IMG/VR virus record: IMGVR_UViG_2740892427_000001 | Length of the DNA stretch: 64,000 bases | Origin: a virus | Taxonomy: Duplodnaviria; Heunggongvirae; Uroviricota; Caudoviricetes | Direction: 5' to 3' (one strand) | Shown: one piece after another, positions 1-64,000 of the stretch | Position numbering within the stretch: the stretch's first letter is position 1 | Layout: each line of letters opens with the position of its first letter | Notes under the pieces: model-generated | Database searches by the model: none | What the model was told of the DNA's origin: nothing | Seen by the model: the letters and a program-made list of their open reading frames with translations, nothing else | Made by a program: the position numbers and the translations under genes

Positions 1-236
1 TGACTCATTTCGCCAATCATCTGCTCCGGTGTGATACCAAGTTGCTGTGCTTTCAGCATGATCGGCGTACCGTGGGCATCGTCGGCACAGATGAAATTAA
101 CCTCGTGGCCGCGCATTCGCTGGTAACGAACCCAGACATCAGCCTGGATGTGCTCCAGCATATGGCCGAGGTGGATTGAGCCGTTAGCGTACGGCAGCGC
201 GCACGTCACCAGAATTTTCTTCGCGACTTGGGTCAT
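1..236 (-). CDS. metG: methionyl-tRNA synthetase, N-terminal part (gene continues beyond window start)
   Basis: Minus-strand ATG at 236..234; translation reads [60 protein letters not shown], the HIGH-motif N-terminus of MetG; divergent from mrp as in enterobacterial chromosomes. Confidence 0.85.
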
Positions 237-393
237 AGTAGGCATTACTTCTTTGTAGTGAAAAGGGGCTTGATAGTAACAAAATGGCCTTATGTCTGCC
301 ATGTGATAACAGCATTTCTCATAAATGATTAAATGTCGCAGCTGGAGTACACTACAAGGCGACAATTGCGCAAATTAAAATAAAGGAGACGGG

Positions 394-1494
394 ATGAGCG
401 AGTCCAAATCGCCGGATGCCCTGAGAGCAATGGTAGCCGGTACGCTGGCTAATTTTCAGCACCCAACCCTGAAACACAACCTGACTACGCTTAAAGCGTT
501 ACACCATGTTGCGTTGATGGATGACACACTGCATGTCGAACTAATCATGCCTTTCGTGTGGAATAAGCCTTTTGAAGACCTGAAAGAGCAATGTAGTGGT
601 GATCTGCTCCGTATCACTGGCGCAAAGGCTATTGACTGGAAGCTGTCGTACAACATTGCCACGCTTAAGCGCGTCAAAAACCAACCAGGCATTAATGGTG
701 TTAAGAATATTATCGCCGTAAGCTCAGGCAAGGGCGGTGTAGGCAAATCGTCCACAGCAGTAAACTTGGCACTGGCTTTGGCTGCTGAAGGTGCGAAAGT
801 TGGTATTTTGGATGCCGATATCTATGGTCCATCAATTCCAACCATGCTGGGCGCGGAAAACCAACGTCCAACCTCACCGGACGGTACTCACATGGCACCT
901 ATCATGTCTCATGGCCTGGCAACCAACTCTATTGGTTATCTGGTCACCGACGACAATGCAATGGTGTGGCGTGGACCGATGGCCAGCAAGGCGCTGATGC
1001 AGATGTTGCAGGAAACACTGTGGCCTGATCTGGACTATCTCGTTCTCGATATGCCGCCGGGCACTGGTGATATTCAATTGACGCTGGCGCAGAACATTCC
1101 TGTAACTGGTGCGGTTGTGGTAACTACGCCGCAAGACATCGCGCTGATCGATGCGAAGAAAGGCATTGTGATGTTCGAAAAAGTCGAAGTGCCGGTACTA
1201 GGTATCGTCGAAAACATGAGTGTGCATATTTGCAGTAACTGCGGTCATCACGAGCCAATTTTTGGCACCGGTGGCGCACAGAAACTGGCCGAGAAATACA
1301 ACACGCAGTTGTTAGGCCAAATGCCACTTCATATCTCTCTTCGTGAAGATCTGGATAACGGAACACCAACCGTTATTAGTCGTCCAGATAGCGAATTTAC
1401 GGCTATTTATCGTGACCTCGCAGATCGCGTTGCTGCCCAAATGTATTGGCAAGGTGAAGTAATACCTGGCGAAATCGCATTCCGCGCAGTGTGA
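394..1494 (+). CDS. apbC: Fe-S cluster carrier P-loop ATPase Mrp/ApbC
   Basis: 366 aa ORF; deviant Walker A SGKGGVGKS; CxxC near C-terminus; N-terminus close to E. coli Mrp. Confidence 0.9.
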   Translation: MSESKSPDALRAMVAGTLANFQHPTLKHNLTTLKALHHVALMDDTLHVELIMPFVWNKPFEDLKEQCSGDLLRITGAKAIDWKLSYNIATLKRVKNQPGINGVKNIIAVSSGKGGVGKSSTAVNLALALAAEGAKVGILDADIYGPSIPTMLGAENQRPTSPDGTHMAPIMSHGLATNSIGYLVTDDNAMVWRGPMASKALMQMLQETLWPDLDYLVLDMPPGTGDIQLTLAQNIPVTGAVVVTTPQDIALIDAKKGIVMFEKVEVPVLGIVENMSVHICSNCGHHEPIFGTGGAQKLAEKYNTQLLGQMPLHISLREDLDNGTPTVISRPDSEFTAIYRDLADRVAAQMYWQGEVIPGEIAFRAV

Positions 1495-1498
1495 TAAA

Positions 1499-1525
1499 AA
1501 GGTGGTGCAATGCACCACCTAAACA
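1499..1525 (-). terminator. hairpin ggtggtgcaatgcaccacc followed by T-run on the minus strand; terminator for the UmuD'-like gene
   Basis: Perfect 9-bp inverted repeat at 1501..1519; minus strand reads hairpin then TTTTTATC. Confidence 0.45.
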
Positions 1526-1531
1526 GTTCTC

Positions 1532-1921
1532 CTACATCACAGGACAATCATCAAACTCGCCACTTCTTGCGTCGTTGATAATGTGAGTGATCACACCAAA
1601 CACGGCATTGCTGCCCGTGCATCCATCATCATCCTTTGGCAATGCTTCCTTCTTACCAGTTCTTAAATCCTCCAGATGCTGACGTGGATACTTCCGGTAT
1701 CTTTTTACGCGATATTCCCCATCCAGAGCACATACAAGAAGAGATCCATCAACAGGAGTCAGTGAGGAATCGACCACCAGCAATGCACCCTGCAATATTC
1801 CCTCACGATGATGACTATCAGCCGCCCTCATGAAGTAGGTCGCTGAAGGATGTCTAATTATCTGCTGATCAAGAGAAATACGGCTCTCAGCATAATCCGC
1901 CGCAGGAGAAGGGAAGCCCAT
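1532..1921 (-). CDS. UmuD'/HumD-like SOS mutagenesis protein (S24 peptidase fold), naturally lacking the UmuD N-terminal arm
   Basis: MGFPSPAADY...SATYF..DS..VKR closely parallels UmuD/MucA from the RecA-mediated cleavage site onward; in-frame stop two codons upstream of the ATG, so no longer N-terminus is possible. Confidence 0.75.
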   Translation of the reverse strand: MGFPSPAADYAESRISLDQQIIRHPSATYFMRAADSHHREGILQGALLVVDSSLTPVDGSLLVCALDGEYRVKRYRKYPRQHLEDLRTGKKEALPKDDDGCTGSNAVFGVITHIINDARSGEFDDCPVM

Positions 1922-1937
1922 AATACTCGCCTCTTAA

Positions 1938-1957
1938 TGCTGTATATGCATACAGTA
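1938..1957. promoter_or_regulatory. LexA (SOS) box tgCTGTatatgcatACAGta upstream of the UmuD'-like gene
   Basis: CTGT-N8-ACAG consensus, 17 bp upstream of the start codon at 1921. Confidence 0.65.
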
Positions 1958-2258
1958 TATGTTGAAGCTATATATTTTTGAACTCTATCTCTTAAAAAAG
2001 ATGTTAATAAGATGCTAACTATTGAAAGGCATAAATATATACAATTCCAACAAACGTTATTTTTAACAAATTTTTACTTCCCATTGACTTTCCCAGACTC
2101 CTTGTCTGAACTAATGTCCGCGGAAACCACTTTTTCCTTTACGAGTTATCCACAAAGTTATGCACTTGCACATAGTCTCTATAAATCCTATCTTAATTCG
2201 CAAGACACTGATGTTGCGGTATTGTGGGTACATTTGGTTAAAAACGGACATTAAAAAA

Positions 2259-2284
2259 GCCCAGTTGACTAGGCTGGGCTTTTT
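2259..2284. terminator. bidirectional intrinsic terminator (gcccagttgactaggctgggc flanked by A-run and T-run)
   Basis: 7-bp stem, A6 upstream, T4 downstream. Confidence 0.5.
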
Positions 2285-2321
2285 AAAAGGAAACAGAGTT
2301 TGCGCCTCTGTTCCTGAGCCA

Positions 2322-2604
2322 TAAGTATCTGGCGACTGAGCTAAGATTAACCGAATGTACTGGATTCATCAAGAAACGTTGAGCCGTCATGCTAGGTAAT
2401 AATGACCATTTACCAAACATCGTTGTTCTCAAAGAAGATTTAAGTCCAGGTTTTTGGTGACTCTAAAACCTTACCTTAACTCGAAATCGTGCCGTAAGTA
2501 TCTGGCGACTACAGATATTGCAACTGCAAAGGCAAGCTCAAAGGTATTTGCAGCTAGGTGCGATAAAACTAAGTGAGGCCTATAGTGCTTAACTTACTTT
2601 TCAA
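2322..2604. repeat. direct repeats in the noncoding junction between chromosome and element: TAAGTATCTGGCGACT (2322..2337 and 2495..2510) and AAATCGTGCCG (2484..2494 and 2594..2604)
   Basis: Exact 16-bp and 11-bp direct repeats in a ~430-bp region with no ORF; ends with hairpin ggccccatccaaatggggcc at ~2683..2702. Confidence 0.45.
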
Positions 2605-2717
2605 AATCGTGCCGCCTATGTTCGCAATCATCGAAGCGATCATTGAGTACGTCAACCAGCGCCCATAATGCTAGTTGTTACCGGCCCCATCCAAATGGGG
2701 CCATTTTATTGTATTGA

Positions 2718-3350
2718 CTACATACTTTCTGATCTAATTGAGTTGTTCACTGCTCTGGCAATTTTCTCCCGCAATTGCTGCGTTCCGTGGTACTGAACCG
2801 CAATATCCCGCAACTCATTCACCAGTTCTCTAATCTGGTGATCTTTAAGCTCATTATTTGGGTGATGGGCAACAACTCTGGTTAATTCACCCTTGTCTTT
2901 TGCTCTTACGTATGCAGCTCTTGTGCATTCGACCCATGTATTACCGCCTACATTAACTTCGTAGATTAGGCTGGACTTATCTGTCAATTCGGAACAAATA
3001 CGGGCCGTGGTCTGGCAACTAGAGCATTCGCAGTTATCGCGGAAACCGTGATCTACCGGTCGAGAAAGAGGTTTAACTTTTTCATCCAACTTCATCACAG
3101 CATCGTGATAAGCGTTCCAGCCGTCATCTTTACCAAGTTGATAAATCTCTGAAGGCTCCATGTAGTCTATATCGCAACCTTCTTCATCTGATCTATCTGG
3201 TCGTTTCCCTGGTAATCGTTCATAAAAACGATTTCTGTCTCGACGTTCGGCTCTCAGTGCTAACGCAAGAAGTTGCTCAAGCGAGGTATTTGCACCAGCA
3301 ATAATTTCATTGAGAATATCTTCTGTGAGATCTTTCGCTACCGTGCTCAT
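2718..3350 (-). CDS. hypothetical protein with Cys cluster (CECSSC)
   Basis: 210 aa ORF, start overlaps upstream gene stop (operon); no confident family assignment. Confidence 0.5.
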   Translation of the reverse strand: MSTVAKDLTEDILNEIIAGANTSLEQLLALALRAERRDRNRFYERLPGKRPDRSDEEGCDIDYMEPSEIYQLGKDDGWNAYHDAVMKLDEKVKPLSRPVDHGFRDNCECSSCQTTARICSELTDKSSLIYEVNVGGNTWVECTRAAYVRAKDKGELTRVVAHHPNNELKDHQIRELVNELRDIAVQYHGTQQLREKIARAVNNSIRSESM

Positions 3351-3730
3351 TTATCTCTCTCAGTATGTTGCGATGGCGTAAATTTGACGACATCAAATAT
3401 TTTGGATGGCATCAACTTTATCCGCGAGCTTAGTTCGGCTCTTCTCTGTAATGCGGTTAATAATGTTTTCGTTCTGACGCCTTCGTGTATCCTCATCCCT
3501 GGCACAAGGACTACATCGCAGGGGAGATGCTCAGGTGACAAATCATTTTGGGCATCACCAATAAGTTGTGTAATCTCTCTTTCAAGCCGACCGCCTAACT
3601 CCGTTTTAGTGCAATGTTCTGACCAATCGCCAGCCTCAAGCAGCGCGAGAATGCTTAAAATATCGTCCAATAGATCAGTGGTATTATCGACTTCCTTCTG
3701 AAACTCACCGGCTACTGATTTATGCATCAT
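3347..3730 (-). CDS. hypothetical protein (possibly MazG-like pyrophosphohydrolase fold)
   Basis: 127 aa ORF, overlapping stop/start with neighbours; weak EAGDW..E motif resemblance only. Confidence 0.45.
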   Translation of the reverse strand: MMHKSVAGEFQKEVDNTTDLLDDILSILALLEAGDWSEHCTKTELGGRLEREITQLIGDAQNDLSPEHLPCDVVLVPGMRIHEGVRTKTLLTALQRRAELSSRIKLMPSKIFDVVKFTPSQHTERDK

Positions 3731-4380
3731 TCGTCATCCTCATCCGAGTCATCCTCATCACAGGATGAGAGTAGTGGGTTAGTCATTCGCCCTACTTGAG
3801 TGGCGTAGCCACGCCGACAGAGATTGCGCAGCACACTGTATATTTCGAACATCTCGGTTCGTTCATCGCCAACATCAAGCTCAGATGCTATAGCGTGGCA
3901 TTCAGTCGCGAGAGCCGATATTTTCTGAAATAACTCTGCATTATTCACTGTTCGACTCCTGCGGCGTTCTGGTAGTGGCATCCAGTGTGTGACATTGCTA
4001 ATCAGACCATATTCATTAGTTTGAGGATGGTTGCCGTTATCGTCTCCGTATTTAAGACTCTCCATAAAGCCATAATGCCTATCACCATTAACGCTCACAA
4101 AGCCGTAATAAGCAGGTATAACGCCGATCTCACACGTAACCAGTAAAGGAAAACTAGTTCTCCAATTTAGCTCGCCAATTACAGGCATTCGCTCACTACA
4201 GCTTATCCAACCATCCTTAGATGCGGCTGTATTGGCATAGGCCTTACGGTGCTTCTGTAGCTCTGCTGCAATCGCTCTCACGACTTCAACTGGTGCCCTT
4301 GCAGCAAACTCAATGTTGGTGATCAGCTCATTAAGATATTTCTCGCTTGGGTAGCATTTCTTATTGGTAAAGGTTGTCAT
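3727..4380 (-). CDS. hypothetical phage protein (DUF551-like), acidic C-terminal tail
   Basis: 217 aa ORF; W..C.ERMP and WMPLPE motifs reminiscent of DUF551; ends in DEDDSDEDDE. Confidence 0.5.
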   Translation of the reverse strand: MTTFTNKKCYPSEKYLNELITNIEFAARAPVEVVRAIAAELQKHRKAYANTAASKDGWISCSERMPVIGELNWRTSFPLLVTCEIGVIPAYYGFVSVNGDRHYGFMESLKYGDDNGNHPQTNEYGLISNVTHWMPLPERRRSRTVNNAELFQKISALATECHAIASELDVGDERTEMFEIYSVLRNLCRRGYATQVGRMTNPLLSSCDEDDSDEDDE

Positions 4381-4568
4381 TAGGCAGCTCTCTCAACAAC
4401 AAGCAATTCGTCGTAGTCATAATCAGTTTCGGAACCATCCGTACCGAACAGAGTCACTTTGTCACCGTCCATCCAGAAAGATTTAACCGCACATTGTTGA
4501 CCTTTAGATGTTATGACCACATCACCAGGTATTACGTCCTCAGCGCGAACTTCTATAGTTCTCATCAT
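4380..4568 (-). CDS. small hypothetical protein (~62 aa)
   Basis: ATGATG start overlapping the stop of the upstream gene (ATGA); the longer ORF in the track (to 4697) runs antisense-frame through the upstream gene. Confidence 0.4.
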
Positions 4569-4888
4569 GCTGATCCCTCTTTCTCTCCCCGGATAATTCT
4601 GTTGCACACATCCACGCACTCGTCGCAGATGAAAACGGCGTCCCCAGCAATTAACTTTTTGACGGCGTGCTGGGATTTGTTGCAGAAGCTGCAACAAAGT
4701 GTTCGCCTGACTGATAAGGATGGAGCGCCAGATGTCAGCCGCTCCATATCGTTCTTGCGACGCAATATCACACGGCTGAACTCAACCAGTTTCTCCGGGG
4801 ATATATCCTCCTCCGTAGCGAGCGTCTCTAGTCGTTCGAGTATGTTGAAGGCTTTTTCTTGGGTAATAGCAGAGTGCGATGTGGTCAT
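4565..4888 (-). CDS. small protein with C-terminal ClpX-type zinc-binding (ZB) domain
   Basis: C-terminus [38 protein letters not shown] parallels the ClpX N-terminal C4 zinc-binding domain (CSFCGKSQ..ICDECV..CN.II). Confidence 0.55.
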
Positions 4889-5286
4889 TTTCTTTCACCT
4901 TCAATGTTCGTGGCGCTGGCAAGATTGTCCTTGCGAAGAAGAGCGGCTATGCGCTTACTTCCATCCGAGATAACGCCCTCGTAATACTCACGCTGCTCGT
5001 TGAGTTTTGATTTTGCCAACTCCAGTTGTTTTGTTAGTTCCGCAATACGGCAAACATCGTTGATACGCGTTTCCTCTAATGCGTTGATCTCATCCAGTAG
5101 TGCCAGCACGGTTTCTGGTCCGGCCAGAAATTTGAAGGCGTTGAGGGCATCAATATCAACACCGCTATCTTTAAGTTCCTGTTCGCTTATCAGATCATCA
5201 TCAACTGGCAACATTAACAGGCGTTCCATTGCCGGAATTGCACGCTCTGCCGCCTCACGCAGTGCCTGATAGTCAATCTTGCTCAC
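4885..5286 (-). CDS. Ead/Ea22-like coiled-coil protein
   Basis: [15 protein letters not shown]-terminus typical of lambdoid Ea22-like proteins (from memory). Confidence 0.5.
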
Positions 5287-5783
5287 TGGATGACTCCTTT
5301 ACGAAGCTGTTCAGCAATACTTACGCATATCTCTGCGCCTCTAATCAGCCCCGGAACGTTCTTGTTTGGCCCAACTTCACCATCAACAAAATCAATCATC
5401 GCGTTACGAGCCATATCCACGCCCTGCGCACGTACTTCAGCCAGAAAAGCATCGGTGGCTGGAGTCTCCGTTAATTCGCTAACCCAATTATCTCCGTGTT
5501 CCTCGGCACACATCGTATCGAATGCTCGCTCAGATTCTTTCAGGGCTGCATTCTCCGCCGCTAATGCGTCTCTTTGCGCCCGCAACTTCTCAATTTCGGC
5601 AGCCATGTAGTAACCAACCATAGCGAAGACGGCAAAAGAGTTGTCTGCCTCATCAGGCGACACTGAGGCCATTAGCAGGCCATCGTAAAAATCGTGACTC
5701 CCATTGGTGATCGCCACCGCATAGGAGTCGTGGTTCTCGCGCTTGTGAATGAGAACTACGGGATTTTCGATTTTGTTACTCAT
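5283..5783 (-). CDS. hypothetical protein
   Basis: 166 aa ORF with conserved GGAAAAACACATG-type start context. Confidence 0.5.
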   Translation of the reverse strand: MSNKIENPVVLIHKRENHDSYAVAITNGSHDFYDGLLMASVSPDEADNSFAVFAMVGYYMAAEIEKLRAQRDALAAENAALKESERAFDTMCAEEHGDNWVSELTETPATDAFLAEVRAQGVDMARNAMIDFVDGEVGPNKNVPGLIRGAEICVSIAEQLRKGVIQ

Positions 5784-5921
5784 GTGTTTTTCTCTTCTTT
5801 GCTGTTACATAAGCACTACCAAGTGCTGGTTTATTTTCACAAATAAGAAAAGGTAGAAAACAATTTATTTAAGGCCACAACTTATGGCCTTTATTTATTC
5901 ATGCCGAAGGATTTGTAGCGT

Positions 5922-6302
5922 CTAATTGCCGGATAAAATGGGGTGAGGTGCTTGCCAGTAGGCTCCACCGGTCCATGTGAACCCCATGCGAATAAGAGTG
6001 TTTATTGCGGCTTTGGTAGACTCCGATTCGACACTGGCTTTTCGAAACTCTTGAACCTCTTTCGCCAACTTGTATGTAATTGTGCAGGGGACGATTGCAG
6101 CCCAGCCTTTCTCATGACTGTTAATGACCATCTGGATGTGACCATCCAGAATAGGTTGATTAGGCATGTTATTGAAAATGTCTGCCTGTTTTTGAATGTG
6201 AAGAAAAAGCCTTGCCAGCTCCATTTGCTCACTACGAGACAAGGGATTATCAAGAGGGCTTTTTGCAAAAGCGGCTATACGCTGTGCGTCAATGCCAAAC
6301 AT
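5922..6302 (-). CDS. hypothetical protein
   Basis: 126 aa ORF, stop overlaps next start. Confidence 0.45.
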   Translation of the reverse strand: MFGIDAQRIAAFAKSPLDNPLSRSEQMELARLFLHIQKQADIFNNMPNQPILDGHIQMVINSHEKGWAAIVPCTITYKLAKEVQEFRKASVESESTKAAINTLIRMGFTWTGGAYWQAPHPILSGN

Positions 6303-7006
6303 CAGCGCACCTCACCATCTTTATGGCTGGAGTTAACTTCCGCCATTAAATGTCTGACGTAATCGACAAGAGAGCCACCTGGTGGAATCTGGCATTCCTC
6401 AACTAACTGGAAGTAGATATCCGCTGCATTACGTGTATTGCTACCCGCACATATTCTTTCTTCCCGAAGTGCATGAAGCTCGTTGATCAAACGGTCACAC
6501 TCTCCGTTACGCTGATCCACAACGGCCTCAAGCTCTGCGACGCGTTCACCTGGCGTCTTACCTTCTTTGCGTTGGATGGTAACGACGAAATCGCCAATTG
6601 CAGGGACGTTGTAATCCAGCTCAAGGTAGTTTTTGGCACCGCTGCGGACGAACTCACCCGCGAACATGGTGGCGAACATCGCAGAGGCCACTTCGTCGTT
6701 GAAAAGTGACTCCAGATCTAACGGAGTCCCGGCAGCAAGAGCCTCTTTTGCTGTATCCATTGCATCCATGAACCGATCAAACTCACTAGCGCGCTTTTCC
6801 AGGTCTTTCCATTGCTCGCTCCAACGTTTGGCAACGAAGTCTATGAATGTTTTCGCGGATTCATCAAAATCCCCCTCAAACTTAACGATGCCTTTATCAA
6901 TAATGATCTGGCCTACCGCATCCTCTGCATAACCTTTCAATGTAAACTTGAAAGGAAAATCAGAATGGCCTGTGACGTTAAAATGCTCTAACTGGAGGTT
7001 GTTCAT
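6302..7006 (-). CDS. hypothetical protein
   Basis: 234 aa ORF with conserved start context catgtgtttttc. Confidence 0.5.
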   Translation of the reverse strand: MNNLQLEHFNVTGHSDFPFKFTLKGYAEDAVGQIIIDKGIVKFEGDFDESAKTFIDFVAKRWSEQWKDLEKRASEFDRFMDAMDTAKEALAAGTPLDLESLFNDEVASAMFATMFAGEFVRSGAKNYLELDYNVPAIGDFVVTIQRKEGKTPGERVAELEAVVDQRNGECDRLINELHALREERICAGSNTRNAADIYFQLVEECQIPPGGSLVDYVRHLMAEVNSSHKDGEVR

Positions 7007-7067
7007 GTGTTTTTCTCTTATCGTTTAGTTATTACATTCTTACACAAATTAAGTAAGTATTTACCTA

Positions 7068-8753
7068 TCATTTAACGCGTTTGAAAACGTATACGCTGAC
7101 TGTGATCCCTGTGTCTTCAAACTCGTTGGTAAACGACTTCCCTCTGGCATAAACGTAATTATCCATCGTCATCCAGTCCAGTATTGGCGCAGTGCCCGGC
7201 AATACTGCTACAAGACGCCCGCCGACTTTCAGATGCCCCAGCGCAGCCAGCGTGTGCTCTCTATGACGACCAAGCGAGTACGGCGGGTTCATAACGATTT
7301 TGTCGAACTGATAACCTACGTTGTCCTCAGACCACTTTATGAAGTCGCAGCAAATCGTGTTCGTATACCCTTTTCCGCGCAGGATATCAGCGAAGAGAGG
7401 TGCGATTTCTATGCAGGTAACATCTTCCAGATCGGCGTTAATATAGGCCAGAAGATCCCCACGTCCGGCTTGAGGCTCCAACAACTTCTCACCAGGCTTC
7501 AATTCAGTGGCTCTGGCAACGTACTCAGCAATCAAGCGTGGGGTAGGGTAGAACTGGTGTGATTTTGTATCCGGTATTAAACCGGTAGCCACAATCGTAT
7601 TTAGCGTATGGCCGATCTCATACGGGAACTGCCAGTGCTTTTTCTCCTGCACGCCGCCAATGAAGCTCAGTGTGCGCTCAAGCTCTTCCACCTGCGACTT
7701 CTGGAGAGCTGAATCAGAGAAGTACCATACGCCTTTGTCTTTGCTAAATCGCCCGTCACGAAGCGCAGTGCGAACCGGCACGGAGATCGTCTTCTGGATT
7801 AACCCGAACTGCTTTGGTGCCCGTGTTTTTGGCGCAGTTCGGCATGGCGCGGGAATTGCAGCAGGCATACTGTAAGCCAGCACCTCATTCAACTTCCAGG
7901 CCACGTCAGGATGTATTTCAAAGTGAACGTTGCCGTTCTTGAACATCTTCACGCGCATCAGATTTCCATCGACGTTCATCCAGTCACCGGTCTGGCAGTC
8001 GTTTGCCCGATACGCAGCTGATAGCACCTCAGCAGTGCGGTTGATGGTAATAAATTCTTTGTGCGCGAAGAAATGAAGCAAGACACGCAGATCGTCGATA
8101 TAGTCCTCTTTGCGATAGTTCACACTAACGCTGTCCCGCCAGAAATCAGAAATGCAGTCAGCGATTATCAGACGTTCGCTGAAACCGTTTGTCTTATTTG
8201 TCTTGTGCGCAGGACTCAGCGCCTTAAACAAGCCATACACGCGCTCAGAGAGATATTTGTGCCTGTCATTCAGCAAATTAAGCATCGTGGGTATGACCGT
8301 TTCTGCTTTGAACTCCGGTACACCAACGAACTCTTTAACCTTCATCTGGTAGCCGGTTCTGTCAGTTTTGATGACTTCCTGTTTGCCCTCTATAAACTGC
8401 TCGCGCCACTCATCTCGACGGGAAGCTGGCATGATCAGCAAAACGTTAGTCATGTCCGTGACCTTCCTCCAGTACTCGGCCCAAATATTCTGTTTCACCC
8501 ATTCCAGATCGACTTTATCCAACCAACCTCGATTTAAACGCGAGCGATCTTCATCTGGTCGATGGTTTAGTCTCAGCAGGCGATTAATCATGTTGTGGCG
8601 TTCGTCGCCATAAACGAAGTCGTGTACCTGATACATGAAGGCGATCTCTTTCTCGCACTCGGCCACAATTTCGTGGATGACGTTCATTTCCTGCCGATAG
8701 TCGATAGCAGTGTTTGAGTTGGCATCGTCGATGATGGAAAGGGCTGTATTCAT
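7068..8753 (-). CDS. DNA N6-adenine methyltransferase fused to a large uncharacterized N-terminal domain
   Basis: C-terminal third carries FYPTP, EPQAGRGDL (AdoMet-binding) and NPPY motifs; N-terminal ~380 aa unassigned. Confidence 0.65.
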   Translation of the reverse strand: MNTALSIIDDANSNTAIDYRQEMNVIHEIVAECEKEIAFMYQVHDFVYGDERHNMINRLLRLNHRPDEDRSRLNRGWLDKVDLEWVKQNIWAEYWRKVTDMTNVLLIMPASRRDEWREQFIEGKQEVIKTDRTGYQMKVKEFVGVPEFKAETVIPTMLNLLNDRHKYLSERVYGLFKALSPAHKTNKTNGFSERLIIADCISDFWRDSVSVNYRKEDYIDDLRVLLHFFAHKEFITINRTAEVLSAAYRANDCQTGDWMNVDGNLMRVKMFKNGNVHFEIHPDVAWKLNEVLAYSMPAAIPAPCRTAPKTRAPKQFGLIQKTISVPVRTALRDGRFSKDKGVWYFSDSALQKSQVEELERTLSFIGGVQEKKHWQFPYEIGHTLNTIVATGLIPDTKSHQFYPTPRLIAEYVARATELKPGEKLLEPQAGRGDLLAYINADLEDVTCIEIAPLFADILRGKGYTNTICCDFIKWSEDNVGYQFDKIVMNPPYSLGRHREHTLAALGHLKVGGRLVAVLPGTAPILDWMTMDNYVYARGKSFTNEFEDTGITVSVYVFKRVK

Positions 8754-8856
8754 AATTGCACCATTAAGAAGTGATTTGTTTAATGGTGCAATTATTTCAA
8801 AAATGAAAAGGTACTAAATAGAAATAAACAGGCAATCCTTCAAATAAAGGCATTGG

Positions 8857-9471
8857 CTAATCATACTTGGAGGTATTTATCACCAGAATTTTGTTTGTAT
8901 AAATCTTCTTAATATCCCATGTGACATTACCGGAATACCATTGACCGTTATATACTTGGTTTCCAGTTGCACCTGTCATTGTTACATAGACAGGTCTGTC
9001 GTAATCGGTTCGTCTATAGTTATATACCCCAACCATAGCAGGCATTACCGCACATGGATACCCCATATCTATTGTAAATTGAGGGTCAGAAATAGTGATA
9101 AGTTTCGCATCAAGGGGCATCATCTCACCGTGATACACCATTGCGCCTGCGCTGTTATACATGGCAATGCCATAGCCAGAATGTGGTAACACCATATCAG
9201 AAAAAGCATAAACTATTATTGTTCCGGGGCTACCATTTACCTGATGCAATCTGAGAGCATTGTATCCGTTACTATGCTCATGAATAAACATCATGTTCGC
9301 CTTATTACTGCTTTTTATGAAGAAAAAGCATGATTTGTTTGATGGGATTGATGTTTGAAAAACAGAACCTTTAGATGCAGACATTGTCCCTTTATTAATC
9401 AGATTTTGCGGAGTAAATTCTGGACTCATCCACAAACTTCCATCTGATTGAGTAATTGACATCCCGAACAT
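8857..9471 (-). CDS. hypothetical Tyr/Gly/Asn-rich protein in AT-rich island
   Basis: ORF in track extends to 9528; ATG at 9471 lies 2 nt after the stop of the upstream gene (TAATTATG), so two tandem genes rather than a frameshift. Confidence 0.4.
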   Translation of the reverse strand: MFGMSITQSDGSLWMSPEFTPQNLINKGTMSASKGSVFQTSIPSNKSCFFFIKSSNKANMMFIHEHSNGYNALRLHQVNGSPGTIIVYAFSDMVLPHSGYGIAMYNSAGAMVYHGEMMPLDAKLITISDPQFTIDMGYPCAVMPAMVGVYNYRRTDYDRPVYVTMTGATGNQVYNGQWYSGNVTWDIKKIYTNKILVINTSKYD

Positions 9472-9473
9472 AA

Positions 9474-9755
9474 TTATCCCCAGTATGTGTATATGTAAGA
9501 ACCAAGCCCCGTATATAAATTTGACCAACTAACCGTATTTCCATTAATAGTAACATTTGGAACAGGTAAATTGATGTAGTTGTCGTTGTTAAGAGGCATT
9601 AATGACCACACGGCATGTAGTGATTTACCCGGTGGCGGATTAGAGTACGTCTTAGAGCCTGATGACGCCGTAAATCGATCAAGAAAAAAAATAGGTGTAA
9701 GGAAGCCAGTAACGTTAATTCCTTTATTGTTGTAAATCCCTGTACCGTATGCCAT
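9474..9755 (-). CDS. hypothetical protein in AT-rich island
   Basis: 93 aa ORF; locally low GC versus flanks. Confidence 0.4.
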   Translation of the reverse strand: MAYGTGIYNNKGINVTGFLTPIFFLDRFTASSGSKTYSNPPPGKSLHAVWSLMPLNNDNYINLPVPNVTINGNTVSWSNLYTGLGSYIYTYWG

Positions 9756-9809
9756 TTTTCACCCTTGTTTTTATCAACACAATATGGCCGATCATGCGGC
9801 CATATCAGA

Positions 9810-10379
9810 TCAATTAGAGCTTTGAAAGACTTTGTGTGGTTGTGTTGCGAGGTTATGTCGATGGCTTAACTCACGCATCATGTCTTCAAGGCGACTCTTT
9901 GTGTCGTCGAGTTGGTCGGCCATTGCTCCCAAAAGCTGACGAACGGCCATCGGATCATCGCTGTTTAGTGATGGCATTTTATAACCCGCCTGAGAAGACA
10001 TAAGATTGAACGCAGACATCAACATCGTTAGAGAGGATTTAAGCCCAGCAATTTCACGATCTTTGCTGGCAATAATCGCCTCACTCTTGTTAGTGTCATC
10101 AGTTCGTTGAGTCTCGCTCACCATATCCAAAGTCGCCTGCAACTTATCAGCGCGCTCTTTTTCAGCAAGATAATGAACACCGAAATGATGTGCTAAAGCT
10201 ACAACCTGAGTTGGCTCTTCAAAGGTGGACTCAAAATTAAGTGCTGTAACCACTCTCTCAAATATGGAAACGTCTTCTATTCCTCGAAGAATGGCTAACA
10301 TTTTGACCAGTTCATTAGCATCCATTTCTTCGAATAAGGCGTTTTGTTCATCAGCTATCGCTTTGCATTTCTTGCACAT
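9810..10379 (-). CDS. hypothetical protein
   Basis: 189 aa ORF; conserved leader motif ttaaacaagttgttttc 16 bp upstream. Confidence 0.5.
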   Translation of the reverse strand: MCKKCKAIADEQNALFEEMDANELVKMLAILRGIEDVSIFERVVTALNFESTFEEPTQVVALAHHFGVHYLAEKERADKLQATLDMVSETQRTDDTNKSEAIIASKDREIAGLKSSLTMLMSAFNLMSSQAGYKMPSLNSDDPMAVRQLLGAMADQLDDTKSRLEDMMRELSHRHNLATQPHKVFQSSN

Positions 10380-10676
10380 GTGTTTTTCCTAATGCTTAAA
10401 CAAGTTGTTTTCTTATTGGCTTTATTGTGATGTGGCATAAAAGGGGAGCAAGCTAAACGTAAAGGTGCAAACTCTCTATTTCGGTCAACGAAACACAAGG
10501 GCCATTTGGCCCTTGTCATTAACACGTTGCTTTACGGACTAGCGGATAAGCGAAGTAGATCGCCAAACCAATGAGGACGCCATCAGAAATGACAGACATC
10601 ATCTTTCCCGTAAAATCCACCAACACCGCCATCACCAGAAGAGCAATGACGATCACAAGCCGGAATCTCTCAAGCA

Positions 10677-11102
10677 TTAGAGATAAGCATCCAGTGACAA
10701 CTGAAGCGCCTGGGCGATCTTTTTCAGTGCCTGCTCTTCTTGTTCACCAATGCCATCCTGATCGGCAATATCAAGGCACAGACACAGAACATCGACCGCC
10801 TCTGGAGTACCCGCAATATCAGAAAGCTCACGAATAGCCTGTGCATTAGCAGAACGAGGGGACGCTTCGTAACGAGCACGGATATTGGCGCTCATTTGGG
10901 CAATTTCACCAGCAAACGGAGAAAACGCAGGCAGAGCTGCAATTGTCTTCTCAAGAATGGCAATTTCTTTTGCGTCACATGTGCCGTCGGCATAGGAGAT
11001 CATGTACGCGCCCCACACGGTGGCCTCAACCGCATCACGGTTCTCCATTTTTTTGACTTCGATAACTGCTTTACGAGTTTTCTTTTTGAAGAAACCTAAC
11101 AT
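10677..11102 (-). CDS. TerB-like domain protein
   Basis: 141 aa; resembles TerB/DjlA-N type helical domain (low-certainty motif recognition). Confidence 0.4.
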   Translation of the reverse strand: MLGFFKKKTRKAVIEVKKMENRDAVEATVWGAYMISYADGTCDAKEIAILEKTIAALPAFSPFAGEIAQMSANIRARYEASPRSANAQAIRELSDIAGTPEAVDVLCLCLDIADQDGIGEQEEQALKKIAQALQLSLDAYL

Positions 11103-11195
11103 GTGTTTTCCTTTTGTTATTTGTCAAAACAAGTTGTTTTATAGTTTCATAAATTGCTTACGCAAAGATGGTCAATGCATATGCACTAACAGCCG

Positions 11196-11384
11196 TCAGA
11201 AATAACCAAGTACCGAACCGACTGGAAAAACAAAAATCCCAACTACACGAGCCAAGGTCATGCCAGCCTGAAACTGGAGATCGCCAGAGCAAACAAGTTT
11301 TATAATGTTCGATACCCAACCGGCGGCCATGAGGGCAAGAATTGCCAGCCAAATTTTTCCAAAGTGATTTGAAAACCAGTTCAT
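11196..11384 (-). CDS. small membrane protein
   Basis: 62 aa, two hydrophobic segments; start overlaps upstream stop. Confidence 0.4.
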   Translation of the reverse strand: MNWFSNHFGKIWLAILALMAAGWVSNIIKLVCSGDLQFQAGMTLARVVGIFVFPVGSVLGYF

Positions 11385-11632
11385 ACAACCGCCTTAGTCA
11401 CAGCATGATCCTGAGTAACCGGATGAACTTGAGGTATCGCATCCACCGTCATCCCATCCAGAGTGACAGGACGCTCTACTGGAGTGGTGGTAATTGTCGT
11501 CGACGGAGGTGTGGTGATGGATGAACCCGGCATCAAAAGGCTCTGGCCGGCTGGAACGGCTACCGTCGCCAGTGAAACTATAATGAGAACGTAGGCCATT
11601 GGTTTCAGCCTCTTTCTTTGAAAATTTTCCAT
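11381..11632 (-). CDS. small secreted/membrane protein (alternative frame to 11394..11888)
   Basis: Hydrophobic N-terminal segment MAYVLIIVSLATVAVPAG; overlaps another long ORF in a different frame, so only one is likely real. Confidence 0.3.
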   Translation of the reverse strand: MENFQRKRLKPMAYVLIIVSLATVAVPAGQSLLMPGSSITTPPSTTITTTPVERPVTLDGMTVDAIPQVHPVTQDHAVTKAVV

Positions 11633-11888
11633 TCGAACTGTCCTTGTTGTTTTTCTCCTTCACTAAAGGCCGTGTACTTTTCGCTTCGCGTGAAGAACCA
11701 GAGGCAACAATCGCCCCCACGTTCGCAACAACTGACGCTTGATTATCTAAACGTTCATTCAGCAACCGAACGGTAGTCTCTAGTTCATCAAGACGTGACA
11801 TAACACGACCGCTAAACAATTCGGCCAAAATTTGACGTAAAGAACGAGGACGTTTAGTTGCAGAAGTGAAATAGGTTTGACGTGCCAT
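11394..11888 (-). CDS. hypothetical protein (N-terminal ~90 aa convincing, C-terminal low-complexity part doubtful)
   Basis: 164 aa ORF; C-terminal S/G/C/H-rich stretch looks like out-of-frame read-through. Confidence 0.3.
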   Translation of the reverse strand: MARQTYFTSATKRPRSLRQILAELFSGRVMSRLDELETTVRLLNERLDNQASVVANVGAIVASGSSREAKSTRPLVKEKNNKDSSNGKFSKKEAETNGLRSHYSFTGDGSRSSRPEPFDAGFIHHHTSVDDNYHHSSRASCHSGWDDGGCDTSSSSGYSGSCCD

Positions 11889-12033
11889 GTGGACTCCATC
11901 CAGTGTCAGAAAGAGTTGCGGCTGGCGATTGCCAGCCGCCTTTCTCGTTCCATCCTGGAACTGTGTCTTACCGACACATTGTCATCCTGACGCTGATAAG
12001 ATACATGATTTAAAATGATAGGTAAACACTTAC

Positions 12034-12678
12034 TTACTGCTTGTTATAAACAAAACCAATATCTTTCTTGTGAGGCATATCTGCTGCTGAAAAAGCTGCG
12101 ATCTTCGCGAGTCGATCACATATTTCATTTTCACGATGCCCGGCGTGACCTTTAACCCACTTCCAGCGAACATTATGTCGACTTGCGGCCTCATCCAGAC
12201 GTTTCCACAGATCAACATTCTTTACCGGTTTTTTATCAGAAGTCATCCATCCATTACGTTTCCACCATTTCATCCACTGTGTCATGCCGTTTTTCAGATA
12301 CTGGCTATCAGAGTACAAAATAACGTTGCATGGATATTTCAAACGCTCCAGCCCGATAAGTGCGCCCATCATCTCCATGCGGTTATTGGTGGTGCTATGA
12401 AAACCATCTGAGAACTCGCGTTCCTCACCACGATACTGGAGAACGATACCGTAACCGCCCGGGCCACCCGGATTTTTAAGGCAAGAGCCATCACTAAAGA
12501 TTTTCACGGTTTTGAGCTGGGGATTGAACTCTACGACAGGCGTTGTGGGATTGGTGCGGGGAGAATTTTTGTTTTTGGCTTTTTTGCGAGTTTTTGCTTG
12601 CGATCGGGCTGGTGTCTTCGTCGTCATATAAACTCCTGAATCAAGCGCCGCGCCGATTTTTTCCTCGCGCGTGCGCAC
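12034..12678 (-). CDS. rnhA: RNase H (RNase HI family); true start may be internal
   Basis: Core KIFSDGSC...NRMEMMG...[14 protein letters not shown] matches RNase HI; first ~20 codons overlap a GC palindrome and may be 5' UTR. Confidence 0.75.
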
Positions 12679-12699
12679 ACGCGTGCGTGTTAATAATTA

Positions 12700-13200
12700 T
12701 TAAAATAAACAAATTACTTCCCAGAACAGGTTTTTATAAACCTGAACTGAACGAACGAAGTGAGTGAAGTTCACCTCGAACGAAGTGAGAGGTTGTCTTT
12801 TCAGGTAATACTCTCCCAGGGAGGTGAGTATAAAATTCCTCACCAACCTGGTCGTTTCATAACCTGAAAAGCTATGGTCTAAGTCTACTGCCAGCTTAGA
12901 CTTGGGAAGTTATGGATGACAGCACCCCAGAACCGAGATCTTCCCACACTTTATGAAGGGGAGTACTGGATTCAACCTCTCGAAACACCCCAGACTCGAC
13001 AATCATAAAGTGACCCTTGTCTCTGCTCACTTTGGTTCCCCCTTCCCCGACACCTATACGGCACCGGTTCTACGCTGGTAGTGAGCTTTTTTAAACCTGA
13101 CGCCAGTGACGCTTACCCCCACCCATCAGGTCGAGCCTCCAGTCTACGACTGGAAACTATCATATCTTAGCACTTACAATTCACTTTATGAATAGTTTGT
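12700..13200. other. ~500-bp ORF-free island with internal direct repeats and palindromes; candidate structured RNA or replication/packaging site
   Basis: No ORF of 60 aa or more in any frame; GAACGAAGTGAG x2 flanking palindrome GTGAAGTTCAC; several 5- to 7-bp stem pairs. Confidence 0.3.
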
Positions 13201-13209
13201 ACTTATCTA

Positions 13210-13464
13210 TCATTGTGATTGATTATTTTCTCGACCATGTAGTTGAACATTCAAGGCAAACACCTCATTGATCAACTCACCTAAAAGCTGTTCAACAAGT
13301 TCGCGATGCTCTCCAAGATGCAAGCACTTAATTGCCCACTCGTACAAGTTGAAAGCCTGCTCACGATCTTTCATCATTTCACGAGCCTGGGCCAGAAAAT
13401 CGCTCTCTACGAGCGCAACGACATTAGTCGGGTATGACATGTTGGTTTCCTTAAAGTGGTTCAT
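13210..13464 (-). CDS. hypothetical protein
   Basis: 84 aa ORF. Confidence 0.4.
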   Translation of the reverse strand: MNHFKETNMSYPTNVVALVESDFLAQAREMMKDREQAFNLYEWAIKCLHLGEHRELVEQLLGELINEVFALNVQLHGRENNQSQ

Positions 13465-13545
13465 AAAATCGATTTTAAAGCGTCTGGGAAGGGGTTCTAG
13501 TGGATTCTGTAGTGATGTTCAGGTCTGGAGTCTCTGATACAAAAC

Positions 13546-13604
13546 AGCCTGCTTCCGTATATTAATAATTAATATGTAGTTATTTATATATACAGAAGCA
13601 GGCT
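13546..13604. terminator. long hairpin AGCCTGCTTCCGTATAT / ATATACAGAAGCAGGCT with AT-rich loop; one of two copies of this element
   Basis: 17-bp stems with one mismatch; second copy at 61112..61169. Confidence 0.5.
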
Positions 13605-13625
13605 AATTACAGACGCCAGAACAAA

Positions 13626-14219
13626 CTAAGCAGCCTTCTTTGATGGTCTTTTTTTCCTGATCACATTCGCAGGATCATACCCTCCCAGACTTTTCATGAC
13701 GTCCAAAGGGATCTTGCTTATAGAGTGCCCAGCGTCCTGACAGAATCCTCGAAAAACAACGAGCATACTGCCACCGGGGTTGATGTTTACTTCTACCTGA
13801 CCCAAATTGACGTCAGGCTCGACAAACGCTACGCGGCCACCAGACAGAATAATCGTCTCATTCGCATACTCTGTTGCACGCTCATACCACTTTGTATCGA
13901 GGGATTGAGGAATTAGCATCACTGTTGTAACTCCGCGAGCCTGCTCACGTATAGCAGCATCAATCCAGGGGGAGATTTTGGAGTAGGGTGGATTGAGGAA
14001 GGCAATTGTACCTGGCTGTCCCCATTCAGATTTCAAAGCATCACGCTCAATGCCTATGAAATTAGGCAGCTTTGCGTTGTCCTTGTTGCAGGCAACGTCA
14101 ACATCAAATGTCACTCCAAGATAACGTTGAATGGCAGAAAACAGCCAATCAGGTGTTCTCCAGAGGTCACGAAGAGAGTTGTCGCGCTTTCGCTGTTTGA
14201 TTTTTTCGGCTGCAATCAT
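13626..14219 (-). CDS. phage-type DNA N6-adenine methyltransferase
   Basis: 197 aa; NPPY motif (FLNPPYS) and phage Dam-like layout. Confidence 0.65.
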   Translation of the reverse strand: MIAAEKIKQRKRDNSLRDLWRTPDWLFSAIQRYLGVTFDVDVACNKDNAKLPNFIGIERDALKSEWGQPGTIAFLNPPYSKISPWIDAAIREQARGVTTVMLIPQSLDTKWYERATEYANETIILSGGRVAFVEPDVNLGQVEVNINPGGSMLVVFRGFCQDAGHSISKIPLDVMKSLGGYDPANVIRKKRPSKKAA

Positions 14220-14402
14220 CTTCTTTCTCGATAGGTAAGTGATTACCTATTTTTGCATTTGATTTTATGTCTGGCAATCAAATAAAACGCGCCAGAAATG
14301 CAAACGAGAAGCTCTCTGGCGCGTTTTTGTGGTGCTGGGTATGTGATTGGCTTACCCAGCACTATAAAGCTCTCTATGGGCTTTATTTTCAGTAGGGGAA
14401 CG

Positions 14403-15212
14403 TCATCCAATAGTGTACTCCGCGACAAACTTCTTAACGATCGGTGATTCTTCGTTCAATGTTAGATTTCCACCGTCTCTAACGGCAATTCCTGTCGCTG
14501 GAAATACAGCCATCATTTGCCCAGCCTGAGTTGACGCAGTGTTAAGCGGATACGGTTTTTCTGGATTGCTCATTAAAGCAATCTTAATACTATTACTTGT
14601 AGCCTTCTTTTCTGTGAGAAGGTGTCTCATGGAAATTACCGTGTAAACACTAATATCTGGACCTCCGCTAAACCAATTAAGAAGGTTTAATATCTTATCC
14701 TTTGCTTTGACAGGCGCGTTATCGTAAGCGTCTAAGAAAATATCTTTTTCTAAGCCCGCTTTATTGAAAAACGAATCATCTTTATCACTTAAAGTAAAAC
14801 GAGGACCTCTTGCAGTACGAGCTTTTTTATTTGTATTGCTATCATTTGACTGTTGAACTTTTAATTCATCATTAACCTCAACACACTCTTCAACCTCAAT
14901 AAATCCCAATTGTTCTGGCTCGTTTTCGGCAGATTCAACACTTTCAGCGTTAATTACGTTTATAGGCTCATGCGCTAACTCCAACTCATTTAAAGCAGAG
15001 CTGAAATCACCTGCTTTTTCTTCATTGAACAGTTCTTCGGCAACATCATCAGAACTCATGGCTACGCCAGCATCGAGGCCGAGCAGCAGATCGTCAATAT
15101 CATCAGTATTTTCAACCTGTGCGGCTTTCTTTACTGGTTCATCAAGTGATTGCAACATGGCTGTCAGCTCGTCCAGATCATCATTTGTCATTACATTTTC
15201 AACCGAACTCAT
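14403..15212 (-). CDS. acidic hypothetical protein
   Basis: 269 aa, D/E-rich N-terminal half. Confidence 0.5.
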   Translation of the reverse strand: MSSVENVMTNDDLDELTAMLQSLDEPVKKAAQVENTDDIDDLLLGLDAGVAMSSDDVAEELFNEEKAGDFSSALNELELAHEPINVINAESVESAENEPEQLGFIEVEECVEVNDELKVQQSNDSNTNKKARTARGPRFTLSDKDDSFFNKAGLEKDIFLDAYDNAPVKAKDKILNLLNWFSGGPDISVYTVISMRHLLTEKKATSNSIKIALMSNPEKPYPLNTASTQAGQMMAVFPATGIAVRDGGNLTLNEESPIVKKFVAEYTIG

Positions 15213-15370
15213 GTAAGTCTCCTTCTGTTTGGTTACATTTGCGTTTCGATGGCTACATTTTGACTAAACCTATCAGGCGGAAAAGTATTAAATACAGGCA
15301 GGAAATGATTGAAAGGCGACTGTTCTTTAAAAGAAAGCCTACTTTAAACTTTTTAAAGTAGGCTTTTGTT

Positions 15371-15925
15371 TTACACAATTTCAGAGGGTAATTTAAAAAA
15401 TCCGTACTTATTACGTGCCTTAAAGAAGCATTGCATCATTAAGTTTGTGTCATATAAGGCACTATGTGCTTTGGCATGATCGTATATAAAGCCAAGAGAG
15501 AAGGCCAACTCTTCAAGGCGGGGACGTTTACCGTCTTCTGTGGCCCACAGGGAAAATATAGTGTCAATCAATGGGATGTCTGGAAGCGAAAAACCGTAAC
15601 TTTTCAGCTCATGCCTAATAAACGGAATATCGAACGCTTCGCCGTTGTGGGCTATCCAAATATCGGAAGAAGAGAGATACGAAGCGACAGATGAAGCGTG
15701 ATCGGCTAGTAACGGCTCGGCGGCTAAATCTTCAAGACTGATGCCGTGTACCGCTTGCGCTTTCGGATCGATACTGCGACGCGGGTTGAACCGCATTACA
15801 AAACTATCAACCATTGTCTGTGTCTCCAGTTCATAGCGGGTAATTGCGATTTCAATAATTTTATGACCAGCAAGGAAATCCAGTCCCGTAGACTCGATAT
15901 CGATGCCTGCAACAATCGTTGTCAT
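15371..15925 (-). CDS. DnaQ-like 3'-5' proofreading exonuclease (DEDD family)
   Basis: Exo I motif GIDIESTGL near N-terminus; 184 aa. Confidence 0.7.
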   Translation of the reverse strand: MTTIVAGIDIESTGLDFLAGHKIIEIAITRYELETQTMVDSFVMRFNPRRSIDPKAQAVHGISLEDLAAEPLLADHASSVASYLSSSDIWIAHNGEAFDIPFIRHELKSYGFSLPDIPLIDTIFSLWATEDGKRPRLEELAFSLGFIYDHAKAHSALYDTNLMMQCFFKARNKYGFFKLPSEIV

Positions 15926-15934
15926 CAGAACTCC

Positions 15935-16354
15935 TTACAACTTCTTAGCGCCCTTAAGTAGTGCGCTACGTACAAATTGAGCCGCTTTTTTCAAAGTTTC
16001 TTCACTGGTTTCACAGACAATCGGATCTTTCCACTTACCTGACACAGTGTTGAGAATATTGATTTGGTTGCTATCCAGACAAACAGAGATATAAAGCACC
16101 GTGCCACCAGCCAGCATCAAATGCATAGGAAACAGAGGCTTTTTACTGCCTTCACTGAACTGAGACATGGCGATGTTAATGGCTTCACCCACTTGTGTAC
16201 CAACAAGCCCCTGCGCAGTTTCGAATATGGCACGAATAGCCAGACGAGCCTCTCGATCGCTCATAAGCGACCGGGAATGTTCGTCCGCTACACGAATCAA
16301 AGCCTCTGTTGTTTTCCGATCCAGTTCATCTTCAAGCAACATTTCACTAAACAT
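15935..16354 (-). CDS. hypothetical protein
   Basis: 139 aa ORF. Confidence 0.45.
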   Translation of the reverse strand: MFSEMLLEDELDRKTTEALIRVADEHSRSLMSDREARLAIRAIFETAQGLVGTQVGEAINIAMSQFSEGSKKPLFPMHLMLAGGTVLYISVCLDSNQINILNTVSGKWKDPIVCETSEETLKKAAQFVRSALLKGAKKL

Positions 16355-16415
16355 TTTTTATCCTTAACCCATTTTGAGAGTTTTATTGTCGCAATGTCGA
16401 AGAGGCGAACAATTT

Positions 16416-17060
16416 CTAATGAACGGTCACTCGGCCACAGAACCGGTTTTCTATCTTTTCTACAGCGTTATCTAGCATTCTCATCACTGATCTGGCTCTT
16501 GCTTCAACTGTGCGATACCGGTTGGAAACGACGAAGGTTTGCAGATCTCCCCTTTGCGGATGCAGGTGAATTTTTGTCAGTTCCCCGCACATCAACGCAT
16601 CAATACGAGCGACATACAGACGGTCTAATGATGCTCGTTGTGACCGCAAGTAATCTCGCTCTGAGAGAGCGACCCCCGGGCGTAGGCCAGCAATGGCGTT
16701 AAAGTTTGAAATAGCAGTTTTGTGGCAAAACTTTTCGATATCGAGGGCTAACTCAATACACCGATCTTCATTTGTATGGCCGACCAAATCCAACGTGTAG
16801 GCCATAACATCAGCAGGTGTGCGATCGATAACAAAGCCTTCAACACCACGCGTAAGTAGCTCTATATGCTTTGCTATTTCCATTTGAATCTGAAGCCGCT
16901 CATATAGAGGCATAGAATCACCTACTCGAACACCGAGGCGGCTCATCAAACTTCCGACACCAGCATCCACGTAAGGGATTCCGTAATGTTTGTCGATATA
17001 TTTAGCCAGGGTTGTTTTCCCACTGCCCTGAGCACCAGTGATCCCAATCCGGTAATCCAT
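16416..17060 (-). CDS. deoxynucleoside monophosphate kinase
   Basis: P-loop GITGAQGSGKTTL; position in nucleotide-metabolism operon. Confidence 0.6.
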   Translation of the reverse strand: MDYRIGITGAQGSGKTTLAKYIDKHYGIPYVDAGVGSLMSRLGVRVGDSMPLYERLQIQMEIAKHIELLTRGVEGFVIDRTPADVMAYTLDLVGHTNEDRCIELALDIEKFCHKTAISNFNAIAGLRPGVALSERDYLRSQRASLDRLYVARIDALMCGELTKIHLHPQRGDLQTFVVSNRYRTVEARARSVMRMLDNAVEKIENRFCGRVTVH

Positions 17061-17536
17061 TACGACCTTCTGTATACGATCTGCGAAAAGCCAGGCTCTT
17101 CCTCGCTGGCTCGTTGGGTATAAGCTGTTTCAACAGGCACAAAGCCTAAGTTACGCATCATGCTTGCCGGGAAGAAGGCATCGGCGTTTGGTACATCAAC
17201 GCCGATGTGGGAGAGCCAAATCTCTTCAACATGCGGCATGAATAGCGAGTAAATTTGTTCCCCGCCAATCACCCACACAGGCTCTGGTAATCGCAACACA
17301 TCATCCACACCAGCAGGGTAGAATCCATTTGGTACAAAGCCATGAGAGCGCGTCAAAACGAGGTTATGACGCTCTGGAAGAGGGCGTTTGAGACTTTCCA
17401 TCGTTTTACGCCCCATAACGACAGTGGCGTTTTTGGTGAGTCTCTTAAATAGCTTCAGATCGGTAGAACAACGCCAGGGCAGTTCGTTCGCTATGCCGAT
17501 CTCATAGTTACGGCCAACAGCAGCGATCATCTTCAT
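17060..17536 (-). CDS. folA: dihydrofolate reductase
   Basis: MKMIAAVGRNYEIG...ELPW N-terminus typical of DHFR; 158 aa. Confidence 0.75.
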   Translation of the reverse strand: MKMIAAVGRNYEIGIANELPWRCSTDLKLFKRLTKNATVVMGRKTMESLKRPLPERHNLVLTRSHGFVPNGFYPAGVDDVLRLPEPVWVIGGEQIYSLFMPHVEEIWLSHIGVDVPNADAFFPASMMRNLGFVPVETAYTQRASEEEPGFSQIVYRRS

Positions 17537-17946
17537 TTGCTCACCTCATAGATGACCGGTCGATGGTGAGAGTCGGCTAAAGCGGCACGGAGTCGAGGAT
17601 CGTGCACCAGCGCAGCGATAAGCAGATCGCCTTTATGCTCCGCTAATGTGCGCTTAATATGCTTCTCATAACTGGTGCCATTCGGTACGAGATGAAGCCA
17701 GTCATAATCAACGCCAAAATCTTTCAGCCATCGTTTAGTTGGCGCTTCAAGAGTTTCAGAGCGGCTACTGATAAGCACCACTTCAGCCCCTGAGCGAGCA
17801 AAACCACGCAACATACGGCTGGTGGGGAAAATGAGTTCATCACCGGCAATGAGCTGGCCTGCATCCGCGTCAGATACTGATTTACGATGGCTGGCATTTG
17901 CCAGCACACCTTCAATTTCGCATAAGACATACATACCTCTTGCCAT
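17533..17946 (-). CDS. 5'(3')-deoxyribonucleotidase-like HAD-fold protein
   Basis: VLCEIEGVLA resembles the DxDGV motif of 5'-nucleotidases but with Glu in place of Asp; start set to ATG 2 nt after thyA stop rather than the longer track ORF. Confidence 0.4.
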   Translation of the reverse strand: MARGMYVLCEIEGVLANASHRKSVSDADAGQLIAGDELIFPTSRMLRGFARSGAEVVLISSRSETLEAPTKRWLKDFGVDYDWLHLVPNGTSYEKHIKRTLAEHKGDLLIAALVHDPRLRAALADSHHRPVIYEVSK

Positions 17947-17947
17947 A

Positions 17948-19051
17948 TCACACCGCCACTGGAACCTTGATCCACGGTAGAGGGTCATAGCCAAGAATTA
18001 AAACCTCGTCCCATTTGAAATCATCCAACTCTGACCATTCATGAGGGAAAATAACGACCGGATCTGAATGCTCTGGAGCCTGTCGTTTCATTAGCTCACA
18101 CACACCTTCCATGTGGTTGTTGTACAAATGCACGTCAAAGCCAAAATGCACAAATGCACCGGCCATGTGACCCGTAATCTTCGCGAGAAAATGAGTGAGA
18201 ATGCCATAGCCAGCAATATTGAATGGCATACCAACAAAAGTGTCTACGCTACGCTGTACGAGGCAGGAGTTGAGGATGCGTTTGGGGATTCCAAGTTCAT
18301 CCAGTTCAGCTTCAGTAACACTGCCGTCCATCTCCAGATCGTATAGCATCTTGGTGTAGATAGACTCGTAACCGAGGCGACTGTGTTGAAGACCAATGTC
18401 AGTTGCCATCGTTAAACGGGTTTCAAAATCCAGCTCACGACTCCACAAAGAGAAGACAAAGTGGCAAGGTGGCAGTTTCATATCCTCAAGCTCGCCTACG
18501 TTCCATGCGTTAAGCATGATGCGACGATCGGTAGGGTTCGTGCGCAGTGTATCGACAATACGCTGTAGCTGATCGATTTCACGGGACAGCACTACGCGAT
18601 CTTCACTGATACCCAGGTATCCCTCGACTTTGTACCCGCGTTCACGGAAAGTAGCGATCTTGCTCAGATATTCACTATGGCTCACGATGCGGGTATCTTC
18701 CCATCGACGCCACTGCTTACCGTAAACCGGCCCCAAATCGCCATTCTCATCGGCCCATGCATCCCAAATCTTAACGCCGTTATCCTTGAGAAATTGGATG
18801 TTGCCCGTGCCTTTCAGATACCACTCAAGTTCGACAAGTAGTGGCTTAAGATTTACCGCCTTTCCAGAAATAAGCGGCACAGTCCCACCAGTAAGCATGT
18901 AGTAAGAGGGAACGTAGCAGGTGCTTAAAGTGCCAGTGCCTGTGCGATCATCAGCCTGCACGCCGCTTTTAAGCACCGTCTCAATAACTTTTGCATACGA
19001 TGCGTTTGTTACCTGACCGTTCGTATGCTCTCGATTCAAAAGGAGTGACAC
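17948..19051 (-). CDS. thyA: thymidylate synthase (long form)
   Basis: 367 aa with ThyA-like blocks (PPCH, DxGxPFN); start codon appears to be GTG at 19051. Confidence 0.7.
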   Translation of the reverse strand: MSLLLNREHTNGQVTNASYAKVIETVLKSGVQADDRTGTGTLSTCYVPSYYMLTGGTVPLISGKAVNLKPLLVELEWYLKGTGNIQFLKDNGVKIWDAWADENGDLGPVYGKQWRRWEDTRIVSHSEYLSKIATFRERGYKVEGYLGISEDRVVLSREIDQLQRIVDTLRTNPTDRRIMLNAWNVGELEDMKLPPCHFVFSLWSRELDFETRLTMATDIGLQHSRLGYESIYTKMLYDLEMDGSVTEAELDELGIPKRILNSCLVQRSVDTFVGMPFNIAGYGILTHFLAKITGHMAGAFVHFGFDVHLYNNHMEGVCELMKRQAPEHSDPVVIFPHEWSELDDFKWDEVLILGYDPLPWIKVPVAV

Positions 19052-19221
19052 AAAAACCTCACAAAGATAAGTAATTACTTATTCATCGTGTGAGTTTACA
19101 TTCATTGAGAGAACAAGACCAGACAGATAAAAAAATGGTGGCCATAGGCCACCAAAACGAATAGTCATTCCAGAGTTTTATTACGCATGTTAAATATACA
19201 CAGATAGATAACTACCTACAA

Positions 19222-20091
19222 TTATTTTTTGATCATTCCGTACATTGCTGAGGCTTTAGCTTGCTCAACAAAGGAGGATAAATCGACATCACTATAGGTT
19301 GGAGACTTCAGAATCTTTCCATCGGAAATTCGAAAACCGATCATCTTATCGGTGCCATCAGCATGGCGGAATCCCAGATCTGAAGAGTCGTATTTGCAGT
19401 TGGCCACAGCCTGGCGACGTTCCTCAACATCAGCAGGCCATAATTTTGTCATGTTAGACCGATGAATTTCGCCAACCAGCTCGACGACATTGATACCGAG
19501 GAAATCAGCCAGTCGATAAGTCATCATGCACGCCACATAGATTTTGTTCATTACACGGCGCAGTTCCTGAATCAGCTCAGAATCCTTAACAGTCTTCTTC
19601 TCAAGTTTATCTGCCAGCTCTTCGAGCATACATGACGCCTCACGAGCTTCCTGAAATGGCATTGCCATATCATCGAAAACAGTGTTACCGGGCACAAAAA
19701 TTGTCTGCATAAAGCGATCAATGCTCTGTTCCTGCGTGTAATAGGTCATGCCGGTAGAAATACCACCTTTGATGGAGACCATCGTACCAACACCAACGTA
19801 TAAAAAGTCGGCCATTGCATCCAGCAGTTGCTCAATATCCCCATTCATTGCGGCTGGAATACCTTCCACTACAGCTTCTTCATGAATCAGGCTTGCACGG
19901 AGACGAAGCAGCTCTGGTGTCGGCATAACGCGTCTCGGATGCTGGAAGAGTTCATGAAACTGATCGACCATCTTGTAAATACTTTCAGTGGCTACACCAT
20001 GGCCTTCATGCAACTCATATGGTTCTGGCTTAAATCCAATGAGTCGATCGGTGGCAAGTTTCAGGTGGTCAGTCAGTTTGGTAAAGTTCAT
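19222..20091 (-). CDS. hypothetical nucleotide-metabolism protein (possibly MazG-like NTP pyrophosphohydrolase)
   Basis: Start moved to internal ATG at 20091 with RBS AAGAAGGA; longer track ORF overlaps nrdB in another frame. Confidence 0.4.
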   Translation of the reverse strand: MNFTKLTDHLKLATDRLIGFKPEPYELHEGHGVATESIYKMVDQFHELFQHPRRVMPTPELLRLRASLIHEEAVVEGIPAAMNGDIEQLLDAMADFLYVGVGTMVSIKGGISTGMTYYTQEQSIDRFMQTIFVPGNTVFDDMAMPFQEAREASCMLEELADKLEKKTVKDSELIQELRRVMNKIYVACMMTYRLADFLGINVVELVGEIHRSNMTKLWPADVEERRQAVANCKYDSSDLGFRHADGTDKMIGFRISDGKILKSPTYSDVDLSSFVEQAKASAMYGMIKK

Positions 20092-20168
20092 GCTAGTTTT
20101 GTTCCTTCTTAATTCTTGTGATCCATTGTGGCCCAGCGTTGCCAGGCCACATAATGCTTTGTATCGGT

Positions 20169-21311
20169 TTACAGGTCTGCAAACTGGCTTAGAGAAGCCT
20201 TGTCCACGGTAGAATCGATCTGACCTACCAGATATGTGCTTTGCTCTGCCTCTTGTGGTGCAATTTGCAGTGTGTCGGTTAACAACCACTTGTTCATCCA
20301 GACCAGCGGATCAGTGGTAACTTCTGGAAATAAAGCCTTCAGGCCAAGACGATTCATAGCCAGATTGGTTCGGTATTTTACATAGGTCTTCAGAATATCC
20401 GCGTTTAAACCAATCATCGAACCGTCTTTGAAGAGATAGTCTGCCCAGTTCATTTCTTGTTCGGCGACTGATTTCATGGTGTCGTAAATGACGTTTTCTT
20501 CATCAGCAGCAATCTCTTTCCACAATAAACCTTCGCGACCGGTACGCATGAAGCGGATCATGCGTTCAGTTCCTTCGCAATGCAGAGCTTCATCACGGGC
20601 AATAAAGCGCATAATTTTGGTGTTACCCTCAAGCAACTTCCGTTCGCCAAAGGCAAACGTACATGCAAAACTTACATAGAAACGGATCGCCTCAAGCGCA
20701 TTAATGGACACTAACGTGCGGAAAAGCTGACGGTGCAAAGGGTATGGCTCCCAGCCATATTCATTTACGTACAGACGTTCAAACTCTTTCTCACCTAACG
20801 ACTGGCGCTCGCAGGTCATCCCATAAAGCCTGTCATATTCAGCAGAGATACTGATCGCTCGGTTGATGATTTCTTCATCCGTAACAATACCGTCAAAAAC
20901 AATGCTCGGATCGTCCACCATGCCACGAATAATGTGGGTGTAGCTGCGGCTATGGATAGTCTCAGAGAAAGACCATGTTTCAACCCACGTTTCCAGTTCA
21001 GGAATAGAGATAAGCGGCAGCAGCGTTGCATTTGGGCTACGTCCCTGAACTGAATCGAGCAACGTTTGATAACGGAGATTACTCAGGAAAATGTGGCGTT
21101 CGTGGTCCCGCAGCTTCGTATTGAAGTCGATGCGATCGCTCGAAATATCAACTTCTTCCGGCCGCCAGAAGAAAGACAATTGACGTTCAATCAACTTTTC
21201 AAAATCACGGTATTTTTGTTGATCGTAACGAGCCACGTTGACAGATTGTCCGAGGAACATAGGCTCTTTGGTTGCATCATTAGCACCCAAACGGAACGTT
21301 GAATATGACAT
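20169..21311 (-). CDS. nrdB: ribonucleotide reductase class I small subunit
   Basis: 380 aa; R2-type iron/radical-site layout; adjacent to nrdA. Confidence 0.85.
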
Positions 21312-21393
21312 GTGTTTTTCCTTTTTCTTTTTTGGTGCGTTTAAACAAGTTGTTATCTTATGTGTTTAAACAAGGCTTACAAATCAAAGAGAA

Positions 21394-21412
21394 GGTGGGG
21401 ATATCCCCCACC
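21394..21412 (-). terminator. near-perfect palindrome ggtggggatatcccccacc between nrdA and nrdB (attenuator/terminator-like)
   Basis: Hairpin followed by T-rich run on the minus strand. Confidence 0.35.
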
Positions 21413-21417
21413 ATATG

Positions 21418-23733
21418 TCAGATTTTGCAGGCTCCGTCGCACTCATCTTCTGGCTCGACGGCTACAGCTTGCGTCAGTGGATTCTGCGGTTCGTCGTCAT
21501 CACGCTTTCCTGCCCCATCTCTGGTGTTGTGGTAGTAAAGCGTTTTAACTCCCATCTTGTAGGCGAGAAGCAAATCTGACAGTAGCGTCATCATTGGGAC
21601 TTTATCGCCTTCAAAGCGAGAAGGGTCATAGTTGGTATTGGCTGAAATAGCCTGGTCAAAGAACTTCTGGATGATCGCCACCTTTGTCAGATAGCCGCGG
21701 TTGTCCGGCATATCCCACAGGTATTCATACTGTTCCTTCAGTTTTTCAAACTCAGGCACGACCATCTTAACGATGCCGTCCTTAGAAGATTTCACCGACA
21801 CCGGGCCACGAGGCGGTTCGATGCCGTTGGTGGAATTAGTGATCTGGCTGGAAGTCTCGCATGGCATTTGTGCCGTCAGTGTGGAGTTGCGAAGGCCGTA
21901 TTTTGCAATACGTTCACGCAGTTCTTCCCACGGCATCTTTAACTCAAAGTTGGTTTCGCCACTTTCGTCTAATGAAGAACGGTAATGGTCGATCGGCAAC
22001 TGACCAATTGCGTACTTGGTCTGCTCAAACCAGTCACACTCACCTTTTGCTTCAGCAAGTCGGCAGCTGGCGTCAAGAAGGTAATACTGGATAGCTTCGA
22101 ACGTTTCATGCACCAGTTTATTGCCAGCGGTATCAGAATAACGAACGCCATTCTTTGCCAGGTAATAAGCAAAGTTGGTTACACCAATTCCCAGGCTACG
22201 ACGAGCTTTGGCAGGCACTTCGGCTGCCTCCATCGGATAGTCTTGATAATCCAGTAACGAATCCAGTGCAGCAACGGCATAGAACGCCACCTCTTTAAGA
22301 GACTCCAGTGAACGGATGGCTCCGAGGTTAAAAGCGGATAAAGTGCATAGCGCGATCTCACCGTTCGGGTCGTCGGTAAATGCCAGTGGACGGGTGGGTA
22401 GAGTGATCTCCATGCACAGGTTTGACTGGCGAACAGGTGCAAGAGCAGGAATGAAAGCGCCATGCTCGTTAATATGATCGACGTTCGCAATATAAATTCG
22501 GCCCGTGGACGCTCGTTCCTGCATCAGAGATGAGAACAGCTCAATGGCAGGTACTGACTTCTTGCGAATTGAATCATCGGCTTCGTATTTATGGTACAGC
22601 TTTTCAAACAGATCCTGGTCTGTGAAGAAGGCTTCGTACATATCAGGCACATCATGCGGGCTGAACAGAGTGATGTTCTCGCTTCTGACGAGTCGACGGT
22701 ACATTAGACGGTTACTCATGACGCCGTAATCAAGATGGCGAACGCGGTTTTCATCAATACCACGGTTATTTTTCACCACCAGCAGACTTTCAACCTCAAG
22801 ATGCCAAATCGGGTAAAACGCTGTTGCTGCGCCACCACGAACACCACCTTGCGAACAAGATTTAACAGCCGTCTGGAAATGCTTCAGGAATGGAATAACT
22901 CCGGTATGGGTGGCTTCACCATTGCGGATCTCGCTGCCCAGCGCACGGATACGGCCAAAACCAATACCAATTCCAGCACGACGTGAAACGTAGTCGATAA
23001 TTGCGGCTGAAGCTGCACTAATCCCTTTCAGACTATCGCCAGACTCAATCAGCACACAACTGGAGAACTGACGGGTTGGAGTACGGACGCCGGCCATGAT
23101 TGGTGTGGGCAGAGACAGTTTGAACGTACTTGTAACGTCATAGAAACCTTTGACCATCTCCATACGTGTTTTGCCAGCGCAGTCGTCTTCCCAATTCTGG
23201 AACAGACACATGCCTACCAGCATATAGATATGTTGCGGCCCCTCATGAATCTCACCAGTAACACGGTTTTGAACGAGGTATTTGCTTTGCAACTGCACCG
23301 TAGCTGCATAGCCAAAAAGATCGTCACGTTTAGGCTTAATGTAATTGCCGAGTTCTTCGATCTCTTCAAATGAATAATGTGTCAGCAAATCCTTGTCATA
23401 AACGCCCTTGTTAACGTTCTTGACAATGTGTTGGTGGAAGTTCGGATAGTCGTAACGACCGAAGGCATCTTTGCGGATTTTAAAAATGTTCAGGCGGGCA
23501 GCCACCTGCGAGTAATTTGGTGCATCTGGTGAGATCAAATCAGCGGCAGATTTAACCAAAGCCTCATGCAACTGGCTGGTGGTAATCCCATCAAAAATGC
23601 TGGCCGCAGCTCCCATTGCTACAGCGGATGCGCTTACACCACGAATGCCTTCTACGCCATACATTACGACGCGGTTGTATTTTTCTTCGGATAACGGCTC
23701 TGTTTGGCCGTTACGTTTTACGATGCTTATCAT
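21418..23733 (-). CDS. nrdA: ribonucleotide reductase class I large subunit
   Basis: 771 aa with N-terminal ATP-cone and C-terminal redox cysteines. Confidence 0.9.
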   Translation of the reverse strand: MISIVKRNGQTEPLSEEKYNRVVMYGVEGIRGVSASAVAMGAAASIFDGITTSQLHEALVKSAADLISPDAPNYSQVAARLNIFKIRKDAFGRYDYPNFHQHIVKNVNKGVYDKDLLTHYSFEEIEELGNYIKPKRDDLFGYAATVQLQSKYLVQNRVTGEIHEGPQHIYMLVGMCLFQNWEDDCAGKTRMEMVKGFYDVTSTFKLSLPTPIMAGVRTPTRQFSSCVLIESGDSLKGISAASAAIIDYVSRRAGIGIGFGRIRALGSEIRNGEATHTGVIPFLKHFQTAVKSCSQGGVRGGAATAFYPIWHLEVESLLVVKNNRGIDENRVRHLDYGVMSNRLMYRRLVRSENITLFSPHDVPDMYEAFFTDQDLFEKLYHKYEADDSIRKKSVPAIELFSSLMQERASTGRIYIANVDHINEHGAFIPALAPVRQSNLCMEITLPTRPLAFTDDPNGEIALCTLSAFNLGAIRSLESLKEVAFYAVAALDSLLDYQDYPMEAAEVPAKARRSLGIGVTNFAYYLAKNGVRYSDTAGNKLVHETFEAIQYYLLDASCRLAEAKGECDWFEQTKYAIGQLPIDHYRSSLDESGETNFELKMPWEELRERIAKYGLRNSTLTAQMPCETSSQITNSTNGIEPPRGPVSVKSSKDGIVKMVVPEFEKLKEQYEYLWDMPDNRGYLTKVAIIQKFFDQAISANTNYDPSRFEGDKVPMMTLLSDLLLAYKMGVKTLYYHNTRDGAGKRDDDEPQNPLTQAVAVEPEDECDGACKI

Positions 23734-23806
23734 GTATCACCAAATAAAGAGGGCCACTATATTTAGTGGCCCATGTTAATAGATAAGCACTTACCTATCA
23801 ATGAAA

Positions 23807-24376
23807 TCAAATGAGAGACTTAAGAACATCGCGCACCTGGCGGAACTGATCCGTTTGCATACCGGTATGGATGGCAGCCACCGCATCAGCCAAATGTTCG
23901 TTTTTGTTCACGAGAACATCCTGTCCAGATTGCTTACGACGCAGCCACGGTGCTTTAGGGTGTTTTTTCGTAGCCCACTGGATAATCTCTTCTTTCGATG
24001 TAGTAAGTTTATTGCCAACAAAATGCTTGATTTCGTTTGGAGTGACCTGGATCAATGGCTTATCCACACACGCAAGTACACCGATACAAATACCGTAAGA
24101 CGTCTGCGAACGAGAGTTTTGGCTCCCAACCGGTAGTTCACAAAAAACCATATTCGCCTTATCAATGATTGGCTTCGCAACACGCCATATTTCACTGGCA
24201 CGGCGCAGATCGTCACTGTTCACACGAACAGTCTTTTTGTTACTCCCCGCTTTAGTCTCAACAAGAGTAAGGCCGTGAATCTCAAGTTCGTCCGTTTCAA
24301 GGTCTAAAGTGCCCACAGCAAGCCCAAAGTTGCTCATAGAGGGATCAACACCAACTACGCTGATTTTTTTACTCAT
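23807..24376 (-). CDS. RuvC-like Holliday junction resolvase
   Basis: VVGVDPS N-terminus and DAVAAIHTG near C-terminus parallel RuvC catalytic blocks. Confidence 0.6.
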   Translation of the reverse strand: MSKKISVVGVDPSMSNFGLAVGTLDLETDELEIHGLTLVETKAGSNKKTVRVNSDDLRRASEIWRVAKPIIDKANMVFCELPVGSQNSRSQTSYGICIGVLACVDKPLIQVTPNEIKHFVGNKLTTSKEEIIQWATKKHPKAPWLRRKQSGQDVLVNKNEHLADAVAAIHTGMQTDQFRQVRDVLKSLI

Positions 24377-24385
24377 ATAGTCTCC

Positions 24386-25128
24386 TTACCATGTTCCCCA
24401 TAGAGGGTTTTCCAATAATCTCGCCTCCAACGAATTGGTTACTATTGCCGTTTGCAACGTTGGTTGGGGATAGTTTGCAAAGTCTGAATACTCATTTTCC
24501 TGCGTGACACGTTTATCTACGGCATGTTTAACGCCACTTGCTATGAAATGACGCATGATACCCAACAGCCTCCGACTGTCTGCACTATCGTTTGCTAAAA
24601 CATGAGGGAGCTGAAGTTCGATTTCTACCATTTCTCCATACTTACCAACAAACTGTAGTTTGTCCGCACTGTACTTTTTATCCCTCCTTTGGATAAGGAA
24701 ACCAGTAAAAGCATCACCTGGCGATGCCAAACTATCCACCCGCTTATTGGCAAGTCGAATAAGGTTCGTGAAAGCCATACAGTGATGCGCATCCATTGCC
24801 CCAAAGAACCCTTCGCTATCAATGTTAAGATCTTCAGTTTCATGGGTTGCGATAAACCCAGGCCCGACGTTGGGGAGATATCCCCCTCAACAAAAGGATT
24901 AATCAGGATCGGCGCAATACATCCAGGTGGTAGTGATTTCAAACTTTGCATCAATGGTGTCTCGGATATTAGACCAAGCAACGAGGCGAATTGTACTCCG
25001 TCAATATTGTTGCTGCCCCACAGAATACGTGGAGCCGAACCATTGGAAGTATGCCCATTGATCAGTTTTATCGACTGCATCACTGCAAATACCTGCAAAA
25101 ACTGCGAGCGGCTTAATTTAAACGACAT
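24386..25128 (-). pseudogene. gene interrupted by a frameshift at a G5 tract (two overlapping ORFs in different frames)
   Basis: Upstream frame is protein-like to ~24890, then the other frame is protein-like to the stop at 24386; switch point is the ccccc run at 24882..24886 inside palindrome GGGGAGATATCCCCC. Confidence 0.5.
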
Positions 25129-27034
25129 AGCTGCGCCCCTCTTTAACTTCCAGCGTAATAGTTTCCCGGAACCATGACTTCATCTCTTTATGGGAGATAA
25201 TCAGCACAGTACCTCGCTCGCGAGCTTTGGACTCCAGAATACCCATGAGGCGTTCAAGACCGGCTGTATCGAGTGCATCGTCAATTTCGTCGCCGATAAA
25301 CAAATCGATGTTTTTACTCGCCCGGTTACTAACCAGATCCTGCAATGCCAAAGAACACGCAATGCGAACCTTCCGCTTCTCACCACCAGAGAGGGTTTGG
25401 AACGACTTACTTGAACCTTTCTTCTGCACACTAATGTTGAATTTGTCGCGATACTCACCTTTTTTAGTGGTATCCATCGTCGACCACTCAGCAGTAATAT
25501 TCCCGTCAGACAACGTATTGAGATACTCGGCAGTGCGTGTATTCAGGAAAGGCGTAACAGACGTCAAAATATGAGAACGCACCCCGGCAGGAGAGTAGAC
25601 CTGACGAGCTTTTTCCAATAGCAACGTTTGTTCCTGAATAGCCTTCAACTCATCTTTTAAGGACTTTAAGGTAGACTTACTGGATACCAGGTTATCTTCG
25701 TGTCTGGCGATAAGAGCAATAAACGGATTAATCTCTTTTGATATACGATCGACCTCAGTACGAGCACGAGTCACAAGAGACTCAATAGCAACAACCTCCT
25801 TCTCACGATGACGCAAAGATGAGAGTTGTTTCGTAAGCTCTTCAATCCGGGCAATGATAGCCGTTACATCAGGTGTCGTTTTAACAAGGGCAGACTCAAT
25901 GCTTAACGCTTTCTCAAGATTCGTTTTGTGTTTAGCCATTGCCTCTGCAAGTGTCTTCGCCTGACCAATTTCCTGACGTGCTTGTTCAATGAAACTCTCC
26001 TTCACCGTTGATAGATCTTCTTCGCAGTAGGCTTTGCCACAAGTAGGGCATGGTGATCCCACTTTAGTACCAACCTCTTCTGCTTTGGTCTTAAAATTAC
26101 GCGCGCGGTTCATTGCATCAGCCTGACTATTTTCTGTAGCTTTGATGCTTGCCCGAATATCAGTTATCGCACCACGAACTTTGAGCAACTTGGCGTCATG
26201 TTCTTCTTTTGAGGCTAACTTTTTGCGCTCACTTTCGATTGCCTTCTCGGTATCACGTATCTGTTCGGGAAGAGTGCGGATCTCAAGTTCAACTTCCGTT
26301 AACTCAACTTCGGCACTGGCCAGCCCAGCCAGGGCATCGTCATAACGTTTAGAACGCTCTTGCTCCCATGATTCAGAGGAGGCTTTCGCTGACTCAATTT
26401 CTGACTGTGTTGCCTCAATGGTCGAGATTGTCGACTCCAATTTGGTTTTAACCACGTCCATACGTGCGGCAGCTGCGTTAGCTCGTTCACGAGCAATAGC
26501 GTAGGCGCGTGTCAGTCTGTCAACGCCAGCGGCTTCTTCTACGATGGTTTTGAGGTTTTTGTCGGACATTCCAGGTAGATCTGGCATTGCTTCCTGACTG
26601 GCGTAGATGGACGCCATGAACACCTCTTTCGATGCACCAATCAGGCGTTCAACGAACTCCTGCGTCAGCGTGTCCTTGCCTTTGGTCATGTCACCGTCTT
26701 CACCGCGGACGATCAGCCGGTTCTTGAACTCTTTGTGTTTACGGTGACGAATGATCGCGTATCTCTTGCCTTCATCCTCAACAGTCACCATTACACGACA
26801 GTTTTTCTCGTAGCCTGTAGACAGCACGTCGTCACCTTTGACTCCATGCGCAGTTTCGCCATACAGACACCACATCAGGCTGTTCATCAAAGTAGATTTA
26901 CCAGCGCCATTACTTGATGCGGAACTATCATCACTATTAACACCCTGAATGAGCACTAAACCACGCTGATCTAACTCGACCTCCGCGCTGGCGATAGCCA
27001 TAAAATTCTCAACCTGGAGCTTTAAAAACTTCAT
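25118..27034 (-). CDS. sbcC: SbcC/Rad50-like recombination ATPase
   Basis: Walker A GAGKSTL, long coiled coil, CPTCGK zinc hook, Walker B LFIGDEIDDALD. Confidence 0.8.
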   Translation of the reverse strand: MKFLKLQVENFMAIASAEVELDQRGLVLIQGVNSDDSSASSNGAGKSTLMNSLMWCLYGETAHGVKGDDVLSTGYEKNCRVMVTVEDEGKRYAIIRHRKHKEFKNRLIVRGEDGDMTKGKDTLTQEFVERLIGASKEVFMASIYASQEAMPDLPGMSDKNLKTIVEEAAGVDRLTRAYAIARERANAAAARMDVVKTKLESTISTIEATQSEIESAKASSESWEQERSKRYDDALAGLASAEVELTEVELEIRTLPEQIRDTEKAIESERKKLASKEEHDAKLLKVRGAITDIRASIKATENSQADAMNRARNFKTKAEEVGTKVGSPCPTCGKAYCEEDLSTVKESFIEQARQEIGQAKTLAEAMAKHKTNLEKALSIESALVKTTPDVTAIIARIEELTKQLSSLRHREKEVVAIESLVTRARTEVDRISKEINPFIALIARHEDNLVSSKSTLKSLKDELKAIQEQTLLLEKARQVYSPAGVRSHILTSVTPFLNTRTAEYLNTLSDGNITAEWSTMDTTKKGEYRDKFNISVQKKGSSKSFQTLSGGEKRKVRIACSLALQDLVSNRASKNIDLFIGDEIDDALDTAGLERLMGILESKARERGTVLIISHKEMKSWFRETITLEVKEGRSYVV

Positions 27035-27309
27035 ATAACACCTCTGATACCGTGTGTTAGCTTTTGGCCTTCTTTCAATCTGAACTCCGTATGCGCCGGG
27101 AAGGATCTGCGCCTCAATACGCCTTTTCTTGTTAACCTTCCAAGATAAAACGCTACGGGATTTCCTTGTGGCGGGTAGGGCTTGTGAAACATCACCGTCT
27201 GGCCTCGTTCAAGTCTTTTCATCGCGATGGCAAAGTCTCGAAAGCTCCCATAACGACTTTGCTTCACATAGCCTCCGAACTCTCCGCTTCGGTGAGGATT
27301 TCCTGACAC
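27031..27309 (-). CDS. small hypothetical protein
   Basis: 92 aa ORF overlapping the 3' end of sbcD. Confidence 0.3.
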   Translation of the reverse strand: MSGNPHRSGEFGGYVKQSRYGSFRDFAIAMKRLERGQTVMFHKPYPPQGNPVAFYLGRLTRKGVLRRRSFPAHTEFRLKEGQKLTHGIRGVI

Positions 27310-28349
27310 AAAATATCCAATTTGCTCAGATCAAATCCGCCGTCAGTATCGTGGACAATCTTGCAATAAGCAGATACCGACTCTCCCAGGCTATCGATTT
27401 TGCTGGTTTCAGTTGTGCTGGCTGTCCCTTCCATCATTGATGACTTACGGATGAAGTTGCACACGACACCTTTTGCACCCATTGTTTTGAGGATGTTCTG
27501 GTACTTAATGCCTTCTTCATCGTTCTCAATTACGGCGCGGAAACGCACGTAGTTGCCGCGAATTTGGTCATCAGCAACATCATCTTCCAGGTTAATGAAT
27601 TTAGGCGCACTGGTTTCGTAGTGACTGAAACTGCCGTCCGGGTTTACGATCATGTAGCCAGCCAGAGATCCAACATCTCCCCAATTTTGATGAGTCAGTG
27701 CACCGACACTGATAACTCCAGGAATGACCTCTTTGTGGTTGTGGTAATGCCCACTAAGCACGAGACGAAAGCCGATATCCTTTAACTCCTGCGCATCGAT
27801 ACCGACGTCAGGCATTGTTGGAATGGCTTTGTTAATGGATGTATGGATAACAACGTCATGATTGTCACCTTCTACGCTCTTACGTAATGCTTTCAGATCG
27901 CTGATAAGCTCCGCATGATTGTTACGCCAGCTAATCAGGTGGACAGTCACATCACCAATTTTTATTGAGTGTGGGCGCTTGCCACATACGATTACCACGC
28001 CGATAGAACTCAGCGATGCTGCTGCGTTGGCGCTATATACTGAATCGTTGGTTTCAAGATCGTGATTACCGGCCAGCATTACTACTGTCAGATCAAGCTC
28101 GTTGATAATCCACTTGTACGTTTCAGTTACGTAATGCAAAACAGAAGGGGACACAGTTCCTCGGACGTGAAATGTATCACCGGCAACCAACATGTACTTA
28201 CAACCGGCCTTCTTCATGGCGATGGCTGCTTCTTTCGTTGCTTCCAACTGTATTTCAAGTCTGGAGTTAAGCCCCTCAGCGTTCGTCGTGGAGAACGCAT
28301 CCCATTTGTGGTAGTGGCAGTCAGAAATGACGCCGTATGGCAAAGTCAT
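27264..28349 (-). CDS. sbcD: SbcD/Mre11-like nuclease
   Basis: Metallophosphatase motifs DCHYH, GDTFH, GNHDLE; start set to ATG at 28349, which has the conserved leader, rather than 28445. Confidence 0.75.
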   Translation of the reverse strand: MTLPYGVISDCHYHKWDAFSTTNAEGLNSRLEIQLEATKEAAIAMKKAGCKYMLVAGDTFHVRGTVSPSVLHYVTETYKWIINELDLTVVMLAGNHDLETNDSVYSANAAASLSSIGVVIVCGKRPHSIKIGDVTVHLISWRNNHAELISDLKALRKSVEGDNHDVVIHTSINKAIPTMPDVGIDAQELKDIGFRLVLSGHYHNHKEVIPGVISVGALTHQNWGDVGSLAGYMIVNPDGSFSHYETSAPKFINLEDDVADDQIRGNYVRFRAVIENDEEGIKYQNILKTMGAKGVVCNFIRKSSMMEGTASTTETSKIDSLGESVSAYCKIVHDTDGGFDLSKLDILCQEILTEAESSEAM

Positions 28350-28575
28350 GTGTTTTTCCTTTGTGGTTATTTTGATACAGATATTAAGTGTGTTTGAGAG
28401 GCGAACAATCCAGATAACACGGCCATTAAGAATGTTCACAGACACATGATTATGGCAAATTCATAGGTAAGTGAATACCTATTTTTATGGACAGCAAAGA
28501 CTTCTAGATGTTACAAGCCACTCTATAATCGCAGTCACTTAATGATGACAACCAAACGAAAAAGGAGAACTGACG

Positions 28576-29079
28576 GTGAAACGCGTAATTATAGGGACGA
28601 TGGCCATTGCTCTGATCGGATGCGTACCAAAACCACCTCAAGATGAAAAGTCAGCTGGCGGGTACGTTGATATTTACTCCACTTCAAGCGTAGCAATTGC
28701 CCAAGACAGAGCCGACAAATTGTGTGGAAGCCATGCCTATTATGTCTCTAACGACAATGATTTAACCAAAGTCATGGGTAGATACGCGCCTTCATTCCCA
28801 AAAATCAGGTTCAACTGTGATCTTGAAATGGCCGCTTATCTGGGCAGCAAAGAGGCAAAGGAGATCAAAATGAAACGCATAGAGGAAGCCTACAAGGAGA
28901 TGTACAAGGCCCAATATGAGCTGAAAGAAGTGCGCCGTAAGAACGCTGATCCGAAGAAGCTGGAGTCTTACACAGAACGCGATCCGGACGGTACTATTCG
29001 CAGCTACAGCTTCTTGAATGGCAAGTCGTGCGAATCAATCGTGTACCCAGACGGCACGGGCAAAACGACTTGTGATTAA
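28576..29079 (+). CDS. lipoprotein (plus-strand cassette)
   Basis: Signal peptide with lipobox LIGC; own terminator downstream. Confidence 0.6.
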   Translation: MKRVIIGTMAIALIGCVPKPPQDEKSAGGYVDIYSTSSVAIAQDRADKLCGSHAYYVSNDNDLTKVMGRYAPSFPKIRFNCDLEMAAYLGSKEAKEIKMKRIEEAYKEMYKAQYELKEVRRKNADPKKLESYTERDPDGTIRSYSFLNGKSCESIVYPDGTGKTTCD

Positions 29080-29088
29080 TTCTTCAGG

Positions 29089-29115
29089 AGCACCTCGTAT
29101 GGGGTGCTTTTTATT
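29089..29115 (+). terminator. intrinsic terminator after lipoprotein gene
   Basis: agcacc/ggtgct stem followed by TTTTTATTTT. Confidence 0.55.
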
Positions 29116-29551
29116 TTGGGTCGCGAAACAGCATGTCGGCCATTTGCGAGGATTTGACGTAGCACTTTGCCATCATCGGCTGACTAGGGTTTGATGCGAT
29201 CATGTCGGACACCAGCATTGACCCATAGCCTTTTCCGCGAAGCTCTTTGACAATACTGACGGCACGGAGTTCAAGTCAAGGTGCGCCAGTCGGATCGAGT
29301 GCGGCACAGAACCAGATTAGTCCTACTTTTTGTCATCAGAACGATGCAGCAGGATGTAGATAAAATGCCCGGAGTATTGGCCCCGCTCGTTCGTCTTGAT
29401 TGCCAGTCTGGTCTGCTGCTCAAAGGTTTTACCCCCCCTTTGATGTGAGGATCTCTTCGTAGAAGTGACCTTTGCGTGCGCCGTCCTCGAACTCAGCCAT
29501 GATAAAAGGCATGTCTGTCACAGTTGCTGCCCTTGAATAAAATTCACTCAT
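29111..29551 (-). pseudogene. decayed GNAT acetyltransferase-like gene (frameshift at C7/G7 tract plus further disruptions)
   Basis: Minus-strand reading MSEFYSRAATVTDMPFIMAEFEDGARKGHFYEEILTSKGG stops at the G7 run (29432..29438); C-terminal fragment in another frame has LRGKGYGSML (GNAT motif A-like). Confidence 0.45.
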
Positions 29552-29626
29552 GTATTAATCCTAAAAGCCCTCAGTGTCTTTCTAATGCACCATATTTTAT
29601 GCCTCGGTTAAACCCTGAGATTACGT

Positions 29627-30271
29627 TTAAAACGTCTCAGTGGGCTTTTTACGCGCTGCGTTTATGCTTATGACGCCAGCTTTTGGACGTGGGTCAACAA
29701 GGTTAAGCTCTTCTTCACTGTGGTATTCGAGGTCGAACTCACGTTTTACATGTCTGATGTAGATTGCGGTGAGCAGGCTATCTTTGGTCAGGAAGTGTCC
29801 GTAGGATTTGCGGATCACTTCTTCTACCTTCTCGATTTTCTCACCACCCATACAGAGATGATTAAACCGGCTGTGTTTCCGCAACATTTCGTCTACTGGG
29901 CCTGAGTAAACCTTGTCTACTTTCCCAAAACGGATGATTTTCCCTGTGTCTGCGGATACAAGGCAAATCAGCTTGTCTGGTGATAAACGATCTTGCCACG
30001 TCACACCTGAACGGAGTGTGTTGAAGTAGGGTGCATCCAATCCGATGATCGGTTTACGAAATGCGAGCAATGGAACGTACCTGATGCAACTGTTTAAATG
30101 AAAATTCACACCAGCCTTATCAAGTTTAATTCTGGTTTCGTAGATCGGGCACTTCGCCGCTATACCGCAGATGTCACAAAGCAACTTCTGCTTATTCAGG
30201 TTGGAATTTGATTCGATAGTGTAGGAGCCGTCCTCAAGACGACGAACCCAGCGCGTGCGTTTTAGATCCAT
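29627..30271 (-). CDS. hypothetical protein adjacent to replication origin
   Basis: 214 aa ORF. Confidence 0.5.
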   Translation of the reverse strand: MDLKRTRWVRRLEDGSYTIESNSNLNKQKLLCDICGIAAKCPIYETRIKLDKAGVNFHLNSCIRYVPLLAFRKPIIGLDAPYFNTLRSGVTWQDRLSPDKLICLVSADTGKIIRFGKVDKVYSGPVDEMLRKHSRFNHLCMGGEKIEKVEEVIRKSYGHFLTKDSLLTAIYIRHVKREFDLEYHSEEELNLVDPRPKAGVISINAARKKPTETF

Positions 30272-30358
30272 AATCGTTTTTTCAGTAGTTATTGGCCGAT
30301 GCTACGATAACTCATTAGGCATACCTTAATCTGCATTTGCCTGTTTTACTTATCCCAG

Positions 30359-30806
30359 TTATCCACTGGATAGATCCAAATAAGAGATCCCAAGTAAGAT
30401 CAAATAGAAGATCCAAAGAGATCCCCGATCGCCTCTAGCCGTTGCGGTTACTGGTCTGAAAGGGTGTTGCCATCCACTATGGAGAGCAAAGAAACCTCTG
30501 TAGAGAGCTGAATAACCGCTATGAAGAGTAAAACAACCACTCTGGAGAGCTGTATATATCCACTGTAGAGAGTAGAGCACATTGTCTTTTATGGATAACT
30601 TAATGACTTAATTCTTCATTAACATACTGATATACATAGATATATTTTAAACTCTACTCTTAGTCATGATTCTTATGTCCTTAAATATCCACAGAAGAGT
30701 AGAGTTACCTGTTCTTGAAATCCTCTGATTTTATCCACAGGCCCGATCCAGTAATTCAGATCACAAAGAGAACCAAAGAGACCCATAAAGACCCAATAAG
30801 ATCCCC
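30359..30806. promoter_or_regulatory. origin-type region: DnaA boxes and two GATC-rich clusters
   Basis: DnaA box-like sites at 30359..30367, 30685..30693 and perfect TTATCCACA at 30731..30739; GATC clusters at ~30373..30430 and ~30752..30806. Confidence 0.5.
30472..30573 (+). repeat. iteron array A (5 copies, 21-bp period, consensus AWCCRCTNTRGAGAGY)
   Basis: Copies at 30472, 30493, 30514, 30535, 30558. Confidence 0.75.
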
Positions 30807-30851
30807 GCCCACCTCAAACCGTTGCGCCATCTGCCTTCAGACATGATCGAT

Positions 30852-30973
30852 ATCCACTATAGAGAGCGAATAATCCACTATAGGGAGCAAAGCAACCACT
30901 ATAGAGAGGAGAAAAACCACTATAGACGGTAGGATAACCGCTGTGATGAGTGCTACTATCCACTGTAATCAGC
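30852..30973 (+). repeat. iteron array B (6 copies, 21-bp period) immediately upstream of repA
   Basis: Copies at 30852, 30873, 30894, 30915, 30936, 30958. Confidence 0.8.
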
Positions 30974-31013
30974 AAAGGCCACCAAAGCCGTCGAATAACA
31001 AGAGACATTTGGA

Positions 31014-32069
31014 ATGAGCGAAAACGGCAATAAAAACATAGCGATCGTTGAAGCATTTTCAGAAACAGATAAAAAGACAGGCGAAGTTGTTACGTTGGTT
31101 CCTAACACTAATAACACTGTTCAGCCTGTTGCTTTGATGCGTCTGGGCCTCTTCGTTCCGACGCTGAAATCGACATCCAGAGGAAGAAAGGGGCAAATGG
31201 TCTCTATGGATGCCTCTGCTGAACTCAAACAGCTGTCTCTGGCAAAAGCCGAAGGGTACGAAGACATAAGGATCTCTGGCCTTCGGCTTGATATGGATAA
31301 CGACTTTAAAACGTGGGTGGGAATAATCCACGCGTTTGCCAAACACAAGGTCGTTGGCGATACTGTCACGTTGCCGTTCGTTGAGTTTGTAAGGCTGTGT
31401 GGCATTCCGACCGCCAGGTCATCAGCGAAGTTACGCAAACGCCTGGACAGTTCGCTAAGCCGTATTGCCACAAATACCATCTCGTTCCGTAGCAAAGGCT
31501 CTGATGAGTTTTACGTAACGCATCTTGTGCAAACGGCAAAATATAGTGTCAAGCACGATACGGTCGAACTGAAAGCAGATCCCAAGATTTTCGAACTCTA
31601 CCAGTTCGACAAAAAGGTTCTTCTGCAACTCCGGGCTATAAACGAACTCTCAAGAAAAGAATCCGCTCAGGCGCTTTATACTTTTATTGAAAGTTTGCCG
31701 CCTGATCCGGCACCAATATCACTAGCTCGTTTACGCGCCAGACTTAATCTGACAAGTCGCACTATTACTCAGAATGCGACGGTAAGAAAGGCTATGGAAC
31801 AGCTGCGAGAGATAGGATATCTCGATTACACGGAAGTTAAGCGCGGAAACTCGGTCTACTTCATCATCCACTATAGGCGGCCAAAGTTACGCCAGGCACA
31901 AATATCAACAAAAATCGATAATGATGAGACGGAATATAGCCTCCCAGATGAGAATCAAGATGACATTATCGACGTTGTGCCTGACGAAAAAGAAGGCAAA
32001 ATGGTCATGTTGAGTAAAGAAGAACTGGCGCTTCTCGAAGAGTTGCGCAAGGCAAAGACTCGCAAATAG
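31014..32069 (+). CDS. repA: P1/RepFIB-type replication initiator RepA
   Basis: Blocks [51 protein letters not shown] match P1 RepA from memory; flanked by iterons. Confidence 0.85.
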
Positions 32070-32071
32070 CC

Positions 32072-32555
32072 CAACCACTGTAGTTAGTAGTAAGGCTCAC
32101 TATCCACTGTAGTGAGCCTTACTTATATCTGTAATTCGCTATCCACTATAGTGAGTATCGTTATCTGTTGATAACCACTGTAGGCAGTAGAATGCAAATA
32201 CTGAATTAAATGTTAGTGATCACTAACACTGATGAAACAAGGGCTGCGAGGTTAGTGGTCACTGGGTATCTTGGAAAATTTACTGTCTATAGTGGTTGTT
32301 GTCGCCCTCATCTTTGAGCGTATCCACTGTGGCGAGTGGATATCCACTGAAAACAGCAAAGGCTTACTCACCATAGTGGATACCCGCTGGACATCTCACT
32401 CCAATACTCACCATAGTGGTTGTTTGATGCGAATGAAAGGCTGTCTACTCGCTACAGTGGTTAGCAGATATGTAGGAAGAGAGGACTGCAGACCACAGTG
32501 GATAATGAGCTGATACGAATGCGGTGAGCTGGCTACTCACCGCAGTGGTTGGTGC
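32072..32555. repeat. iteron array C downstream of repA (~11 copies, both orientations; incA-like)
   Basis: Repeated CCACTGTAG/CACTATAGTG-type units; also palindrome GTTAGTGATCACTAAC at ~32212..32227. Confidence 0.7.
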
Positions 32556-32557
32556 TA

Positions 32558-32770
32558 TTAGTGTATTTTCTTCAACAGGCCCCAAAGTGTTCCGGCTTTT
32601 GTAGTCAGTTTTCCTGTTTCTGGATCGTACATACGCCATTCACGCCGCTGGTGGACGATATACCCATCTTCACGTTCCAGACGCTCAAGAATGCCAGGCT
32701 GCTTGAAACCCTTAGCACGCCAGTAGCCGCTTGTTTTCTCGATTTCCAGACCTGCCAGTGTTAATGCCAT
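32558..32770 (-). CDS. small hypothetical protein
   Basis: 70 aa ORF. Confidence 0.4.
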   Translation of the reverse strand: MALTLAGLEIEKTSGYWRAKGFKQPGILERLEREDGYIVHQRREWRMYDPETGKLTTKAGTLWGLLKKIH

Positions 32771-33105
32771 TATCCAACCTCCTTGCAGTCATCGAAAAGG
32801 TAGCTTTGCTGAGAAGCGTGAACGCCATAGAAGCCCTTGTATTTGTTGTATACGAAGTGGTCTTCTCCGACGCCGGTTAATTTGCCATTACGATTTGTGA
32901 GATATGGGGATGACAACACTCGATCGTCACGCACAACATAGAACTGGTCGCCGCTGTCTACGACCATCGCTCCATATGGTGCTTTTATGACGTCGGTAAG
33001 AGCGCCATTCTTAACGTCGGCTACAGACATTTCACACTGATAAACAGTGGTGTCGGCCACAACGATCGAGGAAAGGAACAACAGAGCGAATGGGATGGCC
33101 TTCAT
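32770..33105 (-). CDS. secreted hypothetical protein
   Basis: N-terminal signal peptide MKAIPFALLFLSSIVVA. Confidence 0.5.
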   Translation of the reverse strand: MKAIPFALLFLSSIVVADTTVYQCEMSVADVKNGALTDVIKAPYGAMVVDSGDQFYVVRDDRVLSSPYLTNRNGKLTGVGEDHFVYNKYKGFYGVHASQQSYLFDDCKEVG

Positions 33106-33281
33106 GCTGCCACCTCTTTGATTACATCAAATGCTGAATTAAATACGAGCACGATAGCCAAAGCGTTTATGACTACGTCGTTCACCGGGGAAAAGACTTT
33201 ACGAATGACACCGGTGAAAATGCAGTCGATGACAAAAGCTATTGAAACGATGAGTAACAAGTATTCAATAAAAATCTTCAT
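33102..33281 (-). CDS. small membrane protein (59 aa; below ORF-track cutoff)
   Basis: MKIFIEYLLLIVSIAFVIDCIFTGV...; stop overlaps downstream start (ATGA). Confidence 0.35.
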   Translation of the reverse strand: MKIFIEYLLLIVSIAFVIDCIFTGVIRKVFSPVNDVVINALAIVLVFNSAFDVIKEVAA

Positions 33282-33320
33282 GATAGGTAGATACTAACTT
33301 ATATAAATTTTACTGTAAAC

Positions 33321-33596
33321 TCACTCAAAAGTGCTGATGCTTAAAATACGCTCAAGATGTGCGGCATCTTCATCACTGATTTGTTGAGTCTCTTCTACGT
33401 ACCAACAGTTGCCGTTATGCCAACAAACACCATCATCATCAACCATCACTGAATCAGCGTCATGACCTGTATATTCAACGAGAATACGCTGGATCAGCGC
33501 GTCAGTTTCTTCGTCGTTAAGGCCATCGGCTTTGACCATAAAAAGCGGAAACACGTCATAGACAGTGCTGGTAACGATTCGAACTAAAACTCTCAT
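33321..33596 (-). CDS. hypothetical protein
   Basis: 91 aa ORF with conserved start context. Confidence 0.45.
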   Translation of the reverse strand: MRVLVRIVTSTVYDVFPLFMVKADGLNDEETDALIQRILVEYTGHDADSVMVDDDGVCWHNGNCWYVEETQQISDEDAAHLERILSISTFE

Positions 33597-33651
33597 GTGT
33601 TTTTCCTTTTGTGGTTAGTGTTTACTTATTTTGTTAGTTATGAATAGGCGA

Positions 33652-34077
33652 TCAATCTTCTTGTTTAGGGAAAAACTGTTCAATAACTCTGTCAACGGCT
33701 GTGTCTATATGGAGTAGATGCCACACAACCATATCTTTGCTTCCCATGCCTTGTGTGAATATCACGTCATACTTACGCCATGCGCAGTGGAACCAATATG
33801 CTGAGTCATCAATTGGTAAATCCTCTCCCGCCTCTTTGAAGTATTTCAGCAGCATTGCCTGCTCTGCCGTTGGCGTTGGACCTATTTCCTGAGCGTACAT
33901 ACGGATGAATCGCTGCCAGTCTGTCTCGTCGGGGGTTGGATCTGGTGGGGTCATTTCTGCGATAGCGTTTCGTAGCTGATGCGCCCAATCAGGTTCAGGA
34001 AAGCCTTTTGCTACTTCATCATCAATAACATCCAGAGCCACGTTTGCGGCATCGTAGAGTTTCTTAATAGCTGTCAT
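33652..34077 (-). CDS. hypothetical protein
   Basis: 141 aa ORF; leader motif ttaaacaaattgttttc upstream. Confidence 0.5.
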   Translation of the reverse strand: MTAIKKLYDAANVALDVIDDEVAKGFPEPDWAHQLRNAIAEMTPPDPTPDETDWQRFIRMYAQEIGPTPTAEQAMLLKYFKEAGEDLPIDDSAYWFHCAWRKYDVIFTQGMGSKDMVVWHLLHIDTAVDRVIEQFFPKQED

Positions 34078-34168
34078 GTTTTCTTATCCTTTTAAACAAA
34101 TTGTTTTCTTAATAAGATAATTGCGATAAAAAAGGCGTCCAACTGGACGCCTGAACTTTTTAGGGGAG

Positions 34169-34999
34169 TTATTTCACTGTAATGAAAGGAGTGTTAGCCC
34201 CTTGAGTCATGTACTGCGGTAACTGGCCATTCCATTTATTGATGGCTTCCAGTTCCATAACGTTCGGGTTTTGACGCAGAGCTTCACCGCGCAGACGAAT
34301 GGCGTCTGCTTCTGCTTGCGCACGAGCACGGATAGCATCAGCTTCACCATTAGCCTGTTCACGTAGCATATTCGCCTCAGCTTTACGCTGTTCGACTTCC
34401 TGCTGACGTTGCAGAGTACGCTGGTTAGCCGTTACTTTGGCGTTAATAGATTCAATGACGGTTTTTGGGTAATCAGGCTTTCCAACCCATGACAGGCTCA
34501 GTACCTCAATACCAACCGGAGACATCTCTTTCTGAATATCTTTCAGTGCGTTGTCCAGCAATTGTGCCTTACCACCGTCGATAAATGAGTCAGTGGTCAT
34601 ACGGCTGGCCAAACGGTTTAGAGAGTCGGCAATTTTCTGACGCAGATCTGATTCGGTGATATCGTCTACGCCTTTGCGATAGGTCTGGAACACCGTCGTT
34701 ACCTTGTCACGATTAACCAGATACGCAACGCCAATTTTGTGACCAATAGCAGTACCGTCACTCATCTGGAATGTGAACGGTTCGTCGTAGGTCTTCATTT
34801 GTTTGAAGGTCGGGAATACGTAAAGTTCGGTGTTAAGACCTGTCCATTGGCGACCAACGCCAACCACTTCACCAATCCCTTTGTCTTCACCTAATTTGTT
34901 TACTTTGATGCCAACGTATCCAGGCTCCACGCGATCACAGCCAGTAAGACCCATTGTGCAAATAGCCGCCAGAGCAACTGCAAGTAAACCTTTCTTCAT
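34169..34999 (-). CDS. SPFH/band-7 domain lipoprotein
   Basis: Lipobox LTGC; SPFH-like core; Ala/Glu-rich coiled-coil C-terminus. Confidence 0.55.
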   Translation of the reverse strand: MKKGLLAVALAAICTMGLTGCDRVEPGYVGIKVNKLGEDKGIGEVVGVGRQWTGLNTELYVFPTFKQMKTYDEPFTFQMSDGTAIGHKIGVAYLVNRDKVTTVFQTYRKGVDDITESDLRQKIADSLNRLASRMTTDSFIDGGKAQLLDNALKDIQKEMSPVGIEVLSLSWVGKPDYPKTVIESINAKVTANQRTLQRQQEVEQRKAEANMLREQANGEADAIRARAQAEADAIRLRGEALRQNPNVMELEAINKWNGQLPQYMTQGANTPFITVK

Positions 35000-35002
35000 T
35001 AC

Positions 35003-35203
35003 TTATTTCCCCTTTGCTTTGATTAATGAGTTGATAAACTTACGACCAGCAATAAGACCGATTACAGGAGCACCAAAACCAACGATAACTCCAAACATGA
35101 CGGCTAAATCACTCTTGGTAGAAATCAGCGACGGAACCAGTAAACCGTAGATGAGAGCCACTGAAAGGCCTGTGGTTACTGCCAATAGATAGATTTTGAT
35201 CAT
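35003..35203 (-). CDS. small membrane protein (possible NfeD-like partner of SPFH protein)
   Basis: 66 aa, two TM segments, immediately upstream of SPFH gene. Confidence 0.4.
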   Translation of the reverse strand: MIKIYLLAVTTGLSVALIYGLLVPSLISTKSDLAVMFGVIVGFGAPVIGLIAGRKFINSLIKAKGK

Positions 35204-35295
35204 GTGTTTTCCTATGTGGTTGTTATGCGAAAATAATAAGTAAGTACTTATATATTTTCAAGAGATAAAAAAGGCGTCCTGTGGACGCCTTGTGT

Positions 35296-37635
35296 TTACT
35301 CTTCTACTGACTCGGTGGGGTTGTCTTTTGCTCTTCGGTCGTCGATTGCCTGCAAAGCCGCAATGATTTCAGCCAGTGGCTTCTCCCGATACATCTCGAC
35401 GATCTGCGATTTGGTGTATTTCTTGTCACCAATTTCAACTCGCCCGCTGGCGTTCTTTGGCAGGTATCCTTCTTCCAGCATGTACTCGACGAGCGATTCG
35501 ATAACGTCGAGGCCACGAGTAGGATCGAAGTAGAATTTCCAGGTGCATTTGCCATACGGTGGTGCAACTTTGTTTTTGATGCATTCTGCGCCTACGTCCT
35601 GGCCGATCTTCTCTTTACCATCCTTCATCACCGATGCACCAAGACGGATACGTACAGAAGCGTAGAACTTCGGTGAATCGCCGCCTGGTGACGTAGTAGG
35701 GTCGCCAAACATTACACCGATTTTTGTGCGAACCTGATTCAAGAAGATGATGCAGGCGTTGTATTTGCGTGCCCACAAAGCCAGAGTAGGGAAGTTCGCA
35801 CTCGTCGCACGAGCCAGTGCCGTATTGTCGTTCATGTTTAGCTGATCTTTGTCTTTGGCAGTGCCTTCAGCCATCTTTTCGAACTTCTCGGCTTTGGAGT
35901 TCGGAACCATAGACGCAAGAGAGTCAGCCACGATACAGATAGGTGCTGATTCGGGGATAAGCTCTTCATCACGAACCAATTTAAGTATTGTGCCGATCAA
36001 CTCTACAGAGTCTTCGAAGGTATCTGGCTGCTTGTATACCCACTGACCGTCATCCTCATCTGCGTTCAGGCCATTGGCTACAGCCAGGCCAACGTCAAAA
36101 CTGTTTTCATGATCGAGGAATACCGCCAGACCATCTTGTTTTTGAGCGGAGATCATCGCTGCTGTTGCAAGGAATGTGTTGTGGCTGATAATCCCGTTAG
36201 ACCAGAAAGAGTGTGTTTCCGGCATCGCTACGTCGAACGTTGGTGCTTCACCTTCCTCAATAGCCACGACTTCGTCGTAGAACAAGTTAGAGCCAATTAC
36301 CGCTGCCAGTTGTGCAAACAGATGCTCGTTAAAACGATTCTTTCTGCCAATGAAGGAGACATAGATTTCTCGCAGTTTGTCTATTCCGACACGATCGCCG
36401 CGGCCAATAACGTGGTCTACCAGAGCGTAGTCTTCACGGGTGGTCTTGGTGAGCGACTCGTAGAGTGATTTCACTAAGCCGCTGATGTGCGGAACATAGC
36501 CTGAGTAAGTGCGGTCAAAACCAATGTCCCGTTTGGTTGCCACTGATAAACGTGCCGGAGATTCGAAACCAATCGTTGACAGAAAAAGGTCGTAATTAGA
36601 GCCACTGAATGACAGCCGGTAATATGTATTTTCATAACCCGCGACGTGTTTTTCAGAGATAGTTGACGTAATCCCCAGATTCAGGAGCATGAGGCGAATT
36701 TGCTGTAGCAGCAGCCCACTCGCGCTCACAACCTCAATGCAGCGACCATCATTGACGTGGCATTCCAGCTCAAAGTAGCCGCGAAGGAATGCAATTTGAG
36801 CCTCGCTATTGGCGCGACGCACACTCAACGGAACCTGCTTGCCAGCATCTTTCTCATACTCCAGACCATATTCTTTAAAAAGCAGCGAACGCACCTCTTT
36901 GCTAAACAGCACATGGTCTTCCGAGCCGTTATGTTTTCTCGTAACTGGCATCTTGTCTGATACCAGCGAAATGAGGCGGTAGTACTCATCCTTGATGAAA
37001 GGATCTGTGTTAGAAAAATTCACTGAATTTTCAGAGGCCACGTATCCGTCAGCAATTAAATAGCCCATCAGTTTTGCGATATTGGCATCCAGGTGCTGAT
37101 CGCCGAATTGATGTGTGCCAACCATTGAAGGAATCGTGTCGCCTACACTGATTTTTTCAGCATGTCGCCAGACGACATTACCTAAGTCGTCAACCACACG
37201 GATTGGGTGACGGAACGTAGCCTCGATATAACCGCCTGATGCCAGCTTAATACGCTTGAATTTGCGACGGTTGTTCCATGTCAGGTGTGAGGTCTTCTCT
37301 ATCACGCCATTTTCATTGATGAGTCCAACGTTATGCTCTACATCGCGAGTAGTGCATGTCGCTTTGTACCCTTCAATCTCAAACAACTCTTTCACTGTTA
37401 CCATTCCACGCTCCGTCAGCAGCATGGTGTCTGCGGTAACACATTTCCCCGCGCTTGGTGGCCCGAATACTTCGACGATACGACCACATGGGAAGCCGCC
37501 ATCGTAACGACCAGAAATAGCTTTGTTTAACGGTGGAAAGCCTGTATCAATCCAATGAGTTACTTTCTGAATTTCGTCGTTGCTACCGATTTTCTTTTTC
37601 AGAGCAAGTGCCAGTGCGGATTTTCCTTTTGCCAT
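35296..37635 (-). CDS. recA: RecA recombinase containing an in-frame intein
   Basis: Exteins read ...RIVEVFGPPSAGK / TFLATAAM...LNQVRTKIGVMFGDPTTSPGGDSPKFYASVRIRLG (RecA core); 779 aa total versus ~357 aa extein. Confidence 0.85.
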   Translation of the reverse strand: MAKGKSALALALKKKIGSNDEIQKVTHWIDTGFPPLNKAISGRYDGGFPCGRIVEVFGPPSAGKCVTADTMLLTERGMVTVKELFEIEGYKATCTTRDVEHNVGLINENGVIEKTSHLTWNNRRKFKRIKLASGGYIEATFRHPIRVVDDLGNVVWRHAEKISVGDTIPSMVGTHQFGDQHLDANIAKLMGYLIADGYVASENSVNFSNTDPFIKDEYYRLISLVSDKMPVTRKHNGSEDHVLFSKEVRSLLFKEYGLEYEKDAGKQVPLSVRRANSEAQIAFLRGYFELECHVNDGRCIEVVSASGLLLQQIRLMLLNLGITSTISEKHVAGYENTYYRLSFSGSNYDLFLSTIGFESPARLSVATKRDIGFDRTYSGYVPHISGLVKSLYESLTKTTREDYALVDHVIGRGDRVGIDKLREIYVSFIGRKNRFNEHLFAQLAAVIGSNLFYDEVVAIEEGEAPTFDVAMPETHSFWSNGIISHNTFLATAAMISAQKQDGLAVFLDHENSFDVGLAVANGLNADEDDGQWVYKQPDTFEDSVELIGTILKLVRDEELIPESAPICIVADSLASMVPNSKAEKFEKMAEGTAKDKDQLNMNDNTALARATSANFPTLALWARKYNACIIFLNQVRTKIGVMFGDPTTSPGGDSPKFYASVRIRLGASVMKDGKEKIGQDVGAECIKNKVAPPYGKCTWKFYFDPTRGLDVIESLVEYMLEEGYLPKNASGRVEIGDKKYTKSQIVEMYREKPLAEIIAALQAIDDRRAKDNPTESVEE
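36178..37443 (-). mobile_element. intein (422 aa) with LAGLIDADG homing-endonuclease motifs, inserted in the RecA P-loop
   Basis: Begins with Cys directly after GK of Walker A, ends with HN followed by Thr; internal LMGYLIADGYV and LRGYFELECHV blocks. Confidence 0.8.
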
Positions 37636-37637
37636 GA

Positions 37638-37910
37638 TCAGGCTCCTTTTGTTTCGTTGATTCGTTTTAAAGCGGCGGATTCGTCGAATACAATCGCATC
37701 GTGGTTAAGGAGTCTGGATACACGAGCGAGGATTTTTACGACCTGCTCGCTGACTAATCCAAACTCGCGATCTGTCGCTTTCATTCCGGCAGCGCCCAGA
37801 ATTGACGGCAGTGCGATGACAGCGTACTCACCGTGATAAAAGACAATCTCTTTTGCCAGTTGGGTAGGGGTGGTTGTAGCGCCATTAATAATCGATTTAA
37901 GCATTAGCAA
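37638..37910 (-). CDS. small hypothetical protein
   Basis: 90 aa ORF. Confidence 0.4.
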   Translation of the reverse strand: MLMLKSIINGATTTPTQLAKEIVFYHGEYAVIALPSILGAAGMKATDREFGLVSEQVVKILARVSRLLNHDAIVFDESAALKRINETKGA

Positions 37911-38899
37911 TACCTTTCGAATGGAAGAACAAACACTTCAAGGTCTTCAAGGAACGAACGGAAATTCAGCTCGTAGCACAGTTGCTCGAATGCTTTCACG
38001 TCACGATTGCCTTTGATTGTTTCGATTTCGGTAGGCGGAAACTTCGTCTCAATCAGGTTCATTAGCGTGATGTTTCTCTTGAACGCTTCGAGCATTCGAC
38101 AGCCTGTTTTCTCGTTGAAGGCATTCTTCGCTAGTTTGTTGAAGGCGGTCTTATGGCGTCCTTTGTCAACCACGATTGAGCCGTCGTTGATGCCGCGTAC
38201 CATCGTTGCGACACTTCCCCATTCATGCAGCAGCTCTTTCGCACCGCCAGCACCAATGCCACCAACACCGCTAATGTTGTCCGATTTATCGCCTTGTAAT
38301 GCTTTTGCTTCCAAAAATGCGCGAGGCGTGGCGAATCCTGTCAGCTCCGCAAATTGCTCAAAATTAACCTGCTTGTTTTTGGCGTCTTCACGCAGGCTTA
38401 CCCAGCTTACGTTTTCACGAACTAACTGAAGCCAGTCGCTATCGCCTGTTAACAGATAGATGTGTTCAACGGTTGGCTGCGGTGCCATGCGGGATACCAG
38501 CAGCCCGGCCAGATCATCCGCTTCTGCATCTTTTGCAATGAGTTGGGTAACTCCAAGCGCGGTCATCATTTTGAGGATGTATGGCTTCTGGATAGCAAAG
38601 CCTTCCTTCATCTTTTTCATATCAGGATCGTCGTCGCGATTTGCTTTGTAGTCCGGGTAAAAGTCGCGACGCTTGTCACTAAATCCATCCCAAAGAATCA
38701 TAGGTCGGGCATGGAGGATGGAGGCATAACGACGGACGTTCTTAACAAAGCCGAAAGCAGCCTGTACTTCCATTTCGCCGTTGTGCAATTTGTCAGATTG
38801 TTGGTGGTAATAACCCAGGCTATTGCCATCTACGAAGAGATAATTCACCGGTACATTCCTTCCAAAAAGTAAGGCGTCCGTAGAGGCCTTACTGGTCAC
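37904..38899 (-). CDS. 5'-3' exonuclease / flap endonuclease
   Basis: FVDGNSLGY N-terminal block and H3TH-like GDKSDNISGVGGIG. Confidence 0.7.
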   Translation of the reverse strand: MTSKASTDALLFGRNVPVNYLFVDGNSLGYYHQQSDKLHNGEMEVQAAFGFVKNVRRYASILHARPMILWDGFSDKRRDFYPDYKANRDDDPDMKKMKEGFAIQKPYILKMMTALGVTQLIAKDAEADDLAGLLVSRMAPQPTVEHIYLLTGDSDWLQLVRENVSWVSLREDAKNKQVNFEQFAELTGFATPRAFLEAKALQGDKSDNISGVGGIGAGGAKELLHEWGSVATMVRGINDGSIVVDKGRHKTAFNKLAKNAFNEKTGCRMLEAFKRNITLMNLIETKFPPTEIETIKGNRDVKAFEQLCYELNFRSFLEDLEVFVLPFERYC

Positions 38900-38908
38900 G
38901 TAATGGGA

Positions 38909-39937
38909 TTACAGAGAGTCCAGCTCTCTCAGTAGGTCATCCAGACCTTCATCTTCCGTCGCAGATGCGGTTGCTACAGATGTCGCTGCGACTGCTTCAG
39001 ACTCTTTGACTGATACGGCAACGGCAGCGGAACTTGCCTCTGGTTTAAATTCAGTTTCAACGGCACGGAGGATTTCTTCATCAACCAGACTGGTTGGTTC
39101 AGAAGCCGGTGTGTGCGCGGTTGCTACAGCCGTCGCTCCTTCTGTATGACCAGTGACAGAGCCAAATCCAGGTAGTGCCGCAGCCGATGTTTTCGCGGTT
39201 GAGGAAATTGCTGGTGCAGATGCTGCGGCAGTTGGTGCAGCGATGCCAATCAGACGACCCATAGTGCGAACTGTCGACAGAAGACGAGTTTCATCAGCCT
39301 GATTTGCGTATGCGATCAGATCATGCTGGGTGTTCCAGAATTTATCTTCGATATCGCCTTTGTAGACTTTACGCTTAGGCGAGACGTCATATTTGGTATC
39401 GCGACCAGAGCCAGTACGTTTAATCAGGAATGCGTAGCCTTCCTCTTTGCTCAGTGGATTGCCGATATCATCAGCGATGTCTTCGGTGATTGCTTTGCAG
39501 ATATCATCGAATACAGTAGACGGCAGCTCGATTAACTGGCATTTCTCAGCATCTGCGAAATCCTCACGAGCAGAAAGAATGCCGTTGACCAGGTAGCGAG
39601 GAGTGGCACGCATTTGACCGATGCGTTCTTCCATTGCTTTGTTACCCTTGTGACGAGCGCGACCTTCCATCACCATTTCGCATAGCTGACAAGCGCGACC
39701 GTGAGTATGTTGCTCACAAATATAAGCGTTGGTTGCTTCTTTACCTTCCTCGTTCTGATACTTAACGTAGTGCATACCGAAAGTCTGGAAGAACTTACCG
39801 TTTGGGTCGTCTTTATTCGGGAAGATGCGGATATAGTTGACGCCGTCTTTTAAGCGAGTCAGATCAACGTTGTTGCCACGTTTGGCGGCAATGTCTTCAC
39901 GAGTTTTGTTAAGCAAATCAAGTAATGTCTTAGACAT
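38909..39937 (-). CDS. T4 gp32-like single-stranded DNA-binding protein
   Basis: Zn-binding pattern CEQHTHGRACQLCE; Ala/Ser-rich linker; acidic C-terminus DEGLDDLLRELDSL. Confidence 0.6.
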   Translation of the reverse strand: MSKTLLDLLNKTREDIAAKRGNNVDLTRLKDGVNYIRIFPNKDDPNGKFFQTFGMHYVKYQNEEGKEATNAYICEQHTHGRACQLCEMVMEGRARHKGNKAMEERIGQMRATPRYLVNGILSAREDFADAEKCQLIELPSTVFDDICKAITEDIADDIGNPLSKEEGYAFLIKRTGSGRDTKYDVSPKRKVYKGDIEDKFWNTQHDLIAYANQADETRLLSTVRTMGRLIGIAAPTAAASAPAISSTAKTSAAALPGFGSVTGHTEGATAVATAHTPASEPTSLVDEEILRAVETEFKPEASSAAVAVSVKESEAVAATSVATASATEDEGLDDLLRELDSL

Positions 39938-40054
39938 GTGTTTCTCCTTGTTGTGATTTGGCCGATGGCGCTATGCGCGTTGGGCTTTCGTTCATTCGTG
40001 GCTCTTTCGAGCTGTTAAATGATAGATCAGTACTTACTTATTATCTATCAAAAA

Positions 40055-40486
40055 TCAACGGGGAGTAATAAAGCGTTCAGAGCCTAATCGCTCTAATTCA
40101 ACGATGGCCATCTTTGACGCCTGAACGATCATGTCTCGGCGATGCGAAAAGGCGGCGACAGCATGTTTGTATATGTCTGCGATGTGCCGTGCTTCATCCA
40201 ACTTCTGCCGTTTAGACAGATACTGTGGGTTTGTTTTAACCTTAGCGTCCAGTACAGACTCGTTGAACTTAATGCCGTTCATACTCAAGTTCTTACGCTC
40301 TGTGTCGTATAGCTTTGCTTCAACAGCTTCAAGGTTAAGTTTTGCCTCTGCGACATCTCGATCTGCCTGCGCTAGTTTTGACCCATACTCCATTAAAAGC
40401 CGTGGCTGTTTACGCCATACTTCCTCAAGGTTGTCGCGGTCGAACTCCAGATCGGCCATGATTTTAGAAAAAATATCAGTGTTCAC
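40055..40486 (-). CDS. hypothetical protein (possible recombination mediator, by position only)
   Basis: 143 aa helical protein next to SSB and RecA genes. Confidence 0.35.
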   Translation of the reverse strand: MNTDIFSKIMADLEFDRDNLEEVWRKQPRLLMEYGSKLAQADRDVAEAKLNLEAVEAKLYDTERKNLSMNGIKFNESVLDAKVKTNPQYLSKRQKLDEARHIADIYKHAVAAFSHRRDMIVQASKMAIVELERLGSERFITPR

Positions 40487-40693
40487 TCTAATAGGTTCCT
40501 ACTTATAAAATCTGTATCAATTATATCAAACAGAGAACGGGTTTATGGCGTCATGTCAACTTTGTTCAGGGGAAAATATTGAGATCACCGAAGATAATTA
40601 GTTGTCTTATTTTGGTAAGCTGTGCTGACCATCTTTAGGTCACATACATGAGATGGATGGGGGTGTGGCATGAACGGATGAAATTCAGTCGCC

Positions 40694-40723
40694 GTTGACA
40701 GATGTCAACACTGTGAATAGAAT
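40694..40723 (+). promoter_or_regulatory. sigma70-type promoter TTGACA-17-TAGAAT with palindromic operator GTTGACAGATGTCAAC over the -35
   Basis: Perfect inverted repeat overlapping -35; 18 bp upstream of a GGAGG RBS and ATG at 40741. Confidence 0.5.
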
Positions 40724-40740
40724 ACTATTATCGGAGGCGA

Positions 40741-40965
40741 ATGAAGCAACATCCGAATAAGCATATTCAAGCAGCCATTGACTATGCATTAAGTAAAGGC
40801 TGGATCTGGGTAGCAGCTGGTGGTGCTGCACATTGTTTTTGCAGACTGCGATGCGGTAATCCAGAAGGTGAACACAAAACTCACCAAATGAGCGTATGGT
40901 CGACTCCGGGTAATCCCGAAAACCATGCCAAACAGATCAAACGAATGGTTGATCGTTGTAAATGA
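40741..40965 (+). CDS. small Cys/His-rich protein, possibly HicA-like toxin
   Basis: 74 aa; strong RBS; weak HicA-like pattern (GW...GG.AH...P.NH..KQIKR). Confidence 0.4.
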   Translation: MKQHPNKHIQAAIDYALSKGWIWVAAGGAAHCFCRLRCGNPEGEHKTHQMSVWSTPGNPENHAKQIKRMVDRCK

Positions 40966-41025
40966 TTTCAAGGCGGCATTAGCCGCCTTTTGCAGAAACT
41001 GTCCAACTATCTTCAAAGGAAAACT

Positions 41026-41589
41026 ATGGCGCTTTATAACTTCACTCTGACGCTCTCAGGCGTATCGTATGAGACGGAAGGACTGGAAGACGCGCTGTAC
41101 CAAAACGGCTGTGACGATGCGCTAATTTGCGCATATGGAAACTCCGTCTATGTAGAATTTGACCGCGAAGCACAATCACTTGATGCAGCTATCGCATCTG
41201 CGGTCGACAATATTGAATCAGCCGGTATCGGTGCAATTGTTGAATCCGTCGACTCGGCTCTTGTGGGCTTAAGCGATATCGCGGAACTGACAGACCTGTC
41301 TCGCCAGGCAGTGGCGTTGCTCAAAGACGGTAAGCGCGGAAGCGGCGACTTCCCTTGCCCTGTACAACGCATAAAAGGCCAGTCTCCTCTCTGGGATTGG
41401 GCTGATGTGGCTGAATGGCTCATGAATAACGGACGACTTAAAGAGGGCGATCAAATTGTCCAAAATGCCCGAACTTTGAGTAAATGGAATCTGGCGCTTC
41501 GAAACAGCGTCTCGAAAGATTTCAACGAAATAGAGCAAATTGCGGAGAAACTGATTAAACGCCGCAAAGATATTGCGAAATGCGCATAA
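41026..41589 (+). CDS. possible HicB-like antitoxin with C-terminal HTH
   Basis: Start at ATG 41026 with AAGGA RBS; N-terminus YNFTLTL...YETEG and C-terminal HTH-like LSRQAVALL. Confidence 0.35.
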   Translation: MALYNFTLTLSGVSYETEGLEDALYQNGCDDALICAYGNSVYVEFDREAQSLDAAIASAVDNIESAGIGAIVESVDSALVGLSDIAELTDLSRQAVALLKDGKRGSGDFPCPVQRIKGQSPLWDWADVAEWLMNNGRLKEGDQIVQNARTLSKWNLALRNSVSKDFNEIEQIAEKLIKRRKDIAKCA

Positions 41590-41918
41590 TGATGCCCGCC
41601 AATTGGCGGGCATCTGTTCTCTGTAAAGGTGTCTGGCATCGTCTGGTTCGTTAACGTTTACTAAACCAATGGTGACAAAAATTAGTTATCTTTGAAAAAT
41701 AAAGGTTGCATGAAAAGAAGGGGTATGCGTTAATAGCATCGTTGGTTTGCAAGACAGACCTTATGTAAGCAGTTTTAGTAAAGCAGTCTCAGTTCAGTGT
41801 TATCTTCTGATTTCCCTTCTTCGTGAGTCTCCTCCTTAAGTGCCTAAGTAAGTCCCAATCTATACAGATCAAATTCTCGCCGCACTATGTGGCTCACAAA
41901 ATTAAGAAGGTAATATCT

Positions 41919-42134
41919 ATGTCTAATAAAATGACTGGTTTAGTAAAATGGTTTAACTCTGATAAAGGCTTTGGCTTTATTTCTCCTGCTGATGGCAGTA
42001 AAGATGTTTTTGTACATTTTTCGGCAATTCAGAGTAATAATTTCCGCACTTTGGAAGAAGGCCAGCAGGTCGAATTCTCTATCGAGAATGGTGCTAAAGG
42101 CCCAGCAGCAGCAAATGTCGTTGCTCTAAGCTGA
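41919..42134 (+). CDS. cold-shock protein (CspA family)
   Basis: [38 protein letters not shown] is near-identical in pattern to E. coli CspA/CspE; long 5' UTR. Confidence 0.85.
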
Positions 42135-42412
42135 TTCAACGCTGATGATCCTCATTTCTACAATAACGAAGACGGTGTAAGCCTGAGTGGATAGATTTGT
42201 AGGATTGTACAAGTTGAATAAATTAGCATGGTAAGGCCATGCTAATTAAATCGACACAACGGCCAGTTTATTCCATAAAAGTGAATTGCCCATTGTGGCG
42301 AAATGCGGGGTTGCCGCATGAATAGTCAAAGGCAGAAGCTAACTGCCGGCATGGCAAAACAAAGTGCGTAAGAGGAGTGACTTCCTCAACAAGCGCCATA
42401 ATTCTTTATAAA

Positions 42413-42435
42413 CCCGCCAACAGGCGGGTTTTCTT
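42413..42435. terminator. bidirectional intrinsic terminator (cccgccaacaggcggg + T-run) between csp and dnaE
   Basis: 6-bp GC stem, T-run downstream, A-run upstream. Confidence 0.6.
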
Positions 42436-42437
42436 TA

Positions 42438-45400
42438 TTACTTATTTATTGTCTCCGCGATATCAGCCAGAATGGCCTCCAGTCGCTCTCCTTCTTCCGG
42501 TCGGAAGTACAGGATATTCGGGTTAAATCCGTAGAAGACGGTTGCATCAAGCTCTGGGAAGTACTCCTTACGACCAATCAGATCTGATGGTTTACTCTTA
42601 TTGTTAAATAGTGCGGTTGAACGACTACCACACGTCAAAATGTAGGTTGGTCGTACAAGATTAATTTCTTCCCGCATAAAGTCTGTGAACTGGCCTATCT
42701 CGTCTTTGGTATAGTCTTTCTCTTTGTCCTTAACCTTCTTACAAACACCCGTGACATAAAGATCGCCCATGCGCAGATCTCCAACTGTCAGTAGTTTTGC
42801 CTTAAAGTCGTCGTATCCGTTCTCCATGAAGTAGCCGGTACGAGCGTCATTGCCGTTCGCATTGTCCAGAATGATCATGATTTTGGGTTTAATACCAATA
42901 GTCGGGCGTATCAACTCCTCACCCAAGCCCATTTCAGCCGCCATACGTGTCATGAGTACGTTGATTTCGGCAGAACGCTTAGGATTCATTTCGAACGGAC
43001 GTGATGCTTTAACAGCGTCAATGATGAGATTGCCCATCAGCTCAGCCTGGTCGCGCAGTCGTTCAGGATCAGTTGCTGGCAGACTGCCTGGCTCAATTGA
43101 CGCAAAAGCCCCTACTTTATGAAGCGACTCGCGTACACGACTGTTACATGCACGCTTCTCGACCGCTTCATCGAATTGTGCCACTGACTCGAATTTGCCA
43201 CCAACTTTCTCACGCGCACGCATAATTGCCTGACAACCATTTTCAGAACAGCCTTTCACAGCAGAGAATGGCGCATACAGTGCCTGACTGCCGTCTTCGA
43301 GTGTGCGGATCTCAATTCGGTTAGATGACACATTAACGTCTGGTGGCAATACGCGAATGCCATAGGTCAGCGCATCCTTCACCAGCCCCTGATGCTTATC
43401 CTCGCCCAGAATGGTGAGCGCAGCTGCGAAGAACTCAGCAGGGTAGTGCGTCTTTAGCCACATAGACTGATAACTGATTAAAGAATAAGCAACACTGTGT
43501 GATTTGTTGAAGGCATATCCACCGAACTTCTCAAAGGCGTCCCATATTTCTTGGGCTTTTTCCTTACTGAGACCTTCTTGTTCAGAGACGATCTCCACGT
43601 AGTCTATGCCGTCACTAATAGCCTCGCTGTAGCTTCTACGCTTACCGTCTGAGCAATCCAGTTTTGCGTGTTTGTGAACCTCTACAGTACCTCCATTTTT
43701 GAGTGACAGTGTCACCCAGCCTGCTTGTGCTCGTTCTACAAAATCGCTGCCGATCGCTTTCATCTTATCCATGTTCTTTTTACCGATAGCGGAACGCAGA
43801 GCGTCTGCTTCGGCCATAGAGAACCCGGCAAGTACTCGGGAACTTTGCATGATTTGTTCCTGATAGAGCAAAACACCATTAGTCTCCCGGGTGACTTCCT
43901 CAAGACGCGGATGAATTGAATGTGGAGCCATGAAGCCTTTGGCCACGGAGACATAGTCGTCCAACATGCCGGATTGGATCGGGCCTGGTCGGAAGAGTGC
44001 GGTCGTGGCGACAACGGTCTTGAAGCTCATTGGCTCGATGCCACCGCCCAGATCTTTAAGCAACTTACGCATGGGGCCGGACTCCAGCTGGAATACGCCC
44101 TGCGTGTACCCTGCAGCGAACCCATCCAGAACCTTGCGATCGTCCAGTGGGATAGCGTCGAGATTGATGTCTTCCCCGGTACTCTCTTTGATGTAGCGTT
44201 TCGCGCTATCCAGAAGATCGAGCGTTGCCAGGCCAAGCACGTCCAGCTTAATTAGGCCCATAGCCTCGCAGTAACGCTTGTCAAATGCGATACAACGCGC
44301 GTCACCACGGCGCTCAACCGGTGTACGTTCTGTCAGAGGAACACCTGCTACGATCATCCCTGCCGCATGTCTACCAAAGCCACGCATAAGGCTTTGTAAC
44401 TTGCAGGCTGCATTGAATGCATCAGGATATTTTGTTGCGTATTTGTCGAGACTTGCCAGTTGTTCGCGCAGCTCTTCCAATGGAAGGCTATCATCCTCGA
44501 CGTTCTTCAGTTCTTTTGATACCGCCATATCTGCGGACTCCACACCATAAATACGAGCGGTGTCACGTAGTGCAGATGCCGCGCCCAGATAGGTGAAGTT
44601 CGGAATGCCTGCAACGTAATCTTCGCCGTAGCGTTCATTCAGATACTCGATCACCTCATGGCGACGTGCCTGGCTGAAGTCCAAGTCCGCATCCGGCAAG
44701 TCGAGACGCTCAGGGTTGATGAAACGCTCAAACAGAAGACCGTGACGGATTGGGTCGACGTTGGTTATGCCTATGCACCACGCCACCAGAGAACCGGCAG
44801 AGGAACCACGACCAGGCCCGACAGGAATGCCAGTTTCACGGCTGTGATTCATCAGATCGCGTACCATCAGGAAGTAACCACAGAATCCCAGGCGAGTCAG
44901 CGTGTCCATTTCGTACTTTAGCCGCTCAACATAAACCCTGTTCTCAGAAGCAGGTGGTGTGTATCCAAACTCTTTTGTGGTAAGACGTTTACGCAGCCCT
45001 GCAACAGCCAGTTTCATCAGCGTTGCAGGTTCGTCGTCTGCCATCTTGGGCAGTGCTGGTGGCAATTCATGCCAGCGCCATGTGCAGGCATCGATAATGG
45101 AGTCCTGCGTTGTTGAGGCCATTGCAGCTGTTACCGGCACATCCATGCGAACGGAGAAGGCTTTAAGCGCCTCAAGGAGATGGCGACGACCATTGATGGC
45201 GTTATCTCGCTGGTGGGGGATACGCAGACGATGCGGCTGGTCGATTTTTATGTTGTTCGTAACCATGTGCGCAATGTCTTTAATGTCTGCATCGTCGATC
45301 GATTCGTAATAAGCGGGATAGAACGCCACTGGCTCTATTTTCAATGCGCTGGCTACTTTCATCGCTCGGACGTTAATCTGGTCGTAGAATGGGGTAGGGT

Positions 45401-45944
45401 GCGGATAAACCACGCTATAGAAGTTGTCTTTCCCGCCCGCTGTAATCAGTGAGCTTATGATTTTTGCAAAATCGTTGCGTTGGAACACGCTACCGATGTC
45501 GGAAGTGAGCAGGATGATGTTGCCTTTGGCATATGTAGAAACCAACTGTTCGAGCGAGAGACGCGGTACAAAGTAGAACTGTTCTCGTGTGTTGGCCACC
45601 GTCATTAGTTCGCAGATGTCGCGATATCCTTTCTCATTTTTAATTAGAGCGGTAAACGAGTAGTTACGTCCTCGCTCCAATGATTCCATACATCCCTTAG
45701 ACTCTTTAGCAAGTTTAGCCCGGTGCTCGTATGTGGGATCATCAACGATGTTTAGTTTCACACCACAAATAACCGCCATGTCGTCACCAGCGGCACGTTG
45801 TAGTGGAATAACGCTCGCAATATTCATGCTATCTGCTGAAATTACAGCGGTGTAGCCAGCTTCTCTGGCAATCTTCACCGCGTTTTCTGCTTTTAGAGCC
45901 GACTCCCCAAGTGAGAAGTCAGTTCGAACCATCAGTGCTTTCAT
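42438..45944 (-). CDS. dnaE: DNA polymerase III alpha subunit-like replicative polymerase
   Basis: 1168 aa; N-terminal PHP-like domain; PDADLDF catalytic aspartate block parallels DnaE PDIDIDF. Confidence 0.8.
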   Translation of the reverse strand: MKALMVRTDFSLGESALKAENAVKIAREAGYTAVISADSMNIASVIPLQRAAGDDMAVICGVKLNIVDDPTYEHRAKLAKESKGCMESLERGRNYSFTALIKNEKGYRDICELMTVANTREQFYFVPRLSLEQLVSTYAKGNIILLTSDIGSVFQRNDFAKIISSLITAGGKDNFYSVVYPHPTPFYDQINVRAMKVASALKIEPVAFYPAYYESIDDADIKDIAHMVTNNIKIDQPHRLRIPHQRDNAINGRRHLLEALKAFSVRMDVPVTAAMASTTQDSIIDACTWRWHELPPALPKMADDEPATLMKLAVAGLRKRLTTKEFGYTPPASENRVYVERLKYEMDTLTRLGFCGYFLMVRDLMNHSRETGIPVGPGRGSSAGSLVAWCIGITNVDPIRHGLLFERFINPERLDLPDADLDFSQARRHEVIEYLNERYGEDYVAGIPNFTYLGAASALRDTARIYGVESADMAVSKELKNVEDDSLPLEELREQLASLDKYATKYPDAFNAACKLQSLMRGFGRHAAGMIVAGVPLTERTPVERRGDARCIAFDKRYCEAMGLIKLDVLGLATLDLLDSAKRYIKESTGEDINLDAIPLDDRKVLDGFAAGYTQGVFQLESGPMRKLLKDLGGGIEPMSFKTVVATTALFRPGPIQSGMLDDYVSVAKGFMAPHSIHPRLEEVTRETNGVLLYQEQIMQSSRVLAGFSMAEADALRSAIGKKNMDKMKAIGSDFVERAQAGWVTLSLKNGGTVEVHKHAKLDCSDGKRRSYSEAISDGIDYVEIVSEQEGLSKEKAQEIWDAFEKFGGYAFNKSHSVAYSLISYQSMWLKTHYPAEFFAAALTILGEDKHQGLVKDALTYGIRVLPPDVNVSSNRIEIRTLEDGSQALYAPFSAVKGCSENGCQAIMRAREKVGGKFESVAQFDEAVEKRACNSRVRESLHKVGAFASIEPGSLPATDPERLRDQAELMGNLIIDAVKASRPFEMNPKRSAEINVLMTRMAAEMGLGEELIRPTIGIKPKIMIILDNANGNDARTGYFMENGYDDFKAKLLTVGDLRMGDLYVTGVCKKVKDKEKDYTKDEIGQFTDFMREEINLVRPTYILTCGSRSTALFNNKSKPSDLIGRKEYFPELDATVFYGFNPNILYFRPEEGERLEAILADIAETINK

Positions 45945-46128
45945 GTGTTTTTACCTTTATGGTTTTTTTGATTTTGTCATTGGGGAAGCCTACGAACTTC
46001 CCATACATCGAAATCGCAACTTCTTTTGCTGATTGGTGACAATCGGTCTTGTCTGGACATACCAGACAAGCCTTACCAGTTTCAGAAGCAGCGATAAGAG
46101 AGCCGAAACATCCTTTACGCACGATCAA
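45919..46128 (-). CDS. small Cys-rich protein
   Basis: 69 aa, CLVCPDKTDCH. Confidence 0.35.
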   Translation of the reverse strand: MIVRKGCFGSLIAASETGKACLVCPDKTDCHQSAKEVAISMYGKFVGFPNDKIKKTIKVKTHESTDGSN

Positions 46129-47360
46129 CCAAATATTTTTTGAACAACTTCACGAGCCGCTTGTGCAGAAGCTGAAGGGAGTTTGTTAATGAAAGAACGC
46201 TCAATACCTGTCACAAAGTCGCCTCGCATCATTCCAATCTTGGCCGACAACAAAAGTTCACGAGGGCCAATTGGCTGACTGATAAGGTGTTCTTCGTATC
46301 CATCGCGAACGATACCGGCAAACTTAACCATCTTTTCTGCGTATTCATCCACGATACCGGCATTTATCAACATGTTGATCTCTGCCTCTTTGCTCATGTA
46401 TTTCACATTCGAAACGATGCCAAAACGCGAAAAGTTCGCGGCGTTCTGGATGTTTGTACCCTGGTACAAGCCGGTTTCATCACCAGATCCGTTCGTGTTG
46501 CCAGTGCCAATGAAAGCAAACCGTTCATGCGGAGTAATGCGACGCCATTCTGGAGTCGCCTCTTTGATGACCAACGCTTCACCTTCCAGCACTGGCTGAT
46601 ACACGCCAAGAATCTGTGGAAACGCAAAGTCGTATTCATCCGCGAGGTAAACCCAGCCATGCTTCATTGCGAGCGCAAGCAAGCCAGGCTCGAAATACGT
46701 AGAGCCATCACGCGCCAGAATTTGCCCCGTAACATGTGCCTCTTCCATTGATGCTGTATGTTGGGCACGGATCAACGGACGATTGAGCAAAGCACATAGT
46801 TGTGTAGGCAATGACGATTTGCCTGTTCCTGCATGACCCCACAAATAGCCAGGTATGCCAAGTTCAAGCATCATGAAAATGTCTTTGATCAGTTCGAAGT
46901 CGCCATATACGTAGCCCTTCTTCACTTCTGGAACGAACTCTGGAAACGGCGTATTGACGTTGACGCTAACCATGAGCGGCGTCCCACGTTTTGTTCCGAG
47001 TTCTTTCACCGTTACATTTAGCAGTTCGTGAGCTGCGACCAGATCTGTCTTGTACTCAACTGTGCCTGTGTAGCCTGGGCTACTGGTCACGCCAGATGAT
47101 TTGGCCATTTCGCTTTTTTGCTCGGCACGTTTAGCTTGAATTGCATCAAGTGCCTTTTTCGATAGCGTTGGCTCATCTGGAAACTGTGTTGTGTACATTT
47201 TCAGTACGGTGTCAGGATCGGCATCTTTTACTGACTCAGGAATGCCCTCGCAATTACCATTGGCTACATGGGACTTAAAATAGTGAAATGATTTTCCGCA
47301 CCACTTGCAAACAAGGTAATCAGAAGGATTTTTTTCATTTTGCAGTGCAGTAGTAGTCAT
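46125..47360 (-). CDS. CobS-like AAA+ (MoxR-family) ATPase
   Basis: Walker A GHAGTGKS; pairs with downstream vWA protein. Confidence 0.6.
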   Translation of the reverse strand: MTTTALQNEKNPSDYLVCKWCGKSFHYFKSHVANGNCEGIPESVKDADPDTVLKMYTTQFPDEPTLSKKALDAIQAKRAEQKSEMAKSSGVTSSPGYTGTVEYKTDLVAAHELLNVTVKELGTKRGTPLMVSVNVNTPFPEFVPEVKKGYVYGDFELIKDIFMMLELGIPGYLWGHAGTGKSSLPTQLCALLNRPLIRAQHTASMEEAHVTGQILARDGSTYFEPGLLALAMKHGWVYLADEYDFAFPQILGVYQPVLEGEALVIKEATPEWRRITPHERFAFIGTGNTNGSGDETGLYQGTNIQNAANFSRFGIVSNVKYMSKEAEINMLINAGIVDEYAEKMVKFAGIVRDGYEEHLISQPIGPRELLLSAKIGMMRGDFVTGIERSFINKLPSASAQAAREVVQKIFG

Positions 47361-47455
47361 GCGTTTTTCCTTTGTTTTCTAATGAGCGTTCAACTTCTTA
47401 TATAAATATATCATTATCTATCGTAAGTGGTTACTTATCGTTAAGGCTGTTTTGT

Positions 47456-49564
47456 TCACTTTAAAATGATACGAGATAGTTCAGTAACTACAGATGAACC
47501 AAGACTATCAACGCTCGTTACCAGGGCATGATTTGAGTAAAATCTCTCCGGTGCGTCAGTCATGATGCCAATTGCCATCAAATCAATGTCAGTCTGCGTT
47601 TCAATTTGCTTCGCAACCGAACGCAAATGAGCGTCAAAACCTCTCCCAACAGCCCACGGCTCGCCATCGCTCAGAACAAGCATGATCTTCCTGTCCTCCA
47701 TGCGACCGGAAAATAACGATGCAAGGCTGGCTATGCTTTCACCATCCACGTTATTAAGAAGTGGGAATGTGTAGCCTACGCACCCCATACGTGAGCGAAC
47801 TTCGCGAGAATTTACCTTTTCATTCCAATTTTTGATGATAGGTAGCATTAAAGATTCAAAGCGAGAGAACTCATACTTGACAGCCTTAAGTTCTCCTGCC
47901 GCCATATGACTACCAAATGTAGTGAAGCCGGTGATAATGTTGGGAACATTTATTCGATCAAGGGCATCGGCGATGGTATATGCACTTGCAAGAGCCAATT
48001 GTATCGTTATACCCCTCATTGAACCTGATAAATCAATCACTTGTTGAACACAGGCGTTAACGGCTTTAGATTCTTCTTTTTTACGAAACACGCGATCATC
48101 ATTCATTGCTAATCTGTAGATACTAGAACCATGAATGCGCCCCCGACGCTGGCCCGGTATAAACTGAACTCTGTTTCTGCTTGCTATTGCTCGCTCCAGG
48201 TCTTTTGCCAGCGTCGACGAAACACCTGACGAAAGATGCTTTTCAATATATTTGTCGAAGAGCTGGTTGCCTTCAGGAACGATGCGATAGCGGCTGATTG
48301 GACATCCTCCTAAATCAATATCGGAGAATGTTTTAATAAGCCGTTTGATATGGGCTTCTGCCTGATCAATCGAGCCGATGAAGTCGTATGAGCGATTGTA
48401 TGGCCTGTATTCGCTTTTCGAGCTTTCTGTTAACTCGCTTTTAATCGTTTCGGATAGAGCATCTTCTGTCATGCCTCCGACTTCATCTTCTATGCTATCC
48501 AGCTCCTCTAAAGCCTCTTCCAGACTCATTTTTGACGGAGTTGGGATATCTGAAGAGCCGTCTTCTGTCGTTTTTCTTTTTTCGTGGTCAGCGGTTAATG
48601 ATTCTGACGCCGCGTTATCAGAAGCATCAGAATCTGATACCTCTTTATCATTTTCTGTATCATCGAATATTGTTTCTGATGATTCAGAATTATCTGAATC
48701 ATCACTGTTGTTATTATCATGTTTGTGCTTACTATGTGATTCTGATTTGATAGATTTGTGATTATCTAACAATGAAGGTGTCTCATGATCTTCGTTGTCT
48801 TCATTGTTTTCTCCAGAGGCATCCGTCTGGTCAGCGTCAGAAGGATCGGAAGTTTTTCCCGGAGCTGACTCCTTACCTTTGCTTTCACTTTCAGTGTCTT
48901 TGAGGATCTTAGCTATGGTCGCAGCCACCTTTACACAATCCTCGGTGCAAGACATGTTACGCACGGCCACATCGATACCATGTTCTTTTAATAATGAAAT
49001 TGGTTTCTCAATGACAGGCCAGTATTCATCCATGAAATCTACGAACGGTGCTTGGCCATCCCAGGCTCTTACAACCGGACAGAGAAAGAAGTTTAGAAAA
49101 AGCGCGCGCTGATCTTTGCCACAATAAGCAATAGCCTCTGAAGCCTTTGGTTTAAAGACTTTTTCGATTATAAGGCGCTGAGTTGCCATCAGATTACGTC
49201 TTGTTCCGTTAAAGACCTGACCCATTTTTCGCTCGATGAACACGTCTTCTAAGGCATTCCATAGCGACCAGGAAGGAACGCGTCCTTTTTCTCTCATTTT
49301 GTTGGACACACGAATATCGGTAAACAAAATGTGAGCAACCTCATGATCGAGAAATCCGCGCACAGCATTCATCAATGCCGGTGTTGCGTTATCCGGGATT
49401 GATGGGATGTTTACGAGAATTGGCTCTCCATCATCGTTATAGCGTACATAAGCGTCGTCCCCTCGTTCTGCAACAGGGATGTTTTTACCTGAAAGGAGAG
49501 CGACTACTCGTTTTACACTGTCACGGAAGTCCTGAACCTCTTTGATGGAACGTTTTTTAGACAT
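47456..49564 (-). CDS. CobT-like protein with C-terminal von Willebrand A domain and long acidic low-complexity linker
   Basis: vWA-like blocks DLSGSM ... MLVLSDGEP; ~150-aa D/S/E/N-rich region. Confidence 0.55.
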   Translation of the reverse strand: MSKKRSIKEVQDFRDSVKRVVALLSGKNIPVAERGDDAYVRYNDDGEPILVNIPSIPDNATPALMNAVRGFLDHEVAHILFTDIRVSNKMREKGRVPSWSLWNALEDVFIERKMGQVFNGTRRNLMATQRLIIEKVFKPKASEAIAYCGKDQRALFLNFFLCPVVRAWDGQAPFVDFMDEYWPVIEKPISLLKEHGIDVAVRNMSCTEDCVKVAATIAKILKDTESESKGKESAPGKTSDPSDADQTDASGENNEDNEDHETPSLLDNHKSIKSESHSKHKHDNNNSDDSDNSESSETIFDDTENDKEVSDSDASDNAASESLTADHEKRKTTEDGSSDIPTPSKMSLEEALEELDSIEDEVGGMTEDALSETIKSELTESSKSEYRPYNRSYDFIGSIDQAEAHIKRLIKTFSDIDLGGCPISRYRIVPEGNQLFDKYIEKHLSSGVSSTLAKDLERAIASRNRVQFIPGQRRGRIHGSSIYRLAMNDDRVFRKKEESKAVNACVQQVIDLSGSMRGITIQLALASAYTIADALDRINVPNIITGFTTFGSHMAAGELKAVKYEFSRFESLMLPIIKNWNEKVNSREVRSRMGCVGYTFPLLNNVDGESIASLASLFSGRMEDRKIMLVLSDGEPWAVGRGFDAHLRSVAKQIETQTDIDLMAIGIMTDAPERFYSNHALVTSVDSLGSSVVTELSRIILK

Positions 49565-49662
49565 GGCTAATCCTTTGTTATGAAAACAAATTATTTACTA
49601 GTGTGTTTAATGTAGCACTGCGCGAACAGGGAACTAAGCCATTCGCGCAGGGAGAAGAGGGG

Positions 49663-49875
49663 TTAACAGATTCTGACGGCTAAAGACCCGGAGCCGGTAT
49701 TGAGAAGCGTGAAGCGTTTGTTGTTAAGTTCGAATATAAATCCAGTTGTGTCATTCACACCAACCTGAATCTGCTCATTCGGTAGATCGGTGAGGATGTC
49801 AGCTACACACTCATCAACTAATTTCTGTACGTGTCCGATCTCAAGAGCGATTAGGCTGGAAATAGTGGTGTTCAT
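49663..49875 (-). CDS. small hypothetical protein
   Basis: 70 aa ORF. Confidence 0.4.
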   Translation of the reverse strand: MNTTISSLIALEIGHVQKLVDECVADILTDLPNEQIQVGVNDTTGFIFELNNKRFTLLNTGSGSLAVRIC

Positions 49876-50053
49876 TCAATCAGTCCATTCTAACTTATAC
49901 TATGGTAAGGAATACTACTAAAATTTGTATCAATACTGAATACATTCATATCATATGCAAGTTGATTTTCTTACCTATTTTTGGCTAATTTTTCTCCGTG
50001 CAATGGCCTTTAACCGGTCTTTTAAGTGCCTATCGAAAAAAATGATAATAGCT

Positions 50054-50097
50054 TTACAACCCTAACCTTTGATGTAATATCGGTAAGCACTTACCAG
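50054..50097 (+). promoter_or_regulatory. promoter TTTACA-16-TAATAT with palindromic operator GGTAAGcaCTTACC just downstream of the -10
   Basis: Located 30-70 bp upstream of the HTH regulator ATG; the palindrome belongs to the dispersed motif family. Confidence 0.5.
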
Positions 50098-50126
50098 AGA
50101 GAATTGAACGCGCAAAGGTTGTAACC

Positions 50127-50513
50127 ATGTCTGATAACAAGATTGAATTTATAGAAAGTCGCTACGCTGCTTTTATCGCAGGGTTGATTGAATCCTCACC
50201 TATGAGCCAGGCCCAGATAGCCAAAACAATTGGGTATAAAAACGCCAACAACCTTTCTTTAATTAAAAGCGGCAAAATTCCTTTGCCTATCGATAAGGTT
50301 CGTCCGCTGGCGCTGGCACTGGGTATTGAGCCAAGTCGTCTTATGATGATGGTGCTGGAAGAACGCCAACCCGAACTCGCAGCATTTTTATACAAAGAAG
50401 GCACTGCTCCTCTTAACGAGGACGAAAAACAGGTTCTTGCTGCATATAACGAGCGATTCGGTAAAGAGAAAGGCGCATCACAAAAGGTTGTTGAGGCCAT
50501 AAAGTCTCTATGA
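50127..50513 (+). CDS. HTH (XRE/Cro-C1 type) transcriptional regulator
   Basis: 128 aa; HTH-like MSQAQIAKTIGYKNANNLSLIKSGK. Confidence 0.6.
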   Translation: MSDNKIEFIESRYAAFIAGLIESSPMSQAQIAKTIGYKNANNLSLIKSGKIPLPIDKVRPLALALGIEPSRLMMMVLEERQPELAAFLYKEGTAPLNEDEKQVLAAYNERFGKEKGASQKVVEAIKSL

Positions 50514-51611
50514 AAAATTTACACGAATAAGCTCTGTTGATAGACGATCTCCCTTAAATTTGTGGTCAATTTCGTCTAAATCCGGTTGCTCTACGATTGA
50601 TGCGATGTACGTCGAGAAACTTTCTAAGGCGTCTCGCATCTCGTCCATATAATCGTGCCGGTCGTAGACCCGATCTATCCCCTCAAGACTGTGGTTCATG
50701 ATTTTACGTGATACCTCCTGGCTTATGCCTAATGCTGGGAAGTAACTACGCGCAGTACGGCGCAAATCTCGGGGTGTAAATGGCTCAAGCTCCATCAGTT
50801 CTGGTCGTTCCAGAATACGACGTAATGCCTGGGCTATTGCCACTTTAGACATAGGAAGGTCTTTCCCGATTTTTTTATTCGAAGGCACGAGCCACTGGCT
50901 GTCTTTACCATATTCGAACAACTCTTCAATACAAGTGCGCATTAATGAGCTTAAAGGCAGAGAATGCTCACGGGCAGATTTGTTCCTCTTGCCTTGATTC
51001 CAAACCCCACGCTTAAGATTGAACTCACTTTTTTTAGCCCGCAGTACTTCGTCAGGTCGTCTTGCGGATACAAGACATAGCCTGGCCGCCCATTTTGTAC
51101 CAGCACACACATTGAAGTAGTCCCATATATTCCAGAACACCCATACCTCTGCGTCGGTCAGCTTCCGCTCGCGAGGTGTGGGCTTTGCGCCACCGGCAAC
51201 TTTGTTAAGTGACATATCGTTTAACGGTGACACGTCTATCATCCCCTGGAAGGCGCACCAGCTAAGGAACTGCTTCATCAGAGAGAAAACGCGGCGACCC
51301 ATAACAATTTTGCCATCCAGTATTAGTGGGTTGACCAGTTGGTTCACCATGAACCTATTAATGTCACTTACTTTTACATCGGCAATGTGCGGCAAAACAT
51401 GTATCAAAATACAATGAACAGCGATCTCTGGCCGACGTCTGGTTATCAGCAGAGATAAGCGAGTGAATAACATGAATGCGTCCGAGAATCTCATGTCATT
51501 GCTGACCTGGGAGATCGTAACGGCCTGCATTTGAGATGCTCTTTCGAGATACTCTATCGCCTCTTTTGAGGTGTTCTCCGCAGCGCGTGCTCTGTCAAAG
51601 CTATTTTTCAT
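50508..51611 (-). CDS. tyrosine recombinase / integrase family protein
   Basis: C-terminal region DLRRTARSY ... HSLEG ... VYDRHDY matches the catalytic R..H..R..Y pattern. Confidence 0.6.
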   Translation of the reverse strand: MKNSFDRARAAENTSKEAIEYLERASQMQAVTISQVSNDMRFSDAFMLFTRLSLLITRRRPEIAVHCILIHVLPHIADVKVSDINRFMVNQLVNPLILDGKIVMGRRVFSLMKQFLSWCAFQGMIDVSPLNDMSLNKVAGGAKPTPRERKLTDAEVWVFWNIWDYFNVCAGTKWAARLCLVSARRPDEVLRAKKSEFNLKRGVWNQGKRNKSAREHSLPLSSLMRTCIEELFEYGKDSQWLVPSNKKIGKDLPMSKVAIAQALRRILERPELMELEPFTPRDLRRTARSYFPALGISQEVSRKIMNHSLEGIDRVYDRHDYMDEMRDALESFSTYIASIVEQPDLDEIDHKFKGDRLSTELIRVNFS

Positions 51612-51637
51612 ATGACAATCACCGAGTTACGCCGATG

Positions 51638-51657
51638 TACTGTATAAGTAAACAGTA
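51638..51657. promoter_or_regulatory. LexA (SOS) box TACTGTataagtaaACAGTA upstream of the recombinase gene
   Basis: CTGT-N8-ACAG with flanking TA, 27 bp upstream of the recombinase ATG (51611). Confidence 0.6.
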
Positions 51658-51709
51658 TATTAGGCATAGATTCTTATAGGATCAAGAGTAAAAGTAACTC
51701 ATTTTTACT

Positions 51710-51742
51710 AATGATTCCATACATAGTAGGTATGGAATCATT
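51710..51742. repeat. perfect inverted repeat AATGATTCCATAC-N7-GTATGGAATCATT
   Basis: 13-bp arms; same ATGTATGGAATCAT core recurs at ~53479 and ~54506. Confidence 0.5.
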
Positions 51743-51798
51743 TTGACGTTGTTTTTTGAATTTTAAGGGAAACGGGAGTGAGTTTGGTGGGAATAAAA

Positions 51799-51816
51799 AC
51801 GGCTCCTGTGAGCCGT
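51799..51816 (-). terminator. intrinsic terminator after glutaredoxin gene
   Basis: acggctcctgtgagccgt stem followed on minus strand by TTTTTA. Confidence 0.5.
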
Positions 51817-51821
51817 TAAAA

Positions 51822-52067
51822 TCAGAGGGTGCTGACGTATGCAGCCAGTTCTGTGTATCCGCCAATCGGTTGGCCATCGATCAGCACTTGGGGGATAGTC
51901 TCTACCGGTTTACCAACAATTTCACTTAGTTTTTCCTTGTCGATACCGGCAGTGGTGATGTCGATGTACTCATAATCACCGTAGCCATGTCCCTTTAGTT
52001 GCTTCGCCAGCTCGACCGCACGTTTGCAGTATGAGCAGTTATCTCGTCCGTAGATAGTGATCGTCAT
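51822..52067 (-). CDS. glutaredoxin-like protein (RNR reductant)
   Basis: 81 aa; CSYC active site near N-terminus. Confidence 0.7.
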   Translation of the reverse strand: MTITIYGRDNCSYCKRAVELAKQLKGHGYGDYEYIDITTAGIDKEKLSEIVGKPVETIPQVLIDGQPIGGYTELAAYVSTL

Positions 52068-52414
52068 TGCTTTGCCTCATGCCACTTTTGCTTCAGGAGA
52101 TAGCCTTCCAGGGGCCAGATTTGATCGATAGCATCTTTTCGAGCGTACTCGCGACCAACATCAAAGTTGAAGATTTCTGGTCTTACGCACGCAGATTTTC
52201 CCGTTACGGTATATCCATTTTTGAGAACCATAACGCAGAACGTTAAGAGTTTTAACGACTCATGACCTTTGTCGATATCTGTTTTTGAATTGTAAACAGA
52301 GATGAAGTTATCCCCGTGGCTGGCATCATATGCAGTGAAATAATGTTCACTTTGAATGAGTTGTTCAATGTGTTCAGGGGTGACTTTTAGTGGTGTGTTA
52401 TCTTTGCTGGTCAT
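52064..52414 (-). CDS. hypothetical protein
   Basis: 116 aa ORF overlapping glutaredoxin start. Confidence 0.45.
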   Translation of the reverse strand: MTSKDNTPLKVTPEHIEQLIQSEHYFTAYDASHGDNFISVYNSKTDIDKGHESLKLLTFCVMVLKNGYTVTGKSACVRPEIFNFDVGREYARKDAIDQIWPLEGYLLKQKWHEAKQ

Positions 52415-52555
52415 TATTTCTTCCTACAAAGTTCGTAGACTTGACTCTTTCAGTTGCAAAAAAGGGGCCGAAGCCCCTTTGAATTTTGCGCTGAAAAAAA
52501 GTGTTGCTAGGATGTTAGCAAGCTATGGTTAAGAACGTCTGCCGTAATTGTCTAT

Positions 52556-52633
52556 CACAGCGTTGAGCGGTCTGGTTTATGTTAGCGGAGTCTTAATCTG
52601 GGTGATTAAAAGGCCAAACCGCTCAACGCTGTG
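52556..52633 (-). repeat. hairpin-bounded module H1 (15-bp perfect terminal inverted repeat CACAGCGTTGAGCGG), abuts tRNA-Ser
   Basis: 78 nt; one of four related modules in the tRNA region. Confidence 0.45.
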
Positions 52634-52635
52634 TT

Positions 52636-52722
52636 TGGCGGAGAGTAATGGAATCGAACCATCATCGCTTGCGCAATGGGACGGTTTTCAAGACCGCTTG
52701 AGCACCATGCTCCCTACTCTCC
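52636..52722 (-). tRNA. tRNA-Ser (anticodon TGA), long variable arm
   Basis: Cloverleaf folded by hand: acceptor GGAGAGT/ACTCTCC, anticodon loop CTTGAAA, T-loop GGTTCGATTCC, 87 nt. Confidence 0.7.
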
Positions 52723-52822
52723 AGCTATTGTGATGGTCGGTGCTGAACTCCGACACAGGGTTGTAGCAAGCCCCGCAAAGCGCGCACTACTGTAGTTGCG
52801 GCACATCAGCCTGTGCATTCAT

Positions 52823-52901
52823 CACAACGGTAAGATCACTACCTTTCGACCAGTCATTGTGCACATGAACGACGATTAACCGTAATGATCTTATCGTTGT
52901 G
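52823..52901 (-). repeat. hairpin-bounded module H2 (terminal inverted repeat CACAACGGTAAGATCA)
   Basis: 79 nt, 16-bp stems with one G-U position. Confidence 0.4.
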
Positions 52902-52952
52902 TTGTGAAGCCAGATGCTTATCTTCTGGTTGCTTCAAAGAGCTGCACTTCCT

Positions 52953-53041
52953 CACAACGGTAAGAGCACTGGTCTGACTCTATCGATTTACGGGCTTGTG
53001 GGTCAGTATCGCCGATTCGCCCAATGCTCTTACCTGTTGTG
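52953..53041 (-). repeat. hairpin-bounded module H3 (terminal inverted repeat CACAACGGTAAGAGCA), abuts tRNA-Thr
   Basis: 89 nt, 16-bp stems with one bulge. Confidence 0.4.
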
Positions 53042-53042
53042 T

Positions 53043-53118
53043 TGGTGCCGGTTAACGGGATCGAACCGCTGACATCCTGCTTACAAGGCAGACGCTCTAC
53101 CAACTGAGCTAAACCGGC
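53043..53118 (-). tRNA. tRNA-Thr (anticodon TGT)
   Basis: Acceptor GCCGGTT/AACCGGC, anticodon loop CTTGTAA, T-loop GGTTCGATCC, 76 nt. Confidence 0.8.
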
Positions 53119-53122
53119 AATT

Positions 53123-53209
53123 TGGTGGGGAGTGATGGAGTCGAACCACCCGAGTCGCAATGACAGTAGATTTACAGTCTACCCCGCTGCCCCTACGGAC
53201 TAACTCCCC
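53123..53209 (-). tRNA. tRNA-Tyr (anticodon GTA), long variable arm
   Basis: Acceptor GGGGAGT/ACTCCCC, anticodon loop CTGTAAA, T-loop GGTTCGACTCC, 87 nt. Confidence 0.75.
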
Positions 53210-53214
53210 TAAAT

Positions 53215-53289
53215 TGGCGATGGTGGGTGGATTCGAACCACCGACCAGTTGGTTAACAGCCAACTGCTCTACCGCTGAGCTACACCATC
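53215..53289 (-). tRNA. tRNA-Asn (anticodon GTT)
   Basis: Acceptor GATGGTG/CACCATC, anticodon loop CTGTTAA, T-loop GGTTCGAATCC, 75 nt. Confidence 0.8.
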
Positions 53290-53555
53290 AATTCAGCACT
53301 GCCAGTATTTATTACTCAACAGTGCCAATCGCGACGGTTTAGTTTCTGCCAGGAAACGCACCGCTACTTGCACTTTTCGTTAGTGCCAGACGCTTTCGAC
53401 TTCGCTCAATAGTAGAAGGCAAAATCTTTAAGTAGATGATGTTTCTGAGGACAGCACCTACTTTGTAATTTATACAATGTGATGTATGGAATCATTTGTT
53501 GTGAAAACAGGCACCAATGGCAACAGTGGTTAAACCTACACAACAATCCTGTCTT

Positions 53556-53677
53556 CACAACGTTGAGGCCACTACTCCGATTGAATGTTTGCCCAACATG
53601 TTACATATCAACGCTCGCCGGTATCTCTGTGAATAGAACCTTAGAATTGATAAAAATGTAATGGCCTCAACGTTGTG
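53556..53677 (-). repeat. hairpin-bounded module H4 (16-bp perfect terminal inverted repeat CACAACGTTGAGGCCA)
   Basis: 122 nt; upstream of the tRNA cluster. Confidence 0.4.
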
Positions 53678-54081
53678 TGCTGGCTAACCATACCAGCCGG
53701 GCTACGTCGCCGCTTTTTAACCCAGTATAAACGACATAATTGAACAAAATGACGTAACAGGATGGGCGGTCAGTGGCTAAGAATCCGGGAGTCATATGGA
53801 GTTGAAAATATACCAACCGCCCATTCTGTTACTTCATCGGATAGGGCATAGTGGTTTGGCTGTCTATGCCCTATCCTGCGTTCTGCAATCACACTCGCTC
53901 AGTGTGTCCCATTTCGGTAACGAGGCTGGAAACTGACCTCGCTGGTGTTTGGCTTATTAGGCTACTGCCAGATAGACTTCTTCGTTTGCACTTGTATTTA
54001 AGTTCAAACAGTCGCGTCTCAACGAAAACAAAGTCATCTTATACATAAAAGATAAGTAAGTAAATACTTATCATGATGTTT

Positions 54082-54372
54082 CTATTCGGTTGTGACTTTT
54101 TTGATCAAGGCCACTCTACGACTAGGTGTTCTTGTGATGGTGGCAGTGAATCGTTTCGCCTGGATAGTAATGGTTTCGTTCTCCTTAAGTTGCCCGTAGC
54201 GAGTTTCCACCAGGGTGCCAAGACGCCACAGACCATCATCGATACGTTTATGACTAGCAAATTTAATCAGCAACAGTTTTACGACTAACTGACCTACGTA
54301 AAAGGCGAATGCGACTCCGGTCGCTAAGAAATAGGTGGCCAACCACCATTCCCAAGAAGTTAAATTGCTCAT
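54082..54372 (-). CDS. membrane protein
   Basis: 96 aa; N-terminal TM segment WEWWLATYFLATGVAFAFYVGQLVV. Confidence 0.45.
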   Translation of the reverse strand: MSNLTSWEWWLATYFLATGVAFAFYVGQLVVKLLLIKFASHKRIDDGLWRLGTLVETRYGQLKENETITIQAKRFTATITRTPSRRVALIKKVTTE

Positions 54373-54521
54373 TTTTTCACCTTTGTTTCATGAACTACCC
54401 GATACACACGCTTTCCGATGCACAGTGTTTTGGTTTTAAGTTCCTGCTTAATTAAATCACGACAGATGCCGAAGCCGATAAGGAAGCCACCCATAAAAGC
54501 TAATGAGATGTATGGAATCAT
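54369..54521 (-). CDS. small membrane peptide (50 aa)
   Basis: MIPYISLAFMGGFLIGFGICRDL...; stop overlaps next start (ATGA); start lies in the ATGATTCCATAC motif. Confidence 0.3.
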   Translation of the reverse strand: MIPYISLAFMGGFLIGFGICRDLIKQELKTKTLCIGKRVYRVVHETKVKK

Positions 54522-54733
54522 TTTAACACTCCTGATTCTACTAATTGCTGTAGCAATACTTTCCCTTTATCAGTTAACTGGTAGTTGGCCGAACACCACG
54601 TTTCAGAAACGTTTGCAACCAACCCTAAACGCTCTAACTTAGCTCGCGTTTTAGGCTTCCAGTACTCAGGGAACTCCGGCCACTTACTGATTTCATGAAG
54701 CGTTTCCTTCTCCCGTTTACTTAATACGATCAT
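54518..54733 (-). CDS. small hypothetical protein
   Basis: 71 aa ORF. Confidence 0.4.
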   Translation of the reverse strand: MIVLSKREKETLHEISKWPEFPEYWKPKTRAKLERLGLVANVSETWCSANYQLTDKGKVLLQQLVESGVLK

Positions 54734-54896
54734 CCTTAATCTCCTTCAGGGTGTTGGTTATTTCTACAATGCGATAAATACGACCGCGTCTTTCTATAAC
54801 ACCGCTTTTAATGTAGTCATTGATGCAACTGGACATCACCACAATACCTATGAAAAAACCAACTGCTAAAAATGCAATCATCCAGCCGAGCATCAT
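54717..54896 (-). CDS. small membrane peptide (59 aa)
   Basis: MMLGWMIAFLAVGFFIGIVVM...; starts right after ligase stop. Confidence 0.3.
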   Translation of the reverse strand: MMLGWMIAFLAVGFFIGIVVMSSCINDYIKSGVIERRGRIYRIVEITNTLKEIKDDRIK

Positions 54897-56215
54897 TCTT
54901 TATCTCCGATTCGATCTTCTGTATCGCGTAAGCAACGCGGCCATTTCAGTCGGGGGTGGCGTAAGCTGCCATCCGGTGTTTTCTCGTGACAATGAACCTC
55001 AACAATACGACCACGGTACTTCTCTTTGTTGTTCCAGATCTCGTCCAGATATTTATGCTTAATACCGCTCGCACGAACGATGACGCCGTTTTCAAGACGA
55101 ATAACAATTTTTCCAAGCGTGTTGGCAAAACCAGAGTCCGGATCGCCCGGCTCAAAATCGATAATTTCACCATCTTCTGAATCTTCGTCTTTTAACTTCC
55201 ACCAGCTGCGGGTACGTTTAAACTCGTAAACAGAGTTCGGATCTTTGCCCATCTCCCCTTCTTCGTTATCGTCCAGGCGTTTCATGAAGCGTTCGATGAA
55301 GTCTTCGTGGCTATGGATGATATAGAACGGATGTAGGTGAATGTCTTGCGCGTAGTCTTCACTGCGATCGTTTTTGAACAACGCCACGAGAATAGCCAGG
55401 CGCTCTTTCAGCTTCATACCTGTCTTTGCATACTCTTTGGATTTAGCCTGTGCCCGCCATTCCGGTAGGAAAAAGTCGAAAACATGATAAATAGCGCCAA
55501 TTGCCTGCACGTTCTTTTTGCGCAATGCAGATACGGACTGGTTAAATGAACCGGCTGTTCCTTCACCATCGAAGAAGATGTGTTTGTGGCCTGAAAGTTT
55601 GCCTAATTCGAGCATTGCTGGCTTTAGGTGATCGAGAGACGTGATTGGATTACCAGTACGAGAAAGGAAGTTAACCTCTTCCTCGTCAACAATAACCTCG
55701 CAAATTACTCGCAAACCATCGAGCTTAAGACTGCCAATCATCGGCCATTTTGCTTTAGGATTTGGCTTGAAGGGGTATTTGTCGCCTTTTTCTTTATACG
55801 GTGACGCCAGCTGCACCTCGAATTTCGGAATGGGATTTTCAAAAACCTTGTTGCATAGGCTAATCCCAACACCTGCTTTCGGGTCTTTTAAGAGGAAACG
55901 ACGGAACACGTCCTGCCCATCGGCGCACATTGACGCCACGATAGACTCAACAGCTGCTATTGCTGCGTTCCCCGTCAGCTCGCGAGAGGCCAGCTTATTC
56001 AGTACATCAATGGCTTTTTCGTCACTTGGGACGGACTCACTAAGCGGCTCTGCCACTTTGTATTTCTTTACCCCAAAACGGATGAAAGGGTTGAGCATCA
56101 ATGAAACCATGCTTTGTTCAAAGTCATCCATGTTGGCCAATGCCTCTTTTTTTGCATTGGTTCCCATAGCTTTCATTTCGTCCAGCTTATGCTTAAGTGC
56201 GATCAACTTTTTCAT
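54893..56215 (-). CDS. ATP-dependent DNA ligase
   Basis: Adenylation motif I KLDGLR; 440 aa. Confidence 0.7.
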   Translation of the reverse strand: MKKLIALKHKLDEMKAMGTNAKKEALANMDDFEQSMVSLMLNPFIRFGVKKYKVAEPLSESVPSDEKAIDVLNKLASRELTGNAAIAAVESIVASMCADGQDVFRRFLLKDPKAGVGISLCNKVFENPIPKFEVQLASPYKEKGDKYPFKPNPKAKWPMIGSLKLDGLRVICEVIVDEEEVNFLSRTGNPITSLDHLKPAMLELGKLSGHKHIFFDGEGTAGSFNQSVSALRKKNVQAIGAIYHVFDFFLPEWRAQAKSKEYAKTGMKLKERLAILVALFKNDRSEDYAQDIHLHPFYIIHSHEDFIERFMKRLDDNEEGEMGKDPNSVYEFKRTRSWWKLKDEDSEDGEIIDFEPGDPDSGFANTLGKIVIRLENGVIVRASGIKHKYLDEIWNNKEKYRGRIVEVHCHEKTPDGSLRHPRLKWPRCLRDTEDRIGDKE

Positions 56216-56694
56216 TGTTGTTTTGCCTCCATATGTTGATCGATTTGCTCATGTGTTTCTTTTGTTGTTTCTTCAAGCAACGCCGCATACACGTCAGTGA
56301 TCGCTGTTTGTGATGTGGCGCTCTTCTTAACCATGCTATTAATCGTTACACTGTCACGTTTTCGTTTTATAGTTCTGGCTTGTTTATTCCGTTCTTCAAC
56401 CTCCTTAATGAGTGCGGTCATATCTTCGAAATACAGAGATTCTCCTTTACGAATCTCTTCAACCATCATTTTTAACGCCTTGCATTTGCCTGCTTTGATA
56501 GCGGTTGCGCACGACTGGAATGAAGTTCGAGGAAGACGGTTTTCTTTGAAGGCAAGAATGGTGTGCTGGCAAACGGAGTAGCTGCAATATGCCGACTCAC
56601 CGTTTATCTTTACTTCCTCACAACGAAGTGAATAACCATTATTTCCTGAAATAGAGGGGATTTTTGACAAATCAGCTTTCACAACCACCGCCAC
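56212..56694 (-). CDS. Cys-rich hypothetical protein
   Basis: 160 aa ORF, stop overlaps ligase start. Confidence 0.45.
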   Translation of the reverse strand: MAVVVKADLSKIPSISGNNGYSLRCEEVKINGESAYCSYSVCQHTILAFKENRLPRTSFQSCATAIKAGKCKALKMMVEEIRKGESLYFEDMTALIKEVEERNKQARTIKRKRDSVTINSMVKKSATSQTAITDVYAALLEETTKETHEQIDQHMEAKQQ

Positions 56695-56749
56695 AAATAA
56701 TCTTGTACTTACCTATCATTCTTTGCGTAAAAAACGACACACTGAGAGA

Positions 56750-57532
56750 TTACCAACTTCCCCAGCTAATCATCTTGCGCTGATTGCTTTCTAAGCGATA
56801 GGGGGCAAGAAGCTCTGTGACATGATTGGTGGCGTATGATTTAGCCTCTTGCTCTATCATCGGTAATTCGTTAGCAATCCTGACCACCTTCCCAGCAAAT
56901 TCCGCCATTACGCCATCACATGCCTTCCCAGCATCAATAACGATATGCACCAGATCCAACTGGCTTTTGCACATGTCCCAAAGAGTCGAATATTCGCTCT
57001 CCCTGATTACATTTACGGCATCATTAGCCCCTTTATTAAGCAAGACTTCCAACAGGTTTGTCGGGGTAACGAAATCGGCTTTAAGTGACAATGTTCTCTC
57101 ACCTTTTATCGACCGTAAGTACTCTTCGTAGTTTTGCTTGTCTTCCAGCAAAACTAAGCTATGCATAGTTAGAAGTGATTCCTGAATAGCCTCTTCAATA
57201 ATACTGTCGTTTGGCGCACAAAAAACGGTATTTGTGTAGATCACTTTGCCATCCATCCATGCCCCAACCTGCACTTTAAGACTGATCGGGTTTTCTTTGC
57301 TAATAAAAACAACTAATGCAGAACGCCGTGCACAAGAAGGTTCACCCCATACGTGTAACTTAACCTTCAGATAAGGTAGCCCCGGTAGCGGGATCTCGAC
57401 CAAACGAGTGGCGATATGATCCATTGCTGTTTTTACGGCTTTTTCAATGATGTCTAGCCGATTGCTCTCGCTGATTTCTAAACCAGTTTTATCAATGATG
57501 TCGCAGGCTAATTTCTGAATTTCGTCTTTCAT
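56750..57532 (-). CDS. hypothetical protein
   Basis: 260 aa ORF. Confidence 0.5.
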   Translation of the reverse strand: MKDEIQKLACDIIDKTGLEISESNRLDIIEKAVKTAMDHIATRLVEIPLPGLPYLKVKLHVWGEPSCARRSALVVFISKENPISLKVQVGAWMDGKVIYTNTVFCAPNDSIIEEAIQESLLTMHSLVLLEDKQNYEEYLRSIKGERTLSLKADFVTPTNLLEVLLNKGANDAVNVIRESEYSTLWDMCKSQLDLVHIVIDAGKACDGVMAEFAGKVVRIANELPMIEQEAKSYATNHVTELLAPYRLESNQRKMISWGSW

Positions 57533-57607
57533 ACAAACTCCTAGCTAACAGATGAAAGTATTCTTACAGAAAGATAAGTAATCATCTACTTATTTTATCG
57601 GCACTTG

Positions 57608-58789
57608 TTACGATAGCGCCTTAATGCCTAAAACCTTGCTTTGCAACTCCAACTGTCTGGTATACGGTTTTGCCCGATAATAGGCTTTGATAATTTGTTC
57701 TGGCGTTGCATCGCCTGGGTCGAGTCCTTCCTCGCCCAAACACGCTACTTTGACATTAAGACCAATACTGGTCAGTCGCCTGGCTGCGGCCATAGTGTTG
57801 CGTATAGCTTGCTTTTCACTATCCCACATCATGATCACATTACGTAATCCACGCGCCTTGAGCGTCAGGAACGCGCCCAACTGATCTTCTGCATCCTGAG
57901 TGGTGTTGCCAGATAGATGCATCCCGAACGTTCCTATTGGTTCCACGTAATCACGTAATGTTTCTTCATCAAAAATAGCTCGTTTAACTCCCATAACATC
58001 GAACGCCCCCTCACAGACAACTACAGTCTGTTTGCCAACTGCATTATGGCCGTTGTAGAGAAACTTACCTGAAGCTGGAAGCTGCATAGGAAAGAGGTAG
58101 CGGCGTTCTGCTGTACCGGTAATGTCTCGTCCCTGAAATGTCTTCATTACCCCATCCAGATCGTAAACCGGTATCAGTATTCGCATATCGAATATCTGTC
58201 CTTTAACCTGATCTGTATACGGATCTACATAGGCGTGCTTGCCTTCGACGCAGTATCGTAGGTCAAAATATTTTGCCATTTCAGGTGATATGTTTCGTTC
58301 AACCAGATAGTCTGGAAGACGGCCATCTATAGGAAGCTCGTAATGACGAGGGAGTGCAACTGGCCCCTCTAACTCGACTGTGCTTGCAAGCACTAGCTCT
58401 TCTTTCTTTGGTGCCCACCCCTGGGAAAGAAGAGCGTTCTGCACATATTCCTCGAACTGTCGTCGTGATTTACCGCTGTAGTGCTTGAGGAAGACCAGCT
58501 TATTGAACTGAATCTCTTCGGGATGATCACCAGCGAAGCATTTGCCGACGCCACTGGTCAGATTGAAATATACCTTCCAGTTGGAGCTGCCGCATACCGG
58601 ACACTCCTTGATATTCACTTCACGACCGCGAGTACTCACGCCTCCACGTCGATAAACGATACCTTCAGTATCCAACCATTGTTCAAAATCTAATTCGGTA
58701 ATTAGCTCTTTCAGCTCGCTCACGATAATTCCACTTTTAACAGGCAATATTGTGACCAACCTAAATGTTGATATAACATAAAGGCTCAT
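57608..58789 (-). CDS. DNA primase (zinc ribbon + TOPRIM)
   Basis: CPVCGSSNWKVYF zinc-binding element; start set to ATG 58789, which has the conserved leader, rather than 58861. Confidence 0.7.
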   Translation of the reverse strand: MSLYVISTFRLVTILPVKSGIIVSELKELITELDFEQWLDTEGIVYRRGGVSTRGREVNIKECPVCGSSNWKVYFNLTSGVGKCFAGDHPEEIQFNKLVFLKHYSGKSRRQFEEYVQNALLSQGWAPKKEELVLASTVELEGPVALPRHYELPIDGRLPDYLVERNISPEMAKYFDLRYCVEGKHAYVDPYTDQVKGQIFDMRILIPVYDLDGVMKTFQGRDITGTAERRYLFPMQLPASGKFLYNGHNAVGKQTVVVCEGAFDVMGVKRAIFDEETLRDYVEPIGTFGMHLSGNTTQDAEDQLGAFLTLKARGLRNVIMMWDSEKQAIRNTMAAARRLTSIGLNVKVACLGEEGLDPGDATPEQIIKAYYRAKPYTRQLELQSKVLGIKALS

Positions 58790-58870
58790 GTGTTTTTCTT
58801 TTGTGGTTTGGCAAAAGAAAAGTTGTTTCACCAATGAATCAAGCGTGGAGGTGTTCTCCACGCTTATTTT

Positions 58871-60211
58871 TTAGGTAACGTCTAAGATTCGCTCAATGAA
58901 GCGCATTTGTTCGAGGTTTTGTTTAACGCGAATGCTGATCCCTCCCTGCTGGTTACGTGAACCAGCAAAGTAGAGACGAGCCTCTCCTTTCGCTTCTTCT
59001 TCTTCGGTTTTGTTGATCGTTATTACCAGGTCAGCAATACGTACTTTTTCGATGTTGTCGGCAGCGTGCATCATTGTGGCAACTTCTGACGCGCCACCTT
59101 CACGGTTTGTCTGCGATGCCGTGATCCCAGCAACGTTATGCTTGTCATAAAGAGCACGTAAATCGGTGTAGATACTACGAATGTTGGCGCGATCATCACG
59201 AAGGTCATAACTGGCACGCATCAAATCTGCGTAGTCGACAACAACCATGTCAGGTACCATGCCGTTGGCTTTCATGCTGTTAAGCATACGGTCCAGATCT
59301 GCCGGTGACATACTTCCTGACGGACGCTCAACCACCCACAAACTACCAATCCCCTTCGTGGCTCCCAACTCTGCCAACTTACGATGAACCTCATCGCGCC
59401 GTTCCACCAGCTTGGACATTTCTGTCTCCGACAATCTTGCATCAAAACGGTCGGATAAAATGGTGGTGTGAACCTCCAGCGAGAGATACAGAACATTGTA
59501 GCCAGCAAGCGTTGCGTTTATGGAAAACTCACCCATTGCGGTCGATTTACCGGATTTAGCGAACCCCATGAAGAGCACCATTTCGCGCTTTGCCCAGCCT
59601 TTTTGGTACAGCAACCTATCGAGCAGAGGGAGTCCAGTTGTAATGCTGTTTGGCACATACTCCTCTGAAGCCTCATATTCACGCGCTTTCAATCGCTCAC
59701 TTGCGGAGGTGTAGTAGTCATAGATTCCGGTCGCTTCGTTCGATCCAATCTGCTGAACCTTGGCCATGATTGCCATCGCCCCCTGAAAGTCGCCTTTCTC
59801 TTTCAGTTCAGCAGCCTTAATCAGAGCATCATCAAACGCTACACTTTTTGCGAAGGTTGATACCTGGTCAACCATGTACGAGGTATCGGACAATTTTTCT
59901 GCAAGAATGCGCTTAAACGCAGCAACAACATCGGCGAATAGTTCCTCACGGATAGTCTTATCGCGTTTCGCACGCTTAAGCATATCCAGAATTGCAGATG
60001 AAGAGGGCGCGCTCTTGTACATACGGTAATAGCCCGAAACCATATTAACCAATATGGCATTGGCCGCATTGGCAAATTGGCTAGGCACAACCAGATCTCC
60101 CGCACGAGTAAGAAACTCGTGATCACGACAAAAATATGCCGTCAGTCTGTTCTGGAAATCTTCATCAAACTCTTCGGACAGCCCGCGTCCTGTATGGCAA
60201 AGTTCGGTCAT
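58871..60211 (-). CDS. DnaB-family replicative helicase
   Basis: Walker A GFAKSGKST and RecA-like C-terminal domain; 446 aa. Confidence 0.75.
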   Translation of the reverse strand: MTELCHTGRGLSEEFDEDFQNRLTAYFCRDHEFLTRAGDLVVPSQFANAANAILVNMVSGYYRMYKSAPSSSAILDMLKRAKRDKTIREELFADVVAAFKRILAEKLSDTSYMVDQVSTFAKSVAFDDALIKAAELKEKGDFQGAMAIMAKVQQIGSNEATGIYDYYTSASERLKAREYEASEEYVPNSITTGLPLLDRLLYQKGWAKREMVLFMGFAKSGKSTAMGEFSINATLAGYNVLYLSLEVHTTILSDRFDARLSETEMSKLVERRDEVHRKLAELGATKGIGSLWVVERPSGSMSPADLDRMLNSMKANGMVPDMVVVDYADLMRASYDLRDDRANIRSIYTDLRALYDKHNVAGITASQTNREGGASEVATMMHAADNIEKVRIADLVITINKTEEEEAKGEARLYFAGSRNQQGGISIRVKQNLEQMRFIERILDVT

Positions 60212-60254
60212 GTGCTTTCCTTTGTTTTTTAAACAAATTGTTTTCTAGTATTAG

Positions 60255-61004
60255 TTAATTAGATAGGGGATCAATAAACCGCCGTGCTTCTTCCAGTTCT
60301 TCTGGAAAGTGGGCGGAAATAAGGCGCTCTGGAACGATTTCCATTAGCCAGATAGCGGAGAAAATTGCGCGTATGCGCTTGCTGCGAGGGATGGTGCGCA
60401 AACGCTCCAGAATCCACTCAAAATAGCTTTCCTGAATCGGGTTGAACTGCATGTCTCCCATATGCTTAAAGCTAACCAGAGAGTCATCCAGACGGGTTGT
60501 TGCGCGTATGGCTAATTTCTCTTCAAATATCTCAATCAGTTCTGGCTGCCACAAATGCTGTGGGCGAGGCAGCTTGTCCCACAGACGTCGTGCAGCTGCG
60601 GAAAGAACAGTGGAGATAAAGTAGTCGTATGAGCAGCAATAGCGATCCGCAAACTGGCGTGCTTTCCATAGCGACGTTTTATTGGCAGTCGACAACTCCT
60701 GATAAGGCAGGCGTTTTAACCCGGTGGTGAACGGAGCTGTTTCAAAGTGTTCGCGACCGTGCGTCAGCATGATATTTGAGTACTGACGTTTGTATGCCTC
60801 CGTAAAAAGACAGGTGGCCATGAGAGGATGCATGTCGCGGTAATCAAACCACTTCGTCTCGAAGAGTTCAGCCTCGTCTTTACAGCGCGACAAACCAATG
60901 TTTTCAGCGACCCACTTGTCCATAACAGCGGTATTCCACTCTGTCATGAAGTCGTACTGGTCGTTGTCGATGGTATCGAAAAAGATTTGGCTCATGTGGC
61001 TCAC
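60255..61004 (-). CDS. hypothetical protein
   Basis: 249 aa ORF. Confidence 0.5.
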   Translation of the reverse strand: MSHMSQIFFDTIDNDQYDFMTEWNTAVMDKWVAENIGLSRCKDEAELFETKWFDYRDMHPLMATCLFTEAYKRQYSNIMLTHGREHFETAPFTTGLKRLPYQELSTANKTSLWKARQFADRYCCSYDYFISTVLSAAARRLWDKLPRPQHLWQPELIEIFEEKLAIRATTRLDDSLVSFKHMGDMQFNPIQESYFEWILERLRTIPRSKRIRAIFSAIWLMEIVPERLISAHFPEELEEARRFIDPLSN

Positions 61005-61111
61005 CTGGTAGGTAGTTACTTACTTATCACAATGAGCGGATGATAGCGACTGGTGGCAGTTTTTGGAAGTGGAAACGGAAGGGAATGTATCTGGGAAGTC
61101 AGCAGAGAAAA

Positions 61112-61169
61112 GACCTGCTTCCGTATAAATAATAATAAGTAACTTAGTATTTATATACAGAAGCAGGTC
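61112..61169. terminator. second copy of the long conserved hairpin GACCTGCTTCCGTATA / TATACAGAAGCAGGTC
   Basis: 16-bp stems with AT-rich loop; paralog of hairpin at 13546..13604. Confidence 0.5.
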
Positions 61170-61367
61170 AAAAACCAACCCAACCTAGTTTTTAGTCTCA
61201 TGGTATGCAACCTTAAGATCTACTTCAAAACAGCTGCACGCCAGACGGTTGTAACATTGTTAAGTGTAACAAATTATTGTAGATTACTCAGGCACAGAAT
61301 AGCATCTACAACTTAAGAAACGTCCAGAAATAAACAATGTACCAATCACGTAGAAAGGGAATTAAGA

Positions 61368-62045
61368 ATGAAGGCGAATAAGTCAGCGGCACTTTTAGTT
61401 TTATTATTAGCCGGTTGCGCGCAACAAAGTAACCCACAACAAAATGCCACTGTAAAACCAATCCTAACCCAAGAAATATTGCCTTCCTCTAACGTAGAGT
61501 CAAAGGCGAAAATGGGTGACCTTGTCGTTTATAACACGTTTGTGTCCACGTTAAAAACCGACATGGTCACTCTTGGTAACGCTTCTGGTTCGATGTCTGA
61601 GATTAAAGCGGGCAACTACTGCCACGTTGGTGGTGGGGTCTACCGGAACTTTGAAGACTCAAAAGCTGTGGGCCTGAAGGCCATTACAGGGCAGGTAGTG
61701 AGCCACACTGATAACGTCAAGTATGACAAGGTCAAAAACACTATATCTCCTCCAAACACCACGACGTTCGACGCCTCCGAAATATCCATAAAATTCGCAC
61801 AAAATGTCCCCTGCCATGTAGAGAAAAAGATTGTTCAGTCTATTTCTTATAATGGTAAAAGCGGCGAAGAACTTAAATTTATTTATTCCGAAAGCTACCC
61901 ATATTTAGATGAAACTAAGACTGAGTTTTCAGTGCCTCTTTCCGATGCAAAAACCAAAGTCGAATATAAAAACCTGGCATTCAAGGTTATTGAAATGGAG
62001 GGTACTACAATCCGCTACTATGTATTACCATCTGGCAATAAATAA
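61368..62045 (+). CDS. lipoprotein (plus-strand cassette)
   Basis: Signal peptide with lipobox LAGC; convergent with flanking operons. Confidence 0.6.
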   Translation: MKANKSAALLVLLLAGCAQQSNPQQNATVKPILTQEILPSSNVESKAKMGDLVVYNTFVSTLKTDMVTLGNASGSMSEIKAGNYCHVGGGVYRNFEDSKAVGLKAITGQVVSHTDNVKYDKVKNTISPPNTTTFDASEISIKFAQNVPCHVEKKIVQSISYNGKSGEELKFIYSESYPYLDETKTEFSVPLSDAKTKVEYKNLAFKVIEMEGTTIRYYVLPSGNK

Positions 62046-62083
62046 ACTGCTTTAAAATATAGGCGCCATCTGGCGCCTTATTC

Positions 62084-62443
62084 TTAACTCTTCTTCATTA
62101 ACTCGCGTTTAATTTCATCGGTACGCATCGTGACATCGGCAGCTGTGATCGCCTCGTTAAGTTTCACGATATCCTCGATTTCCTGCGGTGATTTCTCTGC
62201 CAAATGGAAAATAGCAGCACGAATCACATCAGAGCGGGTGAACTTCTCGAAACGAGGGATGAACTTCATCATCTCCAGCAGTTCGAAGTATTCGTCTTCC
62301 AGTGACATTGTGCGGCTTTTAATTTTCTCTTTGCCACGAGTCGGGCGTCCCTGTGGTCTGACTGGTTGGCGCAAAGGAGTTGTGTTCTTAGCCGGTGCAT
62401 CAGGCTCTTTGCGCTTTGCTAGGTCACCCATTTTCATGGACAT
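62084..62443 (-). CDS. ParG/ParB-like centromere-binding partition protein
   Basis: 119 aa, basic disordered N-terminus, immediately downstream of parA. Confidence 0.4.
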   Translation of the reverse strand: MSMKMGDLAKRKEPDAPAKNTTPLRQPVRPQGRPTRGKEKIKSRTMSLEDEYFELLEMMKFIPRFEKFTRSDVIRAAIFHLAEKSPQEIEDIVKLNEAITAADVTMRTDEIKRELMKKS

Positions 62444-63111
62444 TATTCTTCTTCCTCCAGACTCAACAGATAATCTACAAATTCTTCAAACTCGGCTTCC
62501 GCCTTTTTGTCGCGCTCGCTACCGGTCATTTCAAAGATAGAACGACCAGACTCTTCCGCATCATCATAGACGTTGCGGTTATATAGATTGACTGGCGCAG
62601 ACTCGATTCCAAACGTCTCAACAATCTCTTTAGCCGCCAGAATGCGAGACACTTGTGATGGCAAAGCCGGGCACTGGTTCATGACCGCGCGGACCTTCAC
62701 TTTATCGTTTACATTACGAACATTGTCGATAATAGGATCAATGTCACGCAGAGATTTCAAATCACGACGCTTAGGACGAAGCGGGATAATGATAACGTCG
62801 GCCATCAGCATCGCTTGTCGCTGAATTTCGGAGTCAAAGCCACCAGCATCTACCACTACATACTCAGCTCTACCCTGAAGCGATTTTAGGTGCTTAATGA
62901 TGTCATCCTGAACGTATGCAAAAGGAATCAGCTCAAGGTCTTCGTTCTGTCGACGGTCTTCACACCAGCTTGTTGTCGTGCGCTGAATATCTATATCGGT
63001 AATATAAACCTTCTTCTTCTTTTTGACTTTCAGGCAAACGGCAATTTGCTGGGCAACGGTGGATTTGCCAGGCCCGCCCTTTGTGCCGCCAACCACAAAG
63101 ATCTTGGTCAT
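62443..63111 (-). CDS. parA: ParA partition ATPase (small type Ib)
   Basis: Deviant Walker A VGGTKGGPGKST; 222 aa. Confidence 0.8.
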   Translation of the reverse strand: MTKIFVVGGTKGGPGKSTVAQQIAVCLKVKKKKKVYITDIDIQRTTTSWCEDRRQNEDLELIPFAYVQDDIIKHLKSLQGRAEYVVVDAGGFDSEIQRQAMLMADVIIIPLRPKRRDLKSLRDIDPIIDNVRNVNDKVKVRAVMNQCPALPSQVSRILAAKEIVETFGIESAPVNLYNRNVYDDAEESGRSIFEMTGSERDKKAEAEFEEFVDYLLSLEEEE

Positions 63112-63429
63112 TGGAGAGTTCCCTTTGCGTATATAATTATCGTCTGAAACAACTTGTTTTCTTATATGTGATATAGCCTAAATGCCTACGGCTGCGGTGT
63201 AAAGGTTAAATGGTAGGTTGTGATTAACAATTGGCAATCATAGCTTGTATTTGTCTGTTGAAAAAAGTAACAATGACCTCTATATTACAAGTACGGTGAT
63301 ATGCCGTACACAATTTGATAATGCACACGTAATGGGCTATAGCCTTTTAAAGTAATTTTTGAGTCGAAAACTCAGTTTGAACAGAGGAGATTGATGGCCT
63401 TCCTACATCACGGCCATCAGGAGGAATAC

Positions 63430-63699
63430 ATGTCAGCACTAAAAAAGCAGCGCATCGATTTGAGATTAACCGATGACGATAAAAGCATCATCGAGGAAGC
63501 TGCCGCAATGTCTAACCAGAGCATTACTCAGTTTATGGTTAGCAGTGCATCTGAACGTGCCGTGAAAGTTATAGAGCAACACCGTAGACTAGTTCTGAAT
63601 GAAGAATCCTGGAATCTGGTTATGGACGCTATAAGCAATCCTCCGGCACCGAACGACAAGCTGAAACGAGCTGCTGATCGTCTGAAAAGCATGGAGTAG
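63430..63699 (+). CDS. TacA-like (DUF1778) antitoxin
   Basis: AGGAGG RBS 5 nt before ATG at 63430; ~89 aa; precedes GNAT toxin gene. Confidence 0.55.
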   Translation: MSALKKQRIDLRLTDDDKSIIEEAAAMSNQSITQFMVSSASERAVKVIEQHRRLVLNEESWNLVMDAISNPPAPNDKLKRAADRLKSME

Positions 63700-63706
63700 T
63701 TTACTC

Positions 63707-64000
63707 GTGAGCAATACAACGATAGAGATTTTCTCTGGAGAGAAAGATTATGATCTAAACGGTTTTGATTGCGGCGAAGAGTCACTAAACGCCTTTTTAG
63801 CCAACCACTTAAAAAGGCAGCATGAGGGAAAAATTCTTCGTGCTTATGTGCTTTGCACTCAAGAAGAAAGGCCAAAAGTGTTAGGATATTACACTTTGTC
63901 AGGTAGTTGTTTTGAAAAGGAGTCCTTACCTTCAAGAAGCAAACAAAAGAAGGTTCCTTATCGGAATGTTCCAAGTGTTACTTTGGGTAGGCTGGCTTTG
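63707..64000 (+). CDS. GNAT acetyltransferase toxin (TacT-like), truncated by window end
   Basis: GTG start; reads VSNTTIEIFSGEKDYDLNGFDCGEESLNAFLANHLK...VTLGRLA; no stop before 64000. Confidence 0.5.
   Translation, partial: MSNTTIEIFSGEKDYDLNGFDCGEESLNAFLANHLKRQHEGKILRAYVLCTQEERPKVLGYYTLSGSCFEKESLPSRSKQKKVPYRNVPSVTLGRLAL

What the first reader, a model, noticed from the sequence alone, without database searches (positions are those of the whole stretch)
1532..1957. LexA-regulated UmuD'-like gene that is natively pre-truncated, at the edge of the element
The ORF starts MGFPSPAADY, exactly where RecA-mediated autocleavage of UmuD produces UmuD', and an in-frame stop two codons upstream excludes a longer form. 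Catalytic Ser and Lys positions are still present. A consensus LexA box sits 17 bp upstream. Phage P1 HumD is a comparable natively truncated UmuD' homologue (recalled from the literature). No umuC-like partner is in the window, so it would have to act with host UmuC or pol V.
Basis: partly seen in the sequence, partly recalled or inferred. Interest (0 to 1): 0.45.

Follow-up and report, generated by a model that had tools for sequence, protein, structure and literature searches.

The report
Phage-plasmid HumD, a ready-made UmuD'
This is an ordinary, already catalogued copy of humD, a phage gene for a pre-shortened helper subunit of the host's error-prone DNA polymerase V, which sits behind an SOS (LexA) operator inside an SSU5-like phage-plasmid of E. 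coli rather than at the edge of an inserted element.

Summary
A 129-aa ORF (1532..1921, minus strand) starts MGFPSPAADY, aligned exactly on Gly25 of E. coli UmuD. An in-frame TAA closes the frame upstream, at 5 codons, not 2. A 17/20 LexA box (1938..1957) lies 16 nt before the ATG and overlaps a promoter-like -10.

The gene is a full-length member of the NCBIfam HumD equivalog. It is 91.5% identical to phage P1 HumD, and the same protein is named HumD family in RefSeq. It is under strong purifying selection (dN/dS 0.04 against P1). No UmuC homologue is found in the window or in a complete 115.7-kb relative.

The "edge of the element" reading is wrong. The window is an SSU5-like phage-plasmid (Cyrano/pLF82 lineage) that carries its own diverged metG and apbC, 82% identical to K-12. 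humD lies in an internal accessory region. The DNA shared with P1 is exactly the LexA box plus the ORF.

The Ser/Lys dyad is present here but looks vestigial. In natively truncated relatives it is intact in 2 of 32, against 44 of 58 cleavable UmuD-like proteins.

One possibly new lead: a nearly invariant, disordered C-terminal tail, EFDDCPVM, resembles the SSB C-terminal tip DFDDDIPF.

Verdict: already known, low interest.

The parts
1532..1921 (-). humD coding sequence (129 aa plus stop). It encodes a natively truncated UmuD' homologue.
   Evidence: ORF list and translation. NCBIfam HumD equivalog 219.8 bits, full length. Pfam Peptidase_S24. 91.5% identity to P1 HumD. dN/dS 0.043 against P1.
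1532..1561 (-). Codons for the family-specific C-terminal tail SGEFDDCPVM, plus the stop. UmuD has no such tail. It is disordered in the model and resembles the SSB C-terminal tip DFDDDIPF.
   Evidence: Columns 122-129 are 90-98% invariant over 120 clusters. pLDDT is below 50 for residues 121-129. SSB sequence from K-12. The tail motif occurs in 11 of 32 native-start representatives and 1 of 58 arm-bearing ones. It is the only such C-terminus in all six frames of the window and of the whole related plasmid.
1930..1935 (-). Shine-Dalgarno AAGAGG, 8 nt before the ATG.
   Evidence: Read directly from the sequence.
1934..1936 (-). In-frame TAA five codons upstream of the ATG. It excludes an N-terminal arm.
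   Evidence: Translation reads *EASIM.
1938..1957 (-). LexA (SOS) box TACTGTATGCATATACAGCA.
   Evidence: It is homologous in position to the LexA site annotated in the P1 record. It is conserved in P1, BTP1 and phiKO2 and in L013.
1954..1982 (-). Sigma-70-like promoter, TTCAAA-17 nt-TATACT. Its -10 hexamer overlaps the LexA box.
   Evidence: Consensus scan. This is a pattern match only, and the number of such matches in the region is not above chance.
1500..1520 (-). Intrinsic terminator-like hairpin followed by a T run after humD. It lies between the convergent humD and apbC genes.
1958..2170 (-). A remnant related to the P1/P7 upfN-upfO region, directly upstream of the box. Compared with P1, the hot and lxr genes between this segment and humD are absent.
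   Evidence: 84% identity to P7 and P1 relatives. 72% identity to P1. No Lxr homologue in the window.

Best explanation
The gene is humD, the orthologue of bacteriophage P1 HumD, carried in an internal accessory region of an SSU5-like phage-plasmid of E. coli (Cyrano/pLF82 lineage).

Proposed mechanism:
- In the lysogen, host LexA binds the box that overlaps the -10 of the humD promoter and keeps the gene off.
- DNA damage activates RecA, LexA cleaves itself, and humD is transcribed.
- The product already has the length and N-terminus of UmuD', so it needs no RecA-mediated self-cleavage.
- It dimerises and joins host UmuC to form a pol V-like translesion polymerase. This gives the element, or its host, earlier or extra lesion bypass and mutagenesis during SOS, the same conditions that induce the phage.

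Shown here: gene structure, native truncation, family membership, the conserved SOS box, the absence of umuC, and purifying selection.

Inferred from P1 HumD work (McLenigan et al. 1999, recalled rather than read; summarised in the P1 GenBank record and in PMC7092418): dimerisation, binding of UmuC and RecA filaments, and complementation of UmuD'.

The Ser/Lys pair is a relic of the ancestral self-cleaving enzyme.
For: - Family membership: NCBIfam NF051876 HumD equivalog, 219.8 bits (cutoff 120), matched 1-129 of 129. The protein is 100% identical to Cyrano CYRAN_98. The RefSeq protein at the matching locus of a 100%-identical plasmid, WP_000506720.1, is named 'HumD family translesion DNA polymerase'. 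Identity to P1 HumD is 91.5%.
- Relation to UmuD: 42% identity, beginning exactly at Gly25. The AlphaFold model's best PDB matches are UmuD' 1UMU, 1AY9 and 1I4V and UmuD 8GMT.
- Native start: 108 of 120 family clusters begin MGFPSP.
- SOS box: the P1 record annotates a LexA site 19 nt upstream of humD and functional complementation of UmuD'. The box is conserved in P1, BTP1, phiKO2 and a P22-like prophage.
- Shared module: homology with P1 spans exactly the box plus the ORF, window 1533..1957.
- Selection: dN/dS 0.043.
- No partner polymerase: no UmuC or other Y-family polymerase in the window or in the complete 115.7-kb relative.
- Biology of the element: Cyrano is induced 39-fold by ciprofloxacin, and CYRAN_98 is not among the genes expressed in unstressed lysogens (PMC9928086).
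- Literature: PMC7092418 states that P1 encodes an already activated, shorter UmuD called HumD.
Against: - No experiment exists on this allele or on any SSU5-like element.
- LexA binding and SOS induction are inferred from sequence only.
- The promoter call is a weak consensus match (9 of 12), and the number of such matches in the region is not above chance.
- As I recall the P1 work, strong complementation needed a high-copy plasmid, so the physiological role of HumD is still unclear even for P1.
- The conserved C-terminal tail has no counterpart in UmuD', so the protein may do something UmuD' does not.
Confidence: 0.82

Rival explanations
1. HumD acts mainly as a modulator of RecA filaments and the SOS response, or of recombination, during induction of the phage-plasmid. 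It would do this by binding RecA* or by titrating host UmuC/UmuD. Translesion synthesis would be incidental.
For: - The element carries its own RecA-like gene and a full replication set but no Y-family polymerase.
- humD is co-regulated with dinI-like genes in phiKO2 and HK140.
- P1 HumD is reported to bind RecA nucleoprotein filaments (recalled from McLenigan 1999).
- The Ser-Lys dyad is dispensable in natively truncated relatives of this fold.
Against: - The segments shared with UmuD' are well conserved. Residues 2-30 match at 22 of 29 positions, and the C-terminal strand VFGVITHII matches VFGVVIHVV.
- The P1 orthologue complements UmuD' in mutagenesis (P1 record note).
Confidence: 0.1
2. 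HumD keeps protease activity and works in trans, for example by cleaving host UmuD, LexA or a phage repressor. This would explain why Ser and Lys are kept.
For: - Ser36 and Lys73 align with UmuD Ser60 and Lys97.
- Lys is kept in 117 of 120 close clusters.
- UmuD cleavage can be intermolecular (recalled from the literature).
Against: - The GDSM motif is degraded to ADSH.
- The nucleophile position is Thr in 43 and Ala in 2 of 120 close clusters.
- Only 2 of 32 natively truncated representatives keep both residues, against 44 of 58 arm-bearing ones. That is the pattern expected after loss of catalysis.
Confidence: 0.04
3. It is a decaying passenger gene, a fragment of a umuDC operon picked up by recombination, with no current function.
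For: It is an orphan without umuC. It lies in a mosaic accessory region next to a P1-like remnant from which hot and lxr are missing.
Against: - dN/dS is 0.043 with dS near 1.
- The ATG, Shine-Dalgarno and LexA box are intact.
- The same architecture is found in hundreds of clusters and in 758-899 of 5426 complete E. coli genomes.
Confidence: 0.02

Closest known systems
Bacteriophage P1 HumD (AAQ14181; McLenigan et al. 1999)
   Same: Both are 129 aa and 91.5% identical. Both start MGFPSPAADY and carry the same C-terminal tail (DDCPVI in P1, DDCPVM here). Both have a LexA box 16-19 nt upstream and no cognate umuC.
   Different: - The host element is an SSU5-like siphovirus phage-plasmid, not the myovirus P1.
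- The divergent lxr gene and the neighbouring hot, phd and doc genes of P1 are absent.
- Here the gene is flanked by a phage-borne apbC-metG pair.
- The nucleotide sequences have diverged to 84% (ungapped, ORF only; blastn over box plus ORF gives 82.7%), with dS near 1.
E. coli UmuD / UmuD' (pol V accessory subunit; PDB 1UMU, 1AY9, 1I4V, 8GMT)
   Same: The fold is the same, and identity is 42% over UmuD residues 25-139. The N-terminus coincides with the product of RecA-mediated cleavage. Both genes are preceded by a LexA box.
   Different: - HumD has no 24-residue arm and no Cys24-Gly25 cleavage site.
- The GDSM motif is degraded.
- Four extra residues sit in the 95-104 loop, and there is a 10-residue acidic tail.
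- The gene is not in an operon with umuC.
- The score is below the NCBIfam cutoff for the UmuD subfamily, 87 against 110.
UmuD-like proteins of N15/phiKO2 (gp26/gp23), and of lambdoid HK140 and P22-like BTP1
   Same: These are natively truncated HumD-family members in temperate phages, 63-71% identical. phiKO2 and BTP1 have LexA boxes. They sit as accessory genes near the partition or integration modules.
   Different: The genomic neighbourhoods differ: a divergent dinI in phiKO2 and HK140, and gtr-int in BTP1. HK140 has no box immediately upstream of the gene.
Plasmid and ICE UmuD homologues MucA, RumA and ImpA
   Same: They are mobile-element-borne, SOS-regulated accessory subunits of pol V-type polymerases.
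   Different: Those are full-length, self-cleaving proteins encoded in operons with their own UmuC homologue (established knowledge; PMC7092418).

Membership tests
HumD family (NCBIfam NF051876; prototype P1 HumD) | Score against the curated equivalog model is above its cutoff over the full length. | tested here: met
   219.8 bits against a cutoff of 120, matched 1-129 of 129.
HumD family (NCBIfam NF051876; prototype P1 HumD) | The translation start is native and lies at the position of UmuD Gly25, so there is no N-terminal arm and no cleavage site. | tested here: met
   M-G2 aligns to the first residue of UmuD'. An in-frame TAA lies 5 codons upstream. 108 of 120 family clusters start MGFPSP.
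HumD family (NCBIfam NF051876; prototype P1 HumD) | The protein has the UmuD'/S24 beta-fold. | tested here: met
   Pfam PF00717. PDB sequence hits to UmuD' at E = 7e-23. Foldseek's top hits are 1UMU, 8GMT and 1AY9. The model is of moderate quality: pLDDT 69.6 overall, core blocks 61-89.
HumD family (NCBIfam NF051876; prototype P1 HumD) | The gene is an orphan, with no cognate umuC-like polymerase gene on the element. | tested here: met
   tblastn with K-12 UmuC finds nothing with E below 4 in the window and nothing with E below 1 in the complete related plasmid. The plasmid annotation lists no Y-family polymerase.
HumD family (NCBIfam NF051876; prototype P1 HumD) | A LexA operator lies upstream and the gene is SOS-inducible. 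| tested here: inconclusive
   A 17/20 consensus box is present and positionally conserved with the annotated P1 site. Binding and induction cannot be tested with these tools.
HumD family (NCBIfam NF051876; prototype P1 HumD) | The protein dimerises, binds UmuC and RecA filaments, and complements UmuD' in mutagenesis. | not testable with these tools
   Known only for P1 HumD (note in the P1 record; PMC7092418). Inferred here from 91.5% identity.
UmuD (pol V autoproteolytic subunit, NF007621) | The protein has an N-terminal arm with a Cys/Ala-Gly cleavage site and an intact GDSM...K catalytic dyad, and scores above the family cutoff. | tested here: not met
   87 bits against a cutoff of 110. 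No arm is present. The motif reads ADSH.
LexA / phage CI-type repressors (S24 with an N-terminal DNA-binding domain) | The protein has an N-terminal winged-helix or HTH DNA-binding domain in addition to the S24 domain. | tested here: not met
   TIGR00498 scores 27 bits against a cutoff of 110.95 and matches only profile positions 91-166. The protein is only 129 aa long and begins at the cleavage-site-equivalent Gly.

The most novel reading that the evidence does not exclude
The HumD family differs from UmuD' in more than being pre-cut. It has let the Ser-Lys dyad decay, and it has gained a short, disordered, nearly invariant acidic C-terminal tail, (E)FDDCPV[MI]. More distant members carry EFDDTPF or EFHDNLPF.

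This tail resembles the C-terminal tip of bacterial SSB, DFDDDIPF. It could dock HumD, and any HumD2-UmuC complex, onto the pockets of SSB-interacting replisome and repair proteins such as the chi subunit, PriA or RecQ, or compete with SSB for those pockets. That would give phages a way to route the host's error-prone polymerase to stalled forks.

I found no mention of this in the searchable literature. That search was narrow, and the key 1999 and 2004 papers were not readable.
Probability: 0.12. Interest if true: 0.55.

Novelty: already known. Interest (0 to 1): 0.15.

Why it matters
As a finding it mainly confirms a textbook case: temperate phages carry an SOS-controlled, ready-activated UmuD' that borrows the host's UmuC. 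The gene plus its box is present in roughly one in six complete E. coli genomes, mostly on P1-like and SSU5-like phage-plasmids. These elements may therefore affect stress-induced mutagenesis in clinical and animal isolates, including under fluoroquinolones, which also induce this phage-plasmid (PMC9928086).

Two side results may be useful to specialists:
- The unit shared with P1 is exactly operator plus ORF.
- Natively truncated homologues have lost constraint on the catalytic dyad, and the HumD subset has gained a conserved SSB-tip-like tail.

Tried and rejected
- **Integrated element with a chromosomal flank at metG/apbC.** Rejected. The same arrangement sits inside circular 108-115 kb plasmids and phage Cyrano, and the flank is only 81.8% identical to K-12.
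- **A hidden umuC or dinB partner.** tblastn with K-12 UmuC against the window and against a whole related plasmid found nothing.
- **An lxr homologue divergent from humD, as in P1.** None was found. The 80-aa plus-strand ORF at 2012..2254 lies in a P1 upfN/upfO-like remnant and has no support.
- **A known RNA family in the 760-nt gap upstream.** There were only sub-threshold hits: RNAI at 24 bits against 47, E = 0.046.
- **Reading McLenigan 1999 (PMC94175) and Lobocka 2004 (PMC523184).** Neither is held, so statements from them are marked as recalled.
- **An SSB with a canonical tip on the element, for comparison.** None exists. HumD is the only ORF in six frames with such a C-terminus.
- **Testing the tail-docking idea.** The structure tools fold single chains only and accept only window-derived sequences, so this could not be tested.

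Full report
**1. The observation**

On the minus strand, 1921..1532 is a 129-codon ORF that begins MGFPSPAADYAESRISLDQQ. The frame upstream reads ...H*EASIM. An AAGAGG Shine-Dalgarno sits 8 nt before the ATG.

The 20-mer TACTGTATGCATATACAGCA occupies 1957..1938, 16 nt before the ATG. It matches the LexA consensus at 17 of 20 positions, with both CTGT and ACAG arms intact. The stricter pattern TACTGTAT-N4-ATACAG, with up to 2 mismatches, gives 4 hits at two sites in the window against 0.26 expected. A promoter-like TTCAAA-17-TATACT at 1982..1954 places its -10 inside the box. That is a consensus match only. A hairpin followed by a T run lies at 1520..1500, after the stop codon.

**2. What the protein is**

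- Pfam gives Peptidase_S24.
- NCBIfam gives the HumD equivalog NF051876 at 219.8 bits (cutoff 120) over 1-129 of 129. The UmuD subfamily model (87 against 110) and the LexA model (27 against 111) fall below their cutoffs.
- Against solved structures, the best sequence hits are UmuD' 1UMU, 1I4V and 1AY9 and UmuD 8GMT. Gly2 aligns to the first residue of UmuD'.
- tblastn with K-12 UmuD gives 42% identity over UmuD residues 25-139.
- An AlphaFold model has mean pLDDT 69.6. The core blocks score 61-89. Residues 1-25 and 121-129 score below 50. Its top Foldseek hits are again UmuD' and UmuD.
- Ser60 and Lys97 of UmuD align with Ser36 and Lys73, but the GDSM motif reads ADSH.

**3. Relation to P1 HumD**

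The protein is 91.5% identical to P1 HumD and 100% identical to CYRAN_98 of Escherichia phage Cyrano. The RefSeq protein at the matching locus of a 100%-identical E. coli plasmid, WP_000506720.1, is named "HumD family translesion DNA polymerase".

The P1 GenBank record annotates a LexA site 19 nt upstream of humD and states that HumD functionally complements UmuD'. PMC7092418 describes P1 HumD as an already activated, shorter UmuD.

DNA homology with P1 spans window 1533..1957. That is exactly the ORF plus the LexA box, and it stops at the outer edge of the box. Between the two alleles dN = 0.042 and dS = 0.99, so dN/dS is 0.043. This indicates a long-diverged gene under strong purifying selection, not a relic.

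**4. What the surrounding element is**

That is not so.
- The window matches Escherichia phages CMS-2020a, Cyrano and PhiR41_1 at 96-98% over 92-99% of its first 25 kb. Salmonella phage SSU5 matches at 79%, and only from position 6357 onward.
- The same metG-apbC-humD arrangement sits inside circular 108-115 kb E. coli plasmids.
- The full annotation of one such plasmid (115,685 bp) shows RepB and ParB, phage head and tail genes, and a replication set (DnaB-like helicase, primase, dnaE, ligase, nrdAB, thymidylate synthase, RecA). It shows no Y-family polymerase. tblastn with UmuC finds nothing there.
- The phage-borne metG/apbC segment is only 81.8% identical to K-12.
- Cyrano is pLF82. It is kept at about 5.5 copies per cell and is induced 39-fold by ciprofloxacin (PMC9928086).

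humD therefore lies in an internal, lineage-specific accessory region (window about 1..6350) of an SSU5-like phage-plasmid. Directly upstream of the box, 1958..2170 is 84% identical to the upfN-upfO region of P7 and P1 relatives. In P1, hot and lxr lie between that region and humD. Both are absent here. This suggests the segment was acquired from a P1-like element and then suffered a deletion.

**5. The family**

- A search of 5.8 billion proteins gave 561 clusters with E at or below 1e-5. The best 120 are almost all 126-130 aa, and 108 of them start MGFPSP. Many are named HumD family, from Escherichia, Citrobacter, Klebsiella, Enterobacter, Salmonella, Kluyvera and Trabulsiella.
- The few longer entries carry N-terminal extensions such as MYIQYLYC..., which look like read-through from an upstream start across the operator region. 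They appear to be start-codon miscalls.
- The box-plus-ORF DNA occurs in 899 of 5426 complete E. coli genomes, and 758 of them hold at least 80% of it. There are 736 places on plasmids and 231 on chromosomes.
- More distant members sit in a P22-like prophage (gtrA/glycosyltransferase genes, then humD, then int), with a LexA-like box TACTGTGTATATATACAGAA 22 nt upstream. Another sits in a phage-plasmid-like contig next to parA and dnaB. Neither has umuC nearby.
- phiKO2 and BTP1 also have boxes at the equivalent place. HK140 does not.

**6. The catalytic residues**

In the 120 close clusters the Ser position is S in 75, T in 43 and A in 2. The Lys position is K in 117.

| Class (50%-identity representatives with a complete core) | Keep Ser+Lys |
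|---|---|
| N-terminal arm of 12 residues or more | 44 of 58 |
| Native start directly before the Gly | 2 of 32 (6 more have Thr+Lys) |

This is the pattern expected if self-cleavage was abandoned. Ser36 and Lys73 in this allele are therefore best read as vestigial.

**7. A family-specific tail**

HumD extends 10 residues beyond the end of UmuD. The last eight, EFDDCPVM, are 90-98% invariant over the 120 clusters, although the two residues before them vary. Variants such as EFDDTPF, EFHDNLPF, EFDEIPCI and EWDDLPVI persist down to about 40% identity. The motif occurs in 11 of 32 native-start representatives and 1 of 58 arm-bearing ones, and that one looks like a HumD with a miscalled start.

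The tail is disordered in the model. It resembles the C-terminal tip of E. coli SSB...MDFDDDIPF. No other open frame in the window or the whole plasmid ends this way. Whether this is functional mimicry is untested, and I give it a low probability. A narrow literature search found nothing.

**8. Mechanism and verdict**

The best-supported account is the P1 model. LexA represses humD. SOS derepresses it. The pre-shortened protein dimerises and joins host UmuC, and RecA, to form a pol V-like enzyme without the slow RecA-mediated cleavage step.

Gene structure, family membership, box conservation, orphan status and purifying selection are shown here. Binding, induction and complementation are inferred from the P1 orthologue, which is 91.5% identical.

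The rivals are a RecA/SOS modulator, a trans-acting protease and a dead passenger gene. They are less likely for the reasons given under each.

The finding is correct in substance but describes an already named and experimentally characterised family. Its only errors are the position of the stop codon and the "edge of the element" reading.

Noticed in passing
window 35296..37635 (-): A 779-aa RecA-like ORF carries what looks like an intein inserted in the P-loop (GPPSAGK|CVTADT ... LMGYLIADGY ... SNGIISHN|T). The intein assignment rests on reading these motifs, including a LAGLIDADG-type endonuclease motif, by eye; no domain search was run. The related plasmid NZ_JBWDPU010000001 has a 357-aa recA without the roughly 1.27-kb insert.
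   Followed up: partly
window 51638..51657: A second near-consensus LexA box, TACTGTATAAGTAAACAGTA (17/20), lies about 25 nt upstream of the start of a minus-strand gene. By correspondence with the related plasmid's annotation, that gene is a tyrosine recombinase/integrase with an HTH regulator gene beside it. It may link SOS to the control or resolution of the phage-plasmid.
   Followed up: partly
window 1..1494 (continues beyond the window start): The phage-plasmid carries its own complete apbC and a metG. Only the 5' end of metG is in the window. The segment is 81.8% identical in nucleotides to the K-12 mrp-metG locus. The apbC homologue, CYRAN_99, is reported as expressed 9-fold above background in LF82 lysogens (PMC9928086). 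The origin and role of these housekeeping paralogues are unexplained.
   Followed up: partly
window 2251..2717 (-): This stretch of about 450 nt has no annotated gene. It contains a promoter-like site (2655..2627), a 20-nt direct repeat GCC[AG]TAAGTATCTGGCGACT at 2318 and 2491, and a terminator at 2275..2258. The only Rfam hit is sub-threshold (RNAI, 24 bits against 47). It could be a small RNA, but it is 91-94% conserved only within the Cyrano lineage.
   Followed up: partly
window 1958..2170: This segment is 84% identical to the upfN-upfO region of P7 and P1 relatives. It abuts the humD LexA box directly, and the P1 genes hot and lxr that lie between them in P1 are missing. This looks like a trace of exchange between P1-like and SSU5-like phage-plasmids.
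   Followed up: yes
window 41741..42159 (+) and 52636..53289 (-): There is a full-length match to the cspA thermoregulator 5' UTR (187.6 bits). There is also a cluster of four tRNA genes (Ser-UGA, Thr-UGU, Tyr-GUA, Asn-GUU) on the phage-plasmid.
   Followed up: no
window 3680..5411, 28380..32557, 40466..43748 and other gaps: Several stretches of the window have no counterpart, or only a diverged one, in the closest complete plasmid examined. That plasmid in turn carries IS100 and IS2 copies and dfrA51, and the window was not checked for any of these. The accessory content of this lineage is highly mosaic.
   Followed up: no

Follow-up and report, generated by a model that had tools for sequence, protein, structure and literature searches.

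ClpXP acts through the small N-terminal docking domain of ClpX on λO, MuA, UmuD/D′, the general stress sigma factor (via RssB) and FtsZ, and in this way controls λ and Mu replication, SOS mutagenesis, general stress and cell division. Wojtyra and colleagues are said to have observed in 2003 that the isolated zinc-binding domain (ZBD), supplied in trans, interferes in vitro with N-domain-dependent substrates. The hydrophobic pocket formed by ClpX F16 and I46 is the docking site common to λO, SspB, RssB and trigger factor (PMC7804408). UmuD, MuA and λO are direct ligands of the ClpX N-domain, FtsZ degradation also requires this domain, and an SspB XB peptide sitting on the docking site blocks the degradation of λO and FtsZ as well as SspB-dependent degradation (PMC3983244). 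RssB and SspB dock competitively on the ZBD, the consensus put forward for the docking motif being LKxh (PMC7226468). Specificity of the N-domain is tuned by species (PMC5422525).

Here we describe a phage gene whose 107-aa product carries a stand-alone ClpX-type ZBD and may modulate ClpXP. The gene lies in the window, which is the whole 64,000-nucleotide stretch of DNA that was analysed. The coordinates of the gene, its domains and its surroundings are collected in Table 1.

Table 1. Positions of the ZBD gene, its parts and neighbouring features in the window.
Feature	Position	Strand	Basis or remark
apbC	394..1494		carried by the element; metG before apbC, also element-borne
61-aa gene, phrog_15283, downstream neighbour	4380..4565	(-)	PHROG match and junction in the sequence
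Whole gene, 107-aa 'ClpX C4-type zinc finger protein' (phrog_6797)	4565..4888, stop included	(-)	ORF list and phrog_6797 match
ClpX-type C4 ZBD, residues 63-100	4589..4702	(-)	Pfam, PDB sequence matches, Foldseek, conservation profile
Span of the four zinc-ligand codons	4616..4693	(-)	codons in the sequence
Flexible inter-domain linker, residues 53-62	4703..4732	(-)	pLDDT, subtype variation
Orphan N-domain, predicted helical hairpin	4733..4861	(-)	AF2, conserved columns, phmmer, dN/dS
Ead/Ea22-like gene, 133 aa, upstream neighbour	4885..5286	(-)	Pfam PF13935, E=1.3e-22
Shine-Dalgarno-like AAGGTG (putative)	4896..4901	(-)	7 nt before the ZBD-gene ATG; read from the sequence only

A ClpX-type zinc-binding domain in a small phage protein

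The open reading frame starts with ATG and ends with TGA, and the ClpX-like string occupies residues 65-99 of the 107-aa product. The protein matches phrog_6797 over its full length (E=6.5e-58), its residues 1-106 falling on positions 1-106 of the 107 in the profile. Near-identical proteins are labelled 'ClpX C4-type zinc finger protein' in RefSeq, and the same annotation is carried by the homologue on plasmid pAVS0223-B, which is 97% identical (WP_024187529.1). The name 'carboxylate--amine ligase', which is used in older records, is without support from anything found here. As a sequence object the protein is thus already catalogued (phrog_6797) and named in RefSeq, and it is not new as such; our literature search yielded no paper on the phrog_6797 family.

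The protein's C-terminal part is a true ClpX-type ZBD, far beyond chance. Pfam assigned residues 65-100 to zf-C4_ClpX (PF06689) with 58.7 bits, at a gathering cut-off of 27 bits and with model positions 2-38 of 39 covered, and phmmer against the PDB sequences aligned residues 62-102 without gaps to the E. coli ClpX ZBD (2ds5 and 1ovx, E ~1.4e-15). In the literature numbering the phage domain corresponds to residues 11-48 of E. coli ClpX. An AF2 model, for which an alignment of 36 sequences served as input, has a pLDDT of 83-89 in the ZBD part, and Foldseek placed this part on the ClpX structures 2ds5, 2ds6, 2ds8 and 1ovx over 37 columns with 73-76% identity and a probability of 1.00. The initial annotation had stated that the last ~40 residues follow the ClpX ZBD and had named a profile search against the ClpX ZB family and a structure prediction as checks; the statement is borne out by Pfam, the PDB sequence matches and the superposition of the model, with E=5.2e-16 for PF06689 and 1.8-2.0 Å between the AF2 model and the solved ClpX ZBDs.

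The four zinc-ligand cysteines show the spacing CxxC-(18)-CxxC (C66, codon 4691-4693; C69, 4682-4684; C88, 4625-4627; C91, 4616-4618). They are invariant in alignments of 26 and of 36 sequences, as is F68 (codon 4685-4687), the equivalent of ClpX F16. The equivalent of I46 is I98, and across the family this position is filled by I (13), V (11), L (1) and A (1). The positions that form the dimer core in ClpX (equivalents of I28, V33, I35, V40, C43 and I47) show no or almost no variation in the family. The phage ZBD would probably bind zinc and dimerise.

The 107-aa protein is not a ClpX. The lack of an AAA+ module, which had likewise been noted at the outset, agrees with the scores of the ClpX equivalog models TIGR00382 and NF003745 (41.4 and 43.5 bits), which are far below the respective cut-offs of 370.75 and 359; the match is confined to model positions ~4-48.

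According to the model, the architecture is a helical hairpin followed by a disordered linker and the ZBD, and the predicted hairpin is restricted to the phrog_6797 family. AF2 secondary structure places the two helices of the N-domain at residues 10-26 and 31-52 (pLDDT 78-86), where the motifs ERLExLAxEE and (L/I)RR(K/E)xD form invariant or near-invariant columns. In the linker, residues 56-60 have a pLDDT below 50, and the length and sequence of the linker differ among the subtypes described below. When residues 1-60 were searched with phmmer against 1.84 billion representatives, the N-domain was found only in ZBD fusions or in truncated or frameshifted copies. Two long matches (P0121 and P0128) consisted of several separate short stretches and, as probable coiled-coil-type noise, were disregarded. 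Searches for relatives of the N-domain returned only noise from the PDB sequences (profile search) and from Pfam (E<=10), and the N-domain profile gave no confirmed locus in the GTDB species-representative genomes.

The XB motif of SspB-type adaptors is absent from the sequence, and there is no SspB match in Pfam. The only candidate, the LRRK stretch at residues 42-45 of the N-domain, which is conserved in the family as (L/I)RR(K/E), was considered as an XB-like tether and rejected: it misfits the LRVVK/LKxh pattern, a charged residue standing in place of a small hydrophobic one, and it is located mid-helix in the model.

Operon and host element

The ZBD gene belongs to an operon in which small genes are tightly packed. 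In leftward order this operon comprises the gene for a DUF4942-methyltransferase, two unknowns, an Eae-like gene, the Ea22-like gene and the ZBD gene, followed by the 61-aa gene, a DUF551 gene and two more unknowns. The TGA of the Ead/Ea22-like gene overlaps the ATG of the ZBD gene (ATGA), and the ATG of the 61-aa gene overlaps the ZBD-gene stop codon (ATGATGA). These ATGA overlaps at both junctions, together with the closely preceding AAGGTG motif, which falls within the 3′ end of the upstream Ea22-like gene, argue for operon membership, and the junctions suggest translational coupling. The phrog_15283 match on the downstream side corresponds to residues 45-105 of a longer open reading frame; in relatives, a 176-aa gene lies between the ZBD gene and the phrog_15283-type gene. 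An own promoter or terminator would be the signature of a moron, but consensus scans of the window, P88 and L013 revealed no promoter-like site adjoining the gene. Among the defence profiles of PADLOC-DB, no family was hit at E<=0.01 by the ZBD protein or its small neighbours.

The analysed window comes from the interior of a circular, SSU5-like E. coli phage-plasmid, about 108 kb in size within a range of ~106-120 kb. Its first 12 kb are 97-98% identical over 95-100% of the length to circular E. coli plasmids of 106-121 kb, and in pAVS0223-B, the plasmid that was inspected in detail, metG, apbC, the gene for an S24 peptidase and the whole small-gene operon are all plasmid-borne. The same region is present in Escherichia phage PhiR41_1. 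Between 20 and 44 kb the window shares 98.6% identity with phage Cyrano; with Salmonella phage SSU5 the identity is 80%, over 81% of the length of this stretch. The related plasmid also contains repA, dnaE, a ligase gene, tRNA genes, tail genes and a DUF1778/GNAT toxin-antitoxin pair. That small accessory genes form an operon at this locus had been proposed from the start, and the overlapping junctions and the packed gene order confirm it; the placement of this operon at the left end of the element is contradicted by the plasmid-borne metG and apbC and by the position of the window inside a circular phage-plasmid.

A UmuD′-like gene is located near the ZBD gene, and the encoded protein is no more than a candidate client. 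A general link of the ZBD gene to a UmuD′-like gene, the product of which would be a ClpXP client delivered by UmuD, was rejected: the P2-like and lambdoid regions examined have no annotated UmuD′-like gene nearby.

Distribution, selection and relation to ClpX

Four mutually unrelated backbones of temperate phages of Escherichia, Salmonella and Shigella carry the gene, namely SSU5-like, P1/D6-like, P2-like and lambdoid. Altogether, 97 plasmid records were matched, from Escherichia (82), Salmonella (9), Shigella (5) and Sphingomonas (1, the match being clpX itself). All except two of these records (95/97) are non-mobilizable, and the plasmid examples listed are ~87-121 kb long and thus phage-plasmid sized. 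The gene is present in 218 of 5426 complete E. coli genomes (~4%), where about half of the places are chromosomal. From IMG/VR, 34 loci were recovered, 19 of them with close full-length relatives.

The surroundings of the gene differ among these backbones, and no constant partner gene was found across those examined. The P1-like plasmids of the D6 type that carry the gene are ~90 kb long. In the lambdoid chromosomal prophage it is located in a nin-like region downstream of the replication genes. The P2-like prophages (P88, UTI89 and a third subtype) have it in one common slot, with the gpA replication gene upstream and the ogr/portal genes downstream; its immediate predecessor in this slot is either the ParM/ParR-like partition genes or one small unknown gene. 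An Ead/Ea22-like gene is located upstream in most SSU5-like, D6-like and lambdoid contexts and is absent in the P2-like phages. The family falls into three subtypes, D6/SSU5-type, P88-type and P0122-type, with N-domain identities of 39-50%.

Short ZBD genes were also encountered elsewhere. PHROGs contains a second short-ZBD family, phrog_12435, and in the T4-like Caulobacter phage Cr30 an unannotated open reading frame, no longer than 79 aa if the first possible start is used, encodes a ClpX-type ZBD without AAA+. The 15 distant IMG/VR matches comprised three full ClpX genes, and most of the others are open reading frames of 56-175 aa without AAA+. Four of the latter (L037, L038, L040 and L044) encode a charged N-terminal helix with a C-terminal ZBD immediately after it and adjoin xis-int or cI/cro-like modules of high-GC temperate phages.

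Pairwise dN/dS values (Nei-Gojobori) are 0.2-0.6 for the whole gene and 0.15-0.4 for the helices of the N-domain. For the ZBD, dN/dS is 0.24-0.37 against P88 and 0.56-0.88 among close alleles, where the number of sites is small. Dozens of alleles, with identities as low as 49%, keep the open reading frame intact and free of frameshifts. Thus, with dN/dS below 1 and no frameshifts in dozens of alleles, the family is under purifying selection and the gene is functional. Between the window and the D6 alleles the helices are identical and the ZBD differs at 10 sites, which points to an apparent recombination at the linker.

Per-position conservation in the ZBD of the family correlates with that in genuine ClpX N-domains, defined as N-termini that the AAA+ 'YVIGQ' segment follows (Spearman 0.65, p=8e-6; the ClpX comparison set was itself chosen by similarity to the window protein). 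Over a core of ~39 residues, the ZBDs of the subtypes share 74-79% identity with that of E. coli ClpX. For the P88-type (79%) and the P0122-type (77%) E. coli ClpX is the closest ClpX in the set, the set median being 62%. Charge changes relative to ClpX are systematic at the surface positions 23, 31-32 and 45, and K26 is not invariant. A recent capture from E. coli clpX was considered and rejected, since a DNA-level match to the chromosomal clpX would be expected in essentially every genome and only 218 of 5426 genomes were matched.

Possible functions and comparison with known systems

As the most parsimonious reading we tentatively propose, as a possibility that falls somewhat short of being probable, that the protein is a soluble, dimeric decoy of the ClpX N-domain, which selectively blunts the N-domain-dependent functions of ClpXP. 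A small and probably dimeric protein would be made from the accessory or early operon of the phage. The hydrophobic pocket of its ZBD would bind the motifs that tether adaptors to ClpX (SspB tail, RssB, UmuD arm), and the same pocket would take N-domain-dependent clients such as λO-type initiators, MuA-type complexes and FtsZ. Titration of these ligands would lead to a selective damping of N-domain-dependent remodelling and degradation by ClpX(P) and would leave pore-recognised, ssrA-type degradation largely intact. The N-terminal hairpin might add dimerisation and avidity or a second specificity. The activities suggested at the outset, competition for adaptors or substrates and recruitment of proteins to ClpXP, are plausible; ligand binding by the phage protein and any effect on proteolysis are inferred indirectly, from the kept docking-pocket residues, the ClpX-like conservation profile and purifying selection.

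The decoy reading is favoured by the true ZBD with the docking residues equivalent to F16 and I46 kept, and the ClpX-like conservation and the closeness to E. coli ClpX fit a need to match the partners of the host. It is also favoured by the functional state of the gene, its spread over four temperate-phage backbones and its position next to replication or early genes. In addition, other phages independently carry short helix plus ZBD or ZBD-only open reading frames, as would be expected if a free ZBD were generally useful against ClpX, and this recurrence of free ZBD genes beyond phrog_6797 supports the usefulness of a free ZBD to phages. The interference that Wojtyra and colleagues are said to have seen with the isolated ZBD points the same way. 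Several observations count against the decoy, however. The charge changes near the pocket mean that ligand specificity may have shifted, the ZBD dN/dS among close alleles is fairly high, and a pure decoy has no obvious need for a strongly conserved N-domain. With six N-domains per ClpX and abundant ligands, high expression would be needed, but no dedicated promoter was detected. Finally, ZBD-like dimers can serve roles unrelated to ClpX, as in the case of CsfB.

The last point leads to a second reading, which we consider rather unlikely: the ZBD might be a re-used scaffold, that is, a zinc-stabilised module for dimerisation or peptide binding with a target unrelated to ClpX, for instance in a small regulator of the lysis-lysogeny decision, of replication or of transcription. 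CsfB is such a case, a treble-clef dimer resembling the ClpX NTD that works as an anti-sigma factor (PMC5890618). Environmental proteins join the ZBD to HTH-like tails or to a second zinc ribbon (P0037, P0043 and P0063; P0036, P0049 and P0058), the helix plus ZBD open reading frames of other phages adjoin xis-int or cI/cro modules, and the substituted surface positions listed above are consistent with a different target. Nevertheless, the identity of 74-79% to E. coli ClpX and the preserved pocket and conservation pattern are hard to explain if the ligands of ClpX were irrelevant. With a target unrelated to ClpX, the protein would simply join the small accessory proteins of phages that have borrowed a zinc finger.

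It is improbable that the protein instead acts as a ClpX-associating subunit or adaptor. Here, the phage ZBD, whose ClpX counterpart is an obligate dimerisation module, would form a dimer with a ClpX N-domain or attach to the ring and thereby plant the hairpin on ClpX, where it would recruit a phage or host protein for degradation or remodelling, or would sterically poison the hexamer. ClpX N-domains dimerise via the C-terminal helix and β-hairpins (PMC5890618), and the conserved dimer-core positions make heterodimers sterically plausible; however, great stability has been described for dimers of the ClpX ZBD, so that exchange of subunits may be rare. A conserved second domain on a flexible linker is the typical layout of a tethering adaptor, and tethering alone suffices for degradation by ClpXP (PMC12373786). 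Yet the N-domain is without detectable homology to any binding module, no conserved neighbour gene offers itself as candidate cargo, and no XB-like tether motif is present. That the gene is non-functional debris, a 5′ clpX fragment captured in a recombination-prone accessory region, would fit the mosaic region and the pseudogenised neighbours in relatives (partial Ea22-like and DUF551 genes), but is effectively refuted by the location of the ZBD at the C-terminus of the open reading frame, fused to a conserved domain and not a truncated 5′ end, by dozens of intact alleles to 49% identity with dN/dS well below 1, by junctions that suggest translational coupling and by the absence of DNA-level similarity to E. 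coli clpX.

Returning to the decoy of the ClpX N-domain, its broader form, namely that enterobacterial temperate phages, and independently others, use free copies of the ClpX docking domain to rewire the substrate choice of ClpXP, is doubtful at present. If it is true, the protein would be the first viral mimic of the substrate and adaptor docking domain of an AAA+ protease. With a phage-borne soluble docking domain, ClpXP would have a natural modulator that is selective for substrates, and phage-host interference a new class. In this case the labile replication and regulatory proteins of the phage itself might be stabilised, together with σS or UmuD′-type proteins of the host. A prophage might also exclude superinfecting phages, such as Mu-type transposable phages, if these depend on the ClpX N-domain. 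The 'TO' moron hotspot of P2 is the usual site of exclusion genes, and the position of the gene in this hotspot fits the exclusion variant. The protein could possibly be used as a tool to separate N-domain-dependent from pore-dependent functions of ClpXP in vivo. Since the gene is found in ~4% of the complete E. coli genomes and has analogues in unrelated phages, the phenomenon would be more than the curiosity of one element.

Among the closest described systems is the ClpX N-domain itself, with which the phage protein shares the fold, the C4 spacing, the pocket with the F16/I46 equivalents and the hydrophobic dimer core. In contrast to ClpX, the phage ZBD has no motor, is C-terminal and not N-terminal, is preceded by an orphan hairpin and has changed charges. 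phrog_12435, the Cr30 open reading frame and the IMG/VR helix plus ZBD open reading frames resemble it in having a ClpX-type ZBD without AAA+ in 56-175 aa, but they differ in their unrelated N-terminal parts, hosts and gene neighbourhoods (xis-int, cI/cro). Phage inhibitors of host AAA+ proteases exist, for example PinA of T4, which acts against Lon. The concept of a phage that tunes ATP-dependent proteolysis of the host is common to PinA-type inhibitors and the proposed decoy, but the former target different proteases and do not copy any domain of a protease. In our literature searches, no description of a phage inhibitor mimicking the ClpX docking domain was found.

The proposed logic, a small docking blocker that stabilises substrates selectively, is also that of IraD, IraM and IraP and of the SspB XB peptide (PMC7226468, PMC4428439, PMC3983244). 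The anti-adaptors act by binding to RssB, and the XB peptide by occupying ClpX, whereas the phage protein would mimic the ClpX docking domain and titrate its ligands; a sequence relationship to the anti-adaptors is lacking, zf-C4_ClpX being the only Pfam match of the phage protein. CsfB (Gin), the anti-sigma factor of Bacillus subtilis, is likewise a small stand-alone dimeric treble-clef zinc domain that resembles the ClpX NTD (PMC5890618). It is only ~20% identical to ClpX, uses another interface and surface and probably has no common ancestry with it, whereas the homology between the phage protein and the ClpX ZBD is clear.

Sequence variation and neighbours of the ZBD gene

Comparison of the gene for the ClpX-type zinc-binding domain (ZBD) protein with its allele in phage D6 showed that codons 8-52 of the N-domain are identical, in contrast to 10 differing sites in the ZBD half. 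The gene is thus mosaic, with an implied recombination breakpoint at the linker between the two domains. The window allele and its closest relatives carry a Cys-Cys doublet (C65-C66) and so have one more thiol next to the first zinc ligand than E. coli ClpX and most members of the family, in which the pair is Tyr-Cys. In the related E. coli plasmid pAVS0223-B and in Escherichia phage PhiR41_1, the ZBD gene and its 3′ neighbour, the 61-aa gene, are separated by a 531-bp gene (176 aa, function unknown). The window lacks this intervening gene, so that the other two are directly coupled at an ATGATGA junction.

Location of the features (L numbers are viral loci)
Feature	Location	Strand	Remark
metG, 5′ end	window ~1..236	minus	
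apbC	window 394..1494	plus	
S24-peptidase protein	window 1532..1921	minus	129 aa
Site without 531-bp gene	window 4380..4568		
ZBD gene	window 4565..4888	minus	
Cys-Cys doublet C65-C66	window 4691..4696	minus	
Protein with C-terminal methyltransferase domain	window 7068..8753	minus	561 aa; phrog_6263 'DNA methyltransferase', E=9e-300
Four-tRNA cluster of the phage-plasmid	window 52636..53289	minus	Ser-TGA, Thr-TGT, Tyr-GTA, Asn-GTT
ZBD-family member	L003 5004..5336		'carboxylate--amine ligase'
ZBD-family member, phage D6	L004 5001..5321		'carboxylate--amine ligase'
Unannotated ClpX-type ZBD ORF, Caulobacter phage Cr30	L005 3022..3261	plus	
Short helix+ZBD ORF	L037 2839..3153		
Short helix+ZBD ORF	L038 2857..3156		
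Short helix+ZBD ORF	L040 2911..3153		
Short helix+ZBD ORF	L044 ~2836..3129		

Other genes of the phage-plasmid

The phage-plasmid has its own metG-apbC pair (window 1..1494). Every one of the 5426 complete E. coli genomes contains a match to a 12-kb window query, and most of the matches have 80-90% identity. They are presumably the chromosomal metG-apbC copies, in which case the plasmid would have captured this housekeeping locus long ago or from a foreign source. The 561-aa protein is the counterpart of a gene product annotated as 'DUF4942 domain-containing protein' in a related plasmid; the PADLOC mad2 profile matches it partially (E=8.5e-16), in the methyltransferase domain only.

ZBD proteins in other phages and in environmental sequences

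Members of the ZBD family are frequently named 'carboxylate--amine ligase', also in many GenBank/RefSeq records, a name that neither the sequence nor the profile searches support; the newer RefSeq name is 'ClpX C4-type zinc finger protein'. Four unrelated high-GC viral contigs (L037, L038, L040 and L044) encode proteins in which a charged N-terminal helix runs directly into a C-terminal ClpX-type ZBD. The ORFs adjoin excisionase-integrase modules in L037, L038 and L044, and the one in L040 is located just after a cI/cro-like switch. They may constitute a second class of phage helix+ZBD proteins, independent of the first and linked to the lysis-lysogeny machinery. The ORF in Cr30, a lytic T4-like phage in whose host ClpXP is essential, is no longer than 79 aa when read from its earliest potential start, and it extends across two annotated small CDSs. 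In environmental proteins (P0037, P0043 and P0063; P0036, P0049 and P0058) the ClpX-type ZBD is N-terminal and joined to an HTH-like tail (…VSWAQIGAALGISRQSAWERFT) or to a second CxxC…CxxC zinc ribbon. The ZBD is therefore a module that has been widely re-used outside ClpX.

A UmuD′-like protein encoded near the ZBD gene

UmuD and UmuD′ are clients of the ClpX N-domain, and a UmuD′-like protein is therefore a candidate for one that profits from the ZBD protein. However, P2-like and lambdoid phage regions also have the ZBD gene, with no UmuD′-like gene annotated nearby. In the window, the N-terminus of the S24-peptidase protein (MGFPSPAADY...) corresponds to the UmuD cleavage site, and this protein is therefore a pre-processed UmuD′-like protein, as is HumD of phage P1.

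What the first reader, a model, noticed from the sequence alone, without database searches (positions are those of the whole stretch)
7068..8753. Adenine methyltransferase fused to a ~380-aa uncharacterized N-terminal domain, plus a second stand-alone Dam-like methylase
The 561-aa protein has a complete N6-adenine MTase module (FYPTP, EPQAGRGDL, NPPY) only in its C-terminal third. A separate 197-aa phage Dam-type methylase is at 13626..14219. Two methylases with no cognate nuclease suggest anti-restriction or epigenetic control roles, and the N-terminal domain may add target recognition or another activity.
Basis: partly seen in the sequence, partly recalled or inferred. Interest (0 to 1): 0.45.

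Follow-up and report, generated by a model that had tools for sequence, protein, structure and literature searches.

The report
DUF4942-fused orphan adenine methyltransferase
This is a common, already-catalogued gene of SSU5-type phage-plasmids that joins an adenine DNA methylase to "DUF4942", the same uncharacterised module that many conjugative plasmids encode as the first gene to enter a new host. It most likely helps the element escape host restriction, but nobody has tested what it does.

Summary

It is not new. The window is an SSU5/pHCM2-type phage-plasmid. The exact protein is public, SSU5 annotates both genes as DNA methyltransferases, and the fusion is the standard architecture of a family of about 600 clusters (Pfam DUF4942, phrog_6263).

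What I add is that the protein has two separable modules. Module A (aa 1-305, DUF4942) has no solved fold relative. It is as conserved as the catalytic core, so it does not behave like a variable target-recognition domain. It also exists alone as YdiA/YgfB, a family enriched in plasmid leading regions, typically the first gene after oriT. Module B (aa ~321-561) is the methylase type found in DarB-like "polyvalent" anti-restriction proteins. Natural chimeras swap the modules at aa ~300.

Best reading: an early-expressed counter-restriction methylase in which DUF4942 is an accessory establishment module. The function is inferred, not shown.

The parts
7068..8753 (-). Whole gene: 561-aa DUF4942-methyltransferase fusion (homolog of SSU5_095, member of phrog_6263)
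   Evidence: ORF list. phrog_6263 matches full length at 9e-300. 92.5% aa identity to SSU5 and 99.6% to Escherichia phage CMS-2020a. The exact sequence is in public collections.
7839..8753 (-). Module A, aa 1-305: variable acidic helical N-terminus (aa 1-85) plus the conserved DUF4942 core. This is the unit that also occurs as the stand-alone YdiA/YgfB proteins.
7869..8336 (-). Pfam DUF4942 (PF13708) match, aa 140-295. Includes the conserved motifs LSxxHxTN (8196-8219) and HxExHPD (7905-7925).
   Evidence: Pfam E 1.6e-20, 74 bits against a cut-off of 25. Invariant residues listed. Coordinates verified.
7569..7793 (-). Variable small alpha/beta subdomain, aa 321-395, which co-inherits with the MTase. 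Candidate specificity or DNA-contact element.
   Evidence: Lowest conservation in the protein. phrog_9133 matches aa 329-560 as one unit. In chimeras it follows the MTase allele. No Pfam hit.
7071..7568 (-). Gamma-class N6-adenine methyltransferase fold, aa 396-561: motif X QFYPTP (7539-7556), motif I LEPQAGRGDL (7452-7481), motif IV NPPY (7278-7289). No C-terminal TRD.
13626..14219 (-). Second, stand-alone 197-aa phage Dam-type N6-adenine methyltransferase (NPPY at 13983-13994; homolog of SSU5_088)
   Evidence: Pfam Dam PF05869 5.4e-38; TIGR01712 at 113.6 bits against a cut-off of 97.05. phrog_111 2.8e-65. SSU5 annotation.

Best explanation
The 561-aa protein is an orphan, element-encoded N6-adenine DNA methyltransferase of an SSU5-type phage-plasmid, built from two separable modules.

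Module B (aa ~321-561) is a minimal EcoKI/TaqI-like gamma-class catalytic unit with no TRD of its own. It is the same kind of unit found in DarB-like polyvalent anti-restriction proteins.

Module A (aa 1-305, DUF4942) is a conserved accessory module, not a variable sequence reader. As a free-standing protein (YdiA/YgfB), the same module is typically the first gene that conjugative plasmids deliver into a recipient.

Proposed mechanism: the protein is made early from the long minus-strand DNA-metabolism/early gene block. It methylates adenines on the element's DNA (and the host's), so that resident restriction systems do not cut it. DUF4942 supplies a conserved establishment function: DNA or host-factor engagement that brings or holds the TRD-less methylase on newly arrived or replicating DNA. 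Any sequence preference would come from the variable aa 321-395 and 526-561 segments.

Shown: the fold, the motifs, the modularity, the orphan status, the mobile-element contexts, and the leading-region enrichment of the free module. Inferred: DNA as substrate, the protective role, and what DUF4942 does.

The 197-aa Dam-type enzyme is a separate, ordinary phage methylase. GATC specificity is expected from the family but was not tested.
For: MTase fold and gamma-class motif order X-I-IV with the TP cap and NPPY. This matches the description of the polyvalent/DarB MTase clade in PMC5512222.

The MTase core matches segments inside 1.2-3.9-kaa phage proteins and a 'DarB-like antirestriction' gene.

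Modularity rests on three lines:
- Stand-alone DUF4942 proteins end exactly at aa ~301 and have no MTase motifs.
- The natural chimeras P0044 and P0045 switch parent at aa ~300.
- phrog_9133 covers aa 329-560 only.

The DUF4942 core is as conserved as the catalytic core.

The architecture is fixed across the family. A search with aa 1-390 finds 608 clusters, nearly all of the best 150 being 500-580 aa, and 138 of 141 full-length representatives have NPP[YFW].

The contexts are mobile-element early regions. In SSU5 and in the window it sits in the nrd/thyA/DHFR/RNase H/exonuclease block. In prophages it follows repressor, replication or Ant genes. In IncHI2 plasmids it lies beside a Dam-family MTase.

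The nearest neighbours at 50 loci are most often other DNA methylases and phage early genes, and no endonuclease family is listed.

The free DUF4942 module lies beside oriT/relaxosome genes, co-oriented with ardA, psiB and ssb, in IncI, IncK2/Z, IncL/M and an MPF_F plasmid. It occurs on 4,953 of 72,556 plasmids, 3,854 of them conjugative.

In Samuel et al. 2024 the DUF4942 families are leading-region enriched: family 24 with FDR p = 0 and median position 1 from oriT, and family 76 with p = 2e-100. The same paper lists orphan MTases as a main leading-region function.
Against: No biochemical or methylome evidence for any family member was found in the searchable literature.

The top structural neighbours include RNA m6A enzymes (METTL5, KsgA, Erm) at scores equal to the DNA enzymes, so fold alone does not fix the substrate.

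The gene lies in the DNA-metabolism block and not among virion genes, so DarB-like co-injection is unlikely. A methylase made after entry protects late, unless the DNA was already modified in the previous host.

DUF4942's role is purely inferential. The fused subfamily keeps polar residues (H183, D221, R223, D262, H281) that the free proteins have lost, so the two forms may not do the same thing.

GATC is not avoided in the window, and I made no test of depletion of other motifs.
Confidence: 0.55

Rival explanations
1. One reading: the N-terminal domain is a target-recognition domain that gives the methylase a defined DNA sequence specificity, making it a classical sequence-specific Type II orphan MTase with an N-terminal TRD.
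For: The catalytic module has no C-terminal TRD (the protein ends ~70 aa after NPPY), so some other part must contact DNA. The N-terminal region is always present in the fused family.
Confidence: 0.15
2. Epigenetic regulator of the element's own life cycle: methylation (by this enzyme and/or the Dam-type one) controls replication initiation, packaging or the lysis-lysogeny decision, and does not protect from restriction.
For: The window has a candidate iteron origin with six GATC sites in 58 bp upstream of a Rep3-type initiator gene (P about 1e-4 to 4e-4). The arrangement recalls methylation-dependent origins such as P1 oriR (own knowledge). Both MTases sit in the replication/DNA-metabolism block.
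Against: The GATC cluster bears on the Dam-type enzyme or host Dam, not on the DUF4942 fusion, whose specificity is unknown. Fused homologs occur in unrelated prophages and in IncHI2 plasmids with different replication systems. The free DUF4942 module is a leading-region gene.
Confidence: 0.15
3. The substrate is not DNA: the protein is an RNA (rRNA or tRNA m6A) or protein methyltransferase used for host takeover, with DUF4942 as the RNA- or protein-binding part.
Against: PADLOC Type II MTase and mad2 profiles and PHROG 'DNA methyltransferase' families match much better (1e-10 to 1e-19). The module is the one found in DarB-like proteins. The nearest neighbours are repeatedly other DNA methylases.
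Confidence: 0.1
4. It is half of a defence or RM-like system (Type IIG-like or MADS-like) in which DUF4942 is the effector or nuclease, serving superinfection exclusion rather than counter-defence.
For: The PADLOC mad2 (MADS) profile matches the MTase module at 8.5e-16. DUF4942 has invariant His/Asp/Glu residues and an alpha-beta-beta-beta-alpha segment at aa 240-295 that could in principle host a catalytic site.
Against: The mad2 match covers only the MTase core (profile positions 265-401 of 492). DUF4942 shows no nuclease fold match. No partner gene is conserved. Several of the candidate catalytic residues are lost in the free-standing proteins. The module's genomic niche is anti-defence regions.
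Confidence: 0.05

Closest known systems
SSU5_095 'DNA methyltransferase' of Salmonella phage SSU5; pHCM2 'YdiA'; PHROG phrog_6263; NCBI 'DUF4942 domain-containing protein'
   Same: Same gene: 92.5% aa identity to SSU5 and the same position in the early/DNA-metabolism block, with a Dam-type MTase a few kb away. Full-length phrog_6263 match. The exact sequence is public.
   Different: Nothing substantive. The window copy has a lineage-specific hairpin over its start codon.
[not shown]
   Same: Homologous to aa ~46-301 (BLASTP 2e-11; alignment A3). Both belong to Pfam DUF4942. Both are found on mobile elements alongside anti-restriction genes.
   Different: They are 282-286 aa, with no MTase module or motifs, at only 17-20% identity. 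They lack several residues that are invariant in the fused subfamily (H183, D221/R223 partly, D262, E279, H281).
MTase module of DarB-like / polyvalent proteins (phage P1 DarB archetype; Iyer et al. 2017, PMC5512222)
   Same: EcoKI/TaqI-like gamma-class core with the TP cap and NPP(Y/F). PHROG profiles of giant phage proteins match aa ~396-522 at 1e-14 to 1e-19, and a 'DarB-like antirestriction' gene is hit. The biological theme is counter-restriction on invading DNA.
   Different: No LPD36 domain and no SF2/SNF2 helicase. The protein is 561 aa with DUF4942 as the partner. It is encoded among early/DNA-metabolism genes and not virion genes, so it is probably not injected with the DNA.
M.TaqI / M.BseCI / CamA (solved gamma-class N6-adenine DNA MTases)
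   Different: Those enzymes carry a large C-terminal TRD. This protein ends shortly after the catalytic fold and has an unrelated N-terminal module instead.
M.EcoGIX / M.BceJIII (plasmid leading-region, single-strand-specific MTases; PMC7736820)
   Same: Possible functional analogy: an orphan m6A MTase that protects an incoming element from restriction.
   Different: They are beta-class enzymes with DPPY, and the IncI ParB-like leading-region protein I compared shows no sequence similarity. This is analogy only, not homology.
Phage Dam family PF05869 / TIGR01712 (phage T1, HP1 and Stx-phage Dam-type enzymes)
   Same: The 197-aa protein scores above both curated cut-offs.
   Different: None seen. 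GATC specificity is assumed from the family (own knowledge) and was not tested.

Membership tests
Pfam DUF4942 (PF13708) | Score above the Pfam gathering cut-off | tested here: met
   74 bits against a cut-off of 25, aa 140-295. Stand-alone plasmid proteins score 172-173 bits.
Gamma-class (EcoKI/TaqI-like) N6-adenine DNA methyltransferase | Linear motif order X (xFxTP) - I (FxGxG-like) - IV (NPPY/F) | tested here: met
   QFYPTP at aa 400-405, LEPQAGRGDL at 425-434, NPPY at 489-492. All are conserved in 30 homologs.
Gamma-class (EcoKI/TaqI-like) N6-adenine DNA methyltransferase | Class I Rossmann MTase fold superposable on solved members | tested here: met
   [not shown]
Gamma-class (EcoKI/TaqI-like) N6-adenine DNA methyltransferase | Pfam N6_Mtase (PF02384) above the gathering cut-off | tested here: not met
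   13.4 bits for the whole protein and 16.6 bits for the C-terminal 241 aa, against a cut-off of 20.4. It is a divergent subfamily.
Gamma-class (EcoKI/TaqI-like) N6-adenine DNA methyltransferase | Target-recognition domain C-terminal to the catalytic domain (or a separate HsdS subunit) | tested here: not met
   The protein ends ~70 aa after NPPY, and the last strands complete the Rossmann sheet. No HsdS-like neighbour was found.
Gamma-class (EcoKI/TaqI-like) N6-adenine DNA methyltransferase | Transfers methyl to N6 of adenine in DNA | not testable with these tools
   Needs a methylome or an enzyme assay. No published data were found.
Type II / IIG restriction-modification system | Linked or fused restriction endonuclease | tested here: not met
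   No nuclease family in 10 neighbours or in the 33-kb PGAP annotation. At 50 related loci there is no conserved neighbour and no endonuclease among the 25 listed families. The N-terminal module has no nuclease fold match.
DarB-like / polyvalent-protein MTase-helicase dyad | MTase flanked by an N-terminal LPD36 and a C-terminal SF2/SNF2 helicase in a giant protein | tested here: not met
   The protein is 561 aa with no helicase, and Pfam gives no LPD hit for aa 321-561. Only the MTase core is shared.
M.EcoGIX-type single-strand-specific plasmid MTase | Beta-class MTase with a DPPY motif, homologous to M.EcoGIX/M.BceJIII | tested here: not met
   This protein is gamma-class with NPPY. M.EcoGIX is beta-class with DPPY. 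There is no BLASTP similarity to the ParB-like leading-region protein of an IncI plasmid.
MADS defence system (mad2 methyltransferase) | Full-length match to mad2 together with the other mad genes | tested here: not met
   The match covers only profile positions 265-401 of 492. The neighbours have no defence-type Pfam domains, but they were not scanned against PADLOC.
Phage Dam family (PF05869 / TIGR01712), for ORF 13626..14219 | Scores above the curated cut-offs of both models | tested here: met
   PF05869: 130.8 bits against 28.1. TIGR01712: 113.6 bits against 97.05.
Phage Dam family (PF05869 / TIGR01712), for ORF 13626..14219 | Methylates GATC | not testable with these tools
   Inferred from the family only. 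GATC is not depleted in the window: 285 sites against 261 +/- 13 expected.

The most novel reading that the evidence does not exclude
DUF4942 is a new kind of establishment module that acts directly at newly entered or newly replicating DNA. It might bind that DNA or a host replisome or repair factor, or it might block a host nuclease. In the fused proteins it would serve to couple a TRD-less, low-specificity adenine methylase to that DNA. That would make it an 'entry-coupled' methylation device, analogous in logic to M.EcoGIX-PolI or DarB but built from unrelated parts. If so, the fusion would act as a Rosetta stone, revealing the function of YdiA/YgfB, the gene that typically enters first in thousands of IncF/IncI/IncL-type resistance plasmids.
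Probability: 0.25. Interest if true: 0.6.

Novelty: already known. Interest (0 to 1): 0.3.

Why it matters

The wider family deserves some attention. SSU5/pHCM2-type phage-plasmids are common in E. coli (251 of 5,426 complete genomes carry this gene), Salmonella and Klebsiella, and their host range depends on evading restriction. The DUF4942 module occurs on about 7% of sequenced plasmids and is typically the first gene transferred during conjugation, yet it has no known function and no solved structural relative.

The fused form gives a concrete, testable handle on that module. It also shows that the 'methyltransferase' label sometimes attached to free-standing YdiA/YgfB proteins is probably an annotation carry-over, since those proteins have no MTase module.

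Tried and rejected
1. M.EcoGIX relationship, recalled from memory. Rejected: M.EcoGIX is beta-class with DPPY, and the IncI ParB-like leading-region protein shows no similarity.

3. AFDB50 fold search: the library was unavailable.

4. LPD36 or a helicase partner as in DarB: absent.

5. A conserved partner gene around fused homologs: none. 212 flanking ORFs fall into 187 clusters. My simple ORF caller is noisy in GC-rich genomes, and a few target genes were mis-called.

6. Literature on DUF4942, PF13708, ygfB, pHCM2/SSU5 methylases and phage-plasmid orphan MTases: only table mentions, and no functional study.

7. GATC avoidance as a clue to Dam function: no depletion.

8. The start-codon hairpin as a conserved regulator: rejected, because it is absent from SSU5, Kluyvera, Morganella, Klebsiella and IncHI2 homologs.
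Full report
**1. What the window is**

The region 6000-15000 is 99% identical over its whole length to ~105-113 kb, non-mobilizable E. coli plasmids. It matches 711 plasmid records from Escherichia, Klebsiella, Salmonella, Enterobacter and others. The annotated context is nrdAB, thymidylate synthase, DHFR, a 3'-5' exonuclease, RNase HI, TerB-like and Ea22-like genes. The protein is 92.5% identical to Salmonella phage SSU5 and 99.6% identical to Escherichia phage CMS-2020a. The element is therefore an SSU5/pHCM2-type phage-plasmid. The gene occurs in 251 of 5,426 complete E. coli genomes, with 247 of 256 places on plasmids. The exact 561-aa sequence is already public, on 36 contigs in a 1,384-member cluster, under the name 'DUF4942 domain-containing protein'.

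**2. Checking the observation**

- ORF 7068..8753(-) encodes 561 aa.
- The quoted motifs are real and confined to the C-terminus: QFYPTP at aa 400-405, LEPQAGRGDL at 425-434 and NPPY at 489-492. They are invariant or nearly so in 30 homologs of 33-99% identity.
- Curated sequence models only graze the MTase part. Pfam N6_Mtase scores 13.4 bits against a cut-off of 20.4, and the KsgA/Erm models are far below theirs.
- PADLOC and PHROG MTase profiles match aa ~396-522 at 1e-10 to 1e-19.
- The motif order X-I-IV and the 'TP' cap are those of the EcoKI/TaqI-like gamma class. This is the MTase that Iyer et al. describe in DarB-like polyvalent proteins (PMC5512222).
- ORF 13626..14219(-) is a phage Dam-type enzyme, above the cut-offs of both PF05869 and TIGR01712.
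- These are the only two ORFs in the window with a (D/N/S)PP(Y/F/W/H) motif.

**3. The fusion is the family's standard architecture**

An exhaustive search with aa 1-390 alone finds 608 clusters (at 50% identity) at E up to 1e-3. Nearly all of the best 150 are 500-580 aa. Of 141 full-length representatives, 138 have NPP[YFW] near the C-terminus, with NPPF in 114 and NPPY in 22. Full-length homologs occur in these places:

- SSU5-like elements of many Enterobacterales
- Aeromonas and Pseudomonas phages
- prophages of Gamma-, Beta- and Alphaproteobacteria
- IncHI2 plasmids (563 aa, 31% identity, E 1e-87)

SSU5 annotates both genes as 'DNA methyltransferase' (SSU5_095 and SSU5_088).

**4. Anatomy: two separable modules**

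(a) Conservation. The DUF4942 core (aa 86-320) is as conserved as the catalytic core (aa 396-525), with mean top-residue frequencies of 0.63-0.65 against 0.63. The variable parts are aa 1-85, 321-395 and 526-561, at 0.45-0.50.

(b) Stand-alone forms. The DUF4942 core alone hits 4,953 of 72,556 plasmid records by tblastn, 3,854 of them conjugative. The IncI protein YgfB (282 aa) and the IncL/M (pOXA-48-like) protein (286 aa) align to aa ~46-301. They terminate at the P-x-A-[IL]-P motif that closes module A. They hit Pfam DUF4942 at 1e-50/5e-51 and have no MTase motif.

(c) Natural chimeras. P0044 is ~95% identical to the window protein up to aa 300, and then 100% identical to the Klebsiella-type protein P0078. 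P0078 is only ~50% identical to the window protein over aa 321-561. The switch occurs at aa ~295-320. P0045 behaves the same way.

(d) A 1,259-position PHROG profile matches aa 329-560 as a unit.

So module A is aa 1-305, and module B is aa ~321-561: the variable alpha/beta subdomain plus the MTase.

**5. What module A is not**

Residues invariant across the fused and free forms include T102, R113, E115, W116, S180, T185, N186, H277 and N289. The conserved LSxxHxTN loop is modelled with low confidence, with residues 182-186 below pLDDT 50 in the full-length model. That is compatible with a flexible functional loop, but this is inference.

**6. Orphan status and context**

No nuclease or specificity subunit was found in any of these checks:

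- among 10 neighbours scanned against Pfam
- in the PGAP annotation of 33 kb of a 99%-identical plasmid
- around a Variovorax prophage copy, which is followed directly by an N6_N4 MTase
- around an Enterobacterales prophage copy, which sits after lambda-P/DnaT-like replication genes with N6_N4 and C5 MTases nearby
- around an Aeromonas phage copy, which sits after Ant
- around the IncHI2 copy, which sits beside a Dam-family MTase

In a survey of 50 fused-homolog loci drawn from one genome per species, 212 flanking ORFs fall into 187 clusters, so no partner is conserved. Among the 100 nearest same-strand neighbours, the commonest Pfam families are other DNA methylases (C5 x4, N6_N4 x3, Dam x1). 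Phage early or regulatory genes follow: Q antiterminator, NinB, SSB, DnaT and DksA/TraR. No endonuclease family is among the 25 listed, and 6 of the 31 matched families were not shown.

**7. The niche of the free DUF4942 module**

In four plasmid backbones it lies within ~1-3 kb of the relaxosome genes and is co-oriented with ardA, psiB, psiA and ssb. The backbones are IncI-gamma/K1, IncK2/Z, IncL/M and an MPF_F Rahnella plasmid. In the SRL island of Shigella it (L0010) follows KlcA, RadC and the YeeU/YeeV genes (PMC6980539).

**8. Most likely mechanism**

Shown: a TRD-less gamma-class adenine MTase module of the DarB/polyvalent type is permanently joined to a conserved module whose free form is an early-entry gene of conjugative plasmids. 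The gene is orphan and restricted to mobile elements.

Inferred: the protein methylates adenines in DNA to blunt host restriction during establishment and subsequent spread. DUF4942 contributes a conserved, non-sequence-reading function, namely engagement of incoming or replicating DNA or of a host factor. Any sequence preference sits in the variable aa 321-395 and 526-561 segments, which differ by ~50% between Escherichia- and Klebsiella-type alleles and are exchanged by recombination.

I give this reading about 0.55. The rivals are DUF4942 as a TRD (0.15), life-cycle epigenetics (0.15), a non-DNA substrate (0.10) and a defence/RM-like role (0.05).

**9. Comparison with known systems**

It is a member of Pfam DUF4942 and phrog_6263. 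By fold and motifs it belongs to the gamma-class N6A MTases, although it fails the Pfam N6_Mtase threshold and lacks a C-terminal TRD. It is not a DarB-type dyad, because it has no LPD36 and no helicase. It is not an M.EcoGIX-type enzyme, which is beta-class with DPPY. It is not a Type II/IIG RM system and not a MADS system. It may work like DarB or M.EcoGIX in purpose, which would be an analogy and not homology.

**10. Verdict**

The finding is real but ordinary, and the family is already catalogued. The guess that the N-terminal domain is a target-recognition add-on is not supported. The residual interest lies in DUF4942 itself: it is abundant and enriched in leading regions, it has no solved structural relative, and it is functionally unknown. 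The fused form offers a way to test it.

Noticed in passing
window 30356-31013, upstream of ORF 31014-32069(+): A candidate iteron-type replication origin. Six GATC sites lie within 58 bp (30373-30430) as (A)GATCC repeats ~11-12 bp apart (Poisson P about 1e-4 to 4e-4 after correction). Five 21-bp-spaced iterons follow at 30472-30570. A second, partly degenerate copy of the block (30744-30805, with some GATC changed to GAAC/GACC) is followed by about six iterons at 30852-30971. All of this lies upstream of a Rep3-type initiator gene (Pfam Rep3_N 1.3e-10). It recalls Dam-dependent origins such as P1 oriR (own knowledge), and it gives the element's Dam-type methylase, or host Dam, a possible replication-control role.
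   Followed up: partly
window 8754-8793 (minus-strand mRNA), abutting the ATG at 8753: A perfect 14-bp inverted repeat, AATTGCACCATTAA-N12-TTAATGGTGCAATT. In RNA it forms a 16-bp stem (-20.6 kcal/mol, z about -6) that buries the GGUG Shine-Dalgarno-like element and the first two bases of the start codon of the DUF4942-MTase gene. It could be a translational block or an operator. It is present in the window and in a 99%-identical E. coli plasmid, but not in SSU5, Kluyvera, Morganella, Klebsiella or IncHI2 homologs, so it is lineage-specific.
   Followed up: partly
window 8047-8078 (inside the gene); E. coli AST85 chromosome NZ_AP043644.1 2998337-2998369 (L011:1501-1533): A host type I-E CRISPR array next to cas1e-cas2e carries a spacer that matches the DUF4942-MTase gene at 33 of 33 nt. 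The spacer follows the first repeat at the cas2 end of the array. The protospacer is preceded by ATG (8044-8046), a functional I-E PAM (own knowledge). This is evidence that E. coli CRISPR has acquired immunity against this phage-plasmid family.
   Followed up: partly
window 394-1494(+): A full-length, host-like iron-sulfur cluster carrier gene, apbC (NCBIfam NF008669 equivalog, 759 bits against a cut-off of 348), sits on the phage-plasmid. A 99%-identical relative also carries metG (methionine-tRNA ligase) next to it. This suggests capture of a chromosomal metG-apbC segment.
   Followed up: no
P0044 / P0045 against the window protein and P0078 (alignment A1): Natural inter-lineage recombinants of the gene: Escherichia-type up to aa ~300 and Klebsiella-type from aa ~301. 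This shows that the MTase module is exchanged between phage-plasmid lineages of different host genera while the DUF4942 module is kept.
   Followed up: yes
L007:8722-9570, L009:6719-7579, L012:6722-7570, L013:4737-5597 (stand-alone DUF4942 genes): Free-standing YdiA/YgfB-type DUF4942 proteins carry 'methyltransferase' labels in several databases and in a published table. However, they contain no MTase module or motifs and end exactly where the MTase-bearing part of the fused proteins begins. The label looks like an annotation carry-over from the fused subfamily, or from an older Pfam name that I recall as Methyltransf_27 (my memory, unverified).
   Followed up: partly
window 2700-28000, minus strand: Nearly all ORFs of at least 150 aa over ~25 kb are on the minus strand (nrdAB, thyA, DHFR, exonuclease, RNase HI, both methylases, TerB-like), and the cumulative GC skew falls steadily across the block. 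This is consistent with one long co-oriented early/DNA-metabolism transcription block.
   Followed up: no

Follow-up and report, generated by a model that had tools for sequence, protein, structure and literature searches.

A GC-poor two-gene insertion in an SSU5-like Escherichia coli phage-plasmid encodes a probable tail-tip, host-recognition pair

Does a short island of low GC content, lying among the early and accessory-type genes of a phage-plasmid, serve the bacterial host or the plasmid state, or is it instead part of the machinery with which the phage particle recognizes its host? The island in question lies in a 64,000-nt stretch of Caudoviricetes DNA (IMG/VR record IMGVR_UViG_2740892427_000001; the whole stretch is referred to as the window hereafter), where positions 8760-9800 have a GC content of 37.9% vs. 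a window mean of 46.0% (i.e., 0.379 vs. 0.460, with an SD of 0.026 for 1041-bp windows). These positions rank in the lowest 0.1% of the 1041-bp windows, with the overall minimum beginning at about 8730. A previous, sequence-only reading had described this ~1 kb as more AT-rich than its flanks and as encoding two tandem proteins of 93 and ~204 aa that are joined by a stop-start junction and are rich in Tyr, Gly, Asn and Thr, and our analysis bears out this description. Specifically, orfA (9474-9755, 93 aa) and orfB (8857-9471, 204 aa) are both encoded on the minus strand, and their residue composition is dominated by N (12.9%), G (10.8%), T (9.7%), S (9.7%) and Y (8.6%) for orfA and by S (9.8%), G (8.3%), N, I and M (7.4% each), and T and Y (6.9% each) for orfB. 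The junction, TAATTATG as read on the minus strand (9469-9476; the letters run TGG GGA TAA TT ATG), has a 2-nt spacer that couples orfA and orfB. We take the ATG at 9471 as the start of orfB; the automatic ORF list prolongs the gene to an upstream TTG. Two plus-strand ORFs of 82 and 51 aa overlap orfA and orfB on the opposite strand.

By its sequence, the window is an SSU5-like E. coli phage-plasmid that is ~99% identical to plasmid pLF82/phage Cyrano of E. coli LF82. That is, the island itself is 99.5% identical to pLF82/Cyrano, the remaining window is collinear with Cyrano at 98-99% identity over the shared 21 kb, and ~110 further E. coli plasmids, called non-mobilizable, match the island at 95% identity or more. 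Cyrano is an SSU5-like siphovirus phage-plasmid that makes virions and is ciprofloxacin-inducible (PMC9928086). The pair sits in a long minus-strand array of early/accessory-type genes, which includes Ea22/Ead-like genes, TciA/TerB and RNase H, and, rather than being directly downstream of a J-like gene, it is flanked on the orfB side by a DUF4942 methyltransferase gene (7068-8753, minus strand) and on the orfA side by an early-region gene of 189 aa (9810-10379, minus strand). A promoter and terminator scan, which is a weak test, found no sigma-70-like site upstream of the two genes and called no terminator; Rfam held no family matching the region.

Both genes have full-length homologues in unrelated phages, down to ~48% identity in public data, and orfB shows a dN/dS of 0.07-0.11 (for orfA, dS is saturated); orfA and orfB are real genes under purifying selection. 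Alternatively, the island could be a decaying recombination remnant with no current function, for which its ectopic position and the clipping of the last five codons of the neighboring 189-aa gene by the insertion (see below) may be taken as signs. However, 112 plasmid records contain both ORFs intact and conserved at 95% or more, with no frameshifts or stops seen in the records listed, the dN/dS is far below 1, and the translational coupling has been kept; we regard decay as extremely unlikely.

The sequence-only reading had left the two proteins without a function, and this is where our results depart from it. Profile searches against PHROGs matched orfA to phrog_557 (E=6.1e-29, residues 1-93) and orfB to phrog_425 (E=2.8e-71, residues 1-204), that is, both proteins over their full length, to families with members at the tail-tip receptor-binding locus. 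This pair family is known and has recently been recognised as a tail-tip family, and the pair described here is a further member of it, located unusually far from the tail genes. Pfam and NCBIfam scans of orfA and orfB gave no match, sequence-profile searches of the PDB returned nothing meaningful for either protein, and hhalign of orfA vs. orfB found a short common N-terminal motif only.

The database labels of the two families, 'outer membrane protein' for phrog_557 and 'membrane associated protein' for phrog_425, would suggest a rather different function, and it is important to note where these labels come from. They trace to gp32/gp31 of T1 and gp22/gp23 of N15, to which orfA/orfB show distant but significant similarity. 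Together with the KanT1 paper and the association of the pair with cor in FhuA-dependent phages (PMC13164509), they could be read as pointing to a membrane-associated or superinfection-exclusion function. However, the membrane labels are unsupported because neither protein has a signal peptide, a lipobox or a hydrophobic/transmembrane segment (19-residue Kyte-Doolittle scores peak at 0.94-1.10 for orfA/orfB vs. 1.76 for a true Cor-like lipoprotein), and Matusiak et al. likewise judged the labels to be unsupported for the homologues, with low estimates of membrane affinity (PMC12309495). Further, the known exclusion proteins at such loci (Cor, Llp and Rtp45) are separate small lipoproteins, and there is no Cor-like partner in the cassette or in JenP1; when the window was scanned for lipobox sequences, no ORF for a cognate Cor/Llp-like lipoprotein was found. 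An exclusion function is, in our view, very improbable for this pair.

In the phage relatives, the pair always sits immediately downstream of the gene for a J-like tip or needle protein, as in JenP1 (gp20 followed by gp21/22), Bas04, TL-2011c, phi24B and T1, and the order of a small and then a large gene on the same strand, tightly coupled, is common to these five phages and the window (93 and 204 aa in the latter). Homologous pairs are often on the strand opposite to the J-like gene and are sometimes accompanied by a small Cor/Llp-like lipoprotein (e.g., Bas04_0025). The closest relatives outside phage-plasmids are gp22/gp21 of the Nonagvirus phages JenP1, JenP2 and BRET, at 76% and 82% amino acid identity, respectively. 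In JenP1, nucleotide identity of ~76-78% is confined to the two ORFs (limited to 8857-9762 of the window), the junction has the identical 2-nt spacing (gp22 ends at 8576 and gp21 starts at 8573), and the GC content is also low; however, this virulent phage encodes its pair on the opposite strand, immediately downstream of the central fibre J gene. We found no reported receptor for JenP1. The pair of the Stx phages, i.e., gp55/gp54 of phi24B (Traversvirus), which correspond to ORF72/ORF73 of Sp5 and to an unannotated 92-aa ORF plus gp62 of TL-2011c, is 65% (orfA) and 61% (orfB) identical over the full length (phi24B vb_24B_41/42) and shares the gene order, the tight coupling and the conserved C-terminal third of orfB, but it lies between the needle gene, which it directly follows, and lom, on the strand of the late operon, whereas the pair described here belongs to a siphovirus phage-plasmid and is separated from J by ~60 kb.

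More divergent members of the family are found in phages for which a receptor has been reported. Bas04 (FritzSarasin, a Warwickvirus-type member of the Drexlerviridae; bas04_0023-0025) shares 49% identity with orfA and, over 204/204 residues of bas04_0023, 40% with orfB. orfB passes, vs. this BtuB-dependent phage, the rule of >30% identity and >99% coverage that defines receptor-specific families in a recent preprint (10.64898/2026.04.02.716166), but its C-terminal third is only 13-25% identical and the Bas04 locus carries a Cor-like lipoprotein that is absent from the cassette. The T1 gp32/gp31 and N15 gp22/gp23 pairs, together with those of HK022, ES18 and phi80, belong to the same PHROGs, follow J in the same small-then-large order and have in common with orfA/orfB an N-terminal M-x-YG motif and a C-terminal ...YD end, although they share 23-28% identity, have a larger protein of 229 aa, are always followed by cor and come from FhuA-dependent phages.

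These loci have been linked to host recognition by several lines of work. In BASEL, the alleles at the pair's locus track the terminal receptor (FhuA, BtuB, LptD or YncD) (PMC8594841), and a screen of 255 phages ties the same locus, called the 'bona fide RBP locus' of small siphoviruses, to receptor specificity (preprint 10.64898/2026.04.02.716166). For the LptD allele, the role as a receptor-binding protein (RBP) has been proven by cryo-EM of the Oekolampad RBP on LptDE (PMC12685063). In phi24B, gp54 (204 aa) is present in the virion proteome at low abundance, gp55 was undetected, and the needle tip shows extra density matching a gp54-gp55 dimer; its authors propose that the pair is a BamA-binding RBP (preprint 10.64898/2026.04.10.717836). 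Matusiak et al. model the pair as capping the 'knife-like' end of the spike and also raise structural/chaperone-like roles (PMC12309495). That is, the homologous pair has been proposed in recent papers as a terminal receptor-binding module; a paper on FhuA-dependent phages regards J itself as the RBP, and a large preprint on phage-plasmid genomics leaves the cassette unmentioned. Apart from the LptD allele, the evidence for an RBP role of the family is correlative or modelled, or comes from low-abundance proteomics and low-resolution density.

Comparison of folds connects the pair to the proven case. The fold of orfB, a larger, 'hand-like' all-beta protein, is common to the LptD-binding RBPs (Oekolampad RBP, PDB 9rpt chain C, and Rtp44), whereas orfA, its small beta-sandwich partner, gave a generic beta-sandwich only. 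Oekolampad RBP (bas18_0025)/Rtp44 differs from the pair in that it is a single 321-aa protein with LptD as its receptor and has no detectable sequence similarity to it (hhalign vs. the LptD-binding RBPs gave probabilities of 0.4% and 0.2%). The match to a solved RBP ties together families that are now treated as unrelated. Of the two proteins, orfB is the candidate receptor-binding subunit. [quoted passage not shown]

The central fibre protein itself has the features expected under this reading. J lies outside the window, and the evidence was read from the near-identical Cyrano, in which the J gene occupies 17.7-22.4 kb and the pair 81.9-82.8 kb. Residues 1388-1575 of Cyrano J (1575 aa) are 37.5% identical to the C-terminus of JenP1 J (E=5e-33, ~190 aa) and 32% identical to the C-termini of T1 and Bas04 J, and a terminal ...LRV.IGRL motif is common to the J proteins of Cyrano, JenP1, T1 and Bas04 and to the Stx needle. 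Cyrano J ends in a docking-type ('knife-like') C-terminal domain that matches the pair. The displaced position of the pair is a feature of its location, not of the identity of its proteins. This matching domain at the end of Cyrano J and the either/or placement of the pair among phage-plasmids (see below) are the new observations reported here.

Presence/absence comparison provided the means to delineate the insertion. The cassette is absent from three otherwise collinear phage-plasmids, E. fergusonii pRHB19-C05_2, K. pneumoniae pDD521.1 and S. Typhi pHCM2, in which the methyltransferase gene is followed by the ~189-aa gene with ~120-140 bp between them and a GC-rich terminator hairpin within this interval. 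Homology of the window to these three empty-site plasmids ends at 8811-8831 and restarts at 9831-9871, for a cassette extent of ~8812-9830. The left junction (~8811) lies within the spacer from the orfB stop to the methyltransferase start (8754-8856, minus strand, 29% GC), and the right junction is placed at ~9826-9830 because the 189-aa gene (stop at 9810) differs from that of the empty-site relatives in its final five codons. Between the latter gene and orfA, the repeat search revealed a hairpin with a 9-bp stem, ATATGGCCG/CGGCCATAT (9782-9805, minus strand), which was not called a terminator by the simple scan and which occupies the place of the GC-rich intrinsic terminator of the empty-site relatives (sequence in one relative: GGGGGCTTTCGCCCCC). 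The same search found no target duplication, flanking direct repeats, or transposon-like or terminal-repeat ends.

These results allow us to evaluate the view, suggested earlier from composition, that the island is a recently acquired cargo cassette. Its acquisition is supported by the empty sites in collinear relatives and the homologues in unrelated phages. Its recency is not: the low GC is real, but it is a trait of the pair in every genome checked (38% vs. 43% in JenP1, 42% vs. 52% in TL-2011c, 42% vs. 44% in Bas04, and 42% vs. 46% for the tail locus of E. fergusonii), and therefore, by itself, it is no proof of recent acquisition. That is, the composition marks the family of the pair and does not date the transfer. 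The cargo part of the claim is at odds with membership in phage tail-tip families. A cargo or moron cassette, benefiting the bacterial host or the plasmid state and unrelated to the virion, would be consistent with the site among early/accessory genes adjoining a methyltransferase, with the atypical composition and the presence/absence polymorphism, and with the PHROG category of phrog_425 ('moron, auxiliary metabolic gene and host takeover'). However, the family is kept beside the tail-tip gene in strictly virulent phages (T1-like phages and Nonagvirus), a homologue (phi24B gp54) is present in the virion, and PADLOC anti-phage defence profiles gave no family at E<=0.1 for either protein. Two weak tests, namely the scan that found no promoter or terminator belonging to the cassette and the absence of the pair (CYRAN_88/89) from the LF82 table of lysogeny-expressed (moron) genes (PMC9928086), point the same way. 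The distribution of the pair relative to the tail-locus copy also argues for a phage function, and we consider the cargo explanation to be quite improbable.

Specifically, a cassette-less E. fergusonii phage-plasmid encodes, at 37165-38027 of NZ_CP057658.1, a pair of 84 and 188 aa right after its lateral tail fibre gene, and this pair is homologous to orfA (34% identity, E=4e-10) and orfB (23%, E=4e-9). At the same tail-fibre position, Cyrano has 200 bp only, and neither the window nor the portions of Cyrano that were examined yielded a second copy of the pair. By tblastn against all plasmids, the window-type orfB (at least 80% identity) was recovered from 119 records and the distant tail-locus type only from 131; overall, orfB homologues were found at 264 places in 253 plasmid records (i.e., 11 extra). 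Phage-plasmids carry the pair either at the cassette site or beside the tail fibre, almost never at both, and about four-fifths of the Escherichia/Shigella records that have a J-tip homologue contain exactly one copy. The pair is not a universal feature of SSU5-like elements, since no homologue was detectable in those of Klebsiella or in most of those of Salmonella. Since the carrier lineage is without a resident tail-locus pair, the cassette would represent its sole copy of the function.

The either/or pattern is seen against nearly identical J proteins, those of Cyrano and the E. fergusonii phage-plasmid being 97.8% identical, and it thus offers a natural experiment on the interchangeability of tail-tip modules. 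For the same reason, the C-terminal allele of J was rejected as a marker of carriers vs. non-carriers. We also considered a role of the E. fergusonii pair on the lateral fibre next to which it is encoded; this is probably not the case, because the fibre terminates in what reads as a self-processing chaperone-type sequence and probably needs no pair.

Even if the pair acts at the tail tip, it may not determine the receptor. It could be a dispensable accessory that caps or stabilises the J/needle C-terminus, or acts as a chaperone in its assembly, and so aids adsorption or virion stability, in line with the structural/chaperone-like roles raised by Matusiak et al. (PMC12309495). Among close relatives, the genes have been tested systematically once, in the Stx2 phage Sp5, for which deletion constructs were designed for the homologues ORF72 (92 aa) and ORF73 (205 aa): neither is among the nine genes essential for plaques or lysogenisation on K-12, which do include the adjacent needle ORF71, and the deletion mutants were evidently still infectious on K-12 (PMC5155283). 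Consequently, an indispensable RBP role is not established for the closest studied relatives, and the pair may be an accessory cap, at least in Sp5 on K-12. The low abundance of phi24B gp54, the failure to detect gp55 and the merely generic fold of orfA are also consistent with such a role. On the other hand, in dozens of phages the receptor used varies with the allele at the locus, the fold of orfB is that of a protein that inserts into its receptor as seen by cryo-EM, the C-terminal third of orfB is hypervariable, as expected of a specificity determinant, and very divergent pairs have been swapped against a nearly identical J. Taking these points together, we find the purely accessory role rather unlikely.

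Returning to the tail-tip, host-recognition pair as the favored reading, the following sequence of events can be envisioned. The cassette would have arrived by horizontal transfer from a pool common to Nonagvirus (JenP1) and the short-tailed Stx phages, landing between the 189-aa early-region gene and the DUF4942 methyltransferase gene and serving in place of the very divergent resident pair that sister phage-plasmids encode beside the lateral tail fibre. After induction, in the lytic cycle, it would be transcribed together with the neighboring minus-strand genes (a promoter belonging to the pair was not detected) and, as the junction shows, it is translated as a coupled pair. Late expression is an assumption in this scheme because the pair is so distant from J, within an early/replication-type array, and a promoter was not detected. 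OrfA and OrfB, soluble cytoplasmic proteins that probably form a heterocomplex, would then assemble on the C-terminal domain of trimeric J and be incorporated into the virion, as the homologues, the fusions described below and the J domain suggest, and OrfB would contact an outer-membrane protein as the terminal receptor, leading to irreversible adsorption, as suggested by the fold match and the correlations between locus and receptor.

Which receptor this might be is best approached through the C-terminal third of orfB (alignment columns 151-207), its hypervariable part, which is 13-25% identical to Bas04 and 58-93% identical to the Stx/JenP1 type. If specificity resides in this region, the receptor would be one in common with the Stx/JenP1 phages and not with the BtuB phages. 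BtuB as the receptor, and a link to the CobT/CobS-like genes of the element, were set aside as unsupported. More tentatively, and with somewhat less than even confidence, we suggest a two-step change of receptor in the E. coli lineage, in which a Stx/Nonagvirus-type pair was captured ectopically and the divergent resident pair is absent, such that the host range of elements that spread antimicrobial resistance would be set by a trans-encoded module outside the structural cluster. Under the same suggestion, one ancient fold that docks on a single conserved J-tip domain would underlie the RBP families of small siphoviruses and Stx podoviruses that are associated with FhuA, BtuB, BamA and LptD. 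Clinical Enterobacteriaceae commonly contain SSU5-like phage-plasmids, which can carry resistance genes, and the hosts that these elements can infect depend on their RBPs. If the pair is the terminal RBP, predictions of host range that consider J-adjacent genes only would overlook it in over 100 E. coli plasmids sequenced so far.

Finally, proteins of ~310-325 aa that resemble orfA-orfB fusions exist (hhalign E=3e-4 for the orfA-like N-terminus), and their existence argues for the two proteins acting together. One such fusion is encoded immediately after the end of a J-like gene and before genes for a lipobox protein, a tail fibre and a Caudo_TAP protein. In length, the fusions are similar to the single-chain Oekolampad RBP (321 aa).

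The cassette, that is, the insertion carrying orfA and orfB (the proposed tail-tip receptor-binding pair; window ~8812-9830), stands in place of a GC-rich hairpin, GGGGGCTTTCGCCCCC, that lies between the ~188-aa gene and the methyltransferase gene in the empty-site phage-plasmids (~3055-3090 of segment L007 from the E. fergusonii plasmid NZ_CP057658.1, matching the insertion site). This hairpin looks like an intrinsic terminator, and, since the cassette replaces it, read-through into orfA/orfB and the methyltransferase gene may differ between the lineages with and without the cassette. A second element, a perfect 16-bp inverted repeat with arms ATAATTGCACCATTAA ... TTAATGGTGCAATTAT (window 8752-8795), overlaps the DUF4942 methyltransferase gene at its start codon and RBS region. 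In the E. fergusonii plasmid with the empty site this repeat is kept, with both arms altered in step (G>A with C>T), and such paired changes suggest that the methyltransferase could be controlled by an operator or an RBS-sequestering hairpin.

The cassette-less SSU5-like plasmids of E. coli, E. fergusonii and Enterobacter carry a homologous, albeit very divergent, pair of 84 aa and 188 aa, flanked by the lateral tail fibre gene on one side and the holin on the other (in the E. fergusonii plasmid, L010:7166-8028, i.e., NZ_CP057658.1 37165-38027); the annotated start of the larger gene looks to be ~14 codons too short. The C-terminal ~280 aa of the lateral tail fibre are also unlike between the cassette and cassette-less lineages.

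Within the window pair, the motif [YF]-G-x-x-[IM]-x-x-x-x-G is found at the N-terminus of both orfA (residues 2-12; window 9720-9752, minus strand) and orfB (residues 2-12; 9438-9470, minus strand). The same motif recurs in the middle of orfB (residues 99-109; 9147-9179, minus strand), as it does in T1 gp31, a pattern that suggests either a duplication within the protein or a docking strand that is repeated.

Of the orfA homologues in short-tailed Stx phages, that of TL-2011c is not annotated (L003:6717-6995), and that of phi24B (L012:43826-44104) is annotated ~17 codons short (75 aa vs. 92). Consequently, the size given for gp55 (75 aa) in the phi24B preprint may be too small, which bears on the proteomic detection of this protein. 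An apparent orfA-orfB fusion of 316 aa, overlapping the stop of a J-like gene (J being the central tail fibre/tail-tip protein), was found on metagenome contig SRR26413878_407551 (L013:1-1477). After the fusion, the opposite strand encodes an 85-aa protein whose N-terminus looks like a lipobox (a candidate exclusion lipoprotein), with the genes for a fibre and a Caudo_TAP protein coming next. In the window itself, lipoprotein-type signal sequences occur on two ORFs (225 aa, 61368-62045, plus strand; 276 aa, 34169-34999, minus strand), both unlike the small Cor/Llp exclusion lipoproteins.

The element also has annotated genes for a CobT-like phosphoribosyltransferase and a cobalamin synthase (phage Cyrano 43137-46576; by collinearity, expected at window ~46-50 kb), which are of interest because orfB is distantly akin to BtuB-type RBPs; no evidence linking these genes to orfB was found. 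Finally, two further AT-rich stretches, at 14321-15711 and 1921-2981 (minimum GC of 0.384 and 0.40, respectively, in 1-kb windows), might be acquired segments as well.
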